Source of the DNA: Alphaproteobacteria bacterium
Lineage (GTDB): Bacteria; Pseudomonadota; Alphaproteobacteria; UBA7887
Direction of reading: 5' to 3'
Length of the DNA: 64,000 nucleotides
NCBI GenBank assembly: GCA_965200095.1
Contig: OZ241350.1
Span: 1,334,853 to 1,398,852 of the forward strand
The position numbers and the translations under genes are program-made. How positions within the stretch are numbered: position 1 is the first letter of the stretch; the number at the start of each line of letters is the position of its first letter. Below the pieces are notes generated by a model. That model worked only from the letters and a program-made list of their open reading frames with translations, made no database searches and had not been told where the DNA came from. Shown here in pieces: positions 1 to 64,000 of the stretch.

Positions 1-744
1 GAAGAAGGTACGAATGCGGAGTTTGTCGAGCTGCGAGACAAACGCCGACTCGGCATCGCCACGCTCGGAGCCTTGAAGCAGCACCCCCGAATCGCGGCTT
101 TCCGCCAGTTCATCGAAGGTTGGTATTTGAGCTACTTCACGCCGGACGCCGCCCGCGGCCTGCCTCTCGCCGGCCCCCAGAAACACTTGAACGTCCACGG
201 CGACAATCTCGGCAATGTCGTGCAATTCATGGAGCGCGAGCATCGGAAAAAATTCGCCCGCGTCTTGCGCCGGATTGCGAAGAGGATCCCGGGCATCGAC
301 AAGATAGACACCGAGCGCAGCCCGGACGGGCGCCTGCTTCTCCGTTTCAACGACAAGGGCTTCGAAGATCCCTTCTACGCCCAGCAGATGTCCGACGGCA
401 CGTTGAAGGCGTTCGCCTATATGCTCCTGCTGGGGGACCCGACGCCCCCGCCGTTCATCTGTATCGAAGAGCCGGAGAACGGGCTGTATCACAAACTGCT
501 GCAAACCCTGGCCGCCGAGTTCCGCGCCCGCGCGACCGGGAAGGAGAACGCGCCGCAGATCTTCGTCACCACTCACCAGCCCTGTTTCGTCGATGCGCTC
601 CGGCCGGACGAAACGTGGATTCTCGAGAAGGGCGAGGACGGGTTTTCCACAATCCGCCGCGCGAGCGACGACAAGATCGTCACGGCCATGTTCGAGGAGG
701 AATTGCCGCTCGGCAGCCTCTGGTATAGCGAATATCTCGATTGA
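1..744 (+). CDS. AAA-family ATPase (ABC/SMC-like, AAA_21-type), C-terminal part only; the gene starts upstream of the window
   Basis: The frame is open from position 1. It contains a Walker B/D-loop 'ICIEEPENGLYHKLL' and an H-loop 'VTTHQP', typical of OLD/AbiL/PARIS-type defence ATPases. Stop at 744. Confidence 0.7.
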   Translation, partial: EEGTNAEFVELRDKRRLGIATLGALKQHPRIAAFRQFIEGWYLSYFTPDAARGLPLAGPQKHLNVHGDNLGNVVQFMEREHRKKFARVLRRIAKRIPGIDKIDTERSPDGRLLLRFNDKGFEDPFYAQQMSDGTLKAFAYMLLLGDPTPPPFICIEEPENGLYHKLLQTLAAEFRARATGKENAPQIFVTTHQPCFVDALRPDETWILEKGEDGFSTIRRASDDKIVTAMFEEELPLGSLWYSEYLD

Positions 745-753
745 GCCCACGCG

Positions 754-1407
754 ATGCATTTCGAGATATTGGTCGAAGACAAATCCGGAAGCATCGCGGT
801 CGACGGCGTTCTGGAGAAGATCCTTGGCCCCAACGGGGAGAACCATAGATGGAACATACACCCCTATAAAGGCTTGGGACGCCTGCCGAAAAATTTGCGC
901 GGCGAGACCGACCCGGCGAAGCGGCTCCTTCTGAATTGCTTGCCGAGCCAGTTACGCGGATACGGAAAGAGTCTCGACGATTCGGCGGCGGTCATCGTGG
1001 TCGTGGACCTGGACAACCGGGACTGCATGGCCTTCAAACAAGAGCTGCTTGCTGTGCTGGACGCCTGCAACCCGCGCCCGAACGTCCTGTTCAGGATCGC
1101 CATTGAGGAAATCGAGGCATGGCTGCTGGGCGACAGCGCCGCGGTGAAGGCGGCCTATCCCCGCGCCGGGAATTCGGTGCTGAAGGACTACCGGCAGGAC
1201 GATATATGCGGCACGTGGGAGGTTCTCGCAAACGCCGTTCACAAGGGCGGAGCGGCGGCGCTCAGGGAGGCGGGCTGGCCGGCTTCGGGGAGGGCGAAAT
1301 GCGCATGGGCCCGGAAGATCGCGCCGCATATGGACCCGGACCGGAACCGGTCGCCGAGCTTCCGGGCGTTCCGCGACGGCGTGCGGCGTCTGGCGGACGG
1401 CCCATAG
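754..1407 (+). CDS. DUF4276-family protein, partner of the upstream ATPase
   Basis: ATG at 754, 10 nt after the ATPase stop. The N-terminus 'MHFEILVEDKSGSIAV' matches the 'M..EILVEG.SE' signature I recall for DUF4276. 217 aa. Confidence 0.6.
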   Translation: MHFEILVEDKSGSIAVDGVLEKILGPNGENHRWNIHPYKGLGRLPKNLRGETDPAKRLLLNCLPSQLRGYGKSLDDSAAVIVVVDLDNRDCMAFKQELLAVLDACNPRPNVLFRIAIEEIEAWLLGDSAAVKAAYPRAGNSVLKDYRQDDICGTWEVLANAVHKGGAAALREAGWPASGRAKCAWARKIAPHMDPDRNRSPSFRAFRDGVRRLADGP

Positions 1408-1438
1408 GCGCCGGGGCGGCGCATCCCGTCGGACGGGG

Positions 1439-2725
1439 TTACCGCGCGGGCGCGCAGGCGCCGCGCCGGTTCGCCGTCGGGTCGGGCAGAAAACCGCGGG
1501 CGACGCGGCCCGGCGCCGCGCTCCCCGACGCCCGCGCAAGGATCGCTTCCCTGAGGACCGGCGCGGAAAGCCCCGGCCGTGCGGCGAGCAGGCACGCGGC
1601 CAGCGCCGCAACCCGCGCGGCCGCGAAACTGGACCCCGATACCGCCCGCTCCGCCCCGTCGAACCCCACGGCTCGCAACCCTTCGGTCGAAACCATGAGA
1701 TCGACGCTCCGGCGCCCCCAATTGGCGTCGCCCGCCAGCCGGCCGTCGCCGGTCGCGGCCGTGGCCACGAGCTGGTTGTCGAGTCCGAGCGCCGCCGGAT
1801 ACATCGGCTCGCGGTCGATGTCGCGCCCGCGGTTCCCGGCGGCGACGACGAACAGGATGTCCGGGTTGGCGCGCGCCGCCGCTTCGTAGCTCCGCCAGCG
1901 CGCGCGGTCGCCGCTGGCCAGCGACACGTTGACGATGCGCACGCCGAGACCCGCCGCATCGGCCACGAGCGCCGCCATACGGGACATGTCGGGGCGCGGA
2001 TAGCGGTAGGGCACGAGCCGCGCGACGCCGGATTCGCGGGCCACCAGACTGGCCGTCCGGGTGCCGTGACGCGCCGGGAAAAGCGGCGAGCGCACCGGGT
2101 CCGAGTCGAAAGGACGGCGGTCGAGGTCCCAATAGTCGTAGCCGAGGATGCCGCCGTCCGCGCCGCGCGCGAGCCGCGCGGAAATCTCCGGCAGCAGGTA
2201 GTTCACCCCCGTATCGACGAGGCCGACCGGCACCCCGGCCGGCGTGGAAGACCGCGGAAACGCGGGAACCGGCGGGTTCACGGGGTCGCGCCGCCCTGTC
2301 GGCGTCAAATCGCCGTCGAGCCGTTCGATCGCGGCGGGCGCGCCGGTTTCGTCGTAGAGCATCCGGCGGGCCTGGAGAACGCGGCACGTTGTGTCGGCGA
2401 CCGCGACGAGCAGAGGCTCGCCGTCCGCGCCGCGAAGCGCGACATTGACCCGGCCGGTCCTGCCGCGCGGCGCCAGCCGCGAAAGCGCCACGGTCGCGCC
2501 GTCGAGGAGGAATTCGACCCGCCAGCCGACGACATCGATGGCGCGCGCCCGCCCGACGGGGCCCTTGTAGCCCGGCAAGTGAGGTCCGATGGCGGCGGCC
2601 CCGAACACGTGCGACACCGCACAGGCGCGCGCCAGCGCAATCCGGGCCGTTTCGACGGGGTCGGGCGCGCCGGCCGCGGCGGACGCGCCGGCGAGGAGAG
2701 CCGCGCAAGCCGCCCGGAGAATCAC
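1439..2725 (-). CDS. Secreted S8-family (subtilisin-like) serine peptidase
   Basis: Signal peptide 'MILRAACAALLAGASAAAGA'. Catalytic triad contexts 'VGLVDTGV' (Asp), 'HGT' (His) and 'GSSFAAARVAALAA' (Ser). Its start at 2725 abuts the stop of the upstream TPR gene at 2727. Confidence 0.8.
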   Translation of the reverse strand: MILRAACAALLAGASAAAGAPDPVETARIALARACAVSHVFGAAAIGPHLPGYKGPVGRARAIDVVGWRVEFLLDGATVALSRLAPRGRTGRVNVALRGADGEPLLVAVADTTCRVLQARRMLYDETGAPAAIERLDGDLTPTGRRDPVNPPVPAFPRSSTPAGVPVGLVDTGVNYLLPEISARLARGADGGILGYDYWDLDRRPFDSDPVRSPLFPARHGTRTASLVARESGVARLVPYRYPRPDMSRMAALVADAAGLGVRIVNVSLASGDRARWRSYEAAARANPDILFVVAAGNRGRDIDREPMYPAALGLDNQLVATAATGDGRLAGDANWGRRSVDLMVSTEGLRAVGFDGAERAVSGSSFAAARVAALAACLLAARPGLSAPVLREAILARASGSAAPGRVARGFLPDPTANRRGACAPAR

Positions 2726-2726
2726 G

Positions 2727-3554
2727 CTACCAGGGTTTGGCCGCCCCGGAGTCGCGCATCCGCGCCTGGCGCCATTGCTGGCGCAGCGCTTCGGCGGCCT
2801 GCGCCCGGTCGCGCGCCAGATCGACCGTCTCCTGCGCCTGCTCGGCGGTCATTTCGCGTTGCGCCCCTCCCGCCCGGGTTTGCGCGGAGTCGCTCTGCGA
2901 CGGCGCGCCCTGCGGCGCCTGTTCGCCCCGGGCCCCTTCCGGCTCCAGTCCTCGATCGGCGGCGTCCTCGCTTTCGCGCGAACGGTCGCTGTCGGAGCGC
3001 TCGTCGAACGCCTGCCCCTGATTTTGCGACGGCGTGACGTCGACCGCCTCGGGGTTCTGGATCCCCTGCATCCGCTGGCGTCGCAATTCGTCGTGCATGC
3101 GGTCGGCGAGTTCCAGGTTGTACATCGCGTCGGCGAGGTCCGGGTCCAGCGCCAGCGCTTCGCGGTAGCTGCGCATGGCTTCGCGGATCGGGCTTACCGC
3201 GTCGCGGAAGGTGCGCATGGCGTTGATCGCCACCCGGTATTGCACATTGCCGAGGTTGTAATGGGCGCGCGCCGCGAGCCGCCGGTCGTCGGTGTCGATG
3301 GCGCGCACGAACGCCGCGCGCGCCGCCTTGAGCTCGTGCAGTTTGAACAGCGCCGCGCCGCGGTTGAACGCGACTTCCGGCGCGTCGGGCAAGGCGTCGA
3401 GCGCCAGTTCGTAGAGGTCGGCGGCGTCGCGGTAGCGCTCCTCGACATAGGCGGCATTGCCCAGTTCGACGGCCTGCCACGGGGTTTCGACATCCTCGAA
3501 ACCGCAGAGAACCAACGCCGCTACCGCCGCCGCGAGAGCGCGAAGAGCGAACAT
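2727..3554 (-). CDS. TPR-repeat protein (BatC-like) with an acidic/Gln-rich C-terminal tail
   Basis: N-terminal signal/TM, TPR-like repeats ('YNLGNVQY', 'AMYNLELAD'), and its position after two VWA genes in a MoxR operon. Confidence 0.65.
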   Translation of the reverse strand: MFALRALAAAVAALVLCGFEDVETPWQAVELGNAAYVEERYRDAADLYELALDALPDAPEVAFNRGAALFKLHELKAARAAFVRAIDTDDRRLAARAHYNLGNVQYRVAINAMRTFRDAVSPIREAMRSYREALALDPDLADAMYNLELADRMHDELRRQRMQGIQNPEAVDVTPSQNQGQAFDERSDSDRSRESEDAADRGLEPEGARGEQAPQGAPSQSDSAQTRAGGAQREMTAEQAQETVDLARDRAQAAEALRQQWRQARMRDSGAAKPW

Positions 3555-3557
3555 ATC

Positions 3558-4580
3558 TCAAGCCTCCTCGGTTCGCGCCGGCCGTTCGGGAACGATTATC
3601 TCCGCGGCCAGCAGCATCAGCGCGACGAACGCGAACCAGGCGTAGCGGTCGGCCTTGCGCTCGCCCTGTTCGGTCTCGAGATCGCGTTGCGGCTTGTCGA
3701 CGATCGCGGCGTCGAAAAGCGCGTCGAGGGCGATGGGGCCGGTGCGCGCCGGCGCGTAATTCCCGCCGCCGGCGCGGGCGACCGCGCGCAGCCCCGACTC
3801 GTTCATGAGCGACACGACATCGGCGCCGCCGAAGCGCAGATACCGGCGCGCGCCTTCCTCGGTGACGATGGGGATGCGCGCGCCCGACGCCGGGTCGCCG
3901 ACCCCCACCGTGTGGACCGCCACGCCTTCGTCCGCCGCCTGGCGCGCCGCCGCCTCGGCGCCGCCGCGGTGGTCCTCGCCGTCGCCGAGGACGATGAAGT
4001 CGGTGTGCGGGGCGTCGAGGGCGCCGAACCCGAACAGAGTCTTGCGCAGCGCGTCGCCGAGGGCGCTGCCGCGCCGGTCCATGATCCCCGTATTCGCCTG
4101 GGCGAGGCGTTCGAGGAAGAACGCGAAGTCCAGCGTGAGCGGGCTCTGGAGCCGCGCGCGCCCGGCGAAGATCACCAGCCCCACGCGATAGCCGCCATGG
4201 GCGCGAAGGCCCTCGACGAAATCGGCGATGGCGGCTTTCGCCGCCTCGAGGCGGCTGGGTTGCGCGTCTTCGGCCAGCATACTGCGCGAGACATCGAGGA
4301 GGATGTAGATGTCGCGCCCGCGGCGCGTCGCATCCCCCTCCTCGCGCCCCCATTGCGGCTGCATCGCGGCCGCCGCGAGCGCCGCCGCCGCCGCGACCAG
4401 GCACGCCGCCTTGACGGCGCGGCGCCGCCAGTCGGGCCGTCCGACCAGCGCCGGGGCAAGGTCGAGAGCGACCATTTGCGCCAGCGCGCGGCGGCGGCGG
4501 CGGAACCCCCGGACGTAAAGCCAGACGAGAACCGGAACCGCAGCCAGCGCTACTGCGAACCACGGCGCGGCAAAACTCAC
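3558..4580 (-). CDS. von Willebrand factor A domain membrane protein (BatB-like)
   Basis: GTG start at 4580 overlaps the upstream stop as GTGA. N-terminal TM 'VSFAAPWFAVALAAVPVLVWLY', MIDAS-like 'ILLDVSRSM', C-terminal TM. The long Arg-rich N-extension in the ORF track is a GC artefact. Confidence 0.75.
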   Translation of the reverse strand: MSFAAPWFAVALAAVPVLVWLYVRGFRRRRRALAQMVALDLAPALVGRPDWRRRAVKAACLVAAAAALAAAAMQPQWGREEGDATRRGRDIYILLDVSRSMLAEDAQPSRLEAAKAAIADFVEGLRAHGGYRVGLVIFAGRARLQSPLTLDFAFFLERLAQANTGIMDRRGSALGDALRKTLFGFGALDAPHTDFIVLGDGEDHRGGAEAAARQAADEGVAVHTVGVGDPASGARIPIVTEEGARRYLRFGGADVVSLMNESGLRAVARAGGGNYAPARTGPIALDALFDAAIVDKPQRDLETEQGERKADRYAWFAFVALMLLAAEIIVPERPARTEEA

Positions 4581-5602
4581 GGCAGCGCCCGCAGGCGTGT
4601 GTTCACCAGCGCCGCCTCGGCGCACAGCAACAGGAGCGCAGCGAGCAGAAGCGCCGGAAACCCCTCGACATAGCGCTGATATTGTTCCGCGACATTGGTG
4701 GATTTCTCGAGCCGGTCGATCTCGCCGTAGATCGCCTGCAGCGCCTCGCCGTCGGTCGCGCGGAAATAGCGCCCGCCGGTGATTTCCGCCATCCCGGCGA
4801 GCGTCGCCTCGTCGATGAACACCTGCGTCGGGAGGAGTTCGACCGTATCGTCGCTGCGGCGCACCGGGGTCATCGCCGTGCCGCGCGTCCCGGTCCCGAT
4901 GGCGTAGATCCTGATGTCGAGCGCTTTGGCGGCCGCGGCCGCCTCGGCGGGGCCGGTATTGCCGGCGTTGTTGCTGCCGTCGGTGAGCAGGATCATGACC
5001 TTGCTCTTGGCGCCGGCGCGTTGCAGCAGTTCGGCGCCCATCGCCGCGGCGTCGCCGATCGCGGTGCCGTCTTCCTCGGGAACCTGCACGATCCGGACCT
5101 CGTCGAGCGCCAGCAGAAGCGCATCGTGGTCCAGGGTGAGCGGGCTCAGATTGTCGCCGAAGCGGGCGAACGCGACCATCCCTATCAGGTCCCCCTCGCG
5201 CCCCGACCCGGCGCCGTCCTCCCCGCCCTCGACGAAACCGCGGAAGGTCTCCTTCACGACATCGAGGCGGTTCGCCGGCTCCTCGCCGATTTGCAGGTCG
5301 AGCGCGCCCATGCTGCTGGACACGTCGACGACCATGACGATGGCGATGCCGTCGCGATAGATGCGCGTGACCTGCTGGCCCCATTGCGGACGCGCCAGGG
5401 CGACCACGCACAGCGCCAGCACGAGGGCGCGCAGCCAGGGCAGCATCGCCCGCAGGCGGGTCATGAAGGTGTCGCCGAGAGGCCCGAGATCCCCCGTCGC
5501 CGTATAACCGACGCTGGCGGGCCGGCGCCGCCGCCGCGCCCACAGCAGCAGCGCCGGGACGCCGACGAGCAACAGCAGCAGCCAGGGTTCGGCGAACCTC
5601 AC
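4577..5602 (-). CDS. von Willebrand factor A domain membrane protein (BatA-like)
   Basis: GTG start at 5602 overlaps the stop of the upstream gene (GTGA). 'VRFAEPWLLLLLVG' TM, 'VMVVDVSSSM' MIDAS, C-terminal TM. Confidence 0.75.
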   Translation of the reverse strand: MRFAEPWLLLLLVGVPALLLWARRRRRPASVGYTATGDLGPLGDTFMTRLRAMLPWLRALVLALCVVALARPQWGQQVTRIYRDGIAIVMVVDVSSSMGALDLQIGEEPANRLDVVKETFRGFVEGGEDGAGSGREGDLIGMVAFARFGDNLSPLTLDHDALLLALDEVRIVQVPEEDGTAIGDAAAMGAELLQRAGAKSKVMILLTDGSNNAGNTGPAEAAAAAKALDIRIYAIGTGTRGTAMTPVRRSDDTVELLPTQVFIDEATLAGMAEITGGRYFRATDGEALQAIYGEIDRLEKSTNVAEQYQRYVEGFPALLLAALLLLCAEAALVNTRLRALP

Positions 5603-6729
5603 GCGACCTCCGCCGCTCGCACCGCCGGCACGCGGACCGCGGCGTCGGCGGTGTCGCGCACGAAGCCCGTCGCATTGTCGAGCGCGGTCGACGCTTCGCC
5701 GCTCTCCGGACGATGGCGCGCGAACTTCACCCGGTCGCAGGAGGCGAGGAAAGCGCCGAGCGCGCCCCGGTGGCCGGCGACGGCTTCGCGCGCCGACGCT
5801 TCGCGCAGCACTTCCTCGGTGGTGCGCTGCGCGGCGCGCAGGCCGAACCGCCAGTCCAGATAGCGCCGCAGGATGCGCGACACGCGGACATAGAAGGCGT
5901 CGATCTTCTCGGGCGTGTCGAGCCGTTCCGCATCGAGGCGCTCGAGCGCCGCGAGCGCCAGCGCATGAGCCGGGGCCATGGGAACCCGCCGCTCCGCCCC
6001 GCCCCGCCGCCGCAGGCGCCACGCCCACAGGCCGGCGGCGGCGAGGAGCGCCGCCGCCGCGGCCGCGGCGAGAATCGTCCGCCACGGGACCGGCGCGGGC
6101 GGCGGCGGCGGCAACGGCACCGGCCCCAGAATATCCTTCGGATCGGTGAAGTCGGCGTCCGGCGGCAACACCGACGTGACTTCCAGGGGCAGCGGTCCGA
6201 TACGCACGAAATCGGTCGCCGCCGCCCGGTTGGCAAGCGGCGCCGCGGTGCGGCACTCGTTGAGATAGACGCAGGCGATCGACGGCACCGCGCGCCCGTC
6301 GAGCAGGTTGAGCGTGAGGGCGCGGACCTCCGTCTCTCCCGCCTCGGTCGGGTCCAGGTAATAGCGCCGTTCGTTGCGGACGATGCGCGCGCCGCCCTCG
6401 CCCGGCATGGCGAACGGCCCCGCCTTTTCCTCCCGCAACAGCCGGAAACTGCCGATCTCGCCCACTACCCGCGGGAAACTCACGAGGATCCACGGCGGCG
6501 CCTCGACCGCCAGGACGGCCTTGACGCGGTCGACGATGGGGACCGCGTCCCGGTCGACGGAAAACGACACGCGGACATCGCCGCGGACCTCCTCGACGGA
6601 AACGGCGCCCTTGTCGACGGTGGGGCCGTCGCGCGCCTCGCGCGCCACTTGCGGGTGGGCCGCCTGCGACGACGCCGCGAGCGCGAGCGCGAGCGCGGCG
6701 CCGGCTGCGCGCCCCGGCGGGGGCTTCAA
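5599..6729 (-). CDS. Membrane-anchored protein of the MoxR operon: signal peptide + periplasmic domain + Pro-rich linker/TM + DUF4381-like cytoplasmic tail
   Basis: Signal 'MKPPPGRAAGAALALALAASSQA', 'PPPPPAPVPW' followed by a TM, and a C-terminal 'FYVRVSRILRRYLDWRFGLRAAQRTTEEVL' resembling DUF4381. Start overlaps the DUF58 stop (ATGA). Confidence 0.55.
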   Translation of the reverse strand: MKPPPGRAAGAALALALAASSQAAHPQVAREARDGPTVDKGAVSVEEVRGDVRVSFSVDRDAVPIVDRVKAVLAVEAPPWILVSFPRVVGEIGSFRLLREEKAGPFAMPGEGGARIVRNERRYYLDPTEAGETEVRALTLNLLDGRAVPSIACVYLNECRTAAPLANRAAATDFVRIGPLPLEVTSVLPPDADFTDPKDILGPVPLPPPPPAPVPWRTILAAAAAAALLAAAGLWAWRLRRRGGAERRVPMAPAHALALAALERLDAERLDTPEKIDAFYVRVSRILRRYLDWRFGLRAAQRTTEEVLREASAREAVAGHRGALGAFLASCDRVKFARHRPESGEASTALDNATGFVRDTADAAVRVPAVRAAEVA

Positions 6730-7613
6730 CGTCCTTCTCCCAGACGGCGCTCGCGGTGTCGGAAGAACCGCATGAGCGGCCCGATCCAGGGTTTTTCGGT
6801 CGGCGCCTCGATGAAATCGATGCCGAGCGCGCGGAACAGGCGGCGGCGTTCGGCGCGCGCCGCCCCGCGGACCGCGGCGAAACGGGCGCGCACCGCCTTG
6901 CTCGCCGTATCGACAAGCCGCTCCTCCCCGGTCTCGAGGTCGCGCAGGCGGACGAAGCCCACATCGGGGAGCGCGTAATCGCGCCGGTCGACGAGACAGA
7001 TCGGCACCAGGTCGTGACGCCGGCGCACGATGCGCAGCGGGCGTTCGAAATCGGCGGCGAAGAAATCGGAGATCAGGAACGCGATCGACCGCCGCGGCAT
7101 GACCTTGTGCAGATACTCCAGCGCCATCGCGACATCGGTGCCGCGCCGCTGCGGTTCGAAGGCCAGCATGTCGCGGATCAGGCGCAGCGCGCGGTTGCGG
7201 CCCTTGCGCGGCGGCACGAACAGCTCCACCCGGTCGGTGAAGAGGATCAACCCCACCTTGTCGTTGTTCTCGATGGCGCTGAGCGCCAGCACGGCGCCGA
7301 GCTCGACGGCGACGCGCGCCTTATGCCGCGCCGCCGACGAAAAACGGCCCGACGCGCTGAGGTCGATCAACAGCATCACCGTCAGTTCGCGCTCCTCGAC
7401 ATAGCGCTTGACGAAGGGTTGTCCGACCCGCGCCGTGACGTTCCAGTCGATGGTGCGGACATCGTCGCCGGGCACATATTCGCGGACCTCGGCGAACTCG
7501 ATCCCCCGGCCCTTGAAGACGCTGTGATATTCGCCGGCGAAGAGACCGTCGACCAGCCGCCGGGTGCGGATATGCACCTGGCGCACCTGCCGGAAGATCT
7601 CGTCGGGGAGCAC
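6726..7613 (-). CDS. DUF58-domain protein (MoxR-associated)
   Basis: 'EYVPGDDVRTIDWNVTARVGQPFVKRY' is a DUF58 hallmark. It lies directly downstream of moxR. Confidence 0.85.
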   Translation of the reverse strand: MLPDEIFRQVRQVHIRTRRLVDGLFAGEYHSVFKGRGIEFAEVREYVPGDDVRTIDWNVTARVGQPFVKRYVEERELTVMLLIDLSASGRFSSAARHKARVAVELGAVLALSAIENNDKVGLILFTDRVELFVPPRKGRNRALRLIRDMLAFEPQRRGTDVAMALEYLHKVMPRRSIAFLISDFFAADFERPLRIVRRRHDLVPICLVDRRDYALPDVGFVRLRDLETGEERLVDTASKAVRARFAAVRGAARAERRRLFRALGIDFIEAPTEKPWIGPLMRFFRHRERRLGEGR

Positions 7614-7624
7614 GGCGGGCGCGC

Positions 7625-8617
7625 TCAGGGCACGGCTATGCGATCGAACAATTGCCGGAGGATGTCCTCCACCGACATCTCCGCCGCCTCGGCCTCGTAG
7701 CTGGCGAGCACGCGATGGCGCAGGATGTCGGGGCCGATGGACTTCACGTCCTGCGGCGTGACGTAGCCCCGGCCGCGGATGAAGGCCAGGGCCCGCGAGG
7801 CGAGCGCGAGGTAGATCGACGCGCGCGGCGAGGCGCCGAAGTCGACGAAGCGCGCCAGGTCCTCCAGGCCGTGCGCCGCCGGATCGCGCGTCGCGAACAC
7901 CAGGTCGACGATGTAGTTCCTGATCTTGTCGTCGATATAGATGTCGTCCACCACCCGCCGCGCCGCGAGGATCGCCGCCGTGTCCGCCACGGGGGGGACC
8001 GCCTCCTCGGGCGCCGTGGTCGCCATGCGGTCCAGTATCTCCAGCTCCTCGTCGCGGGCGGGGTAGCCGATGCGCAGTTTGAGCATGAAGCGGTCGGTCT
8101 GCGCCTCGGGCAGCGGATAGGTGCCTTCCTGTTCGAGGGGGTTCTGGGTGGCGAGCACGAGGAAGGGCTGCGGCAGCGCGAAGCTCTCCTCGCCGATGGT
8201 CACCTGGTTCTCCTGCATGGCCTCGAGCAGGGCGCTCTGCACCTTGGCGGGCGCCCGGTTGATCTCGTCGGCGAGGACCAGATTGGCGAAGACGGGTCCC
8301 TTGCGCACCCGGAATTCGCCCGACTGCGGCTGGTAGATGAGGGTCCCCACCAGGTCCGCCGGCAGCAGGTCGGGGGTGAACTGGATGCGCTGGCAGTGGC
8401 AGTCGAGCGCCTGGGCGAGCGCCGTCGCGGCGCGCGTTTTCGCCAGGCCCGGCGCGCCCTCTATGAGCACGTGACCGTTGGCGAGCAGCCCGACGAGCAG
8501 GCGTTCGAGCATGTATTTCTGGCCGACGACGGTGCGCCCGAGCGCATTCGTCAGCCGTTCGACGAACGCCCCCTGTTCGCGGACGCGCGCGTCGATTTCC
8601 CCCACGTCAAGCGGCAT
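7625..8617 (-). CDS. moxR: MoxR-family AAA+ ATPase
   Basis: Walker A 'GAPGLAKT', 'QFTPDLLPADLVGT', 330 aa. First gene of the operon. Confidence 0.9.
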   Translation of the reverse strand: MPLDVGEIDARVREQGAFVERLTNALGRTVVGQKYMLERLLVGLLANGHVLIEGAPGLAKTRAATALAQALDCHCQRIQFTPDLLPADLVGTLIYQPQSGEFRVRKGPVFANLVLADEINRAPAKVQSALLEAMQENQVTIGEESFALPQPFLVLATQNPLEQEGTYPLPEAQTDRFMLKLRIGYPARDEELEILDRMATTAPEEAVPPVADTAAILAARRVVDDIYIDDKIRNYIVDLVFATRDPAAHGLEDLARFVDFGASPRASIYLALASRALAFIRGRGYVTPQDVKSIGPDILRHRVLASYEAEAAEMSVEDILRQLFDRIAVP

Positions 8618-8746
8618 GGCGTCTCGCAGACGATGATGAAGAGGTCTGTCGCGGCGGCTTCTGTCGCATGTCCTATAGCATGACGGCCGGGGCGCATACA
8701 GGCGAAAGCGCCCGTGCGTCCGCGAGGCCGCGGCGAGGCCGCGCTC

Positions 8747-8775
8747 TTGACGTCCGGCGCCGGCCTCGCTACAGT
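8747..8775 (+). promoter_or_regulatory. Sigma70-type promoter for NHLP precursor 1: -35 TTGACG, 17-nt spacer, -10 TACAGT
   Basis: TTGACG at 8747-8752 and TACAGT at 8770-8775. The downstream 5' UTR carries the hairpin GGAGAGGAAGCCTCTCC (8787-8803) and an SD GGGAGGA at 8819-8825. Confidence 0.6.
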
Positions 8776-8832
8776 GCGACCCGCTTGGAGAGGAAGCCTC
8801 TCCGCAGACGGAAAATTCGGGAGGACGCCGCG

Positions 8833-9156
8833 ATGAGCGAGTCTGCGCTCCGCGCGATATCGGACGCCTGGCATGGGGATGCGGACTTCCGCGCCGCGGT
8901 GGAAGAGAACGCGAAAGCGGCGCTGGCGTCGAAAGGGCTGGAAATCCACGGGTCGACCGAAGTGAGCGTGGTCGTGGACACCGAAGACACGGCGTACTTC
9001 GTGTTCCCGCCGGACCCGAACGAGACTCTGTCCGACATTACGCTCGACGGCGTCTCGGGCGGGACCTCCTCCTGTTGGCAGCACTTCCAGCAGATGCAGC
9101 AGTTGATGAATGAACCCTGCTGGTTTCCCGGAACCGGGCCGACGGATCGGGGTTGA
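8833..9156 (+). CDS. NHLP (nitrile-hydratase-like leader peptide) family RiPP precursor 1; core TSSCWQHFQQMQQLMNEPCWFPGTGPTDRG
   Basis: Leader 'MSESALRAISDAWHGDADFRAAVEENAKAALASKGLEIHGSTEVSVVVDTEDTAYFVFPPDPNETLSDITLDGVSGG' has the NHLP blocks (AWxD..F..., VxVVxxT...y.V.PP.P, LSD..LD.VSGG) and ends in a GG cleavage motif. 107 aa. The ORF-track N-extension (8668) is rejected in favour of the ATG with an SD. Confidence 0.85.
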   Translation: MSESALRAISDAWHGDADFRAAVEENAKAALASKGLEIHGSTEVSVVVDTEDTAYFVFPPDPNETLSDITLDGVSGGTSSCWQHFQQMQQLMNEPCWFPGTGPTDRG

Positions 9157-9380
9157 TGTCGGCGGTCGAGGACACGGGGACACGGGGCGGCGCGCCGTAG
9201 CGTCCGCGGCCCCGGCGAACGGTTCGGTCTTGCCGCGACGCTGCGGGCTCCCTGCGGTCGTTCCCCGGAGCGCCGGCGGACGGCCCGCTCCCGGGGGGCC
9301 GTGTCCGTCGTCGCCATGGGAAGCGCCGGATGCGAACGCTCCGGCTTGCCGGCGGCCCCGCGCCGCGCTATTGTCGCCGC

Positions 9381-9635
9381 ATGACCGTCGCCGATATCCC
9401 GGCCGGTTTCGATACGCTCGCCGCGACCCGCGATCTCGAGGCGGCCGGCGTCGAACGCCGCGCCGGCCTGGCCACGAAGACCGATCTGGACAACCTCGAA
9501 GCGCGGGTGAACACACGCTTCGCGGAACTCGAAGCGCGGATGTTCAAGACCGCCATCTCCATCGTGCTGGCGCAAACCGCGTTGACCGTCGGCTTGATCT
9601 TCGGGTTGCTCAAGCCGTTCGGAGTCGCGCCATGA
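9381..9635 (+). CDS. DUF1640-like tail-anchored coiled-coil protein, paralog A (84 aa, one 11-residue repeat)
   Basis: 'MTVADIPAGFDTLAATRDLEAAG...LATKTDLDNLEARVNTRFAELEARM' plus a C-terminal TM 'ISIVLAQTALTVGLIFGLL'. Fits the 'FDTL..a..L.aAG...LATKaDL..LE' DUF1640 pattern. Putative leaderless promoter (TTGCCG..17..TATTGT) ends about 6 nt before the ATG. Confidence 0.6.
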   Translation: MTVADIPAGFDTLAATRDLEAAGVERRAGLATKTDLDNLEARVNTRFAELEARMFKTAISIVLAQTALTVGLIFGLLKPFGVAP

Positions 9636-9955
9636 ACACGGCGACGTTCGACGCTCATGCGGCCGTCGAGGCGATCGCCGACACCGTGCGCGTCGCCGTG
9701 TCCGAAGGCGTCGCCACGAAGACGGACATCGCCGCCCTTGACGCGAATCGCCGCACTCAAGGCGGACCTCTACCGCGCCTTGTGGATACGGGGCGCCGGC
9801 GTCGTCGCCCGCGCCGGGCTCGACGCCCCGGGGGCCGCGCGCCGTCGGGAGGGCGGGGGTGCGGCGGCGAATTTCACCGGCCCGCCCCCGATCGGGGCAA
9901 TCGCGTTCGCCCCGGCTTGCAGGCGGCCCCGCGCCGCGCTATCGTCGCCGCATGA
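9632..9955 (+). pseudogene. Frameshifted/deleted remnant of a second small DUF1640-like gene (ancestral form ends ...ALKADLYRALRIQGAGLVTVMVGIEFFG)
   Basis: ATG overlaps the paralog A stop (ATGA). Relative to the intact 3' copy at 11144-11282 there is a 2-nt deletion (gacgcgaaGAtcgcc -> gacgcgaatcgcc) and a ~45-nt deletion removing the IEFFG* C-terminus. Confidence 0.4.
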
Positions 9956-10266
9956 CCGTCGCCGACATCCCGGCCGGCTTCGATACGCTCGCCGCAACCC
10001 GCGACCTTGAGGCGGCCGATATCGAACGCCGCCATGCCGAAGCCGTTGTTGCGGTCGTGCGCGCAAGCCGCGCCGGCCTGGCCACGAAGGCCGACCTCGA
10101 CAACCTCGAAGCGCGGGTGAACGGACGCTTCGCGGAACTCGAAGGGCGGATGAACACGCGCTTCGCAGAACTCGAAGCGCGGATGCTCAAGGCCGCCATC
10201 TCCATCGTGCTGGCGCAAACCGCGTTGACCTTCGGGTTGCTCAAATTGCTCGGAGTCGCGCCATGA
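9952..10266 (+). CDS. DUF1640-like tail-anchored coiled-coil protein, paralog B (104 aa, two 11-residue repeats)
   Basis: Same N-terminus and upstream 40 nt as paralogs A and C. Repeats 'EARVNGRFAEL EGRMNTRFAEL' then a TM. Confidence 0.6.
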   Translation: MTVADIPAGFDTLAATRDLEAADIERRHAEAVVAVVRASRAGLATKADLDNLEARVNGRFAELEGRMNTRFAELEARMLKAAISIVLAQTALTFGLLKLLGVAP

Positions 10267-10324
10267 GCACGGCGACCTTCGACACTCATGCGGCCCTCGG
10301 GGCGCTCACCCGCCCGGCGTCGCC

Positions 10325-11140
10325 GCGAAGGAGCGTGTGAAGAAATTGGATGCCTCTCACAAATAACGGTGGAGACGCCGACAATACTTCGTCATTCCCG
10401 CGAAAGAGCGTGTGAAGAAATCGAACAGCGTTACAAGTACTCGTCATTCCCGCGAAAGCGGGAATCTCTTTGCGGCGTTTCCGTAAGAAAAACCGGGCCG
10501 ACATTGCGGGCGGGCGCCTCCGGATTCCCGCTTTCGCGGGAATGACGAAGTATTATTCGATGAGTATTGTCTTTTACGGCGCCGATACTTCGGAGAACCG
10601 GCCGTCACAATGAGAGCCGCCCGATTTCTTCACACGCTCGAAAGCGGGAATCTATCGCGGCGTTTCCGCAAGGAAAACCGGGTCGGTATAGCGGACGGTC
10701 ACCCCCGGATTCCCGCTTTCGAGTGTGTGAAGAAATCGAACAGCGTTACAGGTACTTGTCATTCCCGCGAAAGCGGGAATCTCTTTGCGGCGTTTCCGTA
10801 AGAAAAACCGGGCCGACATTGCGGACGACCGCCTCCGGATTCCCGCTTTCGCGGGAATGACGAAGTATTATTCGAATGACGAAGTATTATTCGGTGGATA
10901 TTGTCTTTTACGGCGCCGATACCTCGGCGATCCGGCCGTCACGATGACAGCCGCCCGGTTTCTTCACACGCTCGAAAGCGGGAATCCGGGGGCGGTCGTC
11001 CACAATATCGGCGCGGTTATTCTTACGGAAACGCCGTAATGACGAAGTATTATTCGATGGGTATTGTCTTTTACAATGCCGATACCTCGGCGATCCGTCC
11101 GTCACGATGACAGCCGCCCGGTTTCTTCACACGCTCGAAG
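10325..11140. repeat. Array of REP-like palindromic units (core ATTCCCGCGAAAGCGGGAAT flanked by GACGAAGTA / TACTTCGTC) with spacer modules
   Basis: Many copies of 'tcgtcattcccgcgaaagcgggaatc' and its inverse 'ggattcccgctttcgcgggaatgacga' occur at irregular spacing. The ORFs predicted inside are translations of the repeats. Confidence 0.75.
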
Positions 11141-11403
11141 GCGGGCCTTGCCGCCCTGCGCGCCGACATCGCCGCCCTTGACGCGAAGATCGCCGCACTC
11201 AAGGCCGACCTCTACCGCGCCTTGCGGATACAGGGCGCCGGTCTCGTCACCGTCATGGTGGGGATCGAGTTCTTCGGATAGCCCGGCGTCGCAGCCCGCG
11301 CCGGGCTCGACGCCCCGGGGGCCGCGCGCCGTCGGGAGGACGGGGGCGCGGCGGCGAATTTCACGAACCCGCCGCTGACCGGGACAATCGCGTTCGCCAC
11401 GGC

Positions 11404-12803
11404 TGTCGAGAACAATCGGAATTGACCGGTTTAGGTACCAAACGAGTTGACCGCTTCGGTTTGGCCCGTGTTCCGGCTTCCGAGCCGGCGGCCGCCGGCT
11501 CGGAAGCCGGAACACGGGCTGGCCGCGTCGAAGCGGGTTACGCGGCTTCCTCCCTCTCGCCTTCGATGAGCCTTCCTTCCCTGTCGTAATCCGCCAGCCG
11601 GCGCGGGCCGGCGAAGACCGCCAGACCGCCATCGGGATACTCGTGCACCCGGACCCGGCTCTTCACATAGTGGCGCCGATGCATGTCCGGCGGGATCGAA
11701 AGCGTCAGACGCTTGTAGCGCACCGTGTTGTCGTTCCCCACAACCCGGTCCTCCTGCACGCACAAGATGTCCGCAAGCGCCCCCGCGCCCGCCCACGGCA
11801 CGAACGCCGAACCCTCGCCTTCCGCCGGAACCGCAAACCGCGCGTTGTGCGAAGGCACAAACGCATCCCGCAGAAAGCGGTTCGCCGACACCATATCCTC
11901 GACCCCGGCAAGGCGCAGTTCCTGAGGCAAACGCTGTTGCAGCGTCCCGAACATGCGCTCCGACCGGCCCCGCGCTTGCGGCGTGTAGGCCGCGATCAAA
12001 TCGATGCCCAGATGCGCAAGCGCCCGACCGACCTGCGTCGGCTTCTCCTTGTCCACCTTCCCCCCGGCCTCCGGCGTGCGCCAGTAGTGGCTCCCGCGAT
12101 CCGCATAGAGCGAGCAGAACAGGCCATGCGCCTCAATCACCTCGCGCAAAGCCGAAAAACTGCTCATCGTCCCCTCCTCGGACACGAAAAACGCCGAGTA
12201 AATCTCGCTCGTCGCATCGTCCATCGTCACAATCAGGTCCCACCAACGCCCCGAAACCCACTCATGCCGCGACCCATCCCGGTGCAGCATCATCCCGGGC
12301 AACGCACGACGCGCGCGCTTGCGACGATGCGCCCCGCGACGCGGGGCCGCGCGAACCCGGCCATGCGCCTGCAGCGTCAGACGAACCCAGTTGTAACTCC
12401 GACGCACGCCGTGCTCCGACACCAGCTTCTCGTGGAAGTGCTTCGACGTGAAATCCCAGTAGCGCGTGTCGAACAAATCAAGCACACGCGCAACCTCGTC
12501 AACCGCAGCGCGACGCGACGACACACGACCGAGACGGCGGTCGTAAAGCCCCTCCGCTCCCTCCGCCTCATACCGGTCACGCCAGCGCCGGAACGTCCGC
12601 TCGCTGATGCCCAGAACCTCCGCAGCCTCCAGCTGGCTCAACGCGCCGCCGCGCGTTCGTCCGTAAACCTCCTCAAACCTCATAAGGCGTAGTCCCCGAT
12701 CCTGCTCCGTCCGACCCATCCCCCAGCCCTCCACAGAACAAAAGGGGCATGATCCGGACAGAACGCCTGGTACCTACACCGGACAAATCACATGTTAGCG
12801 ACA
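11404..12803 (-). mobile_element. IS481-family-like insertion sequence, copy 1 (1400 bp), flanked by a 6-bp direct repeat CACGGC
   Basis: Imperfect terminal IRs cTGTCGagAACA ... TGTTagCGACA start with TGT. Target duplications CACGGC at 11398-11403 and 12804-12809. Carries a 398-aa HTH + rve (DDE) transposase. Confidence 0.7.
11538..12734 (-). CDS. DDE transposase (HTH + integrase-core, IS481-like)
   Basis: N-terminal HTH 'LSQLEAAEVLGISERTFRRWRDRYEAEGAEGL'. 398 aa, identical to the copy at 13522..14718. Confidence 0.7.
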   Translation of the reverse strand: MEGWGMGRTEQDRGLRLMRFEEVYGRTRGGALSQLEAAEVLGISERTFRRWRDRYEAEGAEGLYDRRLGRVSSRRAAVDEVARVLDLFDTRYWDFTSKHFHEKLVSEHGVRRSYNWVRLTLQAHGRVRAAPRRGAHRRKRARRALPGMMLHRDGSRHEWVSGRWWDLIVTMDDATSEIYSAFFVSEEGTMSSFSALREVIEAHGLFCSLYADRGSHYWRTPEAGGKVDKEKPTQVGRALAHLGIDLIAAYTPQARGRSERMFGTLQQRLPQELRLAGVEDMVSANRFLRDAFVPSHNARFAVPAEGEGSAFVPWAGAGALADILCVQEDRVVGNDNTVRYKRLTLSIPPDMHRRHYVKSRVRVHEYPDGGLAVFAGPRRLADYDREGRLIEGEREEAA

Positions 12804-12844
12804 CACGGCTTGCAGGCGGCCCCGCGCCGGGTTATCGTCGCCGC

Positions 12845-13303
12845 ATGACTGTCGCCGACATCCCGGCCGGCTTCGATACGCTCGCCGCAACCCGCGATCT
12901 CGAAGCGGCCGGTATCGAACGCCGCCACGCCGAAGCCGTCGTCGCGGTCGTGCGCGCCAGCCGCGCCGGCCTGGCCACGAAGGCCGATCTCGACAACCTC
13001 GAAGCGCGGATGGGCGGACGTTTCGCAGAACTCCAGGCGCAGATGGACGGGCGCTTCGCAGAACTCCAGGCGCAGATGGACGGGCGCCTCGCGGAATTCG
13101 AAGCGCGGGTGAACGGGCGTTTCGCGGAATCCGATGAGCGGGTGAACGGGCGCTTCGCGGAATCCGATGAGCGGGTGAACGGGCGCTTCGCGGAACTCGA
13201 AGCGCGGATGCTCAAGGTCGCCATCTCCATCGTGCTGGCGCAGACCGCGTTGACCGTCGGCCTGACCTTCGGGTTGCTCAAGCTGTTCGGAGGCGCGCCA
13301 TGA
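12845..13303 (+). CDS. DUF1640-like tail-anchored coiled-coil protein, paralog C (152 aa, six 11-residue repeats)
   Basis: '...EARMGGRFAEL QAQMDGRFAEL QAQMDGRLAEF EARVNGRFAES DERVNGRFAES DERVNGRFAEL' then a TM. Lies between the two direct IS copies. Confidence 0.6.
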   Translation: MTVADIPAGFDTLAATRDLEAAGIERRHAEAVVAVVRASRAGLATKADLDNLEARMGGRFAELQAQMDGRFAELQAQMDGRLAEFEARVNGRFAESDERVNGRFAESDERVNGRFAELEARMLKVAISIVLAQTALTVGLTFGLLKLFGGAP

Positions 13304-13387
13304 ACACGGCGACCTTCGACACTCATGCGGCCCTCAGGGCGCTCACCCGCGCCGGCTGAAACCGCGGGTTCGCCTCCGGCAAGCCTC

Positions 13388-14787
13388 TGTCGAGAACAAT
13401 CGGAATTGACCGGTTTAGGTACCAAACGAGTTGACCGCTTCGGTTTGGCCCGTGTTCCGGCTTCCGAGCCGGCGGCCGCCGGCTCGGAAGCCGGAACACG
13501 GGCTGGCCGCGTCGAAGCGGGTTACGCGGCTTCCTCCCTCTCGCCTTCGATGAGCCTTCCTTCCCTGTCGTAATCCGCCAGCCGGCGCGGGCCGGCGAAG
13601 ACCGCCAGACCGCCATCGGGATACTCGTGCACCCGGACCCGGCTCTTCACATAGTGGCGCCGATGCATGTCCGGCGGGATCGAAAGCGTCAGACGCTTGT
13701 AGCGCACCGTGTTGTCGTTCCCCACAACCCGGTCCTCCTGCACGCACAAGATGTCCGCAAGCGCCCCCGCGCCCGCCCACGGCACGAACGCCGAACCCTC
13801 GCCTTCCGCCGGAACCGCAAACCGCGCGTTGTGCGAAGGCACAAACGCATCCCGCAGAAAGCGGTTCGCCGACACCATATCCTCGACCCCGGCAAGGCGC
13901 AGTTCCTGAGGCAAACGCTGTTGCAGCGTCCCGAACATGCGCTCCGACCGGCCCCGCGCTTGCGGCGTGTAGGCCGCGATCAAATCGATGCCCAGATGCG
14001 CAAGCGCCCGACCGACCTGCGTCGGCTTCTCCTTGTCCACCTTCCCCCCGGCCTCCGGCGTGCGCCAGTAGTGGCTCCCGCGATCCGCATAGAGCGAGCA
14101 GAACAGGCCATGCGCCTCAATCACCTCGCGCAAAGCCGAAAAACTGCTCATCGTCCCCTCCTCGGACACGAAAAACGCCGAGTAAATCTCGCTCGTCGCA
14201 TCGTCCATCGTCACAATCAGGTCCCACCAACGCCCCGAAACCCACTCATGCCGCGACCCATCCCGGTGCAGCATCATCCCGGGCAACGCACGACGCGCGC
14301 GCTTGCGACGATGCGCCCCGCGACGCGGGGCCGCGCGAACCCGGCCATGCGCCTGCAGCGTCAGACGAACCCAGTTGTAACTCCGACCCACGCCGTGCTC
14401 CGACACCAGCTTCTCGTGGAAGTGCTTCGACGTGAAATCCCAGTAGCGCGTGTCGAACAAATCAAGCACACGCGCAACCTCGTCAACCGCAGCGCGACGC
14501 GACGACACACGACCGAGACGGCGGTCGTAAAGCCCCTCCGCTCCCTCCGCCTCATACCGGTCACGCCAGCGCCGGAACGTCCGCTCGCTGATGCCCAGAA
14601 CCTCCGCAGCCTCCAGCTGGCTCAACGCGCCGCCGCGCGTTCGTCCGTAAACCTCCTCAAACCTCATAAGGCGTAGTCCCCGATCCTGCTCCGTCCGACC
14701 CATCCCCCAGCCCTCCACAGAACAAAAGGGGCATGATCCGGACAGAACGCCTGGTACCTACACCGGACAAATCACATGTTAGCGACA
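13388..14787 (-). mobile_element. IS481-family-like insertion sequence, copy 2 (100% identical to copy 1), flanked by a-GCCTC / c-GCCTC
   Basis: The 1984-bp offset from copy 1 is conserved throughout, with identical ends. 5/6-bp direct repeat; the surrounding target shows a GCCTCCGGCAA tandem duplication. Confidence 0.7.
13522..14718 (-). CDS. DDE transposase (IS481-like), copy 2
   Basis: Differs at one residue (G vs R) from the ORF at 11538..12734. Confidence 0.7.
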   Translation of the reverse strand: MEGWGMGRTEQDRGLRLMRFEEVYGRTRGGALSQLEAAEVLGISERTFRRWRDRYEAEGAEGLYDRRLGRVSSRRAAVDEVARVLDLFDTRYWDFTSKHFHEKLVSEHGVGRSYNWVRLTLQAHGRVRAAPRRGAHRRKRARRALPGMMLHRDGSRHEWVSGRWWDLIVTMDDATSEIYSAFFVSEEGTMSSFSALREVIEAHGLFCSLYADRGSHYWRTPEAGGKVDKEKPTQVGRALAHLGIDLIAAYTPQARGRSERMFGTLQQRLPQELRLAGVEDMVSANRFLRDAFVPSHNARFAVPAEGEGSAFVPWAGAGALADILCVQEDRVVGNDNTVRYKRLTLSIPPDMHRRHYVKSRVRVHEYPDGGLAVFAGPRRLADYDREGRLIEGEREEAA

Positions 14788-14804
14788 CGCCTCCGGCAAG
14801 CCTC

Positions 14805-14833
14805 TTGACTTTCGGCGCCCGCTTTGCTATAAG
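14805..14833 (+). promoter_or_regulatory. Sigma70-type promoter for NHLP precursor 2: -35 TTGACT, 17-nt spacer, -10 TATAAG
   Basis: TTGACT at 14805-14810 and TATAAG at 14828-14833, 18 bp beyond the IS copy 2 end. The 5' UTR has the hairpin GGGGATGCAGCATCCCC (14846-14862) and an SD GAGGAGG (14876-14882). Confidence 0.6.
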
Positions 14834-14890
14834 CCCTCTCGTATCGGGGATGCAGCATCCCCTGAGGGACAAAGTGAGGAGGATGGCGTC

Positions 14891-15214
14891 ATGAACGAGT
14901 CCCCGCTCCACGCGATATCGAACATCTACCATGCGGATGCCGGCTTCCGCGCCGAGGTGGAAGAGGACGCGAAGTCCGCGCTGGCGACGAAGGGGCTGGA
15001 AATCCACGGACCGGCCGAGGTGAGCGTGGCCGTGGACACCGAAGACACGGTGCATGTGGTGTTCCCGCCGGACCCGAACATGGCGCTCCCCGACGGCGCG
15101 CTGGACGCCGTCTCGGGCGGCTGGGGGGGGTACCCCAACGGCTACACCTACAACGGCAACTACTACTCGACCCGCCAGCTCTCCGCCGGCGGCATGTACG
15201 ACTCTTCGCGCTAA
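14891..15214 (+). CDS. NHLP-family RiPP precursor 2; core WGGYPNGYTYNGNYYSTRQLSAGGMYDSSR
   Basis: Leader 'MNESPLHAISNIYHADAGFRAEVEEDAKSALATKGLEIHGPAEVSVAVDTEDTVHVVFPPDPNMALPDGALDAVSGG' is about 60% identical to the precursor 1 leader. The core is completely different. 107 aa. Confidence 0.85.
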   Translation: MNESPLHAISNIYHADAGFRAEVEEDAKSALATKGLEIHGPAEVSVAVDTEDTVHVVFPPDPNMALPDGALDAVSGGWGGYPNGYTYNGNYYSTRQLSAGGMYDSSR

Positions 15215-15233
15215 CCGACTGCGCGAGAGATGA

Positions 15234-15266
15234 GGCGGCGCGCCCGGGGCGCGCCGCCTTTTCGTT
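15234..15266 (+). terminator. Rho-independent terminator after precursor 2 (GGCGGCGCGCC-cgg-GGCGCGCCGCC + TTTTCGTT)
   Basis: Perfect 11-bp GC stem followed by a T-run, 20 nt after the stop codon. Confidence 0.7.
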
Positions 15267-15423
15267 GTCTGCGGCGCCGCGCGCCGTTTCCTTGCGGGCC
15301 TGTCGCGGTGTTCGCCGCTCCCGATCCGCGAATGGCGGGACGCGCGCCGGAGACCGTTCCCCGCGCCGCTCTCCCGCGATGCTAACCGGCAGCGCGCGCG
15401 ACCGCGGCGTCGTCGAGCGTCCG

Positions 15424-17661
15424 ATGCTTGCGCCGCATCTCCGGTTTTCCCCCGTCGGCGACGGCGCGGCGCTGCTGGTTTCCGAAAGCTTCAACCGGCT
15501 CCTCGAGGGGCGGCTCTGGCCCGCCCTGTTGCCGCTGCTCGACGGGACGCGCTCGCGGGCGGAGATCGCTGCGGCGCTCGCCGAGAGCCATCCGGCGCTC
15601 GAGACGCAAACGGCGCTGGTCGCGCTGGCGACGCAAGGCGTGGTCGTTTCCGCCGAATTCTCGATGGACCGCGCCGCGGCCGCGTTCTGGTCGCGCCTCG
15701 GCGCATCGCCGCGTCTCGCCGAAGAACGGCTGGGCGCGGCGCGGGTTTCGGTCTCCGGCCCCGAACCGCACGCCGAAAATTTCGCCCGGCGGCTGGAAGC
15801 GGCGGGGCTGACGGCAACCCGCGCGACTCCGACCCTGGCGGCCGTCGTCGCGCCGGATTTTCTCGACGACTCCCTGGCGGAGGACAACCGGCGGCGGGTC
15901 GCCGGCGGGCCGCCCTGGCTCGCGATCGCGCCGGACGGCGCGCCGCCGCTGTTCGGCCCCGTTTTTCGTCCCGACGGAGACGGGCCGTGCCTGGCGTGCC
16001 TGACGCAGCGGCTTTCCGCCAACCGCGAAGCCGAGGAGTTCCTGCGCGCCGCCGGCGACGGCGGAGACCCGGTCCGCCCCCGCGCGCCCGGCGGTTTCGT
16101 CGACGCCGCGCTGGGCCTTGCGGCGACCGCGGTCGCGGTCTGGACCGTGCTGGGGGAACGATCGCCGCTGCACCGGTGCGCGGTCTCGCTGGACGCGGCC
16201 GGGCTGGAGAGCCGCCGCCACCCGGTGACGCGGCGCCCGCAATGCCCCGTTTGCGGCGACCCGGCTCTCAGGCGCCCCGGCCGCGCGTCGGCGCCGGTGC
16301 GGCTACGGCCGAGCCCCGCTCCGGCGCGCGGCGACGGCGGACCGCGCGCCGTGCCGCCGGAGGAAACCTTGCGCCGGTGGGGCCATCTCGCCGACCCGGT
16401 AAGCGGCGTCGCGGCGGCGTTCGGACCGCTCGCGCCGGAGGGCGACCCGTGGCTGCACGTCTTCCGATCGTCCGGCAATTCGGCGCTGCGCACGCACGAT
16501 CTGCGCCAGCGGCTCCACAGTCTGCGCGCCTGGTGCCTCGGCAAGGGCGCGACGGCGGCGCAGGCGCAGGCGAGCGCCCTGTGCGAGGCGGTGGAGCGCC
16601 GCTGCGGCGCGTTTCACGGCGACGAGGTCCGCCGCCGCGCGCGCTTCGTCGATTTCCCCGCCGGCGACGCGCTGGCGCCGAACGACGCGCAGCTGTTCAG
16701 CGACCGGCAGCTGGCGGACGCGGCCGCGCTCAACGCGTCCGAACCGCATTTCAACCGCATCCCGCCGCGTTTCGACCCGAAGGCCGAAATGGACTGGTCG
16801 CCGGTGTGGTCGCTGACGGCCGAACGCCGCCGCTGGCTGCCGACGCAGCTGCTCTGGTTCGCCGCGCCGGCGGAGGACGGAGTTGTCCACTGCACGGCGG
16901 ACTCCAACGGATGCGCGGCCGGCAACACACTGGAAGAAGCGGTGCTGCAAGGGTTTCTGGAGCTCGTGGAGCGCGACGCCTTCGCGTGCTGGTGGTATAA
17001 TTGCGTCGCGCTGCCGGGGGCGGACCCGGGCGGGTTCGGCGACCCGTGGCTCAGCCGGGCGCCGGCGCATTATCGCGCGCGCGGTCGCGACATGTGGCTG
17101 CTGGACGCAACGCACGATCTCGGCGTCCCGGTCTTCGTCGCGGTCTCGCGACGCACCGACAAGGAGGCGGAGGACATCATCTACGCGGCGGGGGCGCATC
17201 TCGACCCGCGCGTGGCGGCGCGGCGCGCGGTGTGCGAGCTGAACCAGTATCTCGCCGTAACCGGCGGCGCGAAGGCCGACGGCTCCGGCTATCTGAGCGA
17301 CGACCCGGAGTCGCTGCGACGGTGGCGGACGATGCGGCTGGCGGACCGGCCGTGGCTCGCCCCCGCGCCGGGAGCGCCGCGCCACGCCGCCGCCGCCGGG
17401 CCGGTCGCGGACGCGACGGACACGCTGCGCGCCCTCGAACATTGCCGCGAGGCGGTCGAGTCCCGCGGAATGGAGGTTCTCGTGCTCGACCAGACGCGGC
17501 CCGACATCGGGCTGCCGGTGGCGCGAACGATCGTTCCGGGGTTGCGCCATTTCTGGCCGCGCTTCGCGCCGGGGCGCCTCTACGACGTCCCGACAGCGAT
17601 GGGCTGGCGAGACGCTCCGGCGCGCGAAGAGGAGCTGAACCCGGTTCCGGTGTCGATCTGA
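15424..17661 (+). CDS. Fused E1-like/YcaO azoline-forming cyclodehydratase (PatD/TruD-like TOMM heterocyclase)
   Basis: N-terminus 'MLAPHLRFSPVG...LLPLLDGTRSRAEIAAAL' aligns with the PatD start (MQPTALQIKPHFH...ILPLLNGQYTLEQIVEKL). YcaO ATP/Mg motifs 'SALCEAVERR' and 'GFLELVERDAFACWWYN'. The C-terminus 'LNPVPVSI' has a PxPxP-type motif. Start chosen at ATG 15424; the TTG at 15265 lies inside the terminator. Confidence 0.8.
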   Translation: MLAPHLRFSPVGDGAALLVSESFNRLLEGRLWPALLPLLDGTRSRAEIAAALAESHPALETQTALVALATQGVVVSAEFSMDRAAAAFWSRLGASPRLAEERLGAARVSVSGPEPHAENFARRLEAAGLTATRATPTLAAVVAPDFLDDSLAEDNRRRVAGGPPWLAIAPDGAPPLFGPVFRPDGDGPCLACLTQRLSANREAEEFLRAAGDGGDPVRPRAPGGFVDAALGLAATAVAVWTVLGERSPLHRCAVSLDAAGLESRRHPVTRRPQCPVCGDPALRRPGRASAPVRLRPSPAPARGDGGPRAVPPEETLRRWGHLADPVSGVAAAFGPLAPEGDPWLHVFRSSGNSALRTHDLRQRLHSLRAWCLGKGATAAQAQASALCEAVERRCGAFHGDEVRRRARFVDFPAGDALAPNDAQLFSDRQLADAAALNASEPHFNRIPPRFDPKAEMDWSPVWSLTAERRRWLPTQLLWFAAPAEDGVVHCTADSNGCAAGNTLEEAVLQGFLELVERDAFACWWYNCVALPGADPGGFGDPWLSRAPAHYRARGRDMWLLDATHDLGVPVFVAVSRRTDKEAEDIIYAAGAHLDPRVAARRAVCELNQYLAVTGGAKADGSGYLSDDPESLRRWRTMRLADRPWLAPAPGAPRHAAAAGPVADATDTLRALEHCREAVESRGMEVLVLDQTRPDIGLPVARTIVPGLRHFWPRFAPGRLYDVPTAMGWRDAPAREEELNPVPVSI

Positions 17662-17761
17662 CGGCGGAACCGGCTCATCCCGGGGCGCGCGACGGGCAAG
17701 CCGGGTTGACGCTCCGGCGGCGAGCCGGTATCGTGGCGGCGGCTTTGCCGGGGAGAGCGAG

Positions 17762-18391
17762 ATGCCGAAGATCAACCCGTTCGTCGGTCTGTTCGTGGCC
17801 ATCGCGGCGCTGAACGCGAGCATGTTCGTCTGGCTGCGCGCCGACATCGCCGAAGTCCGCGAGGAAATCGCCGCCGTCCGCGGGGATGTCGCCGGCAATG
17901 GCGAGCGTCTGGCGCGCATCGAGACCGTGCAGGCCGAACATGGCGAGCGTCTGGCGCGCATCGAGACCGTGCAGACCGAGCATGGCGAGCGCCTGACGCG
18001 CATCGAGACCGTGCAGGCCGAGCATGGCGAGCGCCTGACGCGCCTCGAGGCCGGGCAGGCGGAACTGCGCGACCGCATGGCCGAGGTCGAAATCGGGCAG
18101 GCGGAGATGCGCGCCGATATCGCCGAGCTCGGCGAGCGCGCGATTCGCGTCGAAACCGGGCAGGCGGAATTGCGCGACCGCATGACCGGGGTCGAAGCCG
18201 GACTTGCGGGGTTGCGCGCCGATATCGCCGAAGTCGGCGAGCGTGTGGTTCGCGTCGAAGCCGGGCAAACCATGACCGGCGAGCGCATGGCGCGCATCGA
18301 AGGCACGGTCGCCGGCGCGCTCGGGCGCCCGTTTCCGGGCGCGGATCGCGTCGCACGGGCGCCCGAGGCGGGCGCAAACGCGGCGAACTGA
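17762..18391 (+). CDS. N-terminally membrane-anchored tandem-repeat coiled-coil protein (4 x 14-aa 'GERLARIETVQAEH' + 21-aa repeats)
   Basis: TM 'PFVGLFVAIAALNASMFVWL' followed by near-perfect tandem repeats. Upstream are TTGACG..17..TATCGT and an SD GGGGAGAG. Confidence 0.55.
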   Translation: MPKINPFVGLFVAIAALNASMFVWLRADIAEVREEIAAVRGDVAGNGERLARIETVQAEHGERLARIETVQTEHGERLTRIETVQAEHGERLTRLEAGQAELRDRMAEVEIGQAEMRADIAELGERAIRVETGQAELRDRMTGVEAGLAGLRADIAEVGERVVRVEAGQTMTGERMARIEGTVAGALGRPFPGADRVARAPEAGANAAN

Positions 18392-18494
18392 CCCTTCGCG
18401 ATACGGGACGGAAACCCGGACGAACCGACCGCCGGCGCCCGCGGCCAGATCCATGGCCGGCAGCCTGCCTGCGGCCATGGCGGCCCGCTCCGCG

Positions 18495-19793
18495 TTTCGT
18501 ATGCGAGACCTTTGCATAACCCGTTTCGCCTGCGGCAGGATCGCGTTCCCGATGCTTTACGACGTTTTCGAACCTGCCGTCGGAGCATGACAGTGAGTGA
18601 CGGAATTACGGGAATCCGCCCTCTGCATCGATAATTCCCGCTTTCGAGCATATGAAGAGACCGGATGTTTCTCACTATGGCGGTCGGAGCGCCGAAGGGT
18701 TCGGCGCGGCAAAAGACAACAATTCTCTAATAATACTCGTCATTCCCGCGAAAGAGTGTGTGAAGAAATCGAAAGGCCGCACTACTCTTCGTCATTCCCG
18801 CGAAAGCGGGAATCTGTCGCGGCGTTTCCGTAATAAAAACGGGCCGATATAGCGGACGGCCGCCTCCGGATTCCCGCTTTCGAGCATGTGAAGAAACCGG
18901 GCGTCTCCGATCGTGACAGCCGGATCGCCGAGGCACCGGCATTGTAAAAGACAATACCCATCGAATAATACTTCGTCATTCCCGAGAAAGAGCGTGTGAA
19001 GAAATTGAGCGCCTCTCACTATGGCGGCTGGACAACTCAAGAACCGCCATAGTGAAAGGCGGTAACCCCCAGATAATACCTCGTCATTCCCGCGAAAGCG
19101 GGAATCCGGAGGCGGACGTCCGCTATATCGGCCCGCTTTATTATGGAAACGTCGCAACGGATTCCCGCTTTCGCGGGAATGACGAGTATTTGTAAGGCCT
19201 TTCAATTTCCTCACACGCTCTTTCGCGGGAATGACGAAGTACCATTCGGTGGTTATCGTCTTTTACAAATGCCGTTACTTCGGCGATCCGGCTGTCACGA
19301 TTCGGAAACGCCCGACTTCTTCACACGCGTGAAAGCGGGAATCTGTCGCGGCGTTTCCGTAATAAAAACGGGCCGGTATAGTGGACGGTCGCCTCCGGAT
19401 TCTCGCTTTCGAGCGTGCGAAGAAATCGAGAGCCGCTACTATTCTTCGTCATTCCCGCGAAAGCGGGAATCTGCTTGCGGCGTTTCCGTAAGAAAAACCG
19501 CGCCGATATTGCGGACGGCCGCCTCCGGATTCCCGCTTTCGCGGGAATGACGAGTATTTGTAAAGCCGTCCGATTTCTTCACATGCTCTCGCGGGAATGA
19601 CGAGTGTTTGTAAGGCTGTTCAATTTCCTCGCACGCTCTTTCGCGGAACGGATATGTCCGGACAACGACGAGCCGGATCGAATCGAGGCGCCCGGTCATC
19701 CCGTCGACGCCTCGCGACATCGCCGGAAGTCGAGCCGAACAGGCAACCGCTCGCGACCGGCCCCCGAAAAAAATCCGGACCTCGGCAGAGGTC
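18495..19793. mobile_element. MITE-like non-autonomous element (about 1.3 kb): 5' module GAGACCTTTGCATAAC..., internal REP-unit array, 3' module ...GGCAGAGGTC
   Basis: Same 5' (~125 nt) and 3' (~180 nt) modules as the element at 26897..27617. The terminal inverted repeats here are degenerate. Confidence 0.55.
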
Positions 19794-19885
19794 GCATATG
19801 CCTCGAACGAGGACGCGGCGTAGCGCGCGGACGGCCCGGGGGCTACGCTGCAATGCGACAGCTTTCCTGGCGGATCGGGGGCGAC

Positions 19886-20776
19886 ATGGGCGACACGGGC
19901 GTTCTGGGGCTGGGTTACGTCGGCATCGACGCGCGGGACCCGGCGGCATGGGAGCCGTTCGCGACCGGCTTTCTCGGAATGGAGCGGGCGGAAGCCGGCG
20001 GCGGCGCGACGGCGTTCCGGGTGGACGATGCCGGGCGGCGGCTCATCGTCATGCCCGCCGCGCGCGACGGCGGGGCCTTCTATGGCTGGGAGGTCGCGGA
20101 CGCCGCGGCGCTCGACGCGCGGGCGGCGGCGCTCGAGGGCCGGGGAGTCGCGGTCGCCGCGGCGACCGCCGCCGAATGCGCGTTGCGCGGCGTAGCCGGC
20201 ATGGCGCATTGCGTCGACCCCGGCGGTCACCGGGCGGAACTGTTCCATGGCCTCGACCCGGCGGGCGAGGCGTTCTCTCCGGGGCGGCCGATGGCCGGTT
20301 TCCGCACCGGGGCGCTCGGCCTCGGCCACATCCTCCTTCAGGCCGCGGACGCCCGGAAATGCGCCGCGTTCTATCGCGAGGCGCTGGGCTTCCGGCTCAG
20401 CGACTGGCGCGACGAACCGCACGCCGCGCGCTTCCTGCATTGCAACCCGCGGCATCATTCGCTGGCGCTGTTCGGCCGCGGCGAGGCGCGCCTGCACCAC
20501 GTGATGGTGGAGCTGAACGCGCTCGACGATGTGGGCGCCGCCTACGACATGGCGCTGGCCGGGAACGGCCGCGTCGCCCTGACGCTGGGCCGGCACCCCA
20601 ACGACCGCATGGTCTCGTTCTACGTCAACACGCCGTCGGGCTTCCTGCTCGAATACGGCTGGGGCGGGCGGACCGTCGACGACGCGACCTGGGTAGTGGA
20701 GGAGACTCCGGTGCGCAGCCTGTGGGGCCACCGGCGCCGCGAGGCGGCGTTTGCCGCCGGCCCCGGTAGCGTCTAG
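19886..20776 (+). CDS. Type I extradiol (catechol 2,3-/biphenyl-diol-type) dioxygenase, two VOC domains
   Basis: 'LGLGYVGIDARD', 'LGLGHILLQAADARK', 'HHSLAL', 'HHVMVELNALDDV'. An alternative start at 19853 is possible. Confidence 0.75.
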   Translation: MGDTGVLGLGYVGIDARDPAAWEPFATGFLGMERAEAGGGATAFRVDDAGRRLIVMPAARDGGAFYGWEVADAAALDARAAALEGRGVAVAAATAAECALRGVAGMAHCVDPGGHRAELFHGLDPAGEAFSPGRPMAGFRTGALGLGHILLQAADARKCAAFYREALGFRLSDWRDEPHAARFLHCNPRHHSLALFGRGEARLHHVMVELNALDDVGAAYDMALAGNGRVALTLGRHPNDRMVSFYVNTPSGFLLEYGWGGRTVDDATWVVEETPVRSLWGHRRREAAFAAGPGSV

Positions 20777-20840
20777 ATTGCCGCGCGGGGCCGTGCGCGC
20801 CCTCACCCATCCTGTTTCCATGGCCTTCGGGAGGCACTCG

Positions 20841-21374
20841 ATGATTCGCAGATCCCCCTTGCCGGCGCCGGTCGCCGGCGCCCTCGCCGGCGCGCTGGCG
20901 CTGACCGCCGTCTCCGCCCATGCTGAGATCGACTATGGCGACACCATCGCCATCCATGAATCGGTTGTCATCGAGGGCAGCGCGCAAGCCATCTGGGCGA
21001 AGTACGGCGGTTATTGCGACCTCACCGCATGGGTCGGCCCGGTGCTTACCTGCGAATATACCGAAGGCGAGGGCCAGCTCGGCACCGTGCGCAAACTGCT
21101 CCTGGCCGGCGATATGGGGGAAGTGGTCGAACTCATGAGCGTCCAGGGGCCGACCCTCTACACCTACGAGATGACCGAGGGCTTTCTCGCGCACGCGAAC
21201 TACCGCTCCACCGTGTGGGCGGTCCCCGGCGTCACCGCCGATACGGCGGAAGTGCACTGGCGGACCACCATTCTCGCTTCGGCGTTCGAGGACGGCGGCG
21301 TCGGCATCGCGCAGGCGCTGGAAGGCGTCTACGCCTCGTCTCTCGCCGCGCTGAAGGCGATGGTGGAATTCTAG
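20841..21374 (+). CDS. Secreted SRPBCC (Bet v1/polyketide-cyclase-like) protein
   Basis: SD GGGAGG 7 nt upstream. Signal 'MIRRSPLPAPVAGALAGALALTAVSAHA'. About 150-aa START/Bet v1-like fold length. Confidence 0.55.
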   Translation: MIRRSPLPAPVAGALAGALALTAVSAHAEIDYGDTIAIHESVVIEGSAQAIWAKYGGYCDLTAWVGPVLTCEYTEGEGQLGTVRKLLLAGDMGEVVELMSVQGPTLYTYEMTEGFLAHANYRSTVWAVPGVTADTAEVHWRTTILASAFEDGGVGIAQALEGVYASSLAALKAMVEF

Positions 21375-21408
21375 GCCGCGGCGTCGCCCGGCTTCCGGGG
21401 GGCGGCGG

Positions 21409-22446
21409 ATGTCCGGCGCGACGGCGGACGATGCGCTGGCGCGTCTGCTGGCGCGCGCGCCGGAGCCGCCGCCCTTCCCCGAAGACAATATCTTCCCCAT
21501 CGAATGGCGTGTCGAAACCCCGAAACTGGCGGAGATTTACGAGCAGTCGCGCGACCCCGGCTGGTCGCCGGCGACCCTTCCCTGGGACACGCTGAAACCG
21601 CAGGACTTCACGCCCGACCAGCGCTGCGCCATCGCCTACTGGTTCGCGCTGCTCGGCGTGTTCGACAGTTCGGGGCCGGCGGTGTTCGCGCGCGCGATGA
21701 TCCGCACCTACGAAACGCGCCGGGAAGACCCGGTGCGCAAGTGCTTCTTCTCCATCGTCCGGGACGAAGTGAATCATGAGGAGGTCTGCCAACGGGTCAT
21801 CGGCGTCCTGACCCCCGGCGGCCCCTTCGGCCACCGGCCCGAAACGCCGCTCGGCCGCCTCGCGCGCAACAACGTCCTCTGGTATCACCACAACGGCGCG
21901 CGCTACTGGGAGGGGTTCAAAAGCGCCGTCCCGAAATACCCCCTCGCGATCCTGTTCACCGCGTTCCTCATGGGGGAGCTTGCCGCGGCGACGCTGTTTC
22001 ACGGCATGCACAAGCGCACCTCGGTTCCCGCGCTGGCCGAGGCGTTCCGCTTCATCGGCAAGGACGAAGCGCGGCATCTCGGCATCTGCATGGCCGTCCT
22101 CCGCGACCTGCTGCCCACGCTTTCCGCGGACGGGAAGGCGACGGTCACGAAGCAGATCCGCGCCGGCTATGTGTTCCTTTCGGGCATTCTCTACGAACCT
22201 CCCGGCGAATTCTGGGACCTGCCGGAGACGTTCCTCGAGGCGCACCGGCGCATCGAGGCCGTGGCGGCGGACGCCGGTCTCGGAATTCTGGGCCGGGAGG
22301 AGCGCCGCGAGAACTGGCGCGCCGCGGTGCTGCGCATGAAGGGGATACTGGAAGGCTACGACATCGCCTTCCCCGCCATTCCGGAGATCGGGATCGACGG
22401 CGAGACCGTGGCGTTCGACCCCGCCGACATCGTCCCGGTTTTCTGA
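21409..22446 (+). CDS. Ferritin-like diiron-carboxylate protein (putative oxygenase)
   Basis: Two ExxH motifs ('RDEVNHEE', 'GKDEARHLG') spaced about 100 aa apart. Confidence 0.5.
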   Translation: MSGATADDALARLLARAPEPPPFPEDNIFPIEWRVETPKLAEIYEQSRDPGWSPATLPWDTLKPQDFTPDQRCAIAYWFALLGVFDSSGPAVFARAMIRTYETRREDPVRKCFFSIVRDEVNHEEVCQRVIGVLTPGGPFGHRPETPLGRLARNNVLWYHHNGARYWEGFKSAVPKYPLAILFTAFLMGELAAATLFHGMHKRTSVPALAEAFRFIGKDEARHLGICMAVLRDLLPTLSADGKATVTKQIRAGYVFLSGILYEPPGEFWDLPETFLEAHRRIEAVAADAGLGILGREERRENWRAAVLRMKGILEGYDIAFPAIPEIGIDGETVAFDPADIVPVF

Positions 22447-22450
22447 ACCG

Positions 22451-23080
22451 CTACATCGGCGGCTCGACTCCGTCGCGGCCGACCACTGCGGCGATCGCCG
22501 CCGCCGCGCCGTCCTCCCCGTCGACGGCGAGGATGAACATGCGCTCGCCGGGAACCAGGGCGGCCCGGTCGCCGGCCGAAAGACGCACGACGGCCGCCGA
22601 CGGCGGGACAACGATGGTCTGCGTCCCCGATGTCCGCGCGCCCTCCTCGCCCTCCGTATACTCCACGGTAAGGCGGCGGTTTTCGTCCATCGCAACCATC
22701 GTTGCGACGTTGGCGTTGGTCATCATGTTTTCTTCCTCGACGAGGGTCCAGGGGTAATGCCCCTCGCCGACGCCGCGCAGCGACTCCTCGAAGATATGCA
22801 CTTCGAGCGCCACCCGCTCGCCGCCGGACACGATCGAGGTGATGCCGACGAACTGGCCTTCGGCGATGTCGTCGAGCGCCGCGGCGTCGACGACGAAGAT
22901 CCGCGTTTCGGCGCCCAGCGCGATGTCGCGCGTCGCGCCGGAATCGTCGGTTATCGTCAGCGCCTCCTCATGCACGGCGTCGAGCGCGCCGCGCAGGTGG
23001 TAGGGCGTCGCGTCCTGCGCGAAGGCGGACGCGGCGAGCGCCGCAGCCGCCGCGCATGCGACGGCAATGAGACGGGTCAT
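22451..23080 (-). CDS. Secreted hypothetical protein
   Basis: Signal peptide 'MTRLIAVACAAAAALAASAFA'. No recognisable family. Codon usage matches the genome. Confidence 0.5.
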   Translation of the reverse strand: MTRLIAVACAAAAALAASAFAQDATPYHLRGALDAVHEEALTITDDSGATRDIALGAETRIFVVDAAALDDIAEGQFVGITSIVSGGERVALEVHIFEESLRGVGEGHYPWTLVEEENMMTNANVATMVAMDENRRLTVEYTEGEEGARTSGTQTIVVPPSAAVVRLSAGDRAALVPGERMFILAVDGEDGAAAAIAAVVGRDGVEPPM

Positions 23081-23159
23081 GGTTCGCTCCTGAAAGGATG
23101 TCGGGGAAATGCGCCGGCCGCCGACGGGGCCTGCCGACCGGGCAAGGCTATAGTCGCCG

Positions 23160-23422
23160 CGGCGCCGGCCATCAAGCGATCCGGTTCACCGAAAACCGGC
23201 GCTCCGACCGTACAAATACTCGTCATTCCCGCGAAAGCGGGAATCCGGAGGCGGTCGTCCGCTATATTGGCCCGTTTTTTTATTACGGAACCCCCGCAAC
23301 GGATTCCCGCTTTCGCGGGAATGACGAAGAGTAGTAGGGCTTTTCAATTTCTTCACACACTCTATTCGCGGAACGAATATGTCCGAACAAACGACAAGCC
23401 GGCTCGAATCGAGGCGCCCCGG
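23160..23422. repeat. Truncated copy of the REP-array/MITE 3' module, abutting the aspS stop
   Basis: REP units plus 'cgcggaacgaatatgtccgaacaaacgacaagccggctcgaatcgaggcgccc', homologous to 19640-19700 and 27450-27520. Confidence 0.6.
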
Positions 23423-25216
23423 TCAGCCCCCTGCCGCCGCCGGCGCGCGGCGGATGCGGAGCTCGCGCAACTGGGCGTCGGAGACCTCGCCGGGCGCGCC
23501 CATGAGAAGGTCCTCGGCGCGCTGGTTCATCGGGAACAGGATGACCTCGCGGATGTTCGGCTCGCCCGCCAGCAGCATGACGATGCGGTCGACTCCCGGC
23601 GCGATCCCGCCATGCGGCGGGGCGCCGTAGCGGAAGGCGCGCAGCATCCCGCCGAAACGCGCCTCCACCTCCCCGGGCGCGTAGCCGGCGATGCCGAAAG
23701 CCTTGACCATGATGTCCGGGCGATGGTTGCGGATCGCGCCCGAGCTCAACTCCACGCCGTTGCACACGATGTCGTATTGCCAGGCGAGGATGTCCAGCGG
23801 GTTGCGGTTCTCCAGCGCCTCCATCCCCCCTTGCGGCATGGAAAAGGGGTTGTGGCTGAAGCCGATTTCGCCGGTGTCCCCGTCGCGCTCGTAGAGCGGG
23901 AAGTCGACGGTCCAGCAAAAGCGGAAGACATCCTTCTCCACGAGGTCGAGCGCCTCGGCGATGCGCACGCGCGCGCGCCCCGCCAGCGCCGCCGCTTCGT
24001 CCGGCTTCATGCACACGAAGAACACGGCGTCGCCGGCGCCGGCTCCCGCCGCGTCGCGGATCGCCGCCTGCGCTTCCGGGGGAAGGAATTTGGCGATGGG
24101 GCCCTTCCCGGCGCCGTCGGCGGGGTCGAAAACGATATAGCCGAGGCCCGGCGCTCCCTCTTCGCGCGCCCAGTCGTTGAGCTTGTCGAAGAACGAGCGC
24201 GGTTGCGCCGCGGCGCCGGGAGCGGGAATCGCGCGCACCGTCGCCCCCTTGTCGACGGCGTTGCGGAACGCCTTGAACGTCACGCCGTCCATGAGGAAGG
24301 CGCGGGTCGCGTCGGCGATGACGAGCGGGTTGCGCAGATCGGGCTTGTCGGTCCCGTATTTCAGCATCGCGTCGGCCCAGGCGATGCGCGGGAAGGGCGG
24401 GGGCGTGACCGGGCGGCCGCCGCCGAATTCCTCGAACACGCCGTGCAGCACGGGCTCGATGGCGGCGAACACATCCTCCTGCGTCGCGAACGCCATCTCC
24501 ACATCGAGCTGGTAGAACTCGCCGGGGCTGCGATCGGCGCGCGCATCCTCGTCGCGGAAGCACGGCGCAATCTGGAAATAGCGGTCGAAACCGGAGACCA
24601 TGACCAGCTGCTTGAACTGCTGCGGCGCCTGCGGCAGGGCATAAAACCGCCCCGGATGCAGACGGCTCGGCACGAGGAAGTCCCGCGCGCCTTCCGGGCT
24701 CGACGACGTGAGAATCGGCGTCTGGAATTCGGTGAAGCCGCTTTCGATCATGCGGCGGCGGATGTCGGCGACGACCGCCGAGCGCAGCATGAGGTTGCGT
24801 TGCATCGGCGCGCGCCGGAGGTCGAGAAAGCGGTAGCGCAGGCGGGTCTCCTCGCCATAGGGTTCGTCGCCGGCGACCTGCATCGGCAGGACCTCGGCGG
24901 ACGACTGGACCGCGAAATCGGCGATCCGCAATTCGACCTCCCCGGTGGCGAGGCGCGGGTTGACGGTGTCGGCGCTGCGCGCGACCACCACGCCGGTGAC
25001 GGTAACGACGCTTTCGGGGCGCGCCGCTTCCACGGCGGCGAAATGCGCCCCGTCGCGCTCGACGACGCATTGGGTGACGCCGAACTGGTCGCGCAGGTCG
25101 ACGAACAACAGGTTGCCGTGGTCGCGCTTGCGGTGGACCCAGCCCGACAGGCGGGCCCGGGCGCCGACATGTTCGCGGCGCAACCGGCCGCAGTCGTGCG
25201 TTCGGTAAGCGTGCAT
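23423..25216 (-). CDS. aspS: Aspartate--tRNA ligase
   Basis: '[13 protein letters not shown]', '[14 protein letters not shown]', the class II motifs 'FYQLDVEM' and '[16 protein letters not shown]'. 597 aa. Confidence 0.92.
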
Positions 25217-25407
25217 GGCGCGGAGCATAGGAAGCGCGCGCGGCCGCGCAAGCGAATCTTCGTTACGCTCCGTTACGACGCGGTTGCGCGGACGCGCCGG
25301 AAGTGGGATGATCGCTGCCGGTTCCCGCCGCGCGGGAGCGGCCGCCGCCGGGTCGCCACGGCGGTCGCCGCAAAGACGCGAAACCGGGCGACAGGGAGGA
25401 ATTTTCG

Positions 25408-26556
25408 ATGCCGAGAGCCGTCGAATACGAATTTGTCGACCTGGCCGGCGACGCGCCGCGCCGCGAAGCCGCGCCGGACCGTCCGGGCCGCATGGACCGG
25501 CGTTCGTTTCTCGCCGCGGCGACCGCGGTCGCCGGCGTGACCGCCATGTCGGGCGAAGCCTTCGCGCGCAATTTCGGTCCCGACGCCGAGCCGGTGCGCT
25601 ACCCCGAACCCGACGTGGTGCCGCTCGACAGCCGCTTCAAATACAAACTCGGCAACACGCCGATCATGCGGCTCCACCGCGGCACGCTGTGGGCCGAGGG
25701 GCCGGCGTGGAACGGCGTCGGGCGCTATCTGCTGTGGAGCGACATTCCCGAAAACGAGCAACTGCGCTGGATCGAGGAAGACGGCCACGTCTCGCGGCAG
25801 TTCCGCTATCCGTCGGGCAATTCCAACGGCAACACGTTCGACTTCACGGGCCGGCAGATCGCCTGCGAGCACGGCAACCGGCGCGTCGTCCGCTACGAAT
25901 ACGACGGGTCGATCACGGTGCTCGCCGACCGCATCGACGGCGGCGAGTTCAACGCCCCGAACGACGCCGTGGTGCACCCCGACGACGGCGCCGTCTGGTT
26001 CACCGACCCCGGCTACGGGTCGCTGATGAACTATGAGGGCCACCGCCTCGACACGGGGTCGCCGCAGCCGCTGCGCAAGGAAGCGGTCTATCGCATCGAC
26101 GCGCAGACGGGCGCAGTGGCGAAGGTGACGGACACGCCGTTCAAGCCCAACGGCCTGTGCTTCTCGCACGACTACAAGACGCTCTACGTCGCCGACACCG
26201 GCGCCTCGCACTATTCCGAGGCCGAGCCGAACATCTGGGCGTTCGATGTCGACGGCGCGCAGCTTGCGAACGAACGCGTGTTCACATCGATGGAAATGGA
26301 CGGCAAGAAGGGCTTCGCCGACGGCATCCGCTGCGACGAGGACGGCAATGTCTGGGCGTCGGCCGGCTGGGTCGGCGACGGTTACGACGGCGTTCACGTG
26401 TTCGCGCCGAACGGAGACCGCATCGGCCACATCCGCTTGCCGGAGATCTGCTCGAACGTTTGCTTCGGCGGCACCAAGCGCAACCGGCTGTTCATGACCG
26501 GCAGCCAGTCGCTCTACGCGGTCTATGTGGAGACCCGCGGCGCTCACATCACCTGA
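25408..26556 (+). CDS. SMP-30/gluconolactonase/LRE-family protein with a Tat signal
   Basis: Strong SD AGGGAGGA. '[15 protein letters not shown]' twin-arginine motif. '[12 protein letters not shown]' and 'AVWFTDP' beta-propeller signatures. Confidence 0.8.
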
Positions 26557-26695
26557 GCGGCGCGTTTCGTCGGAGGATGAAGCCGGCGCGCCGAAAAACC
26601 ACACCATCGGCGCGCCGGCGAATTCTCCGCCGATTGTACATGTTCCATAGCGTCGGGCGACGCCTCGCGTGGGTGGAGCAGCGGAGATCGATAGC

Positions 26696-26899
26696 ATGAA
26701 CATACTGAACACAATCAAACTGGCCTTTTGGAGTCCGGAGTTGCCGGAGGATCCGGAAAAGGCAAAGCGGGCGTCCGTCCGCCGTATCGTGAGCCGGTTG
26801 ACGCGCGGAAACGCTCGCCTGCGGCGGGGCCAGTACCTGACGAGGGAGGACCTGGAGCGGCAACGCGAGAGAGTTATTTCCTGCGATTTCACGGATTGA
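26696..26899 (+). CDS. Small hypothetical protein (67 aa) in a local low-GC patch, ending at the MITE boundary
   Basis: ATG-started ORF 'MNILNTIKLAFWSPELPEDPEKAKRASVRRIVSRL...'. GC is markedly lower than the surroundings. The stop overlaps the element TIR. Confidence 0.3.
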   Translation: MNILNTIKLAFWSPELPEDPEKAKRASVRRIVSRLTRGNARLRRGQYLTREDLERQRERVISCDFTD

Positions 26900-27617
26900 G
26901 ACCTCTGCATAACTCGTTTCGTCTATGGACAGGATCGCGTTCCCGGCGCTTTTGCGACGTTTCCGAACCCGCCGTCCGGGGTATGACAATGCGTGACGGA
27001 ATCGCGAACATCCGCCCCCTGCCCCGGTAATTCTCTCGTAAAGAGCGTGTGAAAAAATTGAAAAGCCCCGCTACTCTTCGTCATTCCCGCGAAAGAGCGT
27101 GTGAAAAAAGCCGAGAGACGCTACTACTCTTCGTCATTCCCGCGAAAGCGGGAATCTGCTTGCGGCGTTTCCGTAAGAAAAACCGCGCCGGTATTGCGGA
27201 CGTCCGCCTCCGGATTCCCGCTTTCGCGGGAATGACGAAGTACTATTCGATGGGTGTTGTCATTTACAATTCCGATACTTCGGCGAACCGGCCGTCACAA
27301 TGAGAGCCGACCAATTTTTCACACGCTCGAAAGCGAGAATCCGGAGGCGCTCGCCCACAATGTCGGCCCGGTTTTTCTTACGGAAACGCCGCAACAGATT
27401 CCCGCTTTCGCGGGAATGACGAGTATTTGTAAATCTGTCCGATTTCTTCACATGCTCTTCGCGGAACGAACATGTCCGCACAATGACAATTCGGCTCGAA
27501 TCGGGGCGCCCGGTCATCCCGTCGACGCCTCGCGACGCCGCCGGAAGTCGGGCCGAACAGGCAACCGCCGAGCCGCGCGACCGGACCCCGAAAAATCCGG
27601 GCCTTATGCAGAGGTCC
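26897..27617. mobile_element. MITE-like non-autonomous element (about 720 bp): TIR TGAGACCTCTGCATAA / TTATGCAGAGGTCC, flanked by a 5-bp direct repeat CGGAT, with internal REP units
   Basis: 13/15-bp perfect inverted termini. Flanks are ...cacGGAT|tgagacc and ggtcc|CGGATcgat. The interior shares the 5' and 3' modules with 18495..19793. Confidence 0.65.
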
Positions 27618-27653
27618 CGGATCGATCCCGCGTCCGGTCCCGATCGCCGCCCG

Positions 27654-28313
27654 TCACCGCGCCGGGGCGAGGCAGTCGCGCAGGAAGCGGGCGCCGATGG
27701 CGAGGCCGTCGGGGGCGATGCCGTGGCCGACGCCGCTGCTGACATGCCATTGCGCGGAGACGCCCGCGGCGCCGAGGGCGGCGACCGCCTCGTGCAGCGC
27801 GGCGATCGGCACCATGTCGTCGGCGTCGCCGTGAATCAGCATCGCCGGCGGACGCGCGACCGCTTCGTCCGCCAGCCGCGCGGCGCCGATCAGGCGGCCC
27901 GAATAACCGAGGACCCCGGCCGGCGCGCGCCGGCGCCGCAGGGCAACGTGAAGCGCCATCATCGTTCCCTGGCTGAAGCCGACCAGGACAAGCCGGTCGT
28001 CGCCCAGACGATCCGCGTCGAGAGCGCCGTCGATAAAGGCGTCGAGCGCCGGCGCGGCGCGTTCGACGCCGGCGCGCAGCGCCGCTTCGGAACGGTCGCG
28101 GACGGAAAACCATTGCCGCCCCATCGGCGCCATGTCGCATCGCTCGGGGGCATGGGGCGACAGGAAGCGACATTCGGGGAGCGCCCCGGCCCAGCTGTCG
28201 GCGAGGCCGATCAGGTCCTCGCCGTCGGCGCCGAGACCGTGCAGGAGGACGACCGCCGCCTGCGCCCGGCCGCCGGAAGCCGGGCCGCGCTCGGGCCCGC
28301 GCAATCGAATCAT
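27654..28313 (-). CDS. Alpha/beta hydrolase (phospholipase/carboxylesterase family)
   Basis: 'VVLLHGLGADGEDL', nucleophile elbow 'GFSQGTMMAL', 'IHGDADDMVP'. Confidence 0.8.
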   Translation of the reverse strand: MIRLRGPERGPASGGRAQAAVVLLHGLGADGEDLIGLADSWAGALPECRFLSPHAPERCDMAPMGRQWFSVRDRSEAALRAGVERAAPALDAFIDGALDADRLGDDRLVLVGFSQGTMMALHVALRRRRAPAGVLGYSGRLIGAARLADEAVARPPAMLIHGDADDMVPIAALHEAVAALGAAGVSAQWHVSSGVGHGIAPDGLAIGARFLRDCLAPAR

Positions 28314-28419
28314 TGTCTTCGGCCTTCGCTTCGGGTTATGCGGGGCCTCGCCGCGTCATGATCGCCGCGCGCCGCGGCGCGCGCAACCGTTCGCTCCGGG
28401 GCCCCGTATCTCCGTCGCC

Positions 28420-29268
28420 GTGACCGCCGTGAACTGCGTCACCCGCTTCGCGCCGAGCCCCACCGGGCTCATGCATCTGGGACACGCCTACGCTGCGCTG
28501 TTCGCGCGGTCCGAGGCGGCGCGCGCGAACGGGCGTTTCGTGCTGCGCATCGAGGACATCGACGGCGGCCGCTGTCGCCCCGAATTCGAAGAGGCGATCT
28601 TCGAGGACCTAACCTGGCTGGGGGTCGATTGGGACTCCGAAGTCCGCCGACAGTCCGCGCATATGGCCGACTACGCGGCGGCGCTTGCGGAGCTCGACCG
28701 GCTCGGCGCGATCTATCCGTGCTTTTGCAGCCGCGGCGCCATCCGCGCCGAGATCGAGCGCGCCGGCAAGGCGCCGCACGGGCCCGACGGCTTCCACTAT
28801 CCGGGCACATGCCGCGTCCTGAGCGCGGACGAACGACGCGCGCGCATCGCCGCCGGGGAGCCCCACGCCTGGCGTCTCGACGCCCTGCGCGCCGCCTCCG
28901 TCGCCGGCCCGCTTTTGTGGCGCGACCGCAAGGCGGGCGTGCAGCGCGTCAATGTCGCGGCCTTCGGCGACGTGGTGGTCGCCCGCAAGGACGTGCCGAC
29001 CAGCTATCACCTCGCGGTGACCGTCGACGACGCTCTCGCCGGGGTGACGCTGGTCACGCGCGGCAACGATCTGTTCGGCGCCAGCGCCGTTCATCGCCTG
29101 TTGCAGGCGCTGCTCGGCATCGACCCGCCGCTGTGGCATCACCACGCGCTCATCACCGACGCCAGCGGCGTGCGCCTGGCGAAGCGAAACCGCGCCATGA
29201 CCCTGCGCGCGCTGCGCCGGGCCGGGAAGTCGCCGGCCGAAGTGCGCGCCACGGTCGGGTTCGAATGA
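28420..29268 (+). CDS. gluQ: Glutamyl-Q tRNA(Asp) synthetase
   Basis: 'RFAPSPTGLMHLGHAYAAL', 'RIEDIDGGRCRPEFEEAIFEDLTWLGVDWD'. About 280 aa, a truncated GluRS catalytic domain. A GTG start is assumed. Confidence 0.8.
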   Translation: MTAVNCVTRFAPSPTGLMHLGHAYAALFARSEAARANGRFVLRIEDIDGGRCRPEFEEAIFEDLTWLGVDWDSEVRRQSAHMADYAAALAELDRLGAIYPCFCSRGAIRAEIERAGKAPHGPDGFHYPGTCRVLSADERRARIAAGEPHAWRLDALRAASVAGPLLWRDRKAGVQRVNVAAFGDVVVARKDVPTSYHLAVTVDDALAGVTLVTRGNDLFGASAVHRLLQALLGIDPPLWHHHALITDASGVRLAKRNRAMTLRALRRAGKSPAEVRATVGFE

Positions 29269-30926
29269 GCCGCGCCGCGCCCCTCGCCGGCCTCGCCGGT
29301 CTCTGCGCCGACGCGCTCGCCGCGGGCGAGACGCTTCTCGCGGCCGCCCGCGCGGCCGTCGCGCAGCGGGTTGCGGCGGAGGACGATGCCCCTGCGCGGG
29401 CGCTCGACCGCCATCAATTCGCGGCGCACGGTTTCGCCTGGCTGGCGACATATGTCGAGGCGCTGCGACAGATGGCGGCCTGGGCGGCGCGGCTCGACGA
29501 GAAGGGCGGGTTCGGGACCCTCGAAGCCCTGCTGCTGCAAGCCGCGTTCGGCGAATATCTGGCGCAGATCGAGGGCGGCGTCCCCATGAGCCAGGGCGAG
29601 ACCGCGCGCCCCGGCGACCTCGGCCTCGACATCGGCGCGGTATCGGCCTTCCGCACGCCTGCGGTGACGCGCCTCGCTACGGCGGGGAACACGGCGGCGG
29701 TCCGCGCCGCCATCGCCGCCCGAATCGCCGACGGCGCCTTCGGCGACACCGGAATCGACGACGAGACCCTGGTCGCGGTGCGCGACCAGGTGCGTCGTTT
29801 CGCCGACGAGCGCGTCGCGCCCGAAGCGCAGATCTGGCACCGCGAGGACCGCTTGATCCCCGACGACACCGTGGCCGAGATGGCCGCTCTGGGCATTTTC
29901 GGCCTCACCCTGCCCGTCGAACATGGCGGTTCGGGGATGGGCAAGACGGCGATGTGCGTCGCCACCGAGGAACTGTGCCGGGCGTCGCTCGGCGCGGGGT
30001 CGCTGGCGACCCGTTCGGAGATTGCGGGCGAGCTCGTGCGGCTGCACGGCACGGCGGCGCAGCGCGCGCGCTGGCTGGAGCCCATCGCTTCGGGCGCGGC
30101 GTTGCCGGCCGCGGTCTTCACCGAACCGGGCGCGGGTTCGGACCTGGGCGCGGTGAGGACGCGGGCGGTGCGCGACGGCGCGGTGTGGCGCATTACCGGC
30201 GCCAAGACGTGGTCGACCCACGCCGCGCGCGCCGATGTCATGACCTTGCTGGCGCGCACCGACCCCGACATGCCCGGCCCCGGCGGTCTGTCGATGTTTC
30301 TGGCGCCGAAACCGCGCGGGACCGACGCCGATCCCTTTCCCGCGCCCGGGATGTCGGGCGGCGAGATCCGCGTCCTCGGCTACCGCGGCATGAAAGAATA
30401 CGAGGTCGCGTTCGACGGGTTCGAGGTCCCGGCGGGCGGTCTCCTCGGCGAGCGGCCCGGCGCAGGCTTTCGGCAATTGATGGGGACGTTCGAGGCCGCG
30501 CGTATCCAGACGGCGGCGCGGGCGGTCGGAGTCGCCCGGAGCGCGCTGGAGCTGGGTCTGGACTACGCGCGCGGTCGCCGCCAGTTCGGTCGTGCGATCT
30601 ACGACTTCCCCCGCGTCCACGGCAAACTTGCGTGGATGGCCGTCGAATGCATGGCGGCGCGGCAGCTGACGTGGTTCGCGGCGCGCGAGAAGGACGCGGG
30701 GCGGCGCTGCGACCTCGAGGCCGGAATGGCCAAATTGCTGGCCGCGCGGGTCGCCTGGGCCGCCGCCGACAACGCGGTGCAGATCCACGGCGGCAACGGC
30801 TACGCCGAGGAATATCCCGTAAGCCGCGTGCTGGTCGACGCGCGGATACTCAACATTTTCGAGGGCGCGGCGGAAGTCCAGGCGACCATCGTCGCGCGTC
30901 GCCTCCTCGCGCCGGAGCGCGGCTAA
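29265..30926 (+). CDS. Acyl-CoA dehydrogenase family protein with a long N-terminal extension
   Basis: ATGA overlap with gluQ. 'LGIFGLTLPVEHGGSGMG', 'AVFTEPGAGSDLGAVRTRA', 'ENAVQIHGGNGYAEEYPVSRVLVDARILNIFEGAAEVQ'. Confidence 0.8.
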   Translation: MSRAAPLAGLAGLCADALAAGETLLAAARAAVAQRVAAEDDAPARALDRHQFAAHGFAWLATYVEALRQMAAWAARLDEKGGFGTLEALLLQAAFGEYLAQIEGGVPMSQGETARPGDLGLDIGAVSAFRTPAVTRLATAGNTAAVRAAIAARIADGAFGDTGIDDETLVAVRDQVRRFADERVAPEAQIWHREDRLIPDDTVAEMAALGIFGLTLPVEHGGSGMGKTAMCVATEELCRASLGAGSLATRSEIAGELVRLHGTAAQRARWLEPIASGAALPAAVFTEPGAGSDLGAVRTRAVRDGAVWRITGAKTWSTHAARADVMTLLARTDPDMPGPGGLSMFLAPKPRGTDADPFPAPGMSGGEIRVLGYRGMKEYEVAFDGFEVPAGGLLGERPGAGFRQLMGTFEAARIQTAARAVGVARSALELGLDYARGRRQFGRAIYDFPRVHGKLAWMAVECMAARQLTWFAAREKDAGRRCDLEAGMAKLLAARVAWAAADNAVQIHGGNGYAEEYPVSRVLVDARILNIFEGAAEVQATIVARRLLAPERG

Positions 30927-30939
30927 ACCCGGTCCCGGC

Positions 30940-32250
30940 CGGATTCGACTGCCGGGGAGATATTGAAGAAATCGGACGGCTCTCATCGTGACGGACGGAT
31001 CGGCGAAGTATCGGCATTGTAAAAGACAATACCCATCGAATAATACTTCGTCGTTCCCGCTTTCGAGCGTGTGAAGAAATCGAGAGACGCTACTATTCTT
31101 CGTCATTCCCGCGAAAGAGCGTGCGAAGAAATCGAATGGCGTTACAAATACTCGTCATTCCCGCGAAAGCGGGAATCCAGCGCGGCGTTTCCGCAAGAAA
31201 AAGGCGGATTAGTCTTTCGGGCGGCCGCTCCGGATTCCCGCTTTCGCGGGAATGACGAAGTACTATTCGGCAGTTATTGTCTTTTACAATGCCGATACCT
31301 CTGCGATCCGTCCGTCACGATGAGAGCCGTCCGATTTTTTCACACGCTCTTTCGCGGGAATCTGCTTGCAGCGTTTCCGTAAGAAAAAACCGGGCCGATA
31401 TAGCGGGCGGCCGTCTCCGGATTCCCGCTTTCGAGCGTGTGAGGAAATCGAGAGGCGCTACTACTCTTCGTCATTCCCGCGAAAGCGGGAATCCGCCTGC
31501 GCCGTTCCCACAAGGAAAACCGCGCCGATATTGCGGACGGCCGCCTCCGGATTCCCGCCTTCGCGGGAATGACGAAGTATTATTCGGCGGGGACTGTCTT
31601 TTTACAATGCCGATACCTCTGCGATCCGTCCGTCACGATGAGAGCCGTCCGATTTTTTCACACGCTCGAAAGCGGGAATCCGTTGCAGCGTTTCCGAAAA
31701 GAAAATGTTCCGATATTGCGGACGATCGCTTCCGGATTCCCGCTTTCGAGCGTGTGAAGAAATCGAACGGCGTTACAAACACTCGTCATTCCCGCGAAAG
31801 CGGGAATCTCTTTGCGGCGTTTCCGTAAGAAAAACCGGGCCGACATTGCGGGCGGCGCCCCCGGATTCCCGCTTTCGCGGGAATGACGAAGTATTATTCG
31901 GTGGTATTGTCTTTACAGTGCCGACACCTCGGCGATCCGTACGTCACGATGAAAGCCGCCCGATTTCCTCACACGCTCGAAAGCGGGAATCCGGAGGCGG
32001 TCGCCCGCAATGTCGGCCCGGTTTTATTACGGAAACGCCGCAACAGATTCCCGCTTTCGCGGGAATGACGAGTATTTGTAAGGCCGTCCGATTTCTTCAC
32101 ACGCTCTTTCGCGGGAATGACGAAGTACTATTCGGCGGTTATTGTCTTTTACAATGCCGTTACTTCGGCGATCCGGCTGTCATGATCGGAGACGCCCGAT
32201 TTCGTCGCACGCTCTTTCGCGGGAATGACGAGGATTGGTGCGGTCTCTCG
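30940..32250. repeat. Largest array of the REP-like palindromic units (>12 units) with no recognisable MITE termini
   Basis: Alternating 'cgtcattcccgcgaaagcgggaatc' / 'ggattcccgctttcgcgggaatgacg' units with ~55-nt and ~80-nt spacer modules. The internal ORFs are artefacts. Confidence 0.75.
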
Positions 32251-32488
32251 ATTTTTTCGCACGCTCGGAAGCGTGGCTCCAGGTTGCGCGGCAAGGCGGT
32301 CGGAACGGGCGGACGCAGCGGCGATGAACGCGCCTCCGGCGGCTATCGGCGCAACTGTCGCGCCGGGCGGACCGGGCGTTCGCCGCAAGACCCGGGAGCG
32401 GCTCGCCTCCATCGTGCGTCGCACGCGGGCGATCGTCCCTGTCCCCGCCCGAATCGGGCAAACGGACGACTACGAACCCGGATCGCTA

Positions 32489-33283
32489 TCAGCGTCCGCT
32501 GAAGACCGGCGCACGCTTGGCGACGAAAGCCGCCGCCGCTTCCTTGTGGTCTTCGGTCATGCCGCAGCGCGTATGGTGCATCGCCTCCTGGTCGAGACAG
32601 GCGGACAGCGGCTGATATTCCGCCGCGTTCATGTTGCGCTTCATGTAGCCGAGCGCGATGGCGGGACCGTTGGCAAGGGCCCTTGCGGTCCCGCCCACGG
32701 CGTCCGCGAAGGCGTCCTGCGCCACCGCGCGGTTGACGAGGCCGACCTCTTGCGCCTCGGCGCCGGTGAGCACCGGCGCCAGGTAATAGAGCTCGCGCGC
32801 CTTCGCCGTGCCGACGATCTTCGAAAGGAACCAGCTGCCGCCGAAATCGCCCGAATAGGCAACGCGGGCGAACGCCGTCGTGATCTTCGCCGTGTCGACG
32901 GCGATGCGCAGGTCGCAGGCCAGCGCGAGCGAAAGCCCCGCCCCCGCCGCCGCGCCGGGGATCGCCGCGAGAGTCGGCTTCGGCATCTCGTGCAGCAGCC
33001 GCGCCGTCTCCATGGACCGGCGCAGCGCGCGGACCTTGCCCTCCAGCCCGGTCTCCGCGAACTCGGTCCCCTCGGCCATCGCCTTCACATCGCCGCCGGC
33101 GCAGAAGGCGCCGCCCGCCCCGGTCAGCACCACCGCCCCCACCGCCGGGTCGTTCGCGAACCGGTCGAGACAGGTGAGCATCGAGTCGAGCATCGCCGGC
33201 GACATGGCGTTGCGCCGGTCGGGCCGGTTCATGGTCAAGGTGGCCACGCGGCCCTCGACGGCGACGAGCAGGTCCTGGGTCAT
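32489..33283 (-). CDS. Enoyl-CoA hydratase/isomerase family protein
   Basis: Start at 'MTQDLLVAVEGRVATLTMNRPDRRNAM' with SD AAGGAAAG. 'VVLTGAGGAFCAGGDVKAM'. Confidence 0.85.
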   Translation of the reverse strand: MTQDLLVAVEGRVATLTMNRPDRRNAMSPAMLDSMLTCLDRFANDPAVGAVVLTGAGGAFCAGGDVKAMAEGTEFAETGLEGKVRALRRSMETARLLHEMPKPTLAAIPGAAAGAGLSLALACDLRIAVDTAKITTAFARVAYSGDFGGSWFLSKIVGTAKARELYYLAPVLTGAEAQEVGLVNRAVAQDAFADAVGGTARALANGPAIALGYMKRNMNAAEYQPLSACLDQEAMHHTRCGMTEDHKEAAAAFVAKRAPVFSGR

Positions 33284-33896
33284 GGCGCTTTCCTTCGCGT
33301 CGTTCGCCGCCGCGCGGCGGCCGGCGGAACGGACTCCTATACACCGCCGCTGCCGACGGGGCGAGAACGGGGGACGGTAACCGGCAATTCTCGTTTCGGC
33401 CCGCAAGAACCGTTTCGAGGCCGCGCGCCGTCCCGGCCGCGAGCGTCCGGCGAAGCCTCCGGTCTTGCCTCTACATTGCGGCGCTCCTGCGGTCGTTCCC
33501 GGGAGCGATGTCCATCGCCATAACGAGAACCGACGCGCGCCGCTATTCGAAAGTCGGGGGCGGGCGCAGCAAGATCGGCGTCCGGGGCGGCACGAGGGTC
33601 TCCGTCCTCGCTCCCGGCGCCAGCAGAAGTTCCTTCAGCCTGGAGCGCGGCCGCAACCGTTGCCGGGGCTCGGTCGGAACCGGCGCGGCCGTCTCCTCGC
33701 CGCGCCGCCCCGCGGCTTCTGCGTCGGTCCCGACGATGCGCGGGTCCCGTGTCATGGCGCGCCTCCCTTGTGTCGTTCTCCGCCGCGCGGTGGCCGGCAG
33801 GACCCGCCTTCTATACACTGACGCCTTCCGGGGCGCCAGAACGCTCCCCCCTTTCCGCGCGGTTCCGGCCGCCCGTACGACGTGAGGACTCCCGAT

Positions 33897-36800
33897 ATGG
33901 ACGGCGGCGCGTTGCAGAAGGTCTCCCTCGACGACAAATACACGCTGGACTCGGGCCGGGTGTTCATTTCCGGCGTGCAGGCGCTGGTGCGGCTGCCGTT
34001 GATGCAGCGCGCCCGCGACCGCGCCCGGGGGCTGAACACGGCGGGATTCATATCCGGCTATCGCGGCTCGCCGCTCGGCGGCTACGACGCCGCGCTGTGG
34101 CAGGCGGCGCGCCGCCTCGAAGCCGGCGACATCCTGTTCCGCCCCGGGATCAACGAAGACCTCGCGATGGCGGCCGTGTGGGGAACGCAACAGCTCGACT
34201 TCGTGCCGGGGCGCAAGGTCGATGGCGTGTTCGCCATCTGGTACGGCAAGGGGCCCGGCGTCGACCGCACCGGCGACGCTTTCAAGCACGCCAATTTCGC
34301 CGGCAGTCACCCGAACGGCGGGGTGCTCGTGGTCTGCGGCGACGACCATACGGGCAAGTCGTCGTCGATGGGGCACCAGTCGGACCAGGCGATGATCGCC
34401 GCCAACATCCCCCTGCTCTACCCCGCAAGCGTTCAGGACTATCTCGATTTCGGTCTCCACGGCTTCGCCCTGTCGCGTTTCGCCGGCACGCTGGCGGGTT
34501 TCAAGACGGTGAACGAGACGGTGACGGCGACGGCGACCGTGTCGGTCGATCCGTCGCGCGTCTCGATAGTCCTGCCGAAGGACGCGCCGGAGGCGCCGGA
34601 AGGGGTGCACATCCGCCCGGAATACGACCCGCAGGGCCAGGACAACCGGGTGGTGCGCTACAAATTGCCGCGGGCGCAAGCCTATGTCCGCGCCAACCGC
34701 CTCGACGGGCCGGTCTTCGGGGCGGAGCGCCCGACGCGGCTCGGCATCGTCACCGCCGGCAAGGCGGTCCTCGACACCCTGGCGGGGCTGCGTCTGCTCG
34801 GCATCGACGAGGCGATGGCGCGCGCCCTGGGCGTCGGCGTCTACAAGGCGGCGCTGGTATGGCCGCTGGAGCCCGAAGGGTTGGCCGCCTTCGCCGCCGA
34901 CTGCGCCGAACTGCTGTTCGTCGAAGAAAAGCGCCCGGTCATGGAGGATCAGGCGAAGGCGCTGTTCTACAACCGCGAGCCGCGCCCCGCCATCGTCGGC
35001 AAGCGCGACGGTGCGGGGCGGGCGTTGCTGCCGTCGGACGAGCCGATCGAGGCGGCGATGGCGGCGGCGGCGATCGGCGACCGCCTGGAGACCGCCGGAG
35101 TGCTGGATTCGGCGCGCGTCGAACGGCTCGCGGCGTTGCGCGCGCGGCTGGGGCGCAACCTCCCGGCGCTGTCGGGCGGAATCGAGCGCTCGCCCTTCTT
35201 CTGTTCGGGCTGCCCCCACAATACCTCGACGAAAGTGCCCGAAGGGTCGCTGGCGATGGCGGGGATCGGCTGCCACGGCATGGCGCTGCTGGTCCCCGAA
35301 CGCAACACCCTGCCGGTCCCGCATATGGGCGCCGAAGGCGTGCCCTGGACGGGCATGGCCCCGTTCACCGAAACCCCGCACATCTTCCAGAACCTCGGCG
35401 ACGGGACATACGTCCATTCGGGTTCGCTCGGCATCCGCGCGGCCGTGCAATCGGGCGCCAACGTCACCTACAAGATCCTCTACAACGACGCGGTGGCGAT
35501 GACCGGGGGCCAGCCCGTGGAGGGCGCGCCGAGCGTCGGAGTCATCGCCCGGCAGCTGCTCGACGAGGGCGTGCGCACGGTAGTCGTGGTCTCCGACGAC
35601 CCCGGCAAGTTCGAGGGCCTGTCGGACCTGCCCGCCGGAGTGCGGGTGCGCCACCGCGACGCGCTTGACGAGGTTCAGAGGGACCTGCGCCCGGTTCCCG
35701 GCGTGACGGCGATCGTCTACGAGCAGACCTGCGCGGCGGAGAAGCGCCGGCGACGCAAGCGCGGCGCCTTTCCCGACCCGCAAAGGCGCGTGTTCATCGA
35801 CCCGCTGGTGTGCGAGGGCTGCGGCGACTGTTCGACGCAGGCCAATTGCGTCTCGATCCACCCGCTGGAGACCGAGTTCGGACGCAAGCGGCGCATCGAT
35901 CAGTCCAGCTGCAACAAGGATTATTCCTGCCTCAAGGGCTTCTGTCCGAGTTTCGTCACCGTGGTCGGCGGCGGCCCGCGCAAGCCCGCGCCGGCCGCCG
36001 TGCCGGCCGACGCCTTCGATTCGCTGCCCGACCCGACTCTCCCCGCCGCCGACCCCGAATGGGATGTGCTCATCGCCGGCGTCGGCGGCACGGGGGTGAT
36101 CACCGTCGGCGCGGTGCTGGGGATGGCGGCGCATATCGAAGGCAAGGGCGCCTCGGTCTTCGACATGACCGGGCTGAGCCAGAAGAACGGCGCGGTCTAC
36201 AGCCATCTCAAGATCGCCGCCGACCCGGAGACGCAACCGGCGGCGGGCATCGGCCTCGGCGAGGCCGACCTGCTTCTGGGCTGCGACATCGTGGCGGCGA
36301 CCGCGCCGGTCGCCGTGCGCGCCCTCGAGCCCGGACGGACTCTCGCGGTGCTGAACACCACGGTCACGCCGCCGCCGGGGTTCCAGCTCGACGCCGACAT
36401 GAAACTCGACGGCGGCTTCCTGGCGCGCGGCCTGGCGGAGCATGTCGGCGACGAGCGCGCGCGGCCGGTGGAAGCGACCCGTATCGCCCTGGCGCTGACC
36501 GGCGACACCATCGGCGCCAACACCTTCATGGTCGGGCACGCCTTCCAGTCGGGCGGGCTGCCGCTGTCGGCGGCGAGCATCGAGGAGGCCATCGGGATCA
36601 ACGGCGTCGCCGTGGCGTTCAACATCGGCGCCTTTCGCCTCGGCAGGCTCGCGGCGCACGACCCCGACGCGGTCCGCGCCCTGATGCCGCGCGCGGGCGC
36701 CGGCGATGCGGACGGCGCCGCCGCGCACGACCTCGAGGCCATGGTGGCGCGCCGCGCCGCCTTTCTCGCCGCCTGGCAGAACGAAGCTTACGCCGAACGC

Positions 36801-37382
36801 TATCGCGCGGCGGTGGCGGCGGCGCGCGCCGCCGAGGCGCGGCTCGGCCGCGGCGAGGCGTTCGCCGCCGCGGTCGCGCGCGGCGCGTTCAAACTGATGG
36901 CCTACAAGGACGAATACGAAGTGGCGCGGCTCTTCGCCGACAGCGGCTTCCGACGCCGGATCGACGAGGCCTTCGAGGGCGATTTCACGCTGCGCTTCCA
37001 CCTCGCGCCGCCCTTGCTGGCGGGGCGCGACGCCAACACCGGAAGGCCGAAAAAGCGGGAATACGGCGCTTGGATGTTGTGGGTCTTCCGGGCGCTGGCG
37101 GCGTGCCGGGGCCTGCGCGGCACGCGGTGGGACCCGTTCGGCTACACCGCCGAGCGCCGCGCCGAACGCCGCATCCGCGACCGCTACCTGACCGATGTCG
37201 AGCGCCTCGCGGCGGGGCTCACGCCCGACACCCTTGCGCTGGCGGTGGAGATCGCCGCGCTTCCCGAGCGCATCCGCGGCTACGGCCCGGTGAAGGAGAA
37301 GGCGATCGGCGAAGCGGAAGCCGAGCGGGCGCGCCTGTTCGCGGCGCTCGAAGAGGCGCCGGCGCGCCGCCGGGCCGCCTGA
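33897..37382 (+). CDS. Indolepyruvate:ferredoxin oxidoreductase family protein (fused alpha/beta, 1161 aa)
   Basis: TPP-enzyme N-domain, 4Fe-4S 'CEGCGDCSTQANCVSIHP', PFOR gamma-like C-terminal half. SD GAGGA 8 nt upstream of the ATG. Confidence 0.85.
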   Translation: MDGGALQKVSLDDKYTLDSGRVFISGVQALVRLPLMQRARDRARGLNTAGFISGYRGSPLGGYDAALWQAARRLEAGDILFRPGINEDLAMAAVWGTQQLDFVPGRKVDGVFAIWYGKGPGVDRTGDAFKHANFAGSHPNGGVLVVCGDDHTGKSSSMGHQSDQAMIAANIPLLYPASVQDYLDFGLHGFALSRFAGTLAGFKTVNETVTATATVSVDPSRVSIVLPKDAPEAPEGVHIRPEYDPQGQDNRVVRYKLPRAQAYVRANRLDGPVFGAERPTRLGIVTAGKAVLDTLAGLRLLGIDEAMARALGVGVYKAALVWPLEPEGLAAFAADCAELLFVEEKRPVMEDQAKALFYNREPRPAIVGKRDGAGRALLPSDEPIEAAMAAAAIGDRLETAGVLDSARVERLAALRARLGRNLPALSGGIERSPFFCSGCPHNTSTKVPEGSLAMAGIGCHGMALLVPERNTLPVPHMGAEGVPWTGMAPFTETPHIFQNLGDGTYVHSGSLGIRAAVQSGANVTYKILYNDAVAMTGGQPVEGAPSVGVIARQLLDEGVRTVVVVSDDPGKFEGLSDLPAGVRVRHRDALDEVQRDLRPVPGVTAIVYEQTCAAEKRRRRKRGAFPDPQRRVFIDPLVCEGCGDCSTQANCVSIHPLETEFGRKRRIDQSSCNKDYSCLKGFCPSFVTVVGGGPRKPAPAAVPADAFDSLPDPTLPAADPEWDVLIAGVGGTGVITVGAVLGMAAHIEGKGASVFDMTGLSQKNGAVYSHLKIAADPETQPAAGIGLGEADLLLGCDIVAATAPVAVRALEPGRTLAVLNTTVTPPPGFQLDADMKLDGGFLARGLAEHVGDERARPVEATRIALALTGDTIGANTFMVGHAFQSGGLPLSAASIEEAIGINGVAVAFNIGAFRLGRLAAHDPDAVRALMPRAGAGDADGAAAHDLEAMVARRAAFLAAWQNEAYAERYRAAVAAARAAEARLGRGEAFAAAVARGAFKLMAYKDEYEVARLFADSGFRRRIDEAFEGDFTLRFHLAPPLLAGRDANTGRPKKREYGAWMLWVFRALAACRGLRGTRWDPFGYTAERRAERRIRDRYLTDVERLAAGLTPDTLALAVEIAALPERIRGYGPVKEKAIGEAEAERARLFAALEEAPARRRAA

Positions 37383-37390
37383 CGCGCGCG

Positions 37391-37561
37391 ATGCCGATCC
37401 CGCTCAAGGTTGCGCTGTCGGCGGTCGTCGCCTGCGTCGGCGCGGCGATGCTGGTTCTGGAGCGCAAGGCCGGCGCCGCGCATGTGGGGTGGGCGTCCGT
37501 CGCCCTGGCGGCGCTGATGATCTTCGGCGTCTGGCTGTTCCCCGACACCCGCCGCAAGTGA
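37391..37561 (+). CDS. Small two-TM membrane protein (56 aa)
   Basis: ATG 9 nt after the IOR stop. Two hydrophobic helices. Low confidence. Confidence 0.3.
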   Translation: MPIPLKVALSAVVACVGAAMLVLERKAGAAHVGWASVALAALMIFGVWLFPDTRRK

Positions 37562-37644
37562 CGCGGCGCGGCGGGAGGGAACCTTCGAGAAACGGTTCCC
37601 TTCCCAACCGGCCGCGGGGCCTGCGGTCGTGCCGTGGACAGCGC

Positions 37645-40600
37645 TCAGAAACGCGCCGAGAGGCTCAGGCCGCCTCCGAACCCGTCGCCGACACTGCCTC
37701 CGGTCGCGTAGTTCGCGGAAGCCTGTAATGCGAAGCGGCCCTCGCCCCAGCCGTGCGCGGCGCCCAGGGCGAAACGCGCGCCCGTGGTCTCCGGCGACGC
37801 CTTCAGCGGCGTCCCCGCAACCCGTATCCCGGTCTCCCCCGAAAACTCGTGCGTCGCCTCCGCGGAACCGACCACGCGAAACCCGTCCGACCCGCCGGGC
37901 GCCAGCGCCACGCTCACGCCGGCACGGCCCGTCAGACTTTCCGCATCCTCCATCGACACCAGGGTCGCCGCCCGCGAATCCGCGAAATCGCTCAGCGACA
38001 CCCGCGACCAGACGAGACCGGCGCGCGGCGTCAGCGTCACGTTTTCGGTCAGCGCCATGGGCCGCCCGGCCTCCGCCGCCAGCGCATAGCCTATCCCCGT
38101 GACGCCGTCCTTCAGCATCCGCCCGGTCGCCGATGTCAGTTTCACGTCGTAGCGGGTTCCTTGCGCCGAGGCGTCGACATAGACGCCGGGGCCAACGACC
38201 GCCGAGCCGTACAGGCTTACGCCCATGCCCGACAGTTCGACCTTGCCGCCGTTCTGCGTCATGTCCGCCGAACCGCGCAGCCCGTGCGCCGACAGGCCGA
38301 AGCGGCCGGTTTCGCCCACAGGCCTGTCCACGCCGACGCGCACGCCGCTGCGGGCGCGGTCGTAAGCGACGCCGGCGCGGGTCGACGAATCGGCCTTCCA
38401 TTCGCCGCGGGCAGTCTCGACCCGCGCCCAGCCGCCGGCCTCGCTGCGCGCCGCCGCCATACGCTCCTCGTAGGTCGGAAGGCCGTTCATTGCCAGCAGC
38501 ACCGAAGGCAGCGCCTCGTAGAGGCGGCAACGGTCATCCGACATCCCGGCCATGTCGCAATCGAACGACGCCGGATCCTGCTGCCGCCCGCCGCCGCTCG
38601 TATCGTCTTTCTTTTCCTCATCCGGTCCTCCCCCATTGTCCTTCGGCGTCGGCGGAAGGCTTTCGGTGTTCGGACTGCCGTCCCCGGTGAGAGCGACGGA
38701 CCTCGTGTGACCGGTGAGGCCCTCGTCATCGGTTGCGGCGAAGACGACCCGGTCGTTCGCGATGCCGTCGCCGCCGATGCCTCCCTGCACCCGCGCCGCC
38801 GCAGCATCGGCGGCCTCCTTCGATATCCGGCGGTCGACCCTCGTGTCGGCGGGCACATGCAGGACCACCGTGGTCGTCCGTGTGTCATTGGGCGTCGCCT
38901 TGCCGGCATGGATGGCCCGCGTCGCGCCGTTCGCCGTCACACGGCCCGTCAGGCCGACGGTGACCGTGCCGCCGCCGGTCACGTCGACGGCAGCCCGTGC
39001 GCCCGCGCCGCCCCTCACCTCGCCGTGAATGACGATCTCCGAACGTCCGGGGTCGTTGACCAGGACTGCGCGGCCCGAAGAACCTGCAAGCACCTTGCCC
39101 TTTTCGCCAACGATCAGCGCGCCGCCGCCCGACAGGTGAACCGCCGCATCCGTTCCGCCCGTCACCGTGCCGTGCACCGTGACGAACTGCCGCCGCAAGG
39201 CCAGTGTGGCGTCTTCGTCCAGGTAGAGGGCCTTGCCCCAGGGCGAGTCCCCCGCGATTTCGCCCATGCCCGCATTGACGGCGTAGACGCCGGCCACGTC
39301 GCCGGCGACGGTCGCGCCCTCGGCCACGGTCACTTCGATGCGTCCGTTACTGTTGTGGGGCGTCGTGAAATAGGCGCGGACGCCGTCGCCGCGGGAATCT
39401 ATCGAGCCCCCGTTCACGGCGATGCGGACGTTAGCCGGGTTGAAGGATTTCTTGAGAGTGTCGCGCACTGCTGTCTTGTATGCGTCGGAGAAACCCGCTT
39501 CGGCGTCGTTGAGCGCCGCCTCGACATCGCCGCCCGTCGCCAACGCTACGTGCACCGGCCTCTCTTTCTCAGCGCTGATCGACGCCAACAAATCGGTCAG
39601 CAGGCGCCAGTACGCGGGACCGGCGCGAAAGTCCAGGAATCTTCGGATCTCCCCCTCATCGTAAGCGCCATCACCGTCACGGTCTATGCCGGCCGCGCGG
39701 GGAATGTCGATGCTTGCATTTTTTGCATTGGTTAGCACCGCCCGGAGCCGCGTTACGACGGCCTCGAACCAGGGGCCCTCGATCACACGCCGGTAATCTT
39801 CCACGCCCTCCACAGCGCCAGGATAGTCGCCACTCGCTACCCCAGGGCTCCAGTCAGTCCTGGCTTGGACCTCGATGCCTGCCGGCCGCCCCCAGCGGTA
39901 GAGTTTTTGACTCTCCACCACCGCCACGGTACTACGGGCATTTGCGATATCATGCGCCACATGGCCGCCGTCGAACGACGCCCTCAACCTGTCTGTATCG
40001 TTCCCGGCAGTTCCTCTTCGGTGGTCGAAGGTTCCTGTCCACGCGATGTCGACCACGGGCTGCGCCAACGCTGCGGGCCTCTCTCCTATCTCGAAAAGGT
40101 TAGGGATTTCAGCATAGATGCCCGTGCGGCCCGAAATCGCCCCGGCCTGGATGATTTTTAACGGTCGTCCGAACGTGTCGGAGTTGGAGCTATTCTTGAC
40201 GGCGTGGATCCCGGCATTATGCTTCGAGACAAGTATTGCGCCTGGAGAGACTTCAGTGGAGCCATAGTCGCCACTCCAGATTATAGCGGATTGATAGACG
40301 TCGTTCAAATTCTCGTAACTGCCGAACCGGCCGTTTACCGAGATCGATCCGCCTGTGACGATGATCGAGACTGGCCCGCGTGAGCCGGCCGAAGCCTGAA
40401 TGCCCGCCGTGGTTGCCATAATGTCGCCGCTGTTGACGACCATGATCTCCCCTTCTGCGCCGCCAGAAATGCCGACGCCAACTCTCGAGTCAGCGGCGCC
40501 AATGCTGCCGCTATTGGTGATAAACATTTCCGTAGGGGAGTAGTTCCCGAGTGCGATGCCTGTCCCGGCTACTATAATGTTGCCGCTATTGGTGATTGTA

Positions 40601-41721
40601 ACGCGGCCGCCGCTGAGGTCTTGACGCCAAGATCCCAAATCGACATTGATGCCCGTTCCAAAACTCCCGTTCGCTGTGCCGATGATATCGCCGCTGTTGG
40701 CGATCATGGTGTTGCCCGATGGTTCTTCCTGATATTCGACGACGATACCGTATGCATGATATTCATCCGACTTCTCGGTCGGTCTCCTCACTATTGTTCC
40801 TGCGTTGGTGACGGCGATGGTTCCGCTCGTGTTACCTACGTCCGTCAGCTGGGCATGAATGCCGTGACTGCCGGGATCGGCGGTCTCGACCGTCAGCGTC
40901 ACGCCCTTCGAGACGCTGATTTCCACCGATCCGGCCTCGTAGTTGATCGCTTCGATGGCGGTAGTATGCGACACGATTGACCCGGCCGTGACGGAGACCC
41001 TGGCGAGGCCTGCGTTCGTAGGCGGGACGTATTGTTCAAGTGGGTCACGGCCGAGGTTGGCTTCGTCCCGGTAGGTGCCTACATGCGCCACGATGCCCTT
41101 TCCGGGGGAGTCGATGTTGCCGCTGTTGGCTACCGTGATGCCGCCGGAGCCTTTATTGACGCCGGATATACCGGGCGATGCCGCGTAGGAGTAGATCGTG
41201 GCTGCGTTGGTGATGGAGGCATCGCCGGCCGTAACGCCGTCCACAACGACATCGATGCCGCCGCTCACCCGGGCGGTCGCCGTCCCGATCGTCACGCCGC
41301 TTCGCACGTCCAGCGTTGTCGTGGATCCGTTTCCGGTCCTCTGCCGGATCCGAATGCCACGACTCGCGTCGCTGCCGGCGCCCGGCCGGACAACGACCGC
41401 GCCCTCGCTGCCGACCGTGACCCCGATGTTGCGGACCTCGGTCGCATGATTTGCGGTCTGGACGGCAATGGCGCCATAGGAGCCGCCTGTGATCGTCGTC
41501 GCCGCGCCGCCCACGACATCGAGCGTGACGGCGCGCTCCTGGTTCCAATAGGCGATGCCGCTGGGGTACGCCTGGTTCGCGCAGGTGAAAACGCCGTCGG
41601 TCGGAGTCGCCCCGCATTCGTTGACCGCCCGCGCCGCGCCGGGAGCGAGAAGCGCCGCCGCGAACGCCAGCGCGCAACACATCGACGCCCAAAATCGAAC
41701 CGCTCGCTTGCATGCAGACAT
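37645..41721 (-). CDS. Autotransporter adhesin-like protein (signal peptide, ~1000-aa Gly/Thr/Asn-rich beta-helical passenger, C-terminal beta-barrel ending ...SARF)
   Basis: Start chosen at M32 'MSACKRAVRFWASMCCALAFAAALLAPGAARA' with SD AAGAGGA. The C-terminal ~280 aa has an alternating beta-strand pattern and a terminal aromatic residue. Confidence 0.8.
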   Translation of the reverse strand: MSACKRAVRFWASMCCALAFAAALLAPGAARAVNECGATPTDGVFTCANQAYPSGIAYWNQERAVTLDVVGGAATTITGGSYGAIAVQTANHATEVRNIGVTVGSEGAVVVRPGAGSDASRGIRIRQRTGNGSTTTLDVRSGVTIGTATARVSGGIDVVVDGVTAGDASITNAATIYSYAASPGISGVNKGSGGITVANSGNIDSPGKGIVAHVGTYRDEANLGRDPLEQYVPPTNAGLARVSVTAGSIVSHTTAIEAINYEAGSVEISVSKGVTLTVETADPGSHGIHAQLTDVGNTSGTIAVTNAGTIVRRPTEKSDEYHAYGIVVEYQEEPSGNTMIANSGDIIGTANGSFGTGINVDLGSWRQDLSGGRVTITNSGNIIVAGTGIALGNYSPTEMFITNSGSIGAADSRVGVGISGGAEGEIMVVNSGDIMATTAGIQASAGSRGPVSIIVTGGSISVNGRFGSYENLNDVYQSAIIWSGDYGSTEVSPGAILVSKHNAGIHAVKNSSNSDTFGRPLKIIQAGAISGRTGIYAEIPNLFEIGERPAALAQPVVDIAWTGTFDHRRGTAGNDTDRLRASFDGGHVAHDIANARSTVAVVESQKLYRWGRPAGIEVQARTDWSPGVASGDYPGAVEGVEDYRRVIEGPWFEAVVTRLRAVLTNAKNASIDIPRAAGIDRDGDGAYDEGEIRRFLDFRAGPAYWRLLTDLLASISAEKERPVHVALATGGDVEAALNDAEAGFSDAYKTAVRDTLKKSFNPANVRIAVNGGSIDSRGDGVRAYFTTPHNSNGRIEVTVAEGATVAGDVAGVYAVNAGMGEIAGDSPWGKALYLDEDATLALRRQFVTVHGTVTGGTDAAVHLSGGGALIVGEKGKVLAGSSGRAVLVNDPGRSEIVIHGEVRGGAGARAAVDVTGGGTVTVGLTGRVTANGATRAIHAGKATPNDTRTTTVVLHVPADTRVDRRISKEAADAAAARVQGGIGGDGIANDRVVFAATDDEGLTGHTRSVALTGDGSPNTESLPPTPKDNGGGPDEEKKDDTSGGGRQQDPASFDCDMAGMSDDRCRLYEALPSVLLAMNGLPTYEERMAAARSEAGGWARVETARGEWKADSSTRAGVAYDRARSGVRVGVDRPVGETGRFGLSAHGLRGSADMTQNGGKVELSGMGVSLYGSAVVGPGVYVDASAQGTRYDVKLTSATGRMLKDGVTGIGYALAAEAGRPMALTENVTLTPRAGLVWSRVSLSDFADSRAATLVSMEDAESLTGRAGVSVALAPGGSDGFRVVGSAEATHEFSGETGIRVAGTPLKASPETTGARFALGAAHGWGEGRFALQASANYATGGSVGDGFGGGLSLSARF

Positions 41722-41783
41722 GATGCCGTCCTCTTTATGTTCCGGCGTCGCGCGAGGTTTGGCCCCGGGCGAACCGTTCCCTA

Positions 41784-41808
41784 CCCCCCCCCCCCCCCCC
41801 CCCCCCCC
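41784..41808. repeat. Homopolymeric C(25)/G(25) tract 63-87 bp upstream of the autotransporter start codon
   Basis: Uninterrupted run of 25 C on the plus strand, on the promoter side of the minus-strand gene. Confidence 0.95.
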
Positions 41809-42091
41809 GGTCAAGGCCTGAAATTTTTTTTACGGGCGCAATGGCCTTGAATACGGCGCCCGGCGAAGCTCCGGCCTTGCCGCGATGCTGCGGATCCCCC
41901 GGCGATCGTTCCCGGGAGCAAACCTGCCCTCGCGGATGCGGCGGGCGTCTCGCCGGGATTTTCGTAGTTCGCGCTACGCGCGCATGCCGGCGAGACGCCG
42001 GCGCTCCCGGGAGGGCGCGTCCGGGAGCGCTTGACCGGGCGGCGGGGCGGGGCTACCACCCGGCGTTCGCGATATTCGGGGAGGCGGCGCC

Positions 42092-43339
42092 ATGAGTGCA
42101 CGCGGCGCATATTTCGACGGACTCGAAACCCGCGACCCGGAAGCGCGCGAAGAGGCGACCTTCGCAGCGCTGCGCGACGTGATCGCGCTGGCGCAGGAAA
42201 AAAGCCCCGCCTGGGCGCGCATCCTCGACGGCGTCGACGCCGCCGCGGTGCGCGACCGCGCGGCGCTGGCGACGCTGCCGGTCACCCGCAAGGCGTCCCT
42301 GGGCGGCCTCCAGGGCGAAACCCCGCCGCTCGGCGGCCTGACGACCCGCGCGCCGGGAGAACTGAGCTGGATCTTCTCGTCGCCGGGGCCGATCTACGAA
42401 CCGGGAATGCGGCGCGACGACTATTTCCGCATGGGCCGCGCCTTCCACGCCGCGGGGATGCGCCCCGGCGACATCGTCTACAACACCTTTTCGTATCATC
42501 TCACCCCGGCGGGCCACATGGCCGAAAGCGGCGCGCATGCCTGCGGCTGCGCCGTGGTTCCCGGCGGGGTGGGCAACACCGAACAGCAATTGCGCGCGGT
42601 CGCCGACATCCGCCCCAACGCCTATGCGGGCACGCCCTCCTTTCTGCGCATCCTGCTGGACCGGGCGGACGAAGCGGGCCTCGACGTCTCGTCGCTCACC
42701 CGCGCCGCCGTCGGCGGGGAGGCGCTGCCGCCGAGCCTGCGCGAGCGCTTCCGCGCCCGGGGGATCGGCGTCCTGCAATCCTACGGCACCGCCGAGGCCG
42801 GGCTGATCGCCTACGAGTCGGAGGCGCTCGAGGGGATGATCGCCGACGAGGGAGTCATCGTCGAAATCGTCGCCCCGGGGACCGGGGACCCGGTCGCCGA
42901 GGGCGAGGTCGGCGAGGTCGCGGTTACGGTGCTCAACCCCGACTATCCGCTGATCCGGTTCGCGACGGGGGACCTGTCCGCGACGCTGCCCGGCCCGTCG
43001 CCTTGCGGGCGCACCAATTTGCGCATTGCCGGCTGGATGGGACGCGCCGACCAGACGACGAAAGTGCGCGGCATGTTCGTCCATCCCCTCCAGGTGCGGC
43101 AGACGGCGGCGCGGCACCCCGAGATCGTCAGGGCGCGGCTGGTGGTGGACAACCCCGACCATGCGGACCGCATGGTTCTGCGCTGCGAGATCGACGGGGC
43201 CGGCGGCGATGCGCTGCGCGCCCGCGTCGCGGAGTCGCTGCGGGCGGTGTGCAAACTGCGCGGCGAGGTCGAGTTCGTCGCCCGCGGCGCGCTGCCCGAC
43301 GACGGCGTCGCGATCGAGGACTCGCGGGTGTTCGAATAA
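42092..43339 (+). CDS. Phenylacetate-CoA ligase-like adenylate-forming enzyme (PaaK/F390 synthetase family)
   Basis: 'NTFSYHLTPAGH', 'SYGTAEAG', 'RTNLRIAGWMGRADQTTKVRGMFVHP'. Confidence 0.8.
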   Translation: MSARGAYFDGLETRDPEAREEATFAALRDVIALAQEKSPAWARILDGVDAAAVRDRAALATLPVTRKASLGGLQGETPPLGGLTTRAPGELSWIFSSPGPIYEPGMRRDDYFRMGRAFHAAGMRPGDIVYNTFSYHLTPAGHMAESGAHACGCAVVPGGVGNTEQQLRAVADIRPNAYAGTPSFLRILLDRADEAGLDVSSLTRAAVGGEALPPSLRERFRARGIGVLQSYGTAEAGLIAYESEALEGMIADEGVIVEIVAPGTGDPVAEGEVGEVAVTVLNPDYPLIRFATGDLSATLPGPSPCGRTNLRIAGWMGRADQTTKVRGMFVHPLQVRQTAARHPEIVRARLVVDNPDHADRMVLRCEIDGAGGDALRARVAESLRAVCKLRGEVEFVARGALPDDGVAIEDSRVFE

Positions 43340-43377
43340 ACGCCGCCGCCGGCGCAGAGGCGAAAAGGCGGGCGCGC

Positions 43378-44130
43378 ATGAAAGGCGAGGGCGTCGCGCG
43401 CCTGTCGCGGATGATCGCCCGATCCGAACGGATAGCGGTGTTCACCGGCGCGGGGATCAGCACCGAGTCGGGGATCCCCGATTTCCGCTCGCCGGGCGGC
43501 GTGTGGGACCGCTACAAGCCGATCCCCTTCGACGAATTCATGGCTTCGGAAGAGGCGCGCCGCGAGAGCTGGCGGCGCAAATTCGCGGTCGACCCGACCA
43601 TCGCGCAGGCGGCGCCGAACCGCGGACACCGCGCAGTCGCCCATCTGGTCGCCGAGGGGCGGGCGAGCGCCGTCATCACGCAGAACATCGACGGCCTGCA
43701 TCAAGCTTCGGGAATCCCGGCGGAGCGCGTTATCGAGCTGCACGGCAACGGCACATACGCGGCCTGTCTCGACTGCCGCCGCCGCTACGAACTGGCGCCG
43801 CTGCGCGAGGCGTTCGCCGAACGGGGGACGGTCCCCTCATGCGAGACGTGCGGCGGGATCGTCAAATCGGCGACGGTGTCGTTCGGCCAGGCGATGCCCG
43901 AAGCGGCGATGGAAGCCGCGGAACGGGAGACGCGCGCATGCGACCTGTTTATCGCGCTGGGGTCGTCGCTGGTCGTCTATCCCGCGGCGGGGTTCCCGGC
44001 GCTGGCGTGCGAGACGGGGGCGCGGCTGGCGATCGTGAACCGCGAGGCGACCCCCCTGGACGGGATCGCCGACCTGGCGCTCCATCGCGAGATCGGCGAC
44101 GCCCTCGGCGCCGCGACGGGGGTGGCGTGA
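43378..44130 (+). CDS. cobB: NAD-dependent protein deacylase (Sir2 family)
   Basis: 'VFTGAGISTESGIPDFR', 'TQNIDGLH', Zn ribbon 'CLDC...CETCGG'. Confidence 0.85.
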   Translation: MKGEGVARLSRMIARSERIAVFTGAGISTESGIPDFRSPGGVWDRYKPIPFDEFMASEEARRESWRRKFAVDPTIAQAAPNRGHRAVAHLVAEGRASAVITQNIDGLHQASGIPAERVIELHGNGTYAACLDCRRRYELAPLREAFAERGTVPSCETCGGIVKSATVSFGQAMPEAAMEAAERETRACDLFIALGSSLVVYPAAGFPALACETGARLAIVNREATPLDGIADLALHREIGDALGAATGVA

Positions 44131-44990
44131 CCGCGGCGCCGGGCAGTTCGCCGACCGTGGCGCCGACCGTCGCGCCGATCGCCGGCGCGCTGGGAGCGGA
44201 GATCTCCGGCGTCGATCTGGCGCGCCCGCTCAATGAGGGGACCGTCGCCGCGGTCCGCCGCGCGTTGCTCGACCGTCTGGTGATTTTCTTCCGCGACCAG
44301 ACGCTCGACCCGCGGTCTCTCGCCGCGGCGGCGCGGGCGTTCGGCGCGCCTGCGCCCTACCCCTTCGTCAAGGGTCTCGACGAAGAGCCGCTGGTCATCC
44401 CGGTGCTCAAGCGCCCGGAGGAGGCCGCGAATTTCGGCGGGGTGTGGCATTCCGATACGGCGTATCTGGACAGGCCGCCGCTCGGCACGCTGCTCTATGC
44501 CTGCGAGGTTCCCGAATTCGGCGGCGACACGCTGTTCGCCAACATGTATCTGGCCTACGAGACCTTGTCCGAAGGCATGAAGCGCCTGCTCGACGGCCTG
44601 CGCGCGGTGAACGTGTCCGACAATGCGGCGGCGCTGGCGGCGCGGCCGGGCGCCGAAGCCGGTGCGCCGGCCCTGGCGGCGGAGCACCCGGCGGTGCGCG
44701 TCCACCCCGAAACCGGGCGCCGGGCGCTTTACGTAAACGCGGCGCACACGCGGCGCTTCGCCGGCTTCACCGAAGAGGAAAGCGCGCCCCTGCTCGGCTG
44801 GCTGTTCGCGCACCAGACGCGGCCGGAATTCACCTGCCGCTTCCGGTGGACGCCGGGAGCCCTGGCGTTCTGGGACAACCGCTGCGCGCAACATAATGCG
44901 GTCAACGACTATCCCGGCCGGCGCCGTCTCATGTATCGGGTGACGCTGGAGGGCGAGCGGCCCGGCGGCCCGGAAGGAGAGCAACGATGA
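44127..44990 (+). CDS. TauD/TfdA-family Fe(II)/2-oxoglutarate dioxygenase
   Basis: GTGA overlap with cobB. 'WHSDTAYLDRPP', 'GGDTLFANMYLAYETL', 'WDNRCAQH'. Confidence 0.8.
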   Translation: MTAAPGSSPTVAPTVAPIAGALGAEISGVDLARPLNEGTVAAVRRALLDRLVIFFRDQTLDPRSLAAAARAFGAPAPYPFVKGLDEEPLVIPVLKRPEEAANFGGVWHSDTAYLDRPPLGTLLYACEVPEFGGDTLFANMYLAYETLSEGMKRLLDGLRAVNVSDNAAALAARPGAEAGAPALAAEHPAVRVHPETGRRALYVNAAHTRRFAGFTEEESAPLLGWLFAHQTRPEFTCRFRWTPGALAFWDNRCAQHNAVNDYPGRRRLMYRVTLEGERPGGPEGEQR

Positions 44991-45781
44991 ACCTCGATCT
45001 CGGCGGACGCACGGCGCTGGTCACGGGTTCGACCCGGGGCATCGGCTTCGCATCGGCGGTCGGTCTCGCGCGGCTCGGCGCGCGGACGGTCCTCCACGGG
45101 CGCACGGATGAGTCGGTCGCAGGCGCGCTGGAGCGCGCGCGCGCCGCCGCGCCGGAGGGCGAGTTCGCGGCAGTCGCCGGCGATGTGGCGACGGCCGCCG
45201 GCTGCGACGCGATCGCAGCGGCGCACGCGCAGGCGGACATCCTCGTCAACAATGCGGGGATATACGCCGCCGCGCCCTTCGGGGACATCGCCGACGCCGA
45301 ATGGGACGCCTATTTCCAGACCAACGTCATGAGCGGAGTCCGCCTGTCGCGGCATTATCTGCCGGGGATGATGGAGCGCGACTGGGGCCGCGTGGTGTTC
45401 GTTTCCAGCGAATCGGGCGTGTTCATCCCCCCGGACATGATCCATTACGGGTTTTCGAAGGCGGCGCAGCTCGCGGTGTCGCGCGGCCTGGCGGAAACCA
45501 CGGCCGGTTCGGGGGTGACGGTCAATTCGGTGCTTCCCGGGCCGACCTGGGTGGAAACCAACGCCGCGCGCGTGGCGCAACGGGCGGCCGACGAGGGGCG
45601 CACGGTGGAGGAGGCGAAGGCGGACGTCTTCGAACGGCGCCGGCCGTCGTCGCTGTTGCGCCGCTACGCCGAGCCGGAGGAAGTGGCGAACCTTGTGTGC
45701 TATGTTTGCAGTCCCGCCTCCTCGGCGACCAACGGGGCGGCGCTGCGCGTCGACGGTGGAATCGTGAAGACCTACATCTGA
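44987..45781 (+). CDS. SDR-family oxidoreductase
   Basis: 'ALVTGSTRGIGFA', 'NNAGI', 'YGFSKAA'. Confidence 0.85.
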   Translation: MNLDLGGRTALVTGSTRGIGFASAVGLARLGARTVLHGRTDESVAGALERARAAAPEGEFAAVAGDVATAAGCDAIAAAHAQADILVNNAGIYAAAPFGDIADAEWDAYFQTNVMSGVRLSRHYLPGMMERDWGRVVFVSSESGVFIPPDMIHYGFSKAAQLAVSRGLAETTAGSGVTVNSVLPGPTWVETNAARVAQRAADEGRTVEEAKADVFERRRPSSLLRRYAEPEEVANLVCYVCSPASSATNGAALRVDGGIVKTYI

Positions 45782-46467
45782 TGACCGAGCGAACGATAGA
45801 CGTCCACACGGACATAAAAAGCCCCTACGCCTATCTCGCCCTGGCGCCGGCGCGCGCCCTGGAGCGCGACTTCCGGGTGACGCTGAACTGGCTGCCCTAC
45901 ACGCTGCGCATCCCGGACTTTCTGGGCAGCGCGGAGGTCGATTCCGACGGGCGCGTGGTGGCCGAAAACCGCAGCCCGCACCAGTGGCGGCGGGTGCGCT
46001 ACAGCTATATGGACGTGCGCCGCTACGCCAATCTGCGCGGGCTGACGATCCGCGGCCCGCGCAAGATATGGGACTCGTCGCTGGCCCATACCGGCCTGCT
46101 CTACGCTAGGGACCGGGGCGCGCTGGGCGCCTATCTCGACATGGTCTACGAGCGCTTCTGGAAACGCGCGCTCGACATCGAGGACATGGCGGCGGTGGCG
46201 GCGGTGCTGGCGGAAGCGGGGGCGGACGCGGCGGCGTTCCCGGCATGGGTCGAGCGCGAAGGGCGCGCCGAACACGACCGCCTGCAACGGGCGGCGGAAG
46301 AAGCGGGGGTCTTCGGCGTCCCCACCTATATCGTCGACGGGGAGGCGTTCTGGGGGCGCGAGCACCTGCCGATGATCCGCATGAAACTGGAGGAAGCCGG
46401 TCTGCGCCGGGACGGCGCGCCGGCGTCGGCGCCGGAGGCGGATTACGCCTGGCGGGGCGGCGGCTGA
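45781..46467 (+). CDS. 2-hydroxychromene-2-carboxylate isomerase / DsbA-like thioredoxin-fold protein
   Basis: '[15 protein letters not shown]', '[20 protein letters not shown]'. Confidence 0.75.
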
Positions 46468-46484
46468 GCGCCGGCGGGCGCGCC

Positions 46485-46934
46485 GTGAACCCCCGCGTGC
46501 TGACGATCAACGGGCCGAACCTCAATCTGCTCGGCGCGCGCCAGCCGGAGATCTACGGACGCGAGACGCTCGCCGATGTCGACGCGCTTTGCCGTCGCGT
46601 CGGCGAAAGCCTGGGCCTCGATGTCGAATGTCGCCAGAGCAACGCGGAAGGGGAGCTGATCGACTGGATCCAGGGCGCGCGAGGCGCCGCCGACGGGATC
46701 GCGATCAACCCCGGGGGCTACAGTCACACGTCGGTGGCGATCATGGACGCGCTGCTGGCGTTCGAGGGACCGGCGGTGGAGGTGCACATGTCGAACGTGC
46801 TGGCGCGCGAGCCGTTCCGGCGGCGCTCGTACGTGTCTCTCGCGGTTCGGGGGACCGTCTGCGGCTTCGGAAGCCTCGGCTACCGCCTCGCGCTGGCGGC
46901 GCTGGCGCGCATGCTCGGCGAGGAGCGCGGGTGA
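46485..46934 (+). CDS. aroQ: Type II 3-dehydroquinate dehydratase
   Basis: '[21 protein letters not shown]', '[17 protein letters not shown]', 'VEVHMSNV'. Confidence 0.88.
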
Positions 46935-47404
46935 GCGGCGGCCCGGCGTTCGACGAGGCGCTCATCCGCCGTCTGGCCGCGCTGCTGGAGGAGACGGGGC
47001 TCGACGAGATCGAGATCGGCGAGGGGCCGCGGCGGGTGCGCGTCGCGCGGCATCCGTCGGTCGTCGCAGCCCCGGCCCCGGCCCACGCCGCGCCGCCGGC
47101 CCCCGGGGACGCTGCGCCGGCGGCCGGCGAAGCGCCGCCGGACAGGGAGCCGGCCGCCGACGCGGACCATCCCGGCGCCGTCGCGTCGCCGATGGTGGGG
47201 ACGCTCTATATCGCTCCCTCGCCGGGGGAAAAGCCCTTCGTGACCGTCGGCGGGTCGGTGGCCAGGGGGGAAACCATGTTCGTCATCGAGGCGATGAAGA
47301 CGATGAACCCGGTGCGCGCGCCGCGCGGCGGCACGGTGACGCGGGTCCTGGCGAGCAACGGGTCGCCGGTCGAATACGGCCAGTTGCTCGCGATCGTCGA
47401 ATAG
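46931..47404 (+). CDS. accB: Acetyl-CoA carboxylase biotin carboxyl carrier protein
   Basis: GTGA overlap with aroQ. Pro/Ala linker. Biotinylation motif 'EAMKTMN'. Confidence 0.88.
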
Positions 47405-47418
47405 CGCCCCGCCCCGCC

Positions 47419-48798
47419 GTGTTCGGCAAGGTCCTGATAGCCAACCGCGGCGAGATCGCCATGCGCATCCACCGCGCCTGCCGGGAGATGGGCATTCGCA
47501 CCGTCGCGGTGCACTCCACCGCCGACGCCGACGCCATGCATGTGCGGCTGGCGGACGAAGCGGTGTGTATCGGCCCGCCGCCGGCGACGGACAGCTATCT
47601 GAACATCCCGGCGCTGATCGCCGCCGCCGAAGTGACCGGGGCGGACGCGGTGCATCCGGGTTACGGCTTCCTCGCCGAGAACGCGCGGTTCGCGGAAATC
47701 GTGCGCGCACACGGGGTCGTCTTCATCGGCCCCGACCCCGGACATATCCGGCTGATGGGCGACAAGCTCGCGGCGCGGAACGAAATGCGCGCGCGCGGCC
47801 TCGCCCTCGTCCCCGGGTCCGACGGCCCCGTCGAGAACGGAGCGGAAGCGCGCGAAATGGCGGCGGCCATCGGCTATCCGGTGCTCGTCAAGGCCTCCGC
47901 GGGGGGCGGCGGCCGCGGCATGAAGGTGGCGCGCGGGCCCGGCGAACTGGCGGAAGCTCTCGACCTCGCGGCGAGCGAGGCGCGACAGGCGTTCGGCGAC
48001 GGCGCGGTGTTCCTCGAGAAATACCTCGCGGCGCCGCGCCACATCGAAATCCAGGTGCTGGCCGACGACGAAGGCCGGGCGGTCCATTTCGGCGAACGCG
48101 ACTGTTCGCTGCAACGCCGCCATCAGAAACTCCTCGAGGAAGCGCCGTCGCCGGCCCTGGACGCGGCGGCGCGCGCGGCGACGGGCGAACGCGCAGTGGC
48201 CGCCGTGTCGGCGCTCGGCTATCGCGGCGTCGGCACGCTGGAGTTCCTCCTCGAAGAAGGCGAGTTCTATTTCATCGAAATGAACACGCGGCTTCAGGTC
48301 GAGCATCCGGTGACGGAAATGATCACCGGCATCGATTTGGTCCGCGAGCAGATAAGGGCGGCGGCGGGCGAGCCGCTGGACCTGGAGCAAGGCGCCATCG
48401 TGGCGCGCGGCCATGCGATCGAATGCCGGATCGCCGCCGAGGACCCGGTCAGTTTCGCGCCGCGCCCCGGCACGGTGACCGATTACCATCCCCCCGGCGG
48501 CCTGGGCGTGCGCGTCGATTCGGCGCTTTACGCAGGCTACACGGTGCCGCCGCATTACGACAGCATGGTGGCGAAACTGGTGGTCCACGGGGCGAGTCGC
48601 GGCGAATGTCTGATGCGGCTGAAGCGCAGCCTGGAAGAGTTCGTCATCGACGGCATTCCCACCACCCTGCCGCTGCACCGCCGCCTCGTCGACGCGCCGG
48701 ACTTCGTGGCGGGCCGCTACGACGTGCACTGGCTCGAGCGTTTCGCAAGCGAAGGCCGACCCGGCGATGCAAAGGCGGCTTCGGCGGGAACCGGGTAG
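47419..48798 (+). CDS. accC: Acetyl-CoA carboxylase biotin carboxylase subunit
   Basis: 'MFGKVLIANRGEIAMRI', ATP-grasp motifs, 459 aa. Confidence 0.93.
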   Translation: MFGKVLIANRGEIAMRIHRACREMGIRTVAVHSTADADAMHVRLADEAVCIGPPPATDSYLNIPALIAAAEVTGADAVHPGYGFLAENARFAEIVRAHGVVFIGPDPGHIRLMGDKLAARNEMRARGLALVPGSDGPVENGAEAREMAAAIGYPVLVKASAGGGGRGMKVARGPGELAEALDLAASEARQAFGDGAVFLEKYLAAPRHIEIQVLADDEGRAVHFGERDCSLQRRHQKLLEEAPSPALDAAARAATGERAVAAVSALGYRGVGTLEFLLEEGEFYFIEMNTRLQVEHPVTEMITGIDLVREQIRAAAGEPLDLEQGAIVARGHAIECRIAAEDPVSFAPRPGTVTDYHPPGGLGVRVDSALYAGYTVPPHYDSMVAKLVVHGASRGECLMRLKRSLEEFVIDGIPTTLPLHRRLVDAPDFVAGRYDVHWLERFASEGRPGDAKAASAGTG

Positions 48799-48867
48799 GA
48801 AACCGGGCTCCCCGTCATGTCCCGTCGCAGGGCGTCCCGTGCGACGGCTGGGGGAAAAAGCAGCCCG

Positions 48868-50415
<1,548 letters not shown>

Positions 50416-50455
50416 CTATAATGAGCGCCGGGCGGCGGCGCAGGGAGGGAACGGA

Positions 50456-51094
50456 ATGAGCGAAACCGGCGCGGACGAAGCCGCAATCAACGCCCGGGCC
50501 AACGAAAAGGCGCGCCGCAAGAAGGCCGCGCGCGACCGGATGCTGGCCGGCAAGACCATCGAGAAAGGGCTGCTCATCGTTCACACCGGCAAGGGGAAGG
50601 GCAAGTCGACGGCGGCGTTCGGACTCGCCGCCCGCGCCATCGGCAACGGCATGCGCGTCGGCGTCGTTCAGTTCGTCAAGGGCAAATGGCGCACCGGCGA
50701 ACGCGCGGTCCTCGAACGCTTCCCCGACCGGGCGACGGTGCGGACCATGGGCGAAGGCTTCACCTGGGAAACCCAGGACCGGGCGCGCGACATCCGCGCT
50801 GCGCAAGCGGCGTGGGCCGTCTCGCGTGAGATGATCGCCGCGGCCCGCGGCCCCGAACCGGCTTACGACATGGTCGTTCTGGACGAGATCAACATCGTCC
50901 TGCGCTACGGCTACCTGTCGCTCGACGAGGTGGTCGCCGAATTGCGGGCGCGACCGCCGATGCTGCACGTCGTGGCGACGGGCCGCAACGCCGGGGCGGC
51001 GCTCATCGAGGCCGCCGACCTCGTCACGGAAATGACGATGGTCAAGCATCCGTTCCGGGCCGGGGTCAAGGCGCAGAAAGGCATCGAATTTTGA
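50456..51094 (+). CDS. cobO: Cob(I)yrinic acid a,c-diamide adenosyltransferase
   Basis: SD AGGGAGGGA. '[19 protein letters not shown]', '[15 protein letters not shown]'. Confidence 0.88.
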
Positions 51095-52590
51095 CCGCGG
51101 CGCTGATGCTGCAAGGCACGGGTTCGGATGTCGGCAAGTCCCTGCTGGCGGCCGGCCTGTGCCGCGCGGCGGCGCGGCGCGGCATCCGGGTCCGCCCGTT
51201 CAAGCCGCAGAACATGTCGAACAACGCCGCGGTCACGGCCGACGGCGGCGAGATCGGCCGCGCCCAGGCCCTCCAGGCGCGCGCCTGCGGCGTCGCCCCG
51301 ACGCGCGACATGAACCCGGTGTTGCTCAAGCCGCAATCGGAGGTGGGCGCCCAGGTCGTCGTCCGCGGCGCGGTGCGCGGCAACGCCCATGCGCGCGAAT
51401 TTCAGGCGATGAAGCCCCGCCTGCTCGACGCCGTGCTGGACAGTTTCGCGCGGCTCTGCGCCGACGCCGAACTCGTGATCGTCGAGGGCGCCGGAAGCCC
51501 CGCCGAGATCAATCTGCGCGCCGGCGATATCGCCAATATGGGGTTCGCGCGCGCCGCCGGCGTTCCCGTCGCGCTGGTCGGCGACATCGACCGCGGCGGC
51601 GTCATCGCCCAGATCGTGGGCGTCTGGACGGTGCTCGACCCCGCCGACCGCGCGTTGCTCGCCGGCGCCGTCGTCAACAAGTTCCGCGGCGACATTTCCC
51701 TGTTCGAATCCGGACTGGCGGCCATCGCCGAACGCACCGGCCTGACCGATTTCGGGGTGGCGCCCTGGTTCGCCGACGCCGCGCGCCTGCCGGCCGAGGA
51801 CGCTATGTCCGCCGGGGCCGCCGGACGCGCGGACTCATCGCCGCCGCCCGGCGACGCGCCCGCCCGCCCCATCCGCATCTTCGCGCCGCTGCTGCCGCGC
51901 ATCGCCAATTTCGACGACCTCGACCCGTTGCGCGCCGAACCCGACGTGGCGCTCCGGATGCTGCGCGCCGGCGAAGCGCTGCCGGGCAATGCGGACCTGG
52001 TGCTGCTGTGCGGCTCGAAATCGACCCTCGCCGACCTCGCGGCGTTGCGCGCCAACGGGTGGGACATCGACATTCTCGCTCACCGGCGGCGCGGCGGCGC
52101 GGTCCTCGGCCTGTGCGGCGGCCGCCAGATGCTCGGCCGCGCGGTCTGCGACGCCGACGGCGTCGAGGGCCCTCCGGGCCGCGCCGAGGGGCTCGGCCTG
52201 CTGCCTTGCGAAACCCGCATCGTCGCGCGCAAGGTGCTGCGCCCCGCGCACGGAGTCGACCGCGCCACCGGCGAGGCGGTGCGCGGCTATCTGATGCATA
52301 TGGGCGAGACCGTCGGCGACGCGCCGCCCATGCTCGACCTCGACGGCGGCCCCGACGGGGCGGTGTCGCGCGACGGGCTGGTGCAGGGGTGCTACCTGCA
52401 CGGGCTGTTCGCGGCGGACGGCTTCCGTCACGCCTTTCTCGACCGCTTGCGGCGGCGGGCGCCGTCGGGCGTCGCCTGGGAGGCGACGGTCGACGACACG
52501 CTCGACCGGCTGGCGGACCATCTCGAGGCCCACCTCGCCATCGACCGGATGCTGGACGCCGCCCATGCCGGCCCACAAGATCGCCAGTAG
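51091..52590 (+). CDS. cobQ: Cobyric acid synthase
   Basis: '[13 protein letters not shown]', with a C-terminal glutamine amidotransferase domain. The TTG start overlaps the cobO stop. Confidence 0.88.
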
Positions 52591-53505
52591 AACGGCGAGC
52601 GCCGCCGCGGCGCGGCGCAGCAGGGCGGCGGCGGCGCGGACATCGGCGGCGTCCGCCGGGCGTCCGCCGCGTTCGGGCGCGAACTCCTCGCCCAGCCACG
52701 GGTCCCGGGTCCATGCGCCTCCGTATCGCCGCGGCCCCGCCAGGGCCAGGCCGAGCGCGCCGGCGAGGGCGGCCTCGGGCCAGCCGGCGTTCGGAGAGCG
52801 GTGTTTCGCCGCGTCGCGGCGCATCGTCCGCCACGCCGCGCGGCGCCACGACACGGCGCACAGCAGCGCGCCGGTCAGCCGCGCCGGCGCCCAGTTAGCG
52901 GCGTCGTCGAGGCGGGCGGCGAAACGCCCGAATTCGTCGTGCCGCGGGGTGCGATGTCCGATCATGCTGTCGAGCGTGTTGATCGCCTTGTGCGCCGCGA
53001 GCCCCGGCAGGCCGAGAAGCAGATACCAGAACAGCGGCGCCACGGCGCCGTCGCTCAGGTTCTCGCCCGCCGACTCGATCGCCGCCCGCGCCGCCCCCGC
53101 CGCGTCGAGGCTTTGCGGGTCGCGTCCGGCGAGTCGGCGGACGGCGACGCGCGCCGCCTCCGGGCCGGCGTCGAGTCCGCGCGCCGCGTCGAGAACGGCG
53201 TCGTGCAGACCGCGCCAGGCGATGAGCGCGCCGGCGAGCGCGGCTTCGACCAGCCATCCTCCCGGCGCCGCGTCGAGACCGAGGGCGACGATCCCGCCCG
53301 CCGCCGCTGCGCCCGCGACCAGGCCCAGGGTTACCGCGGCGCCGCGCCGCGCCCGGTCCGTCCCCGGCCGGTTGAAGCGCCGGTCGAGCGTCGCCGCGGC
53401 GCGTCCGAACGCGGCGACGGGATGCGGAACGAGGCGATACAATCGCGGCGGGTCGCCGACCGCGACATCGATGAGAAAGGCGAGCAGAACGACCGGCGGG
53501 TCCAT
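52545..53505 (-). CDS. cobD: Adenosylcobinamide-phosphate synthase CobD/CbiB; 3' end not defined
   Basis: '[35 protein letters not shown]', '[16 protein letters not shown]'. The homologous part spans about 320 aa from 53505. This frame has no stop until 51835. Confidence 0.65.
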
Positions 53506-53565
53506 GCGGCGACCATGCGCGCGCGCCGCGCCCGCGGTCAAACGCGCCGCCGGAGGAGGAACGCG

Positions 53566-54531
53566 ATGAGCGCGAAAACCGGGGTGATGATATGCGGCCA
53601 CGGCAGCCGCGACGGGGACGCCGTCGCCGAATTCGCCGCGTTCGCTCGCGCCGTGGCGAAGCGCCTGCCCGATCATATCGTCGAGTCGGGTTTTCTGGAG
53701 TTCGCGCGGCCCGTCATCCGCGACGGGCTCGACGCGCTTCGCGCCGCCGGGGTCGAGCGCATTCTCGCGGCGCCGGGGATGCTCTTCGCCGCCGGCCACG
53801 CCAAGAACGACATCCCGTCGGTGCTGAACGCATGGGCGGCCGAACATGACGGGCCGCCGGTGGACTACGCCCGCGAACTCGGCGTCGACCCGAAACTCGT
53901 CCGCGCCGCCGGGGCCCGCGTCGAGAACGCGCTCGCCGCCGCCGGCGACCGGATCCCCCGTTCCGATACGGCGCTGGTCGTCGTCGGGCGCGGCGCGTCC
54001 GACCCCGACGCCAACGCCAACGTCGCGAAGGTCATGCGGCTGTTGTGGGAGGGCCTGGGCCTGGGCTGGGGCGAAACCGCCTATTCGGGCGTCACCTTTC
54101 CCGTCGTCGCGCCGGCGCTGGACCGGGTGGCGCGCCTCGGCTTCCGGCGGGTGGTCGTCGTCCCGTGGTTCCTGTTCACCGGCGTCCTCGTCAAGCGCAT
54201 CTACGCGCATACCGACCGCGCCGCCGCCCGCTATCCGGAGATCGAGTTCGTCAAGGCGTCCTACCTCGCCGACCACCCGCTGGCGGTCGAGACCTTCGTC
54301 GAGCGCATCGCCGACCTCCGGCGCGGCGACAACGCGATGAACTGCCGGCTGTGCAAATATCGCGAGGCCGTGCTCGGCTTCGAGGACGAAGTCGGCCTGC
54401 CGCAACGGAGCCATCACCATCATGTCGAGGGCGTCGGGACCGGCGACGCGCAAGCGCCTCGACACGACCGCGGGCATACGCATCATCCCTATCCCCACGC
54501 CGCGCATCCGCTGGGGCCGGCCGGACCGTGA
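53566..54531 (+). CDS. cbiX: Sirohydrochlorin cobaltochelatase, long form (CbiX-L) with a C-terminal Fe-S/His-rich tail
   Basis: SD GGAGGAGG. Two CbiX domains ('VMICGHGSRD', 'LVVVGRGASDPDANAN'). Tail 'MNCRLCKYRE...HHHHVEG'. Confidence 0.8.
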   Translation: MSAKTGVMICGHGSRDGDAVAEFAAFARAVAKRLPDHIVESGFLEFARPVIRDGLDALRAAGVERILAAPGMLFAAGHAKNDIPSVLNAWAAEHDGPPVDYARELGVDPKLVRAAGARVENALAAAGDRIPRSDTALVVVGRGASDPDANANVAKVMRLLWEGLGLGWGETAYSGVTFPVVAPALDRVARLGFRRVVVVPWFLFTGVLVKRIYAHTDRAAARYPEIEFVKASYLADHPLAVETFVERIADLRRGDNAMNCRLCKYREAVLGFEDEVGLPQRSHHHHVEGVGTGDAQAPRHDRGHTHHPYPHAAHPLGPAGP

Positions 54532-55175
54532 ACTATCTGCGCGACGCCGACGCCATCATGCGTCGGTCGTTCGAGATCCTGCGCCGGGAAGCCGATTTCT
54601 CGTCGCTGCCGGCGGAGCTCGCGCCGGTGGCGGAGCGTCTGGTTCACGCCTGCGGAATGCCGGACATCGTAACCGGCCTCGCCCACGCGGGCGATGTCGC
54701 CGGGGCGGCGCGCCGCGCGCTCGCCGACGGCGCGCCGGTGCTGGCGGACGGACGCATGACCGAAGCCGGGGTCCTGCGCGACCGCCTGCCCGCGCGCAAT
54801 CCGGTGGTCTGCACCCTCGAAGAGGCGTCGCGCGGCGCCGGCACGCGCTCGGCCGCCGCGGTCGAACTGTGGCTTCCGCGCCTCGCCGGAGCGGTGGTCG
54901 CCATCGGCGCCGCGCCGACGGCGCTGTTCCGGCTGCTGGAGCTGCTCGCCGACGGCGCGCCGCGGCCGGCGGCGATTTTCGCCTTCCCCGTCGGCTTCGT
55001 CGGCGCCGCCGAGTCCAAACAGGCATTATGCGACGCCGCCGTCGCCGCGCCCTATCTGACGCTCCTCGGCCGGCGCGGCGGCAGCGCCCTGGCGGCGGCG
55101 GCCGTCAACGCCGTCGCGGGGAGTCCCCCCGCTGCGTCCGGCCCGGCGACGAAGGGACGCCGCGCCGCCCCGTGA
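54528..55175 (+). CDS. cobH: Precorrin-8X methylmutase
   Basis: GTGA overlap with cbiX. 'YLRDADAIMRRSFEILRRE', 'FAFPVGFVGAAESK'. Confidence 0.85.
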   Translation: MNYLRDADAIMRRSFEILRREADFSSLPAELAPVAERLVHACGMPDIVTGLAHAGDVAGAARRALADGAPVLADGRMTEAGVLRDRLPARNPVVCTLEEASRGAGTRSAAAVELWLPRLAGAVVAIGAAPTALFRLLELLADGAPRPAAIFAFPVGFVGAAESKQALCDAAVAAPYLTLLGRRGGSALAAAAVNAVAGSPPAASGPATKGRRAAP

Positions 55176-56395
55176 CGGCGTGGCTGTCGGTCGTCGGCCT
55201 CGGCGAGGACGGGCTGGCCGGACTCGGCCGACGCGCGCGCCGACTGGTCGACTCCGCCGAGATCCTGGCGGGCGGGCGGCGCCATCTGGCGATGGTCCCC
55301 GACGATCCGCGCCCGCGCCTCGAATGGTCGAACCCGCCCGAAAAGGGCGTCGCCGCGCTCCTCGCCTGCCGGCCGAAACCGGTTTGCGCGCTCGCCACCG
55401 GCGACCCCATGCATTACGGGGTCGGCGCGGTCCTCGCGCGCCGCGTCCCCGCCGACGAAATGACCGTGGTCCCGGCGCCGGACGCCTTCGCGCTGGCCTG
55501 CGCCGCGCTGGCGTGGCCCCGCGCCGGGGTCGCGACCCTCACCCTCCACGGAAACGCGCCCCGGCGGCGGGTCGAGTCGCTCGGCCCCCATCTCTTCCCC
55601 GGCGCGCGTCTGATCGCGCTTTCCCGCGATGGCGGCACGCCGGCGGCGGTCGCCGGTTTTCTGACCGCGCAGGGCTTCGGCGCCAGCCGTCTGACGGCGC
55701 TGGAGCGCATGGGCGGCCCGCGGTTCCGGCGCCTCGCGGGCCGGGCGGACGCCTGGCCGCCGGAAGAGGCGCGCCGCGAACCCGTCGCCGACCTCAATAC
55801 GCTGGCCATCGAATGCGCCGGCGGCGAGGGCCGGACCCGTGCGCCCGGCCTGCCCGACGACGCTTACGAACATGACGGCCAGATCACCAAGCGCGAAGTC
55901 CGCGCCGCGACTCTCGCGGCGCTCGCGCCGACGCCCGGAGCGCTGCTGTGGGATGTGGGCGCGGGCGCCGGATCGGTCGCCATCGAATGGCTGCGGAGCG
56001 ACCGGCGCTGTCGCGCCGTCGCCGTGGAGCGCGACCCGCTGCGTCGCGCGCGGATACTCCGCAACGCCGCCGCGCTCGGCGCGCCGCAGCTCGAGGTCGC
56101 GAACGGCGCGGCGCCGGCGGCGCTCGCCGGCCTCGAGGCCCCCGACGCCGCGTTCGTCGGCGGCGGCGTGGCCGACGATGCGGTCTGGGAAGCCTGCTGG
56201 GCGGCGCTGCGCCCGCGCGGGCGGCTGGTCGCCAATGCGGTGACCGTCGGCGGCGAGGCGCGCCTGCTCGCCCGCTACGCGCAGCGCGGCGGGGCTCTGT
56301 CGCGCATTGCCGTCTCCCGCGCCGGGCCGATGGGCGGCGGCGTCGCCTGGCGGGCGCTGCGACCGGTCACGCAGCTGACGCAAACGAAGCCGTGA
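55172..56395 (+). CDS. cobL: Precorrin-6Y C5,15-methyltransferase (decarboxylating), fused CbiE/CbiT
   Basis: GTGA overlap with cobH. 'LSVVGLGEDG', SAM-MTase 'LWDVGAGAGSVAIEW'. Confidence 0.85.
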   Translation: MTAWLSVVGLGEDGLAGLGRRARRLVDSAEILAGGRRHLAMVPDDPRPRLEWSNPPEKGVAALLACRPKPVCALATGDPMHYGVGAVLARRVPADEMTVVPAPDAFALACAALAWPRAGVATLTLHGNAPRRRVESLGPHLFPGARLIALSRDGGTPAAVAGFLTAQGFGASRLTALERMGGPRFRRLAGRADAWPPEEARREPVADLNTLAIECAGGEGRTRAPGLPDDAYEHDGQITKREVRAATLAALAPTPGALLWDVGAGAGSVAIEWLRSDRRCRAVAVERDPLRRARILRNAAALGAPQLEVANGAAPAALAGLEAPDAAFVGGGVADDAVWEACWAALRPRGRLVANAVTVGGEARLLARYAQRGGALSRIAVSRAGPMGGGVAWRALRPVTQLTQTKP

Positions 56396-56405
56396 CGGCG
56401 GCGCC

Positions 56406-57110
56406 ATGACCGGCGCCGTCTGGGGCCTCGGCGTCGGACCCGGCGACCCCGAACTGATCACCCTCAAGGCGTTGCGGCTGCTGCGCGCCGCCGACCTCGT
56501 CGTCTACCCGGCGACCGCGACGGGCGAAAGCGTCACCCGCGGGATCGTGGCGCCGCATCTCGACCGCGACCGCGAGGAAATGGCGGTCCGCGTGCCCATG
56601 ACCGCGGCGCGCTTCCCGCCGCGGGCGATCTACGACCGCGCCGCGGACGCCATCGCGGCGCGGGCCGCCGCCGGCGACCGCGTAGCGGTCCTGTGCGAAG
56701 GCGACCCGTTCCTCTACGGCTCGTTCATGTATCTGTTCGCCCGCCTGTCGGAGCGCGCGCGCGTGGAAGTCGTGCCGGGCGTGTCGTCGCTCACCGCCTG
56801 CGCGGCGCGCCTCGGCGCCCCGCTGGCGGCCCGGAACGACGTTCTGAGCGTGATCCCGGCCGGCCTCGGCGACGCCGATCTGGCGCGCCGGATCGACGCC
56901 GCCGACGCCGCCGCCATCGTCAAGGTGGGGCGTCATTTCGCGCGCTTGCGCCGCGTTCTCGCGGCGCGGGGACTGGCGGACCGCGCCCGCTACGTGGAAC
57001 GCGCGACCATGCCGAACGAACGGAGCGCGCCGCTTGCGGCCGTCGACCCGGCGACGGTCCCCTATTTCTCGATGGTGCTGGTGCACAAGCGGGGCGACGC
57101 ATGGCGGTAG
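56406..57110 (+). CDS. cobI: Precorrin-2 C20-methyltransferase
   Basis: 'VWGLGVGPGDPELITLKA', 'VLCEGDPFLYGSF'. Confidence 0.88.
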   Translation: MTGAVWGLGVGPGDPELITLKALRLLRAADLVVYPATATGESVTRGIVAPHLDRDREEMAVRVPMTAARFPPRAIYDRAADAIAARAAAGDRVAVLCEGDPFLYGSFMYLFARLSERARVEVVPGVSSLTACAARLGAPLAARNDVLSVIPAGLGDADLARRIDAADAAAIVKVGRHFARLRRVLAARGLADRARYVERATMPNERSAPLAAVDPATVPYFSMVLVHKRGDAWR

Positions 57111-58906
57111 GGACGCCGGCCCCCGCGGTGGTGGTTCTCGGCGCGCGCGGCATGGCGACGGCGCGCCGCGCCGCCGCAGCGCTCGACGACGCGCGCGTCC
57201 ACGGCCTCGCGCCTCGCACCGACGGCGCCGACGAGAACTTCGACTGTCTCCGCGCCCATCTTGCGGCGCTGTTCGGTGCCGGCGTCCCCATCGTCGGCGT
57301 GTGCGCGGCCGGGATACTGATCCGGACGCTGGCGCCGTTGCTGGGCGACAAGACCGCCGAGCCGCCGGTTGTCGCGCTGTCGGACGACGGCGCCTATGCG
57401 CTGCCGCTGCTCGGCGGGCATCGCGGCGCCAATCGCCTGGCGCGCCGGCTGGCGCGGGCGTTCGGCGGCGCGGCGGCGATCACTTCCGCGAGCGACGCGC
57501 GCTTCGGCGTCTCGCTCGACGAACCGCCGCCGGGCTGGACTCTCGCCAACCCCGAAAATGCGAAGGAGTTCGCGGCGGGGCTGCTGGGAGGCGCGCGCGT
57601 CCGCATGGCCGGCCCGGCATCCCACCCGCCGCCGTGGCTCGCCGCCGGCGCGCTGCCGTTCGACGATTCGGGAGCGCTGGCCATCGAGGTTTCCGACCGC
57701 CGCGGCGCCGCGGCCGCGAACACGCTGCTCTATCGCCCGCGCCGCCTGGCGCTCGGCGTCGGCTGCGAACGCGACGCCGCGCCGGAAGCGGCGATAGCGC
57801 TCGCGGAAGCGGTCCTCGACATGGCGGAGGCGGACGAGTCGGCGCTGGCCTGCGTCGCGTCGCTCGATCTCAAGGCCGACGAGGCGGCGGTCCACGCGGT
57901 GGCGGAGCGCTTCGGCGCGCCGGCGCGTTTCTTTCCCGCGGCGCGGCTCGAGGAAGAAACGCCGCGCCTCGCCAACCCGTCGCCGACCGTGTTCCGCGCC
58001 GTGGGCTGTCACGGCGTCGCGGAAGCGGCGGCGCTGGCGGCGGCCGGCGCGGACGGGCGCCTGGCGGTCGCGAAGCGCGTCGCCGGCGCCGTGACCTGCG
58101 CTCTCGCGCGGGCGACGGCGCCCATCGACCCGGAGACCGTCGGCGCGCCGCGCGGCCGCCTCACGATCGTCGGAATCGGGCCCGGCGACCCCCGCTGGCG
58201 CACCGCCGAGGCGGAGGAAGCGCTGGCGCGCGCCGAAGACATCGTGGGATATCGCGGCTATCTGGACCTTCTCGGCGCGCCGCGGCGCGGACAGCGGCGT
58301 CACGCCTTTCCGCTCGGCGCCGAAGAGGCGCGGGCGCGCTTCGCGCTCGATCTGGCGGCGCAGGGGCGGCAGGTCGCCCTGGTATCCTCCGGAGACCCCG
58401 GGATCTACGCCATGGCGGCGCTGGTCTTCGAATGTCTGGACCGGGCCGGCCGTGCGGACTGGCGGCGCGCCGGGATCGTCGTGGCCCCCGGCGTGTCCGC
58501 CTTGCAGGCCGCGGCGGCGCGCGCCGGGGCGCCGCTCGGCCATGATTTCTGCGCCATCTCGCTGTCCGACCTCCTGACTCCCTGGACGACGATCGAAAAG
58601 CGCCTCCGCGCCGCCGCCGGGGCGGATTTCGTCGTCGCCCTCTACAACCCGGTCTCCGCGCGGCGGCGCGGCCGGCTCGCCCGCGCTCGCGACTGCCTCC
58701 TGACCGCCCGCGCGCCCGGAACGCCGGTGACGGTGGCGCGCAATCTCGGTCGCGACGGCGAGACGGTGCGGCGCACCGCCCTTGCGGCGCTTTCCGAGGC
58801 CGATGCGGACATGCTGACGGTGGTGATCGTCGGCGCGACGACGACGCGGACCGTCGCCGGCGCGGATTGGGTCTACACCCCGCGCGGCTACCCGGTGGCG
58901 CGGTGA
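57101..58906 (+). CDS. cobJ: Fused CbiG-like protein / precorrin-3B C17-methyltransferase
   Basis: The N-terminal ~340 aa is CbiG-like ('VVVLGARG', '[25 protein letters not shown]'). The C-terminal ~250 aa is CobJ ('[14 protein letters not shown]', '[15 protein letters not shown]'). Confidence 0.8.
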
Positions 58907-59664
58907 CGGTCCATTTCATCGGCGCCGGGCCGGGGGCGGCGGACCTGATCACGATTCGCGGGCGCGACCTCATCGCCCGCTGCCCCGTGTGCCTTTACGC
59001 CGGTTCGCTGGCGCCGCCCGAAATAGTCGCTGTCGCGCCGGCGGACGCGCGGATAATCGACACGGCGCCGCTGACGCTCGACCGGATCGTCGGGGAAATG
59101 CGGCGCGCCGATGCGGCGGGGATGGACGTCGCGCGCGTGCATTCGGGCGACCCGTCGCTTTACGGCGCGACCGCGGAGCAAATGCGGAGACTGGACGCGC
59201 TGGGAATCGCCTGGGACGTGACTCCCGGCGTGCCCGCCTTCGCGGCGGCGGCGGCGGCGCTGGGGCGCGAGTTGACGCTGCCCGGAGTGGCGCAAAGCGT
59301 GGTGCTGACGCGCACCGCAGGCAAGGCGTCGGCGATGCCGGCGGGCGAGGACCTCGCCGCGTTCGCCGCGACCGGCGCGACGGTCGCGCTGCATCTCTCG
59401 ATCCGCAATCTGCGCGCGGTGGAGCGCGCGTTGACGCCGATCTGCGGCGCCGACTGTCCGGTCGCCGTGGTCTATCGCGCGAGCTGGCCCGATCAGAAGA
59501 TCGTTCGCGGAACCCTGGCGGACATCCGCGCCCGGGTGCGCGCCGCGCGCATCACCCGCACCGCGCTGATTCTCGTCGGGCGCGCGCTCGCGCCCGAGGA
59601 GTTCGCCGAAAGCGCTCTCTACGACCCCTCCCATGCGCATCTGCTGCGCCCCCGCCGCGGCTGA
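58903..59664 (+). CDS. cobM: Precorrin-4 C11-methyltransferase
   Basis: GTGA overlap with cobJ. '[18 protein letters not shown]', '[14 protein letters not shown]'. Confidence 0.88.
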
Positions 59665-59816
59665 GACGCCGGACGCCGACCGGCCCGATACCCCGCTCCG
59701 CCCCGTGCGGGGCTCCCCGGAAGTCGAACGGCGGTCTGCAAACGGACGGCTCTTGCGGCGCATGGGGCGACCGTAATCCTCCGTTACCGGCGATTCGCGG
59801 CCTTGCGTCCTGCGGT

Positions 59817-61094
59817 TCAGTCGGCGAGAGCGGCGAAGTATCGGTCCACCGCGTCGACGATGGCGCGCAACGCCGGCTCCCGACCCTCGCGCGTGCCCAG
59901 AAGCCTCTCGTCCTCGCGGTTCGACAGGAAGCCGAGTTCGATCAACAGCGACGGGACATCGGGCGCCTTGAGCACCGCGAAGCCGGCCCAGCGATGCGGC
60001 CGGTTTATCGTGCGCACCCGGCGCCGGGCGAACGCCTCGACGACCAGGTCGGCGAGGCGGATGGAATCTTCGTTCGTCTGCCGCTGGCTCCAGTCGATGA
60101 GGATCTGGGTGGTCACGTCGTCCACTTCCGCCATATCGACGCCGCCGATGACGTCGGACCGGTTCTCCTTGGCGGCGAGCGCCACCGCCTCGTCGTCGGA
60201 CGCCTCCTCGGACAGCCTGTAGACGTGACTGCCGCGAAGCCGGGAGTCGTCGATGGAATCGGCGTGGATGGAGAGGAGGAGATCGGCCTCGGCCGTCCGC
60301 GCGATCGCCAGCCGGTCGCGCAGGCCGACGAAGACATCGCTGTCGCGGGTCATGACCACCCGGTAGCGCCCGGTTTCCTCGAGCCGTTCGGCGAGCTGGC
60401 GCGCCGCGTCGAGGGCGAGGTCCTTCTCGAGCGTGCCGACGACGCCGATGGCGCCGGGATCGATGCCGCCGTGGCCCGCGTCGACGACGACGGTCTTCCG
60501 CTCGTCCCGCGGCGGCGACGGCGCGGGAGCCGCGGGCCGGAGCGGCGCGGCCGCCGCGACCTCGCGCTGACTGGCGCGCGCCCATTCGGAAAATGTTTCG
60601 GCGTCGCATCCCTCGATGTCCAGGACGAAACGGGTCGCCCTGCCCCCCCCCGGCGGGATGAGGAAACTGCGTTTGACGCAGGCCGGAGCAGCGAGGTCCA
60701 CGACCATGCGTGTCGTGTCGGGGCGGAACCGTCCGTGCCGGATACCGGTGACGAGGCCGACGGCGCCGCTGGTCTGCGACGCGGCGGCGAAATCGAGTTC
60801 CGGAAAGTCGATGACCAGGCGCTCGGGCGCCTCGAGGGCGAACACCCCGTAGACGACGGTTTCGGCGAGCTCGACGACGATTCTCGTGTGGTCCGCGTGG
60901 ATCCCGAGACGCAAATCGAAGACCGGGATGGCGTCGGCGCGGACGAACGCCGGAATTACGGCGCACGCGGCGGCGACAAGCGCCGCAGCCCGCGGGAAGG
61001 CGACGGCAAACCGCCGACGGCGGGCGCGGCCGCCTCCGTTTTCCCCGATCCGGGTCACCCTTCTCCAGCGCCCCTTTCTTGCGTAGAATACCAT
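59817..61094 (-). CDS. amiC: N-acetylmuramoyl-L-alanine amidase (AMIN domain + Amidase_3, AmiC-like)
   Basis: Signal/TM, AMIN 'TRIVVELAE...FALEAPERLVIDFPE', catalytic 'VVVDAGHGGIDPGA', 'ADLLLSIHADS'. The start at 61094 is uncertain (a later GTG is possible). Confidence 0.8.
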   Translation of the reverse strand: MVFYARKGRWRRVTRIGENGGGRARRRRFAVAFPRAAALVAAACAVIPAFVRADAIPVFDLRLGIHADHTRIVVELAETVVYGVFALEAPERLVIDFPELDFAAASQTSGAVGLVTGIRHGRFRPDTTRMVVDLAAPACVKRSFLIPPGGGRATRFVLDIEGCDAETFSEWARASQREVAAAAPLRPAAPAPSPPRDERKTVVVDAGHGGIDPGAIGVVGTLEKDLALDAARQLAERLEETGRYRVVMTRDSDVFVGLRDRLAIARTAEADLLLSIHADSIDDSRLRGSHVYRLSEEASDDEAVALAAKENRSDVIGGVDMAEVDDVTTQILIDWSQRQTNEDSIRLADLVVEAFARRRVRTINRPHRWAGFAVLKAPDVPSLLIELGFLSNREDERLLGTREGREPALRAIVDAVDRYFAALAD

Positions 61095-61422
61095 ATATAG
61101 GGATGGTAGCGATGGATCGATACCCAATCCGGTGCTATGGCGCGCCCGTTGCCTTCGGTGGCGGGAGCGGGCTATATGGGACGGATGGATGTCCGGTTCG
61201 CGCCCGACGGCGCGCCGGCGGCGTCCGATGCCTCCCGCGGGCGGCGACACGCCGCCGTGGCGGGACGGCTGAGAATTCGCATTCGTGTTCCGCGGCCCCG
61301 GCGCGGGTTGCCGGCGACCTTCGCCGGCGCGCGGCCGTGGCGCCCGACCCGAACGATGCGCGCCTTGCGCGCCCGGCGCCGCTGCGCGACTGCGCGCGGC
61401 GCGACATGGAGACACCCCTGAG
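61095..61422 (+). promoter_or_regulatory. Long (~330 nt) GC-rich intergenic leader upstream of rne (probable autoregulatory 5' UTR)
   Basis: RNase E genes in proteobacteria have long structured 5' UTRs used for autoregulation. An AT-rich 'ccatatatag' lies at its 5' edge. Confidence 0.4.
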
Positions 61423-63840
61423 ATGGCAAAACGTATGCTTATCGATGCGGCCCACGCAGAGGAAACGCGGGTCGTCGTCGTCGACGGCGCCAGGCTCGAA
61501 CAGTTCGATTTCGAGTCCGCCAGCAAGACCCTTCTGAAGGGCAACATCTATCTGGCGAAGGTCGCGCGGGTCGAACCCTCGTTGCAGGCCGCCTTCGTCG
61601 ATTACGACGGCAACCGTCACGGTTTCCTCGCCTTCAACGAGATCCACCCGGACTACTACCAGATCCCCGTTTCCGACCGGCAGGCGCTGCTCGAACAACA
61701 GGCGGCCGACGAGACCGGCGAGGCGCCCGCCGCGGAGGAGACGGCGGAGAACGGCGAGGGCGAGGCGGTCGAGGCGGCGGGCGGACGCGACGAGGACGAG
61801 GCGCCCCGCCGCCCGGCGCCCTCTCCGCGCTACCGCATCCAGGAAGTGATCAAGCGTCGCCAGATACTCCTCGTGCAGGTCGCCAAGGAGGAGCGCGGCA
61901 ACAAGGGCGCGGCGCTGACGACCTATATCTCCCTCGCGGGTCGCTACTGCGTGCTGATGCCGAACACCCTGCGGGGCGGCGGGATCAGCCGCAAGATTCA
62001 GTCCGCCGACGCGCGCAAGCGGCTGCGCTCGGTGGTCGAATCGCTCGACCTCCCCGACGGCATGGCGGTGATCCTGCGCACTGCGGGGCAGAGCCGCACC
62101 CGGGCGGAGATCAAGCGCGACTACGACTATTTGCTGCGGCTGTGGGAGCAGATCCGCGAATCGACGATGGCGTCGACCGCGCCGGCGCTCATCCACGAGG
62201 AAGCGAATCTGATCAGGCGGTCGATCCGCGACCTGTACAATTCGGAGATCGAGGAGGTTCTGGTCGAGGGAGATCCGGGCTACCGCGTCGCCAAGTCGTT
62301 CATGAAGATGCTGGTGCCGAGCCACGCCAAGCGCGTGCAACCCTACCGCGACTCCCTGCCGCTGTTTTCCCGCCATCGGGTCGAGGGCGAGCTCGATTCG
62401 ATGCACGAGGCGACGGTGCAGCTGCCTTCGGGCGGCTACATCGTCATTTGCCCGACCGAGGCGCTCGTAGCGATCGACGTGAACTCGGGCCGCGCGACGC
62501 GCGAACGCAGCATCGAGGAGACGGCGGCGAAGACCAACCTGGAGGCGGCCGCCGAGATCGCGCGCCAACTGCGCCTGCGCGACCTCGCCGGCCTCATCGT
62601 CGTCGACTTTATCGACATGGACGAGGCGCGGAACGCGCGCGCCGTGGAGCGACGCTTCAAGGAGGCGCTGCAATCGGACCGGGCGCGCATTCAGATGGGC
62701 CGGATCAGCGGCTTCGGCCTCCTCGAAATGTCGCGGCAAAGGCTGCGCCCGAGCGTGCAGGAAATCAGTTCCGTGGACTGCTCGCATTGCGCCGGCAGCG
62801 GGCGGGTCCGGTCCGTCGAATCGGCGGCGCTGCACGCTCTGCGCGCCATCGAGGAGGAGGGCGTGCGCGGGCGCGCCGCCGGCGTCAGGGCGACCGTTCC
62901 GCCCGCTGTCGCGCTCTGGCTGATGAACGGCAAGCGGGCGAGCCTCGGCGACATCGAGACGCGCTACGGGATGAAGGTGTCGTTCGAAACCGACGACGCG
63001 CCGGGGGCGCCCGAATGTCGCGTCGAGGTTCTCGATGCGCGCGCGGGCGAAACGGCGGCCCCGGCGGCGGCGCGCGAGGAGGAAGCGCCGAAGCGCCGCG
63101 CGCGGCGGCGGACGCGCGCCGCCGACAAGGCGGGGGACGCCGCCGAAGCGGCGGCGCCCGAAACCGCGCCGGAGGCCGAGGCCGTCGCCGCGGCGGTGAC
63201 CGATTCGACGGACTCCGAGGCCGGCGGCGAGCGTTCCCGCCGCCGCCGGCGCGGCCGCCGGGGCGGCCGCCGTCAGACGCGCGCGCGAGAGGCGGCGAAA
63301 GCGGCGCAGGAGGCGCCCGCGGCGGAGGCCGGCGACCCGCCGGCGGCGGCCGCCGCGCCCGGACCCGCCGAAGGCGCCGAGGCGCCCGCGCAGACGGAGG
63401 CGGTGGAGCCGTCGGTGGCGGGCGCCGCTTCGATCGTGCGCCCGAAACGCCGGCGTCGCGTGCGCAAGGCGAAGCCGAACGCCGGCGAGAACGCCGCCGC
63501 CGTCGCCGGGGAACCGGCCGCGGAAGGCGACGGGAGCGCCGCCGCTCCCGCTGCGGAGGCTGCGGACATCGTGGATATGGCGGATCCCGGAGGCTCCGCG
63601 CCGGCGGACGAGACGCCGCCGGCTGTCGAAGAGACGGCCGCTGGGGAGACGTCCGCGACCGGCCCGCAACGACCTGTCGAGCGCTCCGGCGGTGCGCAGA
63701 GTGCGGCGGCGGACGGTTCGCCCGAGGCCAACGGCGCCGGCGCTCCCGACTCCCCGTCCGACGACGGAAGCGCAATTCCCGACGCGCCGCCGCCGGCGCC
63801 GCGTCGCGGCTGGTGGACGCGCGTCGCCGACGCCTCGTGA
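61423..63840 (+). CDS. rne: Ribonuclease E
   Basis: 'MAKRMLIDAAHAEETRVVVVDG', S1 domain, 'IVVDFIDM', Zn-link 'CSHCAGSG', Arg/Ala/Glu-rich scaffold tail. 805 aa. Confidence 0.92.
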   Translation: MAKRMLIDAAHAEETRVVVVDGARLEQFDFESASKTLLKGNIYLAKVARVEPSLQAAFVDYDGNRHGFLAFNEIHPDYYQIPVSDRQALLEQQAADETGEAPAAEETAENGEGEAVEAAGGRDEDEAPRRPAPSPRYRIQEVIKRRQILLVQVAKEERGNKGAALTTYISLAGRYCVLMPNTLRGGGISRKIQSADARKRLRSVVESLDLPDGMAVILRTAGQSRTRAEIKRDYDYLLRLWEQIRESTMASTAPALIHEEANLIRRSIRDLYNSEIEEVLVEGDPGYRVAKSFMKMLVPSHAKRVQPYRDSLPLFSRHRVEGELDSMHEATVQLPSGGYIVICPTEALVAIDVNSGRATRERSIEETAAKTNLEAAAEIARQLRLRDLAGLIVVDFIDMDEARNARAVERRFKEALQSDRARIQMGRISGFGLLEMSRQRLRPSVQEISSVDCSHCAGSGRVRSVESAALHALRAIEEEGVRGRAAGVRATVPPAVALWLMNGKRASLGDIETRYGMKVSFETDDAPGAPECRVEVLDARAGETAAPAAAREEEAPKRRARRRTRAADKAGDAAEAAAPETAPEAEAVAAAVTDSTDSEAGGERSRRRRRGRRGGRRQTRAREAAKAAQEAPAAEAGDPPAAAAAPGPAEGAEAPAQTEAVEPSVAGAASIVRPKRRRRVRKAKPNAGENAAAVAGEPAAEGDGSAAAPAAEAADIVDMADPGGSAPADETPPAVEETAAGETSATGPQRPVERSGGAQSAAADGSPEANGAGAPDSPSDDGSAIPDAPPPAPRRGWWTRVADAS

Positions 63841-63878
63841 CGGCGTCGCGCCGGCGCGGCGGCGGTTGAGGGGCGGCG

Positions 63879-64000
63879 ATGCCCGTCGACGAGAACTGGC
63901 TGGCGCGCACGCGCGAGGCGGCGCTTGAGCCCGACTTGCCGATCGTCGACCCGCACCACCATTTGTGGGACCGGCCCGACTCGCGTTACCTGCTCGCCGA
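63879..64000 (+). CDS. Amidohydrolase-2-type metal-dependent hydrolase (N-terminal 40 aa only)
   Basis: 'LPIVDPHHHLWD' is the characteristic metal-binding start of amidohydrolase_2 TIM-barrel enzymes. The gene runs off the window. Confidence 0.5.
   Translation, partial: MPVDENWLARTREAALEPDLPIVDPHHHLWDRPDSRYLLA

What the first reader, a model, noticed from the sequence alone, without database searches (positions are those of the whole stretch)
8620..18391. Undescribed RiPP locus: two NHLP-leader precursors plus a fused E1/YcaO heterocyclase, with no dehydrogenase, C39 transporter or dedicated protease in the 64 kb
Two 107-aa peptides carry the full NHLP leader signature and a GG cleavage site, but have unrelated 30-aa cores: core 1 is Cys/Ser/Thr- and Gln-rich, core 2 is a Tyr/Gly/Asn-rich peptide with no Cys. 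Precursor 2 is followed, across a strong terminator, by a PatD/TruD-like fused cyclodehydratase whose YcaO half keeps the ATP/Mg motifs and the C-terminal PxPxP-type tail. That makes azoline installation (thiazoline from the Cys of core 1, oxazoline/methyloxazoline from Ser/Thr of both cores) the predicted chemistry. The absence of a SagB-type dehydrogenase predicts azolines rather than azoles. The absence of a C39-ABC exporter is atypical for GG-leader peptides. The partner set and core sequences do not match any characterised TOMM or cyanobactin cluster I know.
Basis: partly seen in the sequence, partly recalled or inferred. Interest (0 to 1): 0.85.

Follow-up and report, generated by a model that had tools for sequence, protein, structure and literature searches.

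The report
Sponge-symbiont NHLP peptide / YcaO heterocyclase locus
This is a real but small gene set for making modified peptides, consisting of two nitrile-hydratase-leader precursor peptides and a LynD-type heterocycle-forming enzyme; it is a new member of the already described "srp/mpr"-type proteusin systems common in marine-sponge bacteria, not an undescribed kind of system.

Summary
Two 107-aa NHLP-type precursors (8833-9156 and 14891-15214) and a 760-aa fused RRE/E1-like/YcaO cyclodehydratase (15379-17661) are real, intact and conserved. None of the usual partner genes lies in the 64 kb.

The claim that it is undescribed does not hold. The enzyme aligns end to end with LynD and TruD (E about 1e-138). 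It belongs to a family of more than 1,000 proteins, found almost only in sponge-symbiont MAGs from many phyla. About half of the 80 fetched genome loci sit beside ...EEQLEAISAGLCCCW precursors, which marks the published srp system (SrpE/SrpC). The window enzyme falls in a separate, well-supported subclade (100/100 bootstrap). Its members carry 1-8 precursors with a PPDPN...LxxxxL...GG leader and Gly/Arg/Tyr/Trp-rich cores.

The P2 core is conserved across relatives. Its penultimate residue is always Ser, Cys or Thr, so that is the likely azoline site.

Two identical IS copies, absent from a 99 %-identical contig, separate the two precursors. In a close relative the precursors and the enzyme lie 1.9 Mb apart. 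The same genome probably also encodes a second YcaO next to a ThcOx-type oxidase. The system is therefore dispersed, and the "azolines only" prediction is unsafe.

Verdict: new member of a known kind, moderate interest.

The parts
8747..8775 (+). Promoter-like site for precursor 1 (TTGACG-17-TACAGT)
   Evidence: Consensus scan and sequence. This is a pattern match only.
8833..9156 (+). Precursor 1 (107 aa). NHLP-type leader of 77 aa ending in LSDITLDGVSGG, then a 30-aa core TSSCWQHFQQMQQLMNEPCWFPGTGPTDRG.
   Evidence: TIGR03793 E 6e-12, 45.2 bits, below the cut-off of 50.9. RBS GGGAGGA. Orthologues P0136 and P0132 keep the motif ...C-x-x-P-G-T-G-P-T-D-R-G. The L001 copy is 99 % identical.
11403..12804 (-). 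ISNCY-family insertion sequence, copy 1 (transposase 11538-12734). An interruption, not a functional part.
   Evidence: NF033594, 358 bits. Absent from L001, with about 7 bp of overlap at the junction.
13387..14788 (-). ISNCY-family insertion sequence, copy 2 (transposase 13522-14718). It ends 17 bp upstream of the P2 -35 box.
   Evidence: 1401 of 1402 nt identical to copy 1. Absent from L001. Accompanied by loss of about 240 bp that are present in L001 at 9166-9410.
14805..14833 (+). Promoter-like site for precursor 2 (TTGACT-17-TATAAG)
   Evidence: Read from the sequence. Not reported by the scan, because the last base of the -10 hexamer is G.
14891..15214 (+). Precursor 2 (107 aa). NHLP-type leader ending in LPDGALDAVSGG, then a 30-aa core WGGYPNGYTYNGNYYSTRQLSAGGMYDSSR.
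   Evidence: TIGR03793 E 5e-8. PDB 8TB1 MprE7 E 4e-5. At least 10 core orthologues. dN/dS 0.35-0.41 overall, and about 0.2 in the core against L082.
15232..15270 (+). Intrinsic terminator/attenuator between precursor 2 and the enzyme gene
   Evidence: 13-bp stem with 11 G-C pairs, followed by a T-run. Conserved in L084, where synteny with the window ends just after it.
15379..17661 (+). Fused cyclodehydratase (760 aa): N-terminal RRE-like winged helix, E1-like domain with a CxxC...CxxC site, and a YcaO domain
   Evidence: TIGR03882 118 bits, TIGR03604 255 bits, Pfam YcaO 308 bits. LynD 4V1T E 4e-138 over residues 2-743. The start codon is placed by the conserved N-terminus in alignment A1 and by 100 % identity to the 760-aa P0158.
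15913..16410 (+). E1-like / 'TOMM precursor leader peptide-binding' domain of the enzyme
   Evidence: The TIGR03882 match covers residues 217-382 of ORF 15265-17661. Cys189/192/274/277 (numbered on the translation of 15424-17661) are invariant.
16540..17649 (+). YcaO (ATP-dependent amide-activating) domain of the enzyme
   Evidence: The TIGR03604 match covers residues 426-795 of the ORF. The motifs SALCEAVER, GNTLEEAVLQGFLELVERD, RAVCELNQ and LDQTRPDIG are shared with LynD and TruD and are invariant in 33 homologues.

Best explanation
The locus is a minimal proteusin-type (NHLP-leader) RiPP system in a high-GC, probably sponge-associated bacterium.

Shown:
- Two paralogous precursor genes exist. 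Their leaders are 81 % identical at the DNA level and their cores are unrelated.
- Each precursor has its own promoter-like site.
- P2 is followed by a terminator and then by a 760-aa LynD/TruD/SrpC-type enzyme.

Inferred mechanism:
- The structured NHLP leader docks its LxxxxL motif (LSDITL in P1, LPDGAL in P2) on the N-terminal RRE of the enzyme.
- The YcaO domain uses ATP/Mg to O-phosphorylate a backbone amide. It then cyclodehydrates a small number of Cys/Ser/Thr residues to thiazoline or (methyl)oxazoline, with a loss of 18 Da each.
- The best-supported site in P2 is the penultimate residue of the conserved C-terminal motif SAGG[MR]YD[ST][SCT]R. This residue is Ser, Cys or Thr in every orthologue and paralogue.
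- The best-supported site in P1 is the conserved Cys before the xxPGxG tail (Cys19), plus Cys4.
- The leader is then removed after the GG. The Trp/Tyr/Gly/Arg-rich peptide is exported by proteins encoded elsewhere.

The system works as a dispersed set of genes, not a closed cluster. The enzyme can act in trans on precursors scattered around the chromosome. A second YcaO with a ThcOx-type oxidase, elsewhere in the genome, may oxidise azolines to azoles.
For: - Enzyme family scores are above the curated cut-offs.
- The enzyme aligns over its full length to LynD, TruD and MusD. The RRE region, the Zn-site cysteines and every YcaO nucleotide-binding block are conserved.
- The leaders are homologous to the NHLP family and to the solved MprE7 leader. 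LxxxxL and GG align. The role of that motif in YcaO and halogenase binding has been shown experimentally for MprE7/MprC and SrpE/SrpI (PMC12455567, PMC10858898).
- In relatives whose enzyme is 65-87 % identical, 1-8 precursors of the same leader type sit directly beside the YcaO gene (7 upstream and 1 downstream in L082).
- The P2 core is conserved across these genomes. The penultimate residue is S/S/T/T/C/C/C/S/C/C. The core evolves under purifying selection, with w about 0.2 against L082.
- The window subclade is monophyletic in 100 of 100 bootstraps.
- For the dispersed organisation: L084 and L089 lie on one 2.83-Mb contig. There is an orphan P1 orthologue in L085. L090 has a YcaO2-oxidase pair with no precursor within 10 kb on either side.
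Against: - The cores of this subclade are not enriched in cyclisable residues: Cys 1.5 %, Ser 8.5 %, Thr 5.2 %.
- One array member in L088 has no Cys, Ser or Thr at all.
- No leader peptidase or exporter was found near any member.
- The P1 leader shows dN/dS of 1 or more against its orphan orthologue, though the substitution counts are low.
- Two IS insertions show that the region is in flux.
- The precursor HMM scores are below the curated NHLP cut-off.
- There is no biochemical or expression evidence for this particular locus.
Confidence: 0.7

Rival explanations
1. The window shows only part of a larger pathway. The same genome carries a second fused YcaO with an adjacent ThcOx-type FMN oxidase. 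Peptidase and exporter genes are presumably elsewhere too. The mature products would then be azole-containing or more heavily tailored peptides, not plain azolines. This extends the best explanation and does not exclude it.
For: - P0158 is 100 % identical to the window enzyme and lies on a 3,274,215-bp contig.
- P0041, a paralogue at 58 % identity, lies on a contig of the same length.
- P0040, 99 % identical to P0041, is followed 17 bp later by a 478-aa Nitroreductase/ThcOx protein, and there is no precursor within 10 kb.
- The sister clade of the window enzyme regularly has this oxidase next to the YcaO.
Against: - That both enzymes are in one genome rests only on equal contig length.
- Whether the oxidase accepts P1 or P2 products is unknown.
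- MprC/MprD are reported to be selective for their own leaders (PMC10286304).
- None of the five other loci of the window subclade has an oxidase nearby.
Confidence: 0.35
2. The locus is a decaying remnant. It would be an srp-like cluster that has lost its oxidase, transporters and most of its precursors, is being broken up by IS elements and rearrangements, and no longer makes a product.
For: - Two recent IS insertions and a deletion of about 240 bp lie between the precursors.
- No partner genes are present.
- The synteny break in a close relative falls exactly between P2 and the enzyme.
- The P1 leader has dN/dS of 1 or more.
Against: - All three ORFs are intact and have RBSs and promoter-like sites.
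- The IS copies spare both promoters.
- The enzyme keeps every invariant residue of the family.
- The enzyme persists at 90 % identity or more in at least 11 assemblies.
- P2 is under purifying selection and is seen in 22 sequence variants and assemblies.
- The relative with separated genes keeps all of them intact.
Confidence: 0.1
3. The YcaO of this subclade performs chemistry other than azoline formation on these Cys-poor, aromatic-rich cores. Examples would be amidine or macroamidine formation, or other backbone activation.
For: The cores are not enriched in Cys/Ser/Thr, and one has none of these residues. From general knowledge, YcaO enzymes are known to make thioamides and amidines as well.
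Against: - The enzyme is a full-length LynD/TruD-type heterocyclase with RRE and E1-like domains.
- No TfuA or amidohydrolase-type partner was seen among the genes called in the related loci.
- The one position that is always Ser, Cys or Thr in the conserved P2 motif fits heterocyclisation.
Confidence: 0.05

Closest known systems
srp BGCs (sponge-derived RiPP proteusins: SrpE precursor, SrpC YcaO, SrpI Trp-6 brominase; Nguyen et al. JACS 2021, as described in PMC10858898, PMC10286304 and bioRxiv 10.1101/2023.06.09.544420)
   Same: - An NHLP leader with an LxxxxL motif and a small-residue-Gly cleavage site.
- A fused RRE/E1/YcaO enzyme of the same protein family. It is 46-56 % identical to the YcaOs outside the window's clade, most of which sit beside ...EEQLEAISAGLCCCW or related CC-type precursors.
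- No oxidase gene among the families conserved in the LCCCW-type loci fetched here; the SrpC product is described as thiazolines.
- Sponge-microbiome habitat and spread across phyla.
   Different: - Cores are 30 aa and aromatic/Gly-rich, in place of the 5-aa LCCCW.
- The leader subtype is PPDPN...GG, not NLTEEQL...AG.
- There is no brominase, ABC/HlyD, MMPL, desaturase-fusion, NHLP-cyclase-like or 372-aa partner.
- The enzyme is in a separate clade, with 100/100 bootstrap support.
mpr BGC of a methanotroph (MprE1-E10, MprC YcaO, MprD FMN oxidase; Nguyen et al. ACS Chem Biol 2022, as described in PMC12455567 and PMC10286304)
   Same: - Several NHLP precursors with dissimilar cores are served by one fused, RRE-containing YcaO.
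- P2 aligns to the solved MprE7 leader (8TB1), including LxxxxL and GG.
   Different: - No adjacent MprD-type oxidase.
- Only two precursors here, although relatives have up to eight.
- The cores are poor in Cys.
- The precursors are dispersed, not arrayed.
Cyanobactin heterocyclases LynD / TruD / PatD, and MusD (PDB 4V1T, 4BS9, 7U58)
   Same: - The same three-domain architecture over the whole length (E 4e-138, 7e-136 and 1e-122).
- The same catalytic blocks and Zn-site cysteines.
- The same type of C-terminal tail, NP-x-P.
   Different: - The substrates are NHLP proteusin-type peptides, not PatE-type.
- No PatA/PatG proteases, so macrocyclisation is not predicted.
NHLP/Nif11 TOMM systems defined bioinformatically (Haft, Basu and Mitchell 2010; TIGR03793, TIGR03882, TIGR03604, NHPM ABC/HlyD models)
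   Same: The domain families of the enzyme are met. The precursors belong to the NHLP clan.
   Different: The precursors score below the TIGR03793 cut-off. There is no NHPM-type ABC/HlyD export set in the window.

Membership tests
Fused TOMM/cyanobactin-type cyclodehydratase (TIGR03882 + TIGR03604; LynD/TruD/PatD/SrpC/MprC) | YcaO domain scoring above the curated cut-offs | tested here: met
   TIGR03604 255.2 bits against a cut-off of 219.25. PF02624 308 bits.
Fused TOMM/cyanobactin-type cyclodehydratase (TIGR03882 + TIGR03604; LynD/TruD/PatD/SrpC/MprC) | E1-like 'leader peptide-binding' domain fused N-terminally, with the CxxC...CxxC site | tested here: met
   TIGR03882 117.8 bits against a cut-off of 36.9. 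Cys189/192/274/277 are invariant in 33 homologues.
Fused TOMM/cyanobactin-type cyclodehydratase (TIGR03882 + TIGR03604; LynD/TruD/PatD/SrpC/MprC) | N-terminal RRE (winged helix) that binds the leader | tested here: met
   Residues 2-90 align with the LynD and TruD RRE region within a single end-to-end alignment. The Pfam PqqD hit is only weak, E 0.067. Binding itself was not tested.
Fused TOMM/cyanobactin-type cyclodehydratase (TIGR03882 + TIGR03604; LynD/TruD/PatD/SrpC/MprC) | Conserved ATP/Mg-binding residues of the YcaO domain | tested here: met
   The blocks S-x3-E-x2-E-R (SALCEAVER), E-x2-E-R-D (ELVERD) and R-x3-E-x-N-Q are identical to LynD and TruD and invariant in alignment A1. Assigning these blocks to ATP/Mg binding rests on my recollection of the E. 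coli YcaO and LynD structures.
Fused TOMM/cyanobactin-type cyclodehydratase (TIGR03882 + TIGR03604; LynD/TruD/PatD/SrpC/MprC) | Proline-rich PxPxP C-terminus | tested here: inconclusive
   The tail is ...LNPVPVSI, with two of the three prolines. The family consensus is ...LNPVxVFI, and LynD has ...MNPTPM...
Fused TOMM/cyanobactin-type cyclodehydratase (TIGR03882 + TIGR03604; LynD/TruD/PatD/SrpC/MprC) | ATP-dependent azoline formation on a leader-bearing peptide | not testable with these tools
   Needs co-expression or an in vitro assay with mass spectrometry.
NHLP leader peptide family (TIGR03793; proteusin precursors) | Score at or above the curated cut-off of TIGR03793 | tested here: not met
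   45.2 and 32.6 bits against a cut-off of 50.9. The E-values of 6e-12 and 5e-8 are nevertheless significant.
NHLP leader peptide family (TIGR03793; proteusin precursors) | Homology to nitrile hydratase alpha and to characterised NHLP leaders, with a leader of about 75-85 aa | tested here: met
   PF02979 E 1e-5 for P1. PDB 8TB1 (MprE7) E 4e-5 for P2 over residues 14-78. The leaders are 77 aa.
NHLP leader peptide family (TIGR03793; proteusin precursors) | LxxxxL recognition motif and a Gly-Gly-type cleavage site before a variable core | tested here: met
   LSDITLDGVSGG and LPDGALDAVSGG. These align with LSDEDLGAVTGG of MprE7.
srp BGC (SrpE/SrpC/SrpI) | SrpE-type precursor: N(L/I)TEEQL motif and LCCCW core | tested here: not met
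   The window cores and leader motifs differ. Only two NHLP ORFs were found in the 64 kb.
srp BGC (SrpE/SrpC/SrpI) | YcaO orthologous to SrpC | tested here: not met
   The enzyme is a homologue but is placed in a different clade. It is 46-56 % identical to the 73 YcaOs outside its clade, which include all those beside LCCCW precursors. The split has 100/100 bootstrap support. The SrpC sequence itself was not available. Loci with ...NLTEEQLEAISAGLCCCW (L058, L062) served as a proxy.
srp BGC (SrpE/SrpC/SrpI) | Flavin-dependent Trp brominase SrpI and the usual transporter genes | tested here: not met
   tblastn with the halogenase, ABC, HlyD and MMPL proteins from srp-type loci gives no hit in the window.
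mpr-type proteusin azol(in)e system (MprC/MprD/MprE1-10) | FMN-dependent azoline oxidase next to the YcaO | tested here: not met
   There is no Nitroreductase/ThcOx homologue in the window. One is present beside the paralogous YcaO in L090.
Cyanobactin pathway | PatA/PatG-type subtilisin proteases or macrocyclase, and a PatE-type precursor | tested here: not met
   The only S8 peptidase (1439-2725) belongs to the Bat/MoxR neighbourhood. It stays with the precursors, not with the enzyme, when the two are separated. The precursors are NHLP-type.

The most novel reading that the evidence does not exclude
The window represents a distinct clade of sponge-symbiont proteusin systems that, as far as the papers I could read show, has not been characterised. 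It lacks a brominase, an adjacent oxidase and transporters. One LynD-type YcaO serves a dispersed and fast-diversifying set of NHLP precursors. Their cationic Trp/Tyr/Gly/Arg-rich cores carry only one or two azolines. An example is the conserved C-terminal SAGG[MR]YD[ST][SCT]R motif. This would be a new peptide scaffold, organised as a regulon and not as a cluster.
Probability: 0.4. Interest if true: 0.5.

Novelty: new member of a known kind. Interest (0 to 1): 0.38.

Why it matters
Sponge microbiomes are full of srp-like proteusin clusters whose ecological role is unknown. This locus shows that the same enzyme family also serves a second precursor class with long, aromatic, Cys-poor cores. 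It also shows that the enzyme and its precursors can sit megabases apart, so cluster-based genome mining (antiSMASH-style) will undercount or mis-bound such systems. The conserved P2 motif, with its invariant Ser/Cys/Thr position, gives a concrete and testable modification site and predicted product masses. It does not reveal a new enzymology or a new class of system.

Tried and rejected
- A megablast search of the locus against PLSDB plasmids found no match.
- An Rfam scan of the whole window found nothing at gathering thresholds.
- Exact-sequence look-ups of P2, P0041 and P0158 returned nothing on record. The window's own genome record and organism name could therefore not be retrieved.
- The two primary papers (JACS 2021 on srp, ACS Chem Biol 2022 on mpr) are not held. 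The srp and mpr features are taken from later open papers by the same group.
- I considered the three CCDC90-like coiled-coil genes and the 209-aa coiled-coil gene after the enzyme as immunity or export parts. I rejected this because they occur only in the window's own species group (L001, L084/L089) and not in L082, L083 or L088, where the YcaO-precursor link is tightest.
- I considered the S8 peptidase at 1439-2725 as the leader protease. I rejected this because it belongs to the conserved Bat/MoxR block and is not associated with the enzyme in other loci.
- I considered the two IS copies as a composite transposon carrying the system. I rejected this because they flank only one coiled-coil gene.
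- I considered the hexapeptide-repeat (LbH) protein upstream of the precursor arrays in L082 and L083 as a conserved partner. It is absent from the window.

Full report
**1. What is in the sequence**

The window is about 70 % G+C. Within 8620-18391 the + strand carries two 107-aa ORFs.

P1 starts at the internal ATG at 8833 of ORF 8668-9156. It is preceded by a GGGAGGA RBS and a promoter-like TTGACG-17-TACAGT. P2 is 14891-15214. It has GC3 of 0.91, an AGGAGGA RBS and a TTGACT-17-TATAAG. A strong hairpin with a T-run follows at 15232-15260.

The next gene is a 760-aa protein. I place its start at the ATG at 15379, not at the TTG at 15265. There are two reasons. The segment L-T-x-A-D-R-G-x-V-E-R-P is conserved in 33 homologues. 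The 760-aa translation is also 100 % identical to database protein P0158.

The two precursor genes are 81 % identical in DNA over 250 nt of leader, and then diverge completely. This is a duplication in which the core was replaced.

**2. Family tests**

The enzyme passes both NCBIfam models that define fused TOMM cyclodehydratases: TIGR03604 at 255 bits against 219, and TIGR03882 at 118 against 37. It also passes Pfam YcaO at 308 bits.

It aligns from residue 2 to residue 743 with the solved cyanobactin heterocyclases LynD (4V1T, E 4e-138), TruD (4BS9) and MusD (7U58). The alignment includes the N-terminal RRE region, the CxxC...CxxC site and all YcaO nucleotide-binding blocks. These residues are invariant in the family alignment. 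The tail NPVPVSI matches PxPxP only in part.

The precursors hit the NHLP model TIGR03793 with E 6e-12 and 5e-8, but score below its curated cut-off. P2 also matches the solved NHLP leader MprE7 (8TB1, E 4e-5). Its LPDGALDAVSGG aligns with LSDEDLGAVTGG of MprE7. The precursors therefore belong to the NHLP clan but are divergent members.

**3. What is not there, and what else is**

tblastn with 11 partner proteins collected from related loci gives no hit in the 64 kb. The set comprised a ThcOx-type oxidase, a LanM-like protein, two ABC transporters, HlyD, MMPL, a Trp halogenase, a desaturase fusion, an NHLP-cyclase-like protein, a 372-aa protein and an LbH protein.

Pfam annotation of the remaining ORFs shows housekeeping genes. 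These include a Bat/MoxR operon, aminoacyl-tRNA synthetases, acyl-CoA metabolism genes, an autotransporter, IMPDH, cobalamin genes, an amidase and RNase E. An iterated profile search (jackhmmer) with the leader finds only the two NHLP ORFs in the window.

Two copies of a 1402-bp ISNCY element lie between P1 and P2, at 11403-12804 and 13387-14788. They differ by one mismatch. Three paralogous small coiled-coil, membrane-anchored genes also lie there. REP-like arrays flank the region.

A metagenome contig that is 98-99 % identical (L001) has the same gene order without the IS copies. P1 and the enzyme are therefore normally about 3 kb apart. The second IS ends 17 bp upstream of the P2 -35 box.

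**4. Relatives**

The enzyme has more than 1,195 database homologues covering its full length. At least 598 loci occur in species-representative genomes. The 80 I fetched are almost all MAGs whose names or isolate labels point to sponges, such as Porisulfidus, Poriferihabitaceae, Palauibacter, Spongia_Bin9, and the SB06xx, COS4, RHO and IRC bins. They span Alpha- and Gammaproteobacteria, Acidobacteriota, Gemmatimonadota, Nitrospirota, Latescibacterota and Binatia.

In about half of these loci an NHLP precursor ending ...(I/L)TEEQLEA(I/V)SAGLCCCW lies nearby. Others end in LCCCG, RCCC or LSCC. This is the published srp system: an SrpE core of LCCCW, an NLTEEQL motif, the SrpC YcaO that makes three thiazolines, and the SrpI brominase. 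It is reported across phyla in sponge microbiomes and is highly transcribed (PMC10858898, PMC10286304, PMC9426513, PMC11832590, bioRxiv 10.1101/2023.06.09.544420).

The conserved partners in those loci are an ABC transporter, a desaturase fusion, an NHLP-fused cyclase-like protein, MMPL, HlyD, a halogenase and a 372-aa protein with no Pfam match.

**5. Where the window enzyme sits**

In a neighbour-joining tree of 90 enzymes, the window enzyme groups with L001 and four metagenome proteins (P0002-P0005, 65-99 % identity) in 100 of 100 bootstraps. This group plus a sister set (51-60 % identity) is separated from all the others, including every YcaO beside an LCCCW precursor (46-56 % identity), also in 100 of 100 bootstraps.

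The sister set has several PPDPN-type precursors with long Ser/Thr/Ala/Gly/Cys-rich cores. It has a Nitroreductase/ThcOx-type oxidase directly after the YcaO, and sometimes a LanM-like protein as well.

The window subclade has 1-8 precursors beside the YcaO (7 upstream and 1 downstream in L082) and none of these partners. Several of these contigs carry the label PANK22-1. I take this to refer to the sponge metagenomes of Pankey et al. 2022. That is an inference from the label and from the citation of that data set in PMC13083261.

**6. Comparative evidence for function**

The P2 core has clear orthologues in at least ten sequences. They follow the pattern W-G-G-Y-P-N-G-x-T-Y-N-G-x-Y-Y-[ST]-x-x-Q-L-S-A-G-G-[MR]-Y-D-[ST]-[SCT]-R.

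The C-terminal block SAGG[MR]YD[ST][SCT]R also recurs in shorter paralogous cores, for example VGGWGYSREWYSAGGRYDSSR and VQTWTAWESAGGRYDTSR. The penultimate residue is Ser, Cys or Thr in every case. That is the substitution pattern expected at a cyclodehydration site.

P2 evolves with dN/dS of 0.35-0.41. Its core shows about 0.2 against the distant L082 orthologue.

P1-type cores (P0131-P0137) share a first Thr and a Cys followed by xxPGxG. For P1, dN/dS against an orphan orthologue is about 1, although the substitution counts are small.

Across 21 cores of the subclade the composition is Gly 17 %, Arg 9 %, Tyr 8 %, Trp 6 %, and only Cys 1.5 %, Ser 8.5 %, Thr 5.2 %. One core, QRIMYLGKPYPLNIFP, has no cyclisable residue. 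I therefore expect few heterocycles per peptide. I keep a small probability for other chemistry.

**7. Dispersed organisation**

In a close relative that is about 96 % identical in DNA over the Bat-P1-P2 region, homology to the window stops at 15285, just after the P2 terminator. Unrelated genes follow (L084).

The orthologous enzyme (90 % identity or more), together with the window's right-hand neighbours, lies 1.9 Mb away on the same 2.83-Mb contig (L089). A further precursor with the core SCIDCYIPPNNLGSGW is about 8 kb upstream of it.

A P1 orthologue also occurs alone in an unrelated context (L085).

P0041, a paralogous YcaO at 58 % identity, lies on a contig of exactly the same length (3,274,215 bp) as the one carrying the window's enzyme. 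Its 99 %-identical copy is followed by a ThcOx-type oxidase and has no precursor within 10 kb.

The enzyme and its precursors therefore do not need to be adjacent. An oxidase is probably available in the same genome.

**8. Verdict**

The predicted chemistry is well supported by homology, though it is inferred, not shown.

The claim of novelty is not supported. This is the known proteusin/NHLP-plus-fused-YcaO design (srp, mpr), in a divergent clade with a new class of core. I rate it a new member of a known kind, with moderate interest.

The points worth following are:
- the conserved C-terminal motif of the P2 family;
- the Cys-poor, aromatic cores;
- the regulon-like dispersion of the genes.

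Noticed in passing
window 11403-12804 and 13387-14788: Two copies of a 1402-bp ISNCY-family insertion sequence that differ at one position. Each encodes a 398-aa transposase on the - strand. Both are absent from the 99 %-identical contig L001. Copy 1 has about 7 bp of junction overlap. Copy 2 comes with a deletion of about 240 bp that removes an 86-aa CCDC90-like gene.
   Followed up: yes
window ~10290-11150 and ~18560-19650; also ~23211-23371 and ~27076-27616: Arrays of REP/MITE-like repeats built on the palindrome TCATTCCCGCGAAAGCGGGAATC. The first two arrays are inverted relative to each other. They lower local GC to about 0.61-0.63. Copy number differs from L001.
   Followed up: partly
window 9381-9635, 9952-10266, 12845-13303, and 17762-18391: Three tandem paralogues of a small coiled-coil protein with a C-terminal membrane anchor. 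They give a weak PF07798 CCDC90-like hit and carry 33-nt repeat expansions. There is also a 209-aa coiled-coil protein with an N-terminal anchor, 42-nt repeats and a sub-threshold XhlA hit. All are conserved only in the window's own species group. Their function is unknown.
   Followed up: partly
L084 (contig position 2.54 Mb) and L089 (0.65 Mb) of ENA ERZ25068400 ctg22215: A chromosomal rearrangement in a close relative separates the precursors from the YcaO by 1.9 Mb. The breakpoint is at the position equivalent to window ~15285. A Peptidase_M78-like 480-aa gene and a 166-aa gene lie upstream of the relocated enzyme.
   Followed up: partly
L047 8592-9908 (34 loci) and L081 12242-13360 (68 of 82 loci): Two features of canonical srp-type loci stand out. 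One is a 438-aa protein with an N-terminal NHLP-like domain fused to a squalene-hopene-cyclase-like domain. The other is a 372-aa protein with no Pfam match, found immediately after the YcaO. Both are widely conserved. I do not know of a described function for either.
   Followed up: no
L002 5811-6125, L005 6056-6403, L006 8442-8717, L010 5827-6120, L026 9303-9746: Short proteins resembling NHLP leaders or nitrile hydratase alpha that end right after the ...HI(V/L)LP(A/D)P... segment. They have no GG site and no recognisable core. They lie in the oxidase-associated sister loci.
   Followed up: no
L090 10001-13796, and proteins P0041/P0040: A second fused YcaO (58 % identity to the window enzyme) directly followed by a 478-aa Nitroreductase/ThcOx-type oxidase. 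No NHLP precursor lies within 10 kb. It is probably present in the window's genome too, judged by equal contig length.
   Followed up: partly
L082 5961-7016 and L083 6576-7634: A 351-aa protein with two hexapeptide-repeat (left-handed beta-helix) domains lies directly upstream of the precursor arrays in the relatives at 65-67 % identity. It is absent from the window.
   Followed up: no
window 1-1407: An AAA_21 (AbiEii-like ATPase, cut by the window edge) gene paired with a DUF4276 gene. This looks like a small defence-type or toxin-antitoxin-like module.
   Followed up: no
window 1439-8617 (- strand): A Peptidase_S8 gene followed by a Bat-like operon (TPR, two VWA/BatA proteins, a 376-aa protein, DUF58 and a MoxR AAA+ ATPase), immediately upstream of P1. 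It is syntenic with P1 and P2 in L001 and L084, but it does not travel with the YcaO.
   Followed up: partly
window 37645-41814 (- strand): A 1389-aa autotransporter (beta-domain, PF03797), in a segment with lower GC3 than its neighbours.
   Followed up: no

Follow-up and report, generated by a model that had tools for sequence, protein, structure and literature searches.

The question raised by this locus is whether a heterocyclase that resembles the cyanobactin enzymes PatD and TruD, and that is encoded near precursors with NHLP-type leaders, represents a natural example of a leader and an enzyme that have been re-paired. The locus was analyzed within a window of 64 kb, which is the whole stretch of DNA examined, and was compared in a survey of 83 sources, comprising 82 distinct loci of relatives and the window itself. 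The domain make-up of the enzyme, its homology and clade, and the adjacency and conservation of the genes were computed directly.

The fused heterocyclase and its start codon

The heterocyclase gene was located at positions 15379 to 17661 on the forward strand and encodes 760 amino acids when read from the ATG codon at 15379, whereas the original prediction placed the start at 15424. A domain search with the open reading frame identified a YcaO domain (PF02624) at amino acids 373 to 708 with an E-value of 9e-92 and a score of 308 bits (cutoff 25.7), and the enzyme also matched the SagD-type family TIGR03604 (255.5 bits, cutoff 219.25) and, at amino acids 164 to 329, the fused E1-like/leader-binding family TIGR03882 (117.9 bits, cutoff 36.9). 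In phmmer searches of the PDB, full-length matches were obtained to LynD (4v1t; E = 3.7e-138, residues 2 to 743 of the query against 9 to 773 of the chain), TruD (4bs9; E = 6.6e-136), and MusD (7u58; E = 1e-122), and the best matches after these were archaeal YcaO proteins at merely 1e-12. The predicted presence of a PatD/TruD-like single-chain heterocyclase was thus confirmed both by the three family models and by the full-length alignment to LynD, TruD, and MusD at about 37% identity. Judged from its sequence, the enzyme is an intact fused heterocyclase in 3 parts, consisting of a leader-binding (RRE), an E1-like, and a YcaO domain. Long antisense open reading frames over the gene, such as the one at 16303 to 18675 on the reverse strand, were rejected as high-GC artefacts, since codon-position GC and homology favored the forward frame.

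The putative leader-binding domain, an RRE-like winged helix at 15424 to 15680 (+), was assigned from sequence alone through a gap-free alignment to residues 9 to approximately 95 of LynD and TruD. Residues 1 to 90, numbered from 15424, aligned to the N-terminal domain of these enzymes with zero gaps, which bears out the claim that the N-terminus aligns with the start of PatD, for which LynD and TruD served as stand-ins. The E1-like domain (15913 to 16410, +; TIGR03882) contained a CxxC...CxxC zinc site formed by C189, C192, C274, and C277, all of which were invariant columns in the enzyme alignment A1 and correspond to the same cysteines in LynD and TruD. In the ATP-dependent, amide-activating YcaO domain (16540 to 17649, +; PF02624, TIGR03604), the motifs SALCEAVER, DSNGCAAGNTLEEA, and QTRPDIGLPV...PG were conserved, as were the ATP-site motifs SxxxExxER and DSNG..GNTxEEA. 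The enzyme is therefore similar to PatD, TruD, LynD, and MusD in its 3-part architecture, zinc site, and YcaO motifs, and is predicted to catalyze the ATP-dependent cyclodehydration of Cys, Ser, or Thr. The leader-binding domain was the most diverged part, with 26% identity to the cyanobactin enzymes as compared to 35% in the E1-like and 40% in the YcaO domain.

The segment between the 2 candidate start codons (15379 to 15423, +) encodes an N-terminal extension with the clade-wide motif D-R-G-V-V-E-R-P. The motif, in the form A-D-R-G-x-V-E-x-P, was retained in 83 to 90 of 90 relatives, and only 10 of the 90 had a methionine at the position that corresponds to 15424. Because the motif upstream of 15424 is conserved and the methionine at 15424 is seldom a methionine in the relatives, the true start of the enzyme is most likely the ATG at 15379. 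The cyanobactin heterocyclases do not share this additional D-R-G-x-V-E-x-P motif; the LynD, TruD, and MusD chains lack room for it, since their aligned region begins at residue 9. In the comparison of 90 sequences the motif was specific to the NHLP-linked clade, which makes it a candidate for a role in leader recognition, and the extension might form part of the NHLP docking surface.

Two NHLP precursors, their cores, and the surrounding elements

The prediction that leaders of the NHLP type, in the plural, accompany the enzyme was confirmed by the identification of 2 precursor genes of 107 codons each. The first (8833 to 9156, +) was identified by tblastn, by the Pfam model NHase_alpha (E = 1e-5; 25.5 bits, slightly under the cutoff of 27.2), and by TIGR03793 as a member of the precursor alignment A2, and was 97% identical to the copy at the syntenic locus L003. 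Its leader corresponds to amino acids 1 to 77 and ends in L-S-D-I-T-L-D-G-V-S-G-G, and its core (nucleotides 9064 to 9153, +) reads TSSCWQHFQQMQQLMNEPCWFPGTGPTDRG. The second precursor (14891 to 15214, +) is preceded by a strong Shine-Dalgarno sequence, AGGAGGA, and has a leader of amino acids 1 to 77 with L66-x4-L71 and G76-G77, followed by the core WGGYPNGYTYNGNYYSTRQLSAGGMYDSSR (nucleotides 15122 to 15211, +). It matched TIGR03793 with an E-value of 5.4e-8 and a score of 32.6 bits, which is under the cutoff of 50.9, and matched the structure of the MprE7 NHLP leader (8tb1) with an E-value of 4.2e-5 over residues 14 to 78, a match that takes in both the L(X)4L and the GG segment. Across the precursor family, each of the 21 members matched TIGR03793 at E-values of 1e-3 or lower, with a best value of 1.4e-12. 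Each precursor in the window has a Gly-Gly cleavage site in addition to the hydrophobic-x4-Leu motif, and D68, L71, G76, and G77 were invariant in the A2 alignment, in which the cores diverge. An AlphaFold2 model of precursor 2, based on the alignment of 21 sequences, placed helices at residues 5 to 15, 17 to 25, and 27 to 33, with low confidence (mean pLDDT 46.8).

The core of precursor 2 was retained in orthologs adjoining enzymes of 65% to 99% identity, with the consensus WGGYPNGxTYNGxYY[ST]xxQLSAGG[MR]YDS[SCT]R across 12 orthologs. In these, the penultimate column was limited to S, C, and T, and core position 16 to S and T. The core is under constraint, and the restricted columns fit the pattern expected of heterocyclization sites. 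The 2 cores in the window are scarce in Cys, Ser, and Thr, and that of precursor 2 contains no Cys.

A candidate sigma-70-like promoter (TTGACG-17-TACAGT; 8747 to 8775, +), identified by consensus match only, was located approximately 58 nucleotides upstream of precursor 1; the scan returned 3 such sites against 0.7 expected in shuffled sequences. Upstream of precursor 2, a promoter-like sequence read by eye (TTGACT-17-TATAAG; 14805 to 14833, +) was missed by the scan because its −10 hexamer ends in G, but may serve as the promoter of this gene. Between precursor 2 and the enzyme gene, a hairpin resembling an intrinsic terminator (15232 to 15260, +), with a stem of 13 bp including 11 G-C pairs, could possibly act as an attenuator that sets the ratio of precursor to enzyme; terminator-like sites were not enriched in the region (4 against 8.3 expected).

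Two copies of an ISNCY-family insertion sequence, both on the reverse strand, were located between the precursors, at 11403 to 12804 (transposase 11538 to 12734) and at 13387 to 14788 (transposase 13522 to 14718). The second was assigned by NF033594 (E = 8e-107) and the first through its 99.93% identity to the second over the repeat of 1,402 bp, which is missing from the 98% to 99% identical locus L003. Copy 1 is a recent insertion between the precursors and lies outside the pathway. Copy 2 ends 103 nucleotides upstream of precursor 2 and takes the place of L003 positions 9166 to 9410. The 2 copies might disturb expression.

It could be argued from these elements that the locus is decaying or orphaned, with the enzyme and precursors stranded by insertion sequence activity and deprived of the oxidase, protease, and exporter needed for a product. 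Gene fragments of the DUF1640 type also lie between the precursors, and no pathway protease, exporter, or oxidase was found in the 64 kb by domain searches, in the Pfam lists of L003, or by inspection of the remaining open reading frames by eye. Furthermore, a second heterocyclase (P0041), which is probably from the same genome, fell with an oxidase-linked clade. However, all 3 open reading frames are intact and 97% to 99% identical to those at L003, which is free of the insertion sequences, and the same minimal gene set recurs, with a conserved core, at enzyme identities of 65% to 87%. We therefore consider decay an unlikely explanation. As separate observations, DUF1640/CCDC90-like genes were rejected as pathway components because they occurred in merely 6 of the 83 sources, and no halogenase family was present in the Pfam list of L003.

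Relationship to cyanobactin and NHLP-associated enzymes

The locus lies outside a cyanobactin context, as was originally stated, in that it has neither a PatE-type precursor, both precursors being of the NHLP type, nor a PatA/PatG-type protease. The only subtilase in the window, an S8 peptidase at 1439 to 2848 (−), was discarded as a PatA/PatG analog, since it gave no match to these proteins at E-values of 0.01 or lower and was missing from the gene lists of loci L001 and L083. The accompanying premise that fused E1-like and YcaO proteins are a hallmark of cyanobactin pathways was not upheld, since roughly every second thiazole/oxazole (TOMM) cluster, and not the cyanobactin clusters alone, has a fused C-D protein (PMC4603692).

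In a neighbor-joining tree, the 90 NHLP-associated enzymes together had LynD, TruD, and MusD as their sister clade. The window enzyme was placed outside this cyanobactin heterocyclase clade, with identities of 36% to 38% to these 3 proteins. By this tree, it is a member of a large and separate NHLP-associated clade and not a re-paired cyanobactin enzyme. Full-length homology to LynD and TruD, as well as the stronger divergence of the leader-binding domain, would be in line with the recent capture of a PatD-type enzyme by an NHLP precursor. Against this stand the sister position of the cyanobactin enzymes, within which the window enzyme is not nested; the identity of 37% to them as compared to 50% to 60% identity to hundreds of NHLP-linked enzymes across many phyla; and the fact that the pairing was described already in 2010, when NHLP precursors were defined through adjacency to a TIGR03882 fusion protein, a model that also recognizes PatD (PMC2887384). 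Such a capture is thus very improbable. In 2015, the cyanobactin D proteins were likewise reported to group with those of NHLP and Nif11 clusters, which lack PatA/G (PMC4603692). Of the re-pairing idea, what stood was that a homolog of PatD, TruD, and LynD occurs with NHLP leaders and has diverged most in its leader-binding domain; its novelty did not, and nor did the re-pairing reading itself once the enzyme was placed in the tree. A PatD-like fused heterocyclase with an NHLP leader is a well-known and widespread pathway type, to which this locus is an ordinary addition. As originally posed, the question is of little import, because the pairing has long been established and leader docking has already been studied experimentally.

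In 75 of the 83 surveyed sources, NHLP precursors lay no more than 10 kb from the enzyme. The relatives were mostly metagenome-assembled genomes, many of them from sponge-symbiont lineages, and included srp (LCCCW) clusters. Within the small sub-clade to which the window belongs, the precursors and the enzyme were the only genes in common, and the enzymes were 99% (L003), 87% (L085), 75% (L084), 67% (L001), and 65% (L083) identical to that of the window. The sub-clade is without an oxidase, and its cores are conserved, Cys-poor and Tyr/Gly-rich, and end in D-S-[S/C/T]-R; this is the sole, and only mildly, new aspect of the locus. Its sister clade consists of enzymes associated with Gly/Ser/Thr/Ala-rich cores. 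A ThcOx-type oxidase adjoined 10 of the 12 listed sister-clade loci, and was absent at the window, L001, and L003 loci.

A probable minimal azoline pathway

In our assessment, the locus probably encodes a minimal azoline pathway of the NHLP (proteusin) type, with one fused RRE/E1-like/YcaO cyclodehydratase and 2 cognate NHLP precursors. We infer the docking mode, the chemistry, the modification sites, and the removal of the leader as follows. The presumably structured leader would dock on the N-terminal leader-binding domain, with the hydrophobic-x4-Leu segment (L66-P-D-G-A-L71 in precursor 2) added as a strand to the β-sheet of this domain and the first leader helix packed against its helices. 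Experiments on MprC and MprE7 published in 2025 revealed binding of the L(X)4L strand to the β-sheet of the leader-binding domain and of the leader α1 helix to its helices (PMC12455567). The YcaO domain would then use ATP to activate the backbone amides beside Ser, Thr, or Cys residues of the core, yielding (methyl)oxazolines or thiazolines. In precursor 2, modification would most likely fall on the penultimate S106 and on S93, followed by S105 and S98, and in precursor 1 on C4 and C19 of the core. Azolines and not azoles are expected, since no azoline oxidase is encoded nearby. The leader would be cut after Gly-Gly by a protease or an exporter encoded elsewhere in the genome.

Several characterized systems resemble this arrangement. 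The methanotroph proteusin cyclodehydratase MprC, with the precursors MprE1-10 and the oxidase MprD, is likewise a fused YcaO enzyme that forms azolines, has a leader-binding domain, and acts on several NHLP precursors (PMC12455567, PMC10286304). The Mpr leaders carry L(X)4L and GG, and the window precursor aligns to the MprE7 leader structure 8tb1; however, that system has 10 precursors, 2 to 6 azoline sites, and an adjacent oxidase, whereas the window has 2 precursors, Cys-poor cores, and no oxidase. The SrpC/SrpE/SrpI system of marine-sponge microbiomes belongs to the same enzyme family, with approximately 50% to 52% identity in srp-type loci, and also has an NHLP leader; the thiazolines in this system are installed by SrpC on a precursor of the NHLP type (PMC10286304, PMC10858898). 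An oxidase was present in just 2 of 51 srp-type loci, similar to its absence from the window, but the srp cores are of the LCCCW type and the srp pathway includes the brominase SrpI (PMC10286304), whereas the window has unrelated cores of 30 amino acids and an enzyme from a different clade. NstD/NstC of nostatin A and the clusters with Gly/Ser/Thr/Ala-rich cores share the 3-part architecture and the NHLP leader; the enzymes linked to Gly/Ser/Thr/Ala-rich cores form the sister clade of the window sub-clade, at 55% to 60% identity. Unlike the window, these clusters have Cys/Ser/Thr-rich cores and an oxidase adjoining most loci, and an epimerase and a LanM-like enzyme are further products of the nostatin cluster (PMC11583998). 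As in the NHLP TOMM clusters of Haft et al. (2010), for example in Pelotomaculum thermopropionicum with 12 NHLPs and one CD fusion, a single fused cyclodehydratase in the window would serve several NHLP paralogs whose leaders are conserved and whose cores diverge (PMC2887384), although those clusters were linked to C39-peptidase ABC exporters, none of which is encoded in the window.

Several observations count against the azoline pathway. Cys, Ser, and Thr are scarce in the cores, whereas MprC is reported to favor Cys over Ser and Thr (PMC12455567); the TIGR03793 and Pfam scores of the precursors are below the cutoffs and the precursor model has a low pLDDT; and the window contains no protease, exporter, or oxidase and has insertion sequence copies between the precursors.

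A more tentative proposal, which we regard as possible but doubtful, is that the window sub-clade, with 6 enzymes that are 65% to 99% identical, represents an uncharacterized proteusin subfamily in which a lone heterocyclase acts on conserved, Cys-poor and Tyr/Trp/Gly-rich cores (WGGYPNG...SAGG[MR]YDS[SCT]R), so that its product would either bear Ser/Thr-derived oxazolines in the D-S-[S/C/T]-R module at the C-terminus or arise from a non-azoline YcaO reaction. As a compact system of enzyme and precursors with unusual conserved cores, the locus could be used to test for efficient oxazoline formation from Ser and Thr. We assign a low probability to the view that the locus as such is devoted to a non-azoline reaction on its Cys-poor, aromatic-rich cores, such as the formation of an amidine, a macrolactamidine, or another backbone modification. 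Heterocyclizable residues are few in many sub-clade cores, with only 1 to 2 Ser or Thr in several L001 cores, and an oxidase is absent, which would fit such a reaction. Yet the enzyme has the architecture and motifs typical of azoline formation, a TfuA-type partner was missing from the Pfam gene lists for the loci L001, L003, and L083, one core column is limited to S, C, or T, and no core is without any Ser, Thr, or Cys.

The fused heterocyclase gene and its start

At a G+C content of about 70%, long spurious ORFs abound in the window, and the plus-strand ORF ending at 17661 was singled out by codon-position G+C and homology. Translated from the ATG at 15424, the start chosen in the original prediction, it encodes a heterocyclase of 745 amino acids, which matched the YcaO family (PF02624, E = 9e-92), the SagD-type model TIGR03604 (255.5 bits, cutoff 219.25) and TIGR03882 (117.9 bits, cutoff 36.9), a model of the E1-like part that is found only in fused cyclodehydratases. 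Among PDB sequences, it aligned over its full length with LynD (3.7e-138), TruD (6.6e-136), and MusD (1e-122), all of them cyanobactin heterocyclases; the next matches were archaeal YcaO proteins at about 1e-12, and no further azoline-forming cyclodehydratases were found in this search at E ≤ 1e-3. The E1-like zinc site retained both of its CxxC pairs, the YcaO motifs were conserved as well, and residues 1 to 90 aligned without gaps to the leader-binding domain of LynD and TruD, as expected from the claimed match to the PatD-type start. Based on the domain matches, alignments, motifs, and gap-free N-terminus, the predicted PatD/TruD-like single-chain heterocyclase is real and intact, and belongs to an already known kind of enzyme.

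Sequence conservation places the true start most likely at the ATG at 15379, since the motif A-D-[RQ]-G-x-[VI]-E-x-P directly upstream of the Met at 15424 was conserved among relatives (D in 86, G in 83, and P in all of 90), whereas that Met was a Met in just 10 of the 90. The chains of the cyanobactin enzymes have no room for this clade-wide motif upstream of the aligned region.

Relationship to cyanobactin and NHLP-linked enzymes

More than 1,195 proteins matched the heterocyclase at E ≤ 1e-10, and 591 relatives were confirmed in a scan of species-representative genomes. The best 79 loci, with 49% to 60% identity to the window enzyme, came from Alpha- and Gammaproteobacteria, Acidobacteriota, Gemmatimonadota, Nitrospirota, and Actinomycetota, among other groups; many were metagenome-assembled genomes named for sponge-symbiont lineages. 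In a neighbor-joining tree of 93 sequences, LynD, TruD, and MusD were sister to all NHLP-linked enzymes. The proposed kinship to the cyanobactin enzymes stood, but in this tree they form a separate sister of the NHLP-linked clade. Identities of the leader-binding, E1-like, and YcaO domains were 26%, 35%, and 40% to the cyanobactin enzymes, versus 49% to 56%, 46% to 51%, and 56% to 60% to the NHLP-linked enzymes.

No PatE precursor, PatA/PatG protease, azoline oxidase, or C39 exporter was found in the 64-kb window, as judged from domain searches of the window, the Pfam list of L003 (a syntenic metagenome scaffold 98% to 99% identical to it), and inspection of the remaining ORFs by eye. A lone subtilase 6 kb upstream was considered as a PatA/PatG protease and rejected as a generic S8 enzyme.

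The original prediction took fused enzymes for a cyanobactin hallmark and the locus for an informative example of re-pairing of leader and enzyme, but prior literature contradicts the first and anticipates the second. Fused C-D proteins occur in roughly half of TOMM clusters according to Cox et al. (PMC4603692), in whose study the cyanobactin D proteins grouped with those of NHLP/Nif11 clusters, which are without PatA/G-like proteases, and TIGR03882 also recognizes both PatD and TriA (PMC2887384). Characterized enzymes of the same kind include SrpC (PMC10286304, PMC10858898), NstD (PMC11583998), and MprC, the last as cited in PMC10286304 and PMC12455567, and engagement of NHLP leaders by the leader-binding domain was studied by mutagenesis and modeling in 2025 (PMC12455567). 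The modest points that are left are the N-terminal motif and, in a minimal cluster lacking an oxidase, conserved cores that are poor in Cys.

For 75 of 83 sources (the window and 82 distinct relative loci), a leader HMM identified NHLP precursors within 10 kb of the enzyme. The cores were srp-type and LCCCW-like at 51 loci, and Gly/Ser/Thr/Ala-rich (nostatin-like) or FISCI-type at about 13; a ThcOx-type oxidase adjoined 10 of the 12 listed loci of the latter kinds. The window belonged to a third, small sub-clade with L003 (99% enzyme identity), L085 (87%), L084 (75%), L001 (67%), and L083 (65%), where the only genes in common were the enzyme and 2 to 9 NHLP precursors per locus. A second heterocyclase, P0041, was 58% identical and closest to the oxidase-linked clade, and probably points to another NHLP azol(in)e cluster within this genome.

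Two other types of loci were noted. Several srp-type loci (L061 8589-9911, L058 8592-9935, L071 8550-9890, and about 25 others) encoded a protein of about 450 amino acids, in which an N-terminus weakly matching the NHLP leader HMM (...THVVLPPR) was fused to an enzyme-sized conserved domain, prenyltransferase- or terpene-cyclase-repeat-like by eye. The entire 22-kb locus L002/L006 of a metagenome-assembled Vicinamibacterales genome (OZ251506.1) was an NHLP supercluster with at least 9 precursors (several carried frameshifts or were duplicates), 2 fused heterocyclases, 2 LanM-like (DUF4135) enzymes, 1 radical-SAM enzyme, 1 ThcOx oxidase, and 2 AAA-ATPase_like/PDDEXK_9 genes.

Precursors and proposed mechanism

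Precursors 1 (8833-9156) and 2 (14891-15214), both of 107 amino acids, were encoded upstream of the enzyme on the same strand, each with a leader of 77 amino acids ending in hydrophobic-x4-Leu...Gly-Gly. Precursor 2 matched the solved NHLP leader MprE7 (8tb1, E = 4e-5) and, at a score under the curated cutoff, TIGR03793 (E = 5e-8). Precursor 1 matched Pfam NHase_alpha (E = 1e-5), and TIGR03793 was matched by every one of the 21 precursor family members, which bears out the pairing with NHLP-type leaders. A hairpin with a 13-bp stem and a T-rich tail was located downstream of precursor 2, ahead of the enzyme gene.

Among orthologs, the precursor 2 core followed the pattern WGGYPNGxTYNGxYY[ST]xxQLSAGG[MR]YDS[SCT]R, and the shorter paralogs retained the module SAGGRYD[ST][SC]R. 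Only S, C, or T occurred in the penultimate column, and only S or T at core position 16; these columns are probable modification sites.

By homology with LynD/PatE and MprC/MprE7 (PMC12455567), the leader segment L66-x4-L71 would most likely extend the sheet of the leader-binding domain by one strand, with the first leader helix packing onto the helices of that domain, and the YcaO domain would phosphorylate backbone amides and cyclize Ser/Thr/Cys to azolines. Azolines rather than azoles would be expected, since no oxidase is nearby, and leader removal after Gly-Gly would need a gene outside the window.

Gene neighborhood

The region between the precursors contained small DUF1640-like coiled-coil genes, REP-like repeats, and 2 ISNCY copies of 1402 bp each (99.93% identical to one another), which left both precursor ORFs and the enzyme ORF intact. 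Both copies were absent from the 98% to 99% identical L003 and are therefore recent insertions. The DUF1640/CCDC90-like genes (9381-9632, 9952-10263, and 12845-13300, plus strand) encode small paralogous coiled coils with a C-terminal membrane anchor, and broken copies were found at 9632-9809, 11168-11278, and 13300-13356. They are unlikely to be part of the pathway, since only 6 of the 83 sources carried any copy. Two further such genes were located inside the Vicinamibacterales supercluster.

Immediately downstream of the heterocyclase, a gene at 17762-18391 (plus strand), near a promoter-like site at 17706-17734, encodes a 209-amino-acid protein that has tandem repeats, each roughly 14 residues long (GERLxRIETVQAEH), besides an N-terminal membrane helix. 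This protein was kept in L003 but in neither L001 nor L083. Some 2 kb downstream of the heterocyclase gene, a small operon (19604-22446, plus strand), syntenic in L003 and absent from the other sub-clade loci, encodes an extradiol dioxygenase (BphC/HsaC-like) together with an SRPBCC/polyketide-cyclase-like protein and a weakly AurF/rubrerythrin-like di-iron protein. Clusters of intergenic repeats of about 150 bp (10385-11150, 18737-19600, 23211-23371, and 27076-27616), 80% to 90% identical and in both orientations, give rise to spurious ORFs in which peptides like FPRKRES and IPAFAGMT appear. At the start of the window, a partial AAA_21/AAA_15 ATPase gene (1-741, plus strand, E = 4e-23) was followed by a DUF4276 gene (754-1404, plus strand, E = 2e-13), a pair that could be a defense or toxin-antitoxin-like module.

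Follow-up and report, generated by a model that had tools for sequence, protein, structure and literature searches.

How do arrays of short hairpin repeats reach new places in a genome? In the genus Neisseria, the 20-bp dRS3 repeat (ATTCCC-N8-GGGAAT) flanks RS modules of 50 to 150 bp, and these units are clustered in arrays called NIMEs. According to the available part of the account that describes them, such arrays had not been seen outside Neisseria as of 2007 (PMC1797815). To account for the arrival of arrays at new loci, the same part invokes either recombination with exogenous DNA or the action of a site-specific recombinase, and where it mentions IS elements within NIME arrays, it treats them as possible opportunistic insertions and gives them no part in carrying the arrays (PMC1797815). 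A 28-nt oriented motif is the Neisseria Transformation Sequence, or NTS (PMC11893778). NTS/Ssn-related motifs are recognized by the GIY-YIG single-strand nuclease SsnA, NTS-like repeats occur in other phyla, alphaproteobacteria included, and an NTS-ssnA-NTS arrangement was proposed as a possible ancestral mobile unit (PMC11893778). How dRS3/NTS arrays reach new loci is left unexplained in the available parts of both sources.

The locus described here lies in a 64-kb stretch of bacterial DNA (the window, meaning the whole stretch that was analyzed). It shows a full NIME-like system in a high-GC alphaproteobacterium; among named homologues of one flanking protein, the nearest are from Acetobacteraceae genera, at about 55% identity. 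The locus also points to a specific route of dispersal that can be tested: an array captured between IS5-family termini would have been copied to at least three loci.

Termini and parts of element A

Element A is flanked by a 67-aa gene on the + strand (26696-26899) and, convergent with it, an Abhydrolase_2 gene on the - strand (27654-28313). Self-BLAST of the window delimited the repeated DNA as 26898-27616 and 18505-19793, and the similarity between these two copies, A and B, ends 0 to 2 nt from the 15-bp inverted termini GAGACCTCTGCATAA. Two 13-nt sequences in element A, GACCTCTGCATAA (26900-26912) and TTATGCAGAGGTC (27604-27616), form a perfect inverted repeat. The alignment score of the termini was reached in 0 of 300 shuffles of the right module. 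When aligned in the register of the family described below, each terminus is 15 nt long, and the match is complete on the left and 14/15 on the right (Table 1). An earlier reading made from the letters alone (the sequence-only reading) had proposed that inverted termini bound the element, and these results bear it out. It had placed the element at 26897-27617, with which self-BLAST essentially agrees, but both ends are 1 nt off in the family register.

The 67-aa gene ends in a TGA stop codon made up of the last T of GGATT and the first GA of element A. The right module starts at a GCGGGA microhomology with the right half of the NTS. Open reading frames inside A are spurious ones that run across repeats, and neither A nor B has a transposase ORF. 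A six-frame chimeric query of modules L and R against 5.8 billion proteins gave no match, and on this ground L and R were rejected as gene remnants of any kind. We found no long-range complementarity of L and R beyond the termini. Rfam returned nothing on the element at gathering thresholds, and otherwise sub-threshold noise alone; the promoter and terminator scans gave nothing above shuffles. Covariation of the termini was not found between strains: a C-to-T change of the left terminus, seen in L002 and L014, is not compensated on the right side.

Table 1. Positions of the element, its parts, and its further copies in the window
Feature	Position	Strand	Basis or remark
Element A, predicted transposase-less IS5-family derivative, 721 bp, with internal NTS array	26898..27618	+	Self-BLAST boundaries, termini, homology to the L023 IS
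Putative left target-site duplication copy of A, GGATT	26893..26897		Register from two family MITEs
Left terminal inverted repeat GAGACCTCTGCATAA	26898..26912	+	15/15 against both ends of the intact L023 IS
Left module L	26898..27030	+	First 22 nt equal the IS left end; other ~110 nt also in copy B
Internal NTS/dRS3 mosaic array, module order c c a b a' c'	27031..27462		Quasi-palindromic
NTS hairpin unit	27132..27159	+	28-nt motif, 1 mismatch
NTS hairpin unit	27210..27237	-	Exact 28-nt motif; overlapped by the 33-nt perfect N. gonorrhoeae match
NTS hairpin unit	27394..27421	-	28-nt motif, 1 mismatch
Right module R (R1 + R2)	27463..27618	+	Homologous to the IS 3' untranslated end
Right terminal inverted repeat TTATGCAGAGGTCCC	27604..27618	-	14/15
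Putative right target-site duplication copy of A, GGATC	27619..27623		4/5 match to the left copy
Element B, second copy, 1291 bp, same orientation as A	18505..19795	+	Left terminus 14/15, right terminus degenerate, 11/15
Array C, truncated third copy, a' - c' - R1 fragment	23207..23429	+	Same array-R1 junction; without R2, right terminus, and L

A second copy and a truncated third

Copies A and B are 81% identical over 136 nt in the left module and 83% identical over 178 nt in the right module. The sequence-only reading had recognized this second copy correctly, but the shared modules measure about 133 nt on the left and about 155 to 175 nt on the right, not about 125 and 180 nt. Its further remark that the internal repeat content differs also holds, because the two interiors are unlike in length and in module order. 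A truncated third copy, array C, has an R1 fragment that runs into native sequence at a 14/16-nt similarity, and it stands where L020 and L011 have a DUF6338 gene. The three sites are downstream of the 67-aa gene (A), upstream of a BphC-like gene (B), and beside aspS (C). At 721 and 1291 bp, the two complete elements exceed the usual size of MITEs (under about 600 bp). Their size and their passenger place them nearer to cassette-type derivatives.

An intact IS5-family element with the same termini

The sequence-only reading had looked to an IS with matching inverted repeats as the source of the transposase. Such an IS is present in L023, a 2.83-Mb ENA contig that comes from a close relative and is 96% identical to the window in its flanks. 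It is an intact 1304-bp IS5-family element (L023:15887-17190), with GAGACCTCTGCATAA at 15887-15901 and its exact inverse at 17176-17190, so that both ends match at 15 of 15 positions. Its 335-aa transposase has DUF772 and DDE_Tnp_1 and scores 218 bits against the IS5-family model NCBIfam NF033581 (cut-off, 140). No target duplication flanks this intact copy, which lies directly against a copy of IS1595.

Over its first 22 nt, module L equals the left end of the L023 IS; past nt 22, module L has no significant similarity to the 5' region of that IS. Module R matches the region from the transposase stop codon to the right terminus (BLAST, 74.8% over 103 nt, E = 1.4e-8). Up to GAGGTC, the final 16 nt of R are identical to the IS right end, and the remainder is about 75% identical. 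Elements A and B thus appear to keep the 15-bp termini, about 22 nt of the left end, and about 155 nt of the 3' end of such an IS. The closest known IS elements are IS5-family ones of the NF033581 (transpos_IS5_4) type, such as the L023 IS and the Marinomonas IS described below, which have the same or near-identical 15-bp termini, the left end GAGACCTYWGCATAACYCG, and a homologous 3' untranslated end including CGAAAAA...G.CTTATGC.GAGGTC. Unlike these IS elements, A and B have an NTS array in place of the transposase gene, and their L sequence past nt 22 is unrelated to the IS sequences compared.

The family extends to unrelated bacteria, where such termini bound an IS and short MITEs. On the Marinomonas algicola plasmid NZ_CP061942.1, an IS (144102-145296) encodes a transposase that is 68% identical to that of L023 and has the termini GAGACCTCAGCATAA. 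Also on this plasmid is a 107-bp MITE that has family termini and is flanked by a perfect 5-bp duplication, TTCAT. Another MITE of the family, 84 bp long and likewise with a perfect 5-bp duplication (TCCAT), is present in L022 (51% GC) and was the single match of the exact k-mer scan of metagenomes (JGI). Because the duplications of these two short MITEs lie directly outside GAGACC...GGTCTC, the family register is [5 bp]GAGACC...GGTCTC[5 bp]. Only 0.12 to 0.32 matches to the terminus motif are expected per locus, yet the motif is present at both ends of five independent elements.

In the 64-kb window, tblastn with the L023 transposase gave no match. The ISNCY-family IS that has two copies in the window was rejected as the trans-acting partner, since its termini start with TGTCG and are unrelated. 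A 20-mer from the right module gave two chance hits only in the GTDB representative genomes. Besides the 84-bp MITE, no more L or R copies appeared in exact k-mer scans of GTDB representatives and JGI metagenomes, which are insensitive to diverged copies.

The probable passenger, an NTS/dRS3 array

The window contains 21 copies of the hairpin unit TCATTCCCGCGAAAGCGGGAAT, where 0 are expected, and three of these copies are inside element A. The unit is the strict dRS3 motif. Its copies lie in five intergenic arrays, with starts at about 10.3, 18.6, 23.2, 27.0, and 31.0 kb. The 28-nt NTS motif CGTCATTCCCGCGMAVGCGGGAATCYRG is found 10 times exactly and 18 times with at most one mismatch, and one stretch of 33 nt is identical to N. 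gonorrhoeae. When the whole element was used for a plasmid BLAST, the NTS core alone was matched, in two N. gonorrhoeae records. The sequence-only reading was therefore right about a cargo of palindromic units, which form a hairpin array, but these are NTS/dRS3 repeats of NIME-like type and not classical REPs.

Between the dRS3 motifs are spacer modules of 35 to 105 nt. They fall into few families, a (~58 nt), b (~90 to 105 nt), and c (~35 to 40 nt), which occur in both orientations. The arrays have a GC content of 52 to 56% (52% in the array of element A), against 70% for the window. As single-stranded DNA, the array of element A folds at -201 kcal/mol, compared with -127 kcal/mol for shuffles (z = -14). 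IS5-family ends are joined to three of the five arrays. The other two, D (about 10330-11140) and E (30964-32273), are without IS ends and stop in truncated modules. Most relatives' contigs are without any dRS3, and L023 has a diverged array.

Junctions between the array and modules L and R

Copies A, B, and C have the same junction between the array and module R: after a c' module come TTCGCGGAAC and, directly next to it, GA(A/T)ATGTCCG. The corresponding sequence in the intact IS, from just past the stop codon, is GTGCGGGACAAGTGCGTCCGGAC. Comparison with it places the junction in a 6-nt microhomology, GCGGGA, that is common to the NTS right half and the IS. The junction has the derived form GCGGAAC; relative to the NTS half-site, one G is lost and a T has become C. 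On the other side, the junction between L and the array is at an equal L position in A and B. The identical junctions at three loci point to one array-bearing ancestor that was then copied, and the same array-IS junction in A, B, and C suggests that the array moved with the ends.

In L023, the right terminus of the IS is joined directly to a truncated b' module of an array. Therefore, IS copies and arrays adjoin in this lineage.

Flanking repeats and the sites in relatives

The direct repeat CGGAT, which the sequence-only reading had taken as the target-site duplication, is present on both sides of element A (26892-26896 and 27618-27622), but its register is 1 nt off. In the family register, the flanks of A are GGATT and GGATC, alike at 4 of 5 positions. 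Those of element B are TATGC on the left (18500-18504) and A + TATGC on the right (19797-19801), with the right copy offset by 1 nt. In random-boundary trials, a 5-nt direct repeat was equally close in 2.4 to 3.9% of cases.

Element A is present at 96.5 to 100% identity in contigs of the same species (L001/L015, L002, and L014). In L006, L007, and L009 to L012, with flanks about 93 to 96% identical, a conserved gene of 211 aa occupies site A and overlaps the 67-aa gene at its stop codon. In L013 the 211-aa gene is shortened and other DNA is present, and in L023 the site holds a type II methyltransferase and three IS elements. Modules L and R have no similarity to the 211-aa gene and were rejected as its remnants. 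The right flank of A begins GGATC GATCCCGCGT. In the relatives, TGATCCCGCGTT directly follows the 67-aa coding sequence and matches this right flank. Because the right flank is the sequence that follows the 67-aa stop codon there, the two flanks of A are contiguous in the relatives. We read site A as an insertion at the stop codon, probably joined by a separate deletion of about 710 nt that took away the 211-aa gene. A weaker alternative would align the right flank of A downstream of the 211-aa gene.

At site B, L020 and L021 are without 1460 nt (window 18402-19861). They were considered as an empty site for B and rejected, because the missing 1460 nt include sequence that is conserved in outgroups upstream of the BphC-like gene. 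Therefore, L020 and L021 carry a deletion allele at this site. No true empty site for A or B was found among the relatives' contigs, so that the flanking repeats and the family register are what supports a target duplication. An unoccupied site A would be expected to read ...CACGGATTGATCCCGCG..., and an unoccupied site B ...CGTTTCGTATGCCTCGAACG..., each with one copy of the 5-mer.

Alternative explanations

The locus could be explained as a purely NIME-like mosaic, in which L and R are low-copy RS modules and A and B arose by recombination, gene conversion, or allele import, and no transposition took place. The arrays do fit the NIME definition, the array ends of D and E are truncated modules, and array C has R1 and neither R2 nor L. 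In addition, the array-bearing allele replaces a gene found in relatives at sites A and C, and the haplotype common to the element-bearing strains starts near 26845, inside the 67-aa gene, as in allelic replacement. However, a mosaic would not be expected to lose its A/B similarity within 0 to 2 nt of a 15-bp repeat that is identical to the termini of a real IS5-family element, or to have an R module homologous to an IS 3' end and near-perfect 5-bp flanking repeats of the family length. Recombination moves alleles between strains, and it leaves unexplained how the block arrived at unrelated loci. We consider this explanation unlikely.

The junctions bear on another reading, in which a small L-R MITE (about 300 bp) was the first to spread, and each copy was later entered independently by NTS units at an internal hot spot, where they expanded. 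Independent insertions would not rebuild identical junctions three times, yet the same derived GCGGAAC junction follows the same c' module in A, B, and C, and the junction of L with the array is at one L position in A and B. This makes the late arrival of the array very improbable, even though the arrays are dynamic, the interiors of A and B are unlike in module order and length, and the L023 array directly outside an IS terminus indicates that IS copies and arrays tend to adjoin. We give almost no weight to chance, that is, to termini and flanking repeats that coincide in GC-rich intergenic DNA. A 5-nt flanking repeat alone is found in 2 to 4% of random boundary pairs, but the 13- to 15-nt inverted repeat was reached in none of the 300 shuffles, and a motif expected so rarely per locus is present at both ends of all five independent elements.

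A possible route of capture and dispersal

We think it likely, from sequence comparison, that A and B are non-autonomous IS5-family derivatives that carry an NTS/dRS3 array in the place of the transposase and are mobilized in trans. The sequence-only reading had proposed a non-autonomous transposable element, and this is upheld by the IS with matching termini, the homology of R to the IS 3' end, and the lack of a transposase inside. In the ancestor, an NTS unit may have recombined with the IS at the GCGGGA microhomology just past the transposase stop codon. Alternatively, an array may have been bracketed by two IS copies, whose inner parts were later lost. An intact IS copy would then have moved the transposase-less product in trans, by a DDE mechanism of the cut-and-paste or the copy-out kind. 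With insertion into targets staggered by 5 bp, the array would have come to sites A, B, and C, and recombination between NTS copies would have remodeled the arrays after insertion.

The idea that the element spreads the hairpins agrees with the common junction in A, B, and C, but it does not extend to arrays D and E. Because these two of the five window arrays are without IS ends, the element is one dispersal route of the arrays and not necessarily the main or only one.

A broader proposal is that DDE-transposon ends are a main vehicle by which NTS/NIME-type arrays colonize intergenic sites. An IS5-family transposase would have seeded most of the arrays here, and deletions would have erased IS ends. 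We hold this proposal only tentatively and are inclined to doubt it. Most relatives' contigs (about 95 to 96% identical in shared flanks; roughly 150 to 180 kb in total) are free of arrays, which would make the invasion a recent one. If the proposal is true, the locus would be a natural system in which to watch NIME-like arrays arise and reshape neighboring genes. Array C would then represent a half-way state of IS-end erasure.

Relation to known systems

MITEs and mobile insertion cassettes (MICs), for example the IS231-derived MIC231, consist of IS termini around non-transposase DNA and are mobilized in trans. Elements A and B resemble them in having IS-type termini, no transposase, more than one copy, and flanking repeats of the family length, which are imperfect in A and offset in B. 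Unlike MITEs, they are larger, at 0.7 to 1.3 kb. Unlike MICs, whose passenger is a gene, they carry a non-coding array of another repeat family, which resizes after insertion. Such elements would escape IS finders, since they have no transposase, and MITE finders, since they are too long and have a repetitive interior.

As in NIMEs, the window has 21 strict dRS3 repeats with modules in both orientations between them, the length of a syntenic array varies by strain, a neighboring gene is hypervariable, and the breakpoints between alleles coincide with arrays. Unlike the NIMEs of the genus Neisseria, these arrays are in an Acetobacteraceae-like alphaproteobacterium with 70% GC, and three of the five are joined to IS5-family ends. 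The NTS-ssnA-NTS unit differs in that the moving unit here is bounded by DDE-transposon ends. A GIY-YIG ssnA-like gene was not found in the window by motif scan, by tblastn with approximate GIY-YIG queries, or by Pfam on large ORFs.

REP/BIME sequences are associated with RAYT transposases (REPINs), and some IS elements, such as IS1397, target REPs. The window is similar in having intergenic hairpins in inverted doublets and IS elements near hairpin arrays. Unlike REP/BIME-RAYT systems, its repeats are of another sequence class, and no gene of the Y1 (RAYT) transposase family was found among the scanned window ORFs. The topology is the inverse of the IS1397 type, because the array is within IS ends, not the IS within the array. 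A literature search gave no description of a hairpin-repeat array between DDE-transposon ends in a non-neisserial host. The components, namely IS5-derived MITEs and cassettes, NIME arrays, and NTS motifs, are each known, and as far as this search shows, their combination is new.

How the arrays change

In L002, element B lacks 292 nt that the window has, and two identical NTS copies of 26 nt in direct orientation (18789-18814 and 19081-19106) border this indel. In this case, array size changed through recombination between NTS copies. The arrays sit at deletions of neighboring accessory genes. The 67-aa gene is 60 to 90% identical between strains, compared with about 99% for the neighboring SGL. 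This variable gene beside element A matches the association that the available part of PMC1797815 describes between NIME arrays and variable genes at their flanks.

Size changes at element B

Element B, a transposase-less IS5-family derivative with an internal array of NTS hairpins, differs in size by 292 nt between the window and L002, a contig from another strain of the species. Because two identical direct NTS copies edge this difference, it shows that recombination between hairpin units alters the size of the array. L020 and L021, the closest relatives without arrays, have a 1,460-nt deletion at position 9977 relative to window 18402-19861. It lies between GGGACGG and GCGACAG, which form an imperfect direct repeat, and it removed the element B site along with conserved DNA upstream of the BphC-like dioxygenase gene.

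Coordinates of the features described in this section
Feature	Location
ISNCY-family IS, copy 1	window 11403-12804
ISNCY-family IS, copy 2	window 13387-14788
NTS array without IS-derived ends, left	window ~10330-11140
NTS array without IS-derived ends, right	window 30964-32273
Direct NTS copies bounding the 292-nt indel of element B	window 18789-18814 / 19081-19106
Short array (a' - c' - R1 fragment)	window 23207-23429
67-aa gene with downstream slot	window 26560-26899 (gene)
84-bp MITE	L022:1771-1854 (JGI Ga0272444_10087955)
107-bp MITE	NZ_CP061942.1:138832-138938

Small relatives and the intact IS

The 84-bp and 107-bp MITEs belong to the IS5 subgroup of the intact IS and reside in unrelated hosts of lower GC content. 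Both are flanked by a perfect 5-bp target duplication, and conservation of the terminal motif GAGACCTYTGCATAACTCG spans bacterial classes. The intact IS itself, on the relative's contig L023, has no target duplication, and an IS1595-family element directly adjoins it on the left. Compared with the right-hand modules (R) of elements A and B, it carries an insertion of ~95 nt in its 3' untranslated region (L023:17075-17170).

Truncated arrays and composition

The short array near aspS stands in place of a DUF6338 gene that is adjacent to aspS in L020 and in L011, another relative. At GGCGCCC(C)GGTCA the R1 end of this array passes into native sequence, a pattern suggestive of microhomology-mediated deletion. 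The two arrays without IS-derived ends each terminate within truncated modules, and the left one continues into what remains of a gene for a coiled-coil protein.

The arrays and the left module, L, have a GC content of 52-60%, compared with 70% for the genome. This suggests that the repeat family is out of equilibrium with its host. The GC content of R2 and of the unique flanks of element B is 68-74%.

Neighboring variable loci

The slot 3' of the 67-aa gene appears to be an accessory-DNA hot spot. Its cargo varies among relatives: one is a membrane-anchored protein of 211 aa, L013 has a shortened gene for that protein plus low-GC DNA, and L023 has a type II methyltransferase and three IS elements. 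Strains that share ~99% identity in the adjacent SGL gene have only 60-90% identity in the 67-aa gene.

Families of short coiled-coil/DUF1640-like ORFs that contain internal repeats occur at window 12850-13300 and 17639-18391 and at L020:14626-17771, where seven paralogues are arranged in tandem. One such ORF lies between the two ISNCY copies, which are 99.9% identical and 580 bp apart. Their transposase has 393 aa (NF033594 match, 359 bits), and their apparent target duplications are very unequal in length, ACGGC versus the 16-nt GCCTCCGGCAAGCCTC.

What the first reader, a model, noticed from the sequence alone, without database searches (positions are those of the whole stretch)
41784..41808. 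25-nt poly-C tract in the promoter region of a 1358-aa autotransporter: likely phase-variation switch
Homopolymeric tracts of this length are highly prone to slipped-strand mispairing. This one sits 63-87 bp upstream of the ATG of a large surface adhesin-like autotransporter. Length changes would alter -35/-10 spacing, or a regulator site, exactly as with the poly-C tract in Bordetella fim promoters. A 25-mer is exceptional in a genome that is otherwise GC-rich but not repeat-rich.
Basis: partly seen in the sequence, partly recalled or inferred. Interest (0 to 1): 0.65.

Follow-up and report, generated by a model that had tools for sequence, protein, structure and literature searches.

The report
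Hypermutable poly-G promoter tract, autotransporter gene
A run of 25 G's sits in the predicted promoter of a surface-protein (autotransporter) gene, differs in length between strains of the same uncultured bacterium, and recurs upstream of dozens of related genes, so it is most likely a slippage-driven on/off switch of a well-known kind.

Summary
C25 lies at 41784-41808 (G25 on the coding, minus strand), 63-87 nt upstream of the ATG of a 1358-aa type Va autotransporter. It is the only homopolymer longer than 9 nt in the 64 kb window.

The phase-variation reading is supported by comparison, not by experiment:
- **Strain variation:** four other assemblies of the same species (flanks 97-99% identical) keep the tract at the same place with lengths 21, 21 and 33. 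A fifth contig breaks inside it.
- **Promoter setting:** the tract is bracketed by a -35-like TTGACC and a weak -10-like TAGGGA, with an A8T3 run upstream. Several paralogues show a cleaner version, for example TTGACC-cgc-G19-TAAAAT.
- **Family-wide pattern:** 36 of 61 homologous genes in about 15 MAGs carry a G or C run of at least 10 nt within 400 nt upstream, about 86-fold above the rest of those loci.
- **Fast-evolving product:** the passenger domain is a mosaic, hypervariable allele (51-77% nt identity).

Spacers of 21-33 nt predict an OFF or low state in every assembled strain. No transcription start site, read-level heterogeneity or expression data exist.

Verdict: a new member of a known kind (porA / tp0126 / fim-type promoter repeat switch). 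Its interest lies in its length and in the family-wide pattern in probable sponge symbionts.

The parts
41784..41808 (-). Homopolymeric tract: G25 on the coding (minus) strand, C25 on the plus strand. It is the predicted promoter spacer.
   Evidence: Orthologous sites carry G21, G21 and G33.
41809..41814 (-). -35-like hexamer TTGACC, directly 5' of the tract.
   Evidence: Sequence. It is conserved in L002 and L003. The same hexamer abuts the tracts of paralogues. An identical CTTGACC serves the divergent gene.
41778..41783 (-). Weak -10-like hexamer TAGGGA, directly 3' of the tract.
   Evidence: Paralogues have TAAAAT, TACAAT or TAAGGT at the equivalent place. Its role as a -10 element is inferred.
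41821..41831 (-). A8T3 run 6 nt upstream of TTGACC. It is either UP-element-like or the -10 of an alternative upstream promoter. Its length and composition vary between strains.
   Evidence: A8T3 here, A7T4C4 in L002, A6GT7 in L003, A7T4C5 in L001.
41722..41777 (-). Leader between the tract and the ATG, nearly invariant among 5 strains. It contains the Shine-Dalgarno sequence AAGAGGA (41735-41729).
   Evidence: Alignment A2.
37645..41721 (-). Gene for a 1358-aa type Va autotransporter. Signal peptide is residues 1-32 (41626-41721). The beta-barrel is roughly residues 1098-1336 (37714-38430).
   Evidence: The AlphaFold2 passenger model has pLDDT 82.5 and shows a beta-helix.
39352..41382 (-). 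Hypervariable, mosaic part of the passenger domain (about codons 110-790).
   Evidence: Nucleotide identity to conspecific alleles is 51-77%, against 97-99% in the flanks. L001 resembles the window allele in residues 100-400 and resembles L002 in residues 400-800. dN/dS is about 0.7-1.2, against about 0.3 elsewhere in the gene.
42031..42059 (+). Predicted promoter of the divergent phenylacetate-CoA-ligase-like gene: TTGACC, a 17-nt interrupted G-rich spacer, then TACCAC. It is an 87% inverted copy of the tract promoter.
   Evidence: repeat I1. TTGACC-N17-TAACCA is conserved in a sister species.

Best explanation
The G25 run is a hypermutable simple-sequence repeat in the promoter of a surface autotransporter gene. 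Slipped-strand mispairing during replication adds or removes G's. Because the run forms the spacer between a -35 hexamer (TTGACC, with an A/T-rich UP-like run upstream) and a weak -10 (TAGGGA), its length would set whether RNA polymerase can use the promoter. Lengths near 17 would give ON, and the observed 21-33 would give OFF or low expression. The population would thus hold the gene mostly silent and generate expressing variants at high frequency. Shown here: the tract, its position, its length polymorphism among conspecific strains, its flanking motifs, its family-wide recurrence, and the hypervariability of the product. Inferred: the transcription start site, the dependence of expression on tract length, and reversibility of switching.
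For: - **The tract itself:** a unique 25-mer, 63-87 nt upstream of a start codon with a Shine-Dalgarno sequence and a signal peptide.
- **Strain variation:** the same site in four other assemblies of the same species carries G21, G21 and G33, and one contig ends inside the run. The 56 nt between the tract and the ATG are nearly invariant.
- **Flanking promoter motifs:** TTGACC abuts the tract 5' and TA... abuts it 3'. The same layout appears in paralogues from other genomes: L080 TTGACC-cgc-G19-TAAAAT, L078 TTGAC-G15-TAAAAAAT, L079 TTGACGC-G12-TGAAAAAT, L026 TTGAC-G15-TATAGAAAAT, L006 TTGAAA-atggc-G13-TAAGGT, L013 TTGACA-ccgcc-G14-ATAAAC, and L041/L066 TTGA-C12-gctggaTACAAT. Their spacers are 14-22 nt.
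- **Motif enrichment:** 13 of 40 tracts abut a hexamer matching TTGACA at 5 of 6 positions or better, against 0.65% of random positions (p about 3e-19).
- **TTGACC is a genuine -35 in this lineage:** the divergent gene uses TTGACC-N17-TACCAC, and this is conserved in a sister species.
- **Family-wide enrichment:** 36 of 61 family loci have a G/C run of at least 10 nt within 400 nt upstream of the signal-peptide cleavage site. The density is 1.56 per kb against 0.018 per kb elsewhere in the same loci. Several of the 'elsewhere' runs precede an adjacent family gene.
- **Product under diversifying pressure:** the gene is intact in all 5 strains, but its passenger domain is mosaic and fast-evolving, as expected for a surface protein under diversifying selection.
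- **Precedents:** a poly-G between -35 and -10 controls N. meningitidis porA and T. pallidum tp0126. Promoter poly-G tracts control the tpr gene family (PMC7864442). Bordetella fim C-stretches reach C22 (PMC1891110).
Against: - No transcription start site, transcript, read-level or reporter data are available.
- All observed spacers (21, 21, 25, 33) are far beyond the 16-19 nt a sigma-70 promoter tolerates, so no assembled allele is predicted ON. Reaching about 17 would need many slippage steps.
- TAGGGA is a poor -10 hexamer (2 of 6; the consensus scan found no promoter).
- An alternative promoter, TTCAAG-N17-AAAAAT, can be drawn upstream and is kept in three strains. It would put the tract in the 5' UTR.
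- L001 lacks TTGACC before its tract, although this lies in the last 30 nt of a scaffold.
- Homopolymer lengths in assemblies are uncertain by a few bases.
Confidence: 0.6

Rival explanations
1. The tract lies in the 5' untranslated leader rather than in the promoter. Transcription would start from an upstream promoter (TTCAAG-N17-AAAAAT, using the A-run as -10). The G-run would then act at the RNA level, through RNA polymerase slippage or pausing, an RNA G-quadruplex, or mRNA stability or translation. It would still be length-dependent.
For: TTCAAG, a 17-nt spacer and AAAAAT/AAAAGT can be drawn in the window, L002 and L003. The spacing is preserved despite compensating indels (one C fewer, one A more, my reading). 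TAGGGA is a weak -10, and spacers of 21-33 nt are non-functional for sigma-70. In other family members the run clearly lies downstream of a conserved Shine-Dalgarno sequence plus ATG, in the transcribed region.
Against: TTCAAG matches TTGACA at only 3 of 6 positions. Paralogues without any A-run still show the TTGAC-Gn-TAAAAT layout (L078, L080). The enrichment of a -35-like hexamer exactly abutting the tract has no explanation if the tract is simply leader sequence.
Confidence: 0.15
2. The run is a slippage-prone remnant with no present regulatory role. For example, it could be a former spacer switch that has expanded out of range, leaving the gene silent or driven from elsewhere, with its length drifting neutrally.
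For: All four alleles (21-33) lie outside any functional spacer length, whereas paralogue spacers are 14-22. Long runs mutate fast and can random-walk.
Against: An unselected homopolymer should quickly acquire interruptions, yet four strains keep pure runs of 21-33. The ORF is intact in five strains despite heavy divergence, with dN/dS below 1 overall, so the gene is maintained and presumably expressed at times. The family-wide enrichment argues for selection for the tracts.
Confidence: 0.12
3. The G-run works through DNA structure (a G-quadruplex or i-motif) rather than through its length. It might act as a transcriptional block or activator, or as an initiator of recombination that drives the mosaic passenger alleles, as the G4 upstream of Neisseria pilE does.
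For: A run of at least 15 G's can fold into an intramolecular G4 (general knowledge). The gene just downstream is a recombinant mosaic, and the genomes hold many paralogues that could serve as donors.
Against: Many family tracts are only 10-14 nt, too short for a G4, and about half are poly-C on the coding strand. The mosaic region begins about 340 nt inside the gene. No donor-copy relationship was shown.
Confidence: 0.05
4. Sequencing or assembly artefact, such as poly-G from two-colour Illumina chemistry or a homopolymer error in long reads.
For: Long homopolymers are error-prone on every platform. Two contigs end at or near the tract (L001, L004).
Against: The run is internal, with unique and conserved flanks on both sides. 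It was recovered in at least four independent samples and assemblies of different types and at more than 36 paralogous loci in complete MAG chromosomes. Only the exact length is uncertain.
Confidence: 0.03

Closest known systems
Neisseria meningitidis porA (poly-G) and Treponema pallidum tp0126 (poly-G) promoter-spacer switches
   Same: A G homopolymer lies between the -35 and -10 elements of an outer-membrane-protein gene, and its length sets promoter strength, with an optimum at a 17-nt spacing (as summarised in PMC7864442). The predicted layout here, TTGACC-Gn-TAGGGA, is the same type.
   Different: Those tracts are about 8-12 nt and have mapped transcription start sites and reporter data. 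This one is 21-33 nt, longer than any usable spacer, has a poor -10, and has no experimental data.
Treponema pallidum tpr gene family (tprE, G, J, F, I, L) with promoter poly-G tracts
   Same: A paralogous family of outer-membrane proteins in which many members carry an upstream poly-G that varies within and between strains (PMC7864442). Here, 36 of 61 family members carry an upstream G/C run.
   Different: The protein family differs (Tpr porin-like proteins rather than type Va autotransporters). The organism is not a pathogen but uncultured Proteobacteria MAGs. Both G and C runs occur, and at least two tract positions are seen (promoter spacer and N-terminal leader ORF).
Bordetella fim2/fim3/fimX promoter C-stretch
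   Same: A long C/G homopolymer in the promoter region of a surface-structure gene. It is polymorphic between strains and reaches C20-C22 in B. bronchiseptica (PMC1891110).
   Different: The fim promoters are BvgA-activated and carry a 'fim box', and their tract sets the distance between activator site and -10. No such motifs or regulator are evident here. The gene is an autotransporter, not a fimbrial subunit.
Phase-variable autotransporters with intragenic repeats (Bordetella tcfA and bapC; Bartonella badE)
   Same: Autotransporter genes controlled by mononucleotide repeats (PMC1891110, PMC11466379). Some relatives of this gene do have the run inside the 5' end of the reading frame.
   Different: In those cases the run is in the ORF and acts by frameshift. 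In the window it lies upstream of the start codon.

Membership tests
Simple-sequence-repeat (SSR) transcriptional phase-variation locus (contingency locus) | A homopolymer long enough to be hypermutable (usually at least 8-9 nt). | tested here: met
   25 nt.
Simple-sequence-repeat (SSR) transcriptional phase-variation locus (contingency locus) | Tract length is polymorphic among closely related strains while the flanks are conserved. | tested here: met
   25, 21, 21 and 33 in strains whose flanks are 97-99% identical.
Simple-sequence-repeat (SSR) transcriptional phase-variation locus (contingency locus) | Length heterogeneity within a single population, with reversible switching. | not testable with these tools
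   No raw reads are available. The contig breaks at the tract (L001, L004) are only suggestive.
Simple-sequence-repeat (SSR) transcriptional phase-variation locus (contingency locus) | The tract lies within the core promoter (between -35 and -10) or at an activator site. | tested here: inconclusive
   TTGACC abuts the tract 5' and TAGGGA abuts it 3'. The -35 motif is strongly enriched across the family. However, the -10 is weak, no transcription start site is known, the consensus scan found no promoter, and an alternative upstream promoter is possible.
Simple-sequence-repeat (SSR) transcriptional phase-variation locus (contingency locus) | Expression level depends on tract length. | not testable with these tools
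   This needs reporter fusions or transcriptomics.
Simple-sequence-repeat (SSR) transcriptional phase-variation locus (contingency locus) | The controlled gene encodes a surface-exposed or otherwise conditionally useful product. | tested here: met
   It is an autotransporter with a signal peptide and a beta-barrel, and its passenger domain is hypervariable.
Type Va (classical) autotransporter | C-terminal autotransporter beta-barrel domain ending in an aromatic residue. | tested here: met
   PF03797 E=1.8e-31 over residues 1098-1336. TIGR01414 E=1.1e-29. EspP barrel chains in the PDB match at about 2e-10. The protein ends in ...SARF.
Type Va (classical) autotransporter | N-terminal Sec signal peptide. 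| tested here: met
   The N-terminus reads MSACKRAVRFWASMCCALAFAAALLAPGAARA|VNECG. The ..LLAPGxARA|xxECG motif is conserved across the family. This is a heuristic assignment; no dedicated predictor was run.
Type Va (classical) autotransporter | Beta-helical passenger domain. | tested here: met
   The AlphaFold2 model has pLDDT 82.5 and pTM 0.79. It shows beta-helix in residues 1-535 and 730-980 of the passenger, with a helical insert. The Foldseek PDB hits are weak (best Fap2 at E=0.012, then Ag43 and pertactin), so no specific functional subfamily, adhesin or otherwise, can be assigned.
Bordetella fim-type promoter | A C-stretch plus a 'fim box' and BvgA activator sites. | not tested
   No motif model was available. 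The organism is unrelated and no obvious equivalent is present, so this is treated as an analogy only.

The most novel reading that the evidence does not exclude
The window's tract may be one instance of a lineage-wide 'phasome'. A large, rapidly diversifying autotransporter multigene family, with up to about 10 copies per genome in about 15 uncultured Alpha- and Gammaproteobacteria MAGs (probably sponge symbionts), would be individually switched by G/C homopolymers. These appear in at least two positions: as promoter spacers, and inside a conserved poly-proline-encoding leader ORF. That would give non-pathogenic symbionts of an animal without adaptive immunity a combinatorial, stochastic surface repertoire, perhaps shaped by phage or host-phagocyte pressure. 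A more speculative extension is that runs long enough to form G4 structures also seed the recombination that makes the passenger alleles mosaic.
Probability: 0.45. Interest if true: 0.65.

Novelty: new member of a known kind. Interest (0 to 1): 0.5.

Why it matters
Repeat-driven phase variation of surface proteins is textbook biology for mucosal pathogens such as Neisseria, Haemophilus, Bordetella, Campylobacter and Treponema. I found no report of it for uncultured marine or sponge-associated symbionts (literature searches).

If these tracts switch genes as predicted, such bacteria run a stochastic, combinatorial surface programme over a whole autotransporter family. That bears on how symbionts cope with host phagocytosis or phage attack.

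There is also a practical side. These tracts cause contig breaks and mis-called start codons: the 1389-aa 'TTG' frame here is a listed ORF that only runs through the tract. They can also produce apparent frameshifts in MAG annotation.

Tried and rejected
- **Exact-protein look-ups** of the window's autotransporter, its identical hit P0001, the paralogue P0040 and the window's PaaK-like protein found no indexed contig. The source genome could therefore not be revisited.
- **The first genome-contig scan**, using the single protein, found no relative. The window's genome is not in that collection.
- **Two metagenome contigs DNA scans**, using the conserved leader and the 5' coding sequence, found nothing. 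No further alleles came from JGI data.
- **Rfam** found no known RNA family in the window at gathering thresholds. The consensus promoter scan found no sigma-70 match in 41600-42200.
- **A translational (frameshift) switch at this locus** was considered and rejected. The in-frame TTG upstream is just the TTG of TTGACC, it has no Shine-Dalgarno sequence, and its frame is not conserved between G21, G25 and G33. The ATG at 41721 has a Shine-Dalgarno sequence and a signal peptide.
- **An ECF-sigma promoter** (GGAAC directly after the tract) was considered. No matching -10 (CGTT/CGTC) occurs at 16-17 nt, so it was dropped.
- **A terminator role** was rejected, because the neighbouring gene is divergent.
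- **The fold search** gave no significant PDB match for the passenger, so 'adhesin' stays unproven.
- **Literature searches** for the sample and run accessions found nothing. The sponge origin (PANK22-1 taken to be the sponge metagenomes of Pankey et al. 2022) is my inference.

Full report
**Observation.** The plus strand carries exactly 25 C's at 41784-41808, flanked by A and G. In this 64-kb window (70% GC) the next longest homopolymers are C9, G8 and T8, so a 25-mer cannot be chance. My estimate is about 3e-7 per window.

The adjacent gene lies on the minus strand, so on the coding strand the tract is poly-G. The ORF 37645-41721 (-) encodes 1358 aa. It has these features:
- A Shine-Dalgarno sequence, AAGAGGA, 7 nt before the ATG.
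- A typical signal peptide, MSACKRAVRFWASMCCALAFAAALLAPGAARA|VNECG.
- A C-terminal autotransporter beta-barrel: PF03797 at 1.8e-31, TIGR01414 at 1.1e-29, and EspP barrel chains at about 2e-10. The protein ends in ...SARF.

The 1389-aa frame from TTG at 41814 only runs through the tract by chance.

An AlphaFold2 model of the passenger (pLDDT 82.5) is a long beta-helix with a helical insert. Foldseek gave no significant PDB hit. The best, weak ones are the Fap2, Ag43 and pertactin passengers. 'Adhesin' is therefore plausible but not shown.

**Comparison of strains.** A protein search found four orthologues at 75-79% identity in metagenome assemblies, and their contigs were retrieved. The flanking genes are the same: a POR/DUF6537 oxidoreductase on one side, and AMP-binding, SIR2 and TauD genes on the other. 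The flanks are 97-99% identical in nucleotides to the window, so these are strains of one species.

At the same position they carry G21 (L001), G21 (L002) and G33 (L003). The Logan contig L004 ends three G's into the run. The 56 nt between the tract and the ATG are almost invariant. The A/T run just upstream also varies (A8T3, A7T4C4, A6GT7, A7T4C5). Recovery in independent assemblies of different kinds rules out an artefact, though exact lengths may be off by a few bases.

**Anatomy.** On the coding strand the region reads:

...GTAAAAAAAATTTCAGGCC-TTGACC-G25-TAGGGAACGG...(56 nt)...AAGAGGACGGCATC-ATG

TTGACC matches the -35 consensus at 5 of 6 positions, and the A8T3 run sits where an UP element would. 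TAGGGA is a weak -10.

The divergent neighbour is a phenylacetate-CoA-ligase-like gene at 42092-43339 (+). It is preceded by CTTGACC, a 17-nt interrupted G-rich spacer (GGGCGGCGGGGCGGGGC) and TACCAC. This is an 87% inverted copy of the tract promoter. The TTGACC-N17-TAACCA arrangement is conserved in a sister species (L081). So TTGACC is very probably a genuine -35 in this lineage, and G-rich spacers are tolerated.

**The family.** A scan of species-representative genomes with a family alignment returned 73 loci from about 15 complete MAG chromosomes labelled Alpha- or Gammaproteobacteria. Some genomes hold up to about 10 copies. Using the conserved signal-peptide end (..LLAPGxARA|xxECG) as an anchor, the results are as follows.
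- 36 of 61 loci have a G or C run of at least 10 nt (up to 29) within 400 nt upstream. That is 1.56 runs per kb, against 0.018 per kb in the remaining 607 kb of the same loci.
- Several of the 'remaining' runs in fact precede an adjacent family gene.
- 13 of 40 upstream tracts (11 if the three orthologues are counted once) abut a hexamer matching TTGACA at 5 of 6 positions or better. The figure for random positions is 0.65% (p about 3e-19).
- Clean examples are L080 TTGACC-cgc-G19-TAAAAT, L078 TTGAC-G15-TAAAAAAT, L079 TTGACGC-G12-TGAAAAAT, L026, L006, L013, and L041/L066 TTGA-C12-gctggaTACAAT. Their spacers are 14-22 nt, bracketing the functional 16-19.

The window's locus belongs to this 'spacer' class but has a much longer run.

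A second class is poly-C (L031, L034, L036, L039, L042, L056, L074). It has a conserved Shine-Dalgarno sequence plus ATG leader, M[VA]GS[ST]D..., that reads into the C-run as poly-proline. The leader is in frame with the main ORF in 4 of 8 cases. This looks like a translational switch.

**The product is under diversifying pressure.** Within an otherwise 97-99% identical background, codons of about 110-790 fall to 51-77% nucleotide identity. The alleles are mosaic: L001 matches the window allele at 92-98% over residues 100-400 and matches L002 at 92-98% over residues 400-800. dN/dS is about 0.7-1.2 there, against about 0.3 in the conserved parts.

In a sister species the same chromosomal site holds a TIR-domain cassette instead. 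It has no autotransporter and no homopolymer of 8 nt or more in 13 kb. The tract therefore travels with the autotransporter.

**Mechanism.** The best-supported reading (confidence about 0.6) is a slipped-strand switch acting on transcription, most likely by changing the -35/-10 spacing. This is the type described for N. meningitidis porA and T. pallidum tp0126, and the family-wide pattern resembles the T. pallidum tpr genes (PMC7864442). Bordetella fim C-stretches of up to 22 nt show that very long promoter runs occur (PMC1891110).

Under this model all assembled alleles (spacers of 21-33 nt) are OFF or low. That is the main weakness, together with the poor -10 and the absence of any start-site, read or expression data.

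The rivals are:
- A 5'-UTR tract read from an upstream TTCAAG-N17-AAAAAT promoter (0.15).
- A drifting remnant with no present function (0.12).
- A structure-based (G4) role, possibly in recombination (0.05).
- An artefact (0.03).

**Context and novelty.** The contig names (PANK22-1_SAMN...) and the co-retrieved Latescibacterota MAG suggest sponge metagenomes. This is my inference and was not verified. I found no paper describing repeat-driven phase variation in such symbionts. The element is a new member of a known kind. It is of moderate interest on its own and more interesting as part of a family-wide pattern.

Noticed in passing
window 41821-41831: The A8T3 run 6 nt upstream of TTGACC is itself polymorphic between strains (A8T3, A7T4C4, A6GT7, A7T4C5). 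It may be a second slippage-prone element, or an UP element, or the -10 of an alternative promoter.
   Followed up: partly
window 42030-42059 (+): The divergent PaaK-like gene has CTTGACC, a 17-nt interrupted G-rich spacer and TACCAC. This is an 87% inverted copy of the tract promoter. The -35, the 17-nt spacing and the -10 are conserved in the sister species L081.
   Followed up: yes
window 41897-42030: Nested inverted repeats lie in the shared intergenic region: 19-nt arms at 41941-41959 / 41984-42002, 10-nt perfect arms at 42001-42010 / 42021-42030, and a terminator-like hairpin at 41939-41955. The region is 97-100% conserved between strains. Its function is unknown; it could be an operator or a small RNA.
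   Followed up: no
window 39352-41382 (-): The passenger domain is a mosaic, hypervariable allele. It shows 51-77% nucleotide identity to conspecific strains whose flanks are 97-99% identical, and recombination breakpoints are visible between L001, L002 and the window.
   Followed up: yes
L081:580-6000: In a sister species (neighbouring gene 91% identical in amino acids) the same site holds a TIR_2-domain gene plus unknown genes instead of the autotransporter. The site behaves as a variable island, and the cassette may be a defence system.
   Followed up: partly
L031, L034, L036, L039, L042 (two sites), L056, L074: about 2680-2940: A poly-C class of family members has a conserved Shine-Dalgarno sequence plus ATG leader (MVGSSDGRRF.. 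or MAGSTDRR..) that reads into C16-C29 as poly-proline. It is in frame with the main ORF in 4 of 8 cases and terminates early in the others. This is a candidate translational phase switch.
   Followed up: partly
L019:2970-2980; L038:2893-2903; L028:2887-2902: G11-G16 runs lie inside the signal-peptide or N-terminal coding region of some family members. The L019 paralogue L032 lacks the run.
   Followed up: no
L015:about 2980-3000: The reading frame shifts just after ..LLLAPG relative to the paralogue L022. This is either a pseudogene or an assembly error within the signal peptide.
   Followed up: no
L011, L018, L052, L053 (about 2770-2850): In this subgroup G11-G14 is directly preceded by CCCCCTCCCCATC, which would form a C/G hairpin. 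This context differs from the -35 spacer class.
   Followed up: no
L016:7791-7815; L023:7634-7658; L073:7545-7570 and 2690-2710; L080:about 1270-1300: A REP-like palindromic element, GTCATTCCCGCGAAAGCGGGAATCC (ATTCCC-N8-GGGAAT), recurs next to C/G runs in several MAGs.
   Followed up: no
L003:2757-2856: A 100-bp insertion lies in the intergenic region upstream of the A/T run, relative to the window and L002.
   Followed up: no
window 11400-12900 and 13384-14884: There is a tandem duplication, 95% identical at an offset of 1984 bp. Each copy carries a 398-aa ORF with HTH_29/HTH_28/HTH_23/HTH_32 domains, which looks like an IS630-type transposase.
   Followed up: partly
window 60643-60651 and 15123-15130: The C9 run lies inside the AMIN/Amidase_3 (AmiC-like) gene 59817-61547 (-), between its two domains. 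The G8 run lies near the 3' end of a plus-strand ORF that ends at about 15215.
   Followed up: partly
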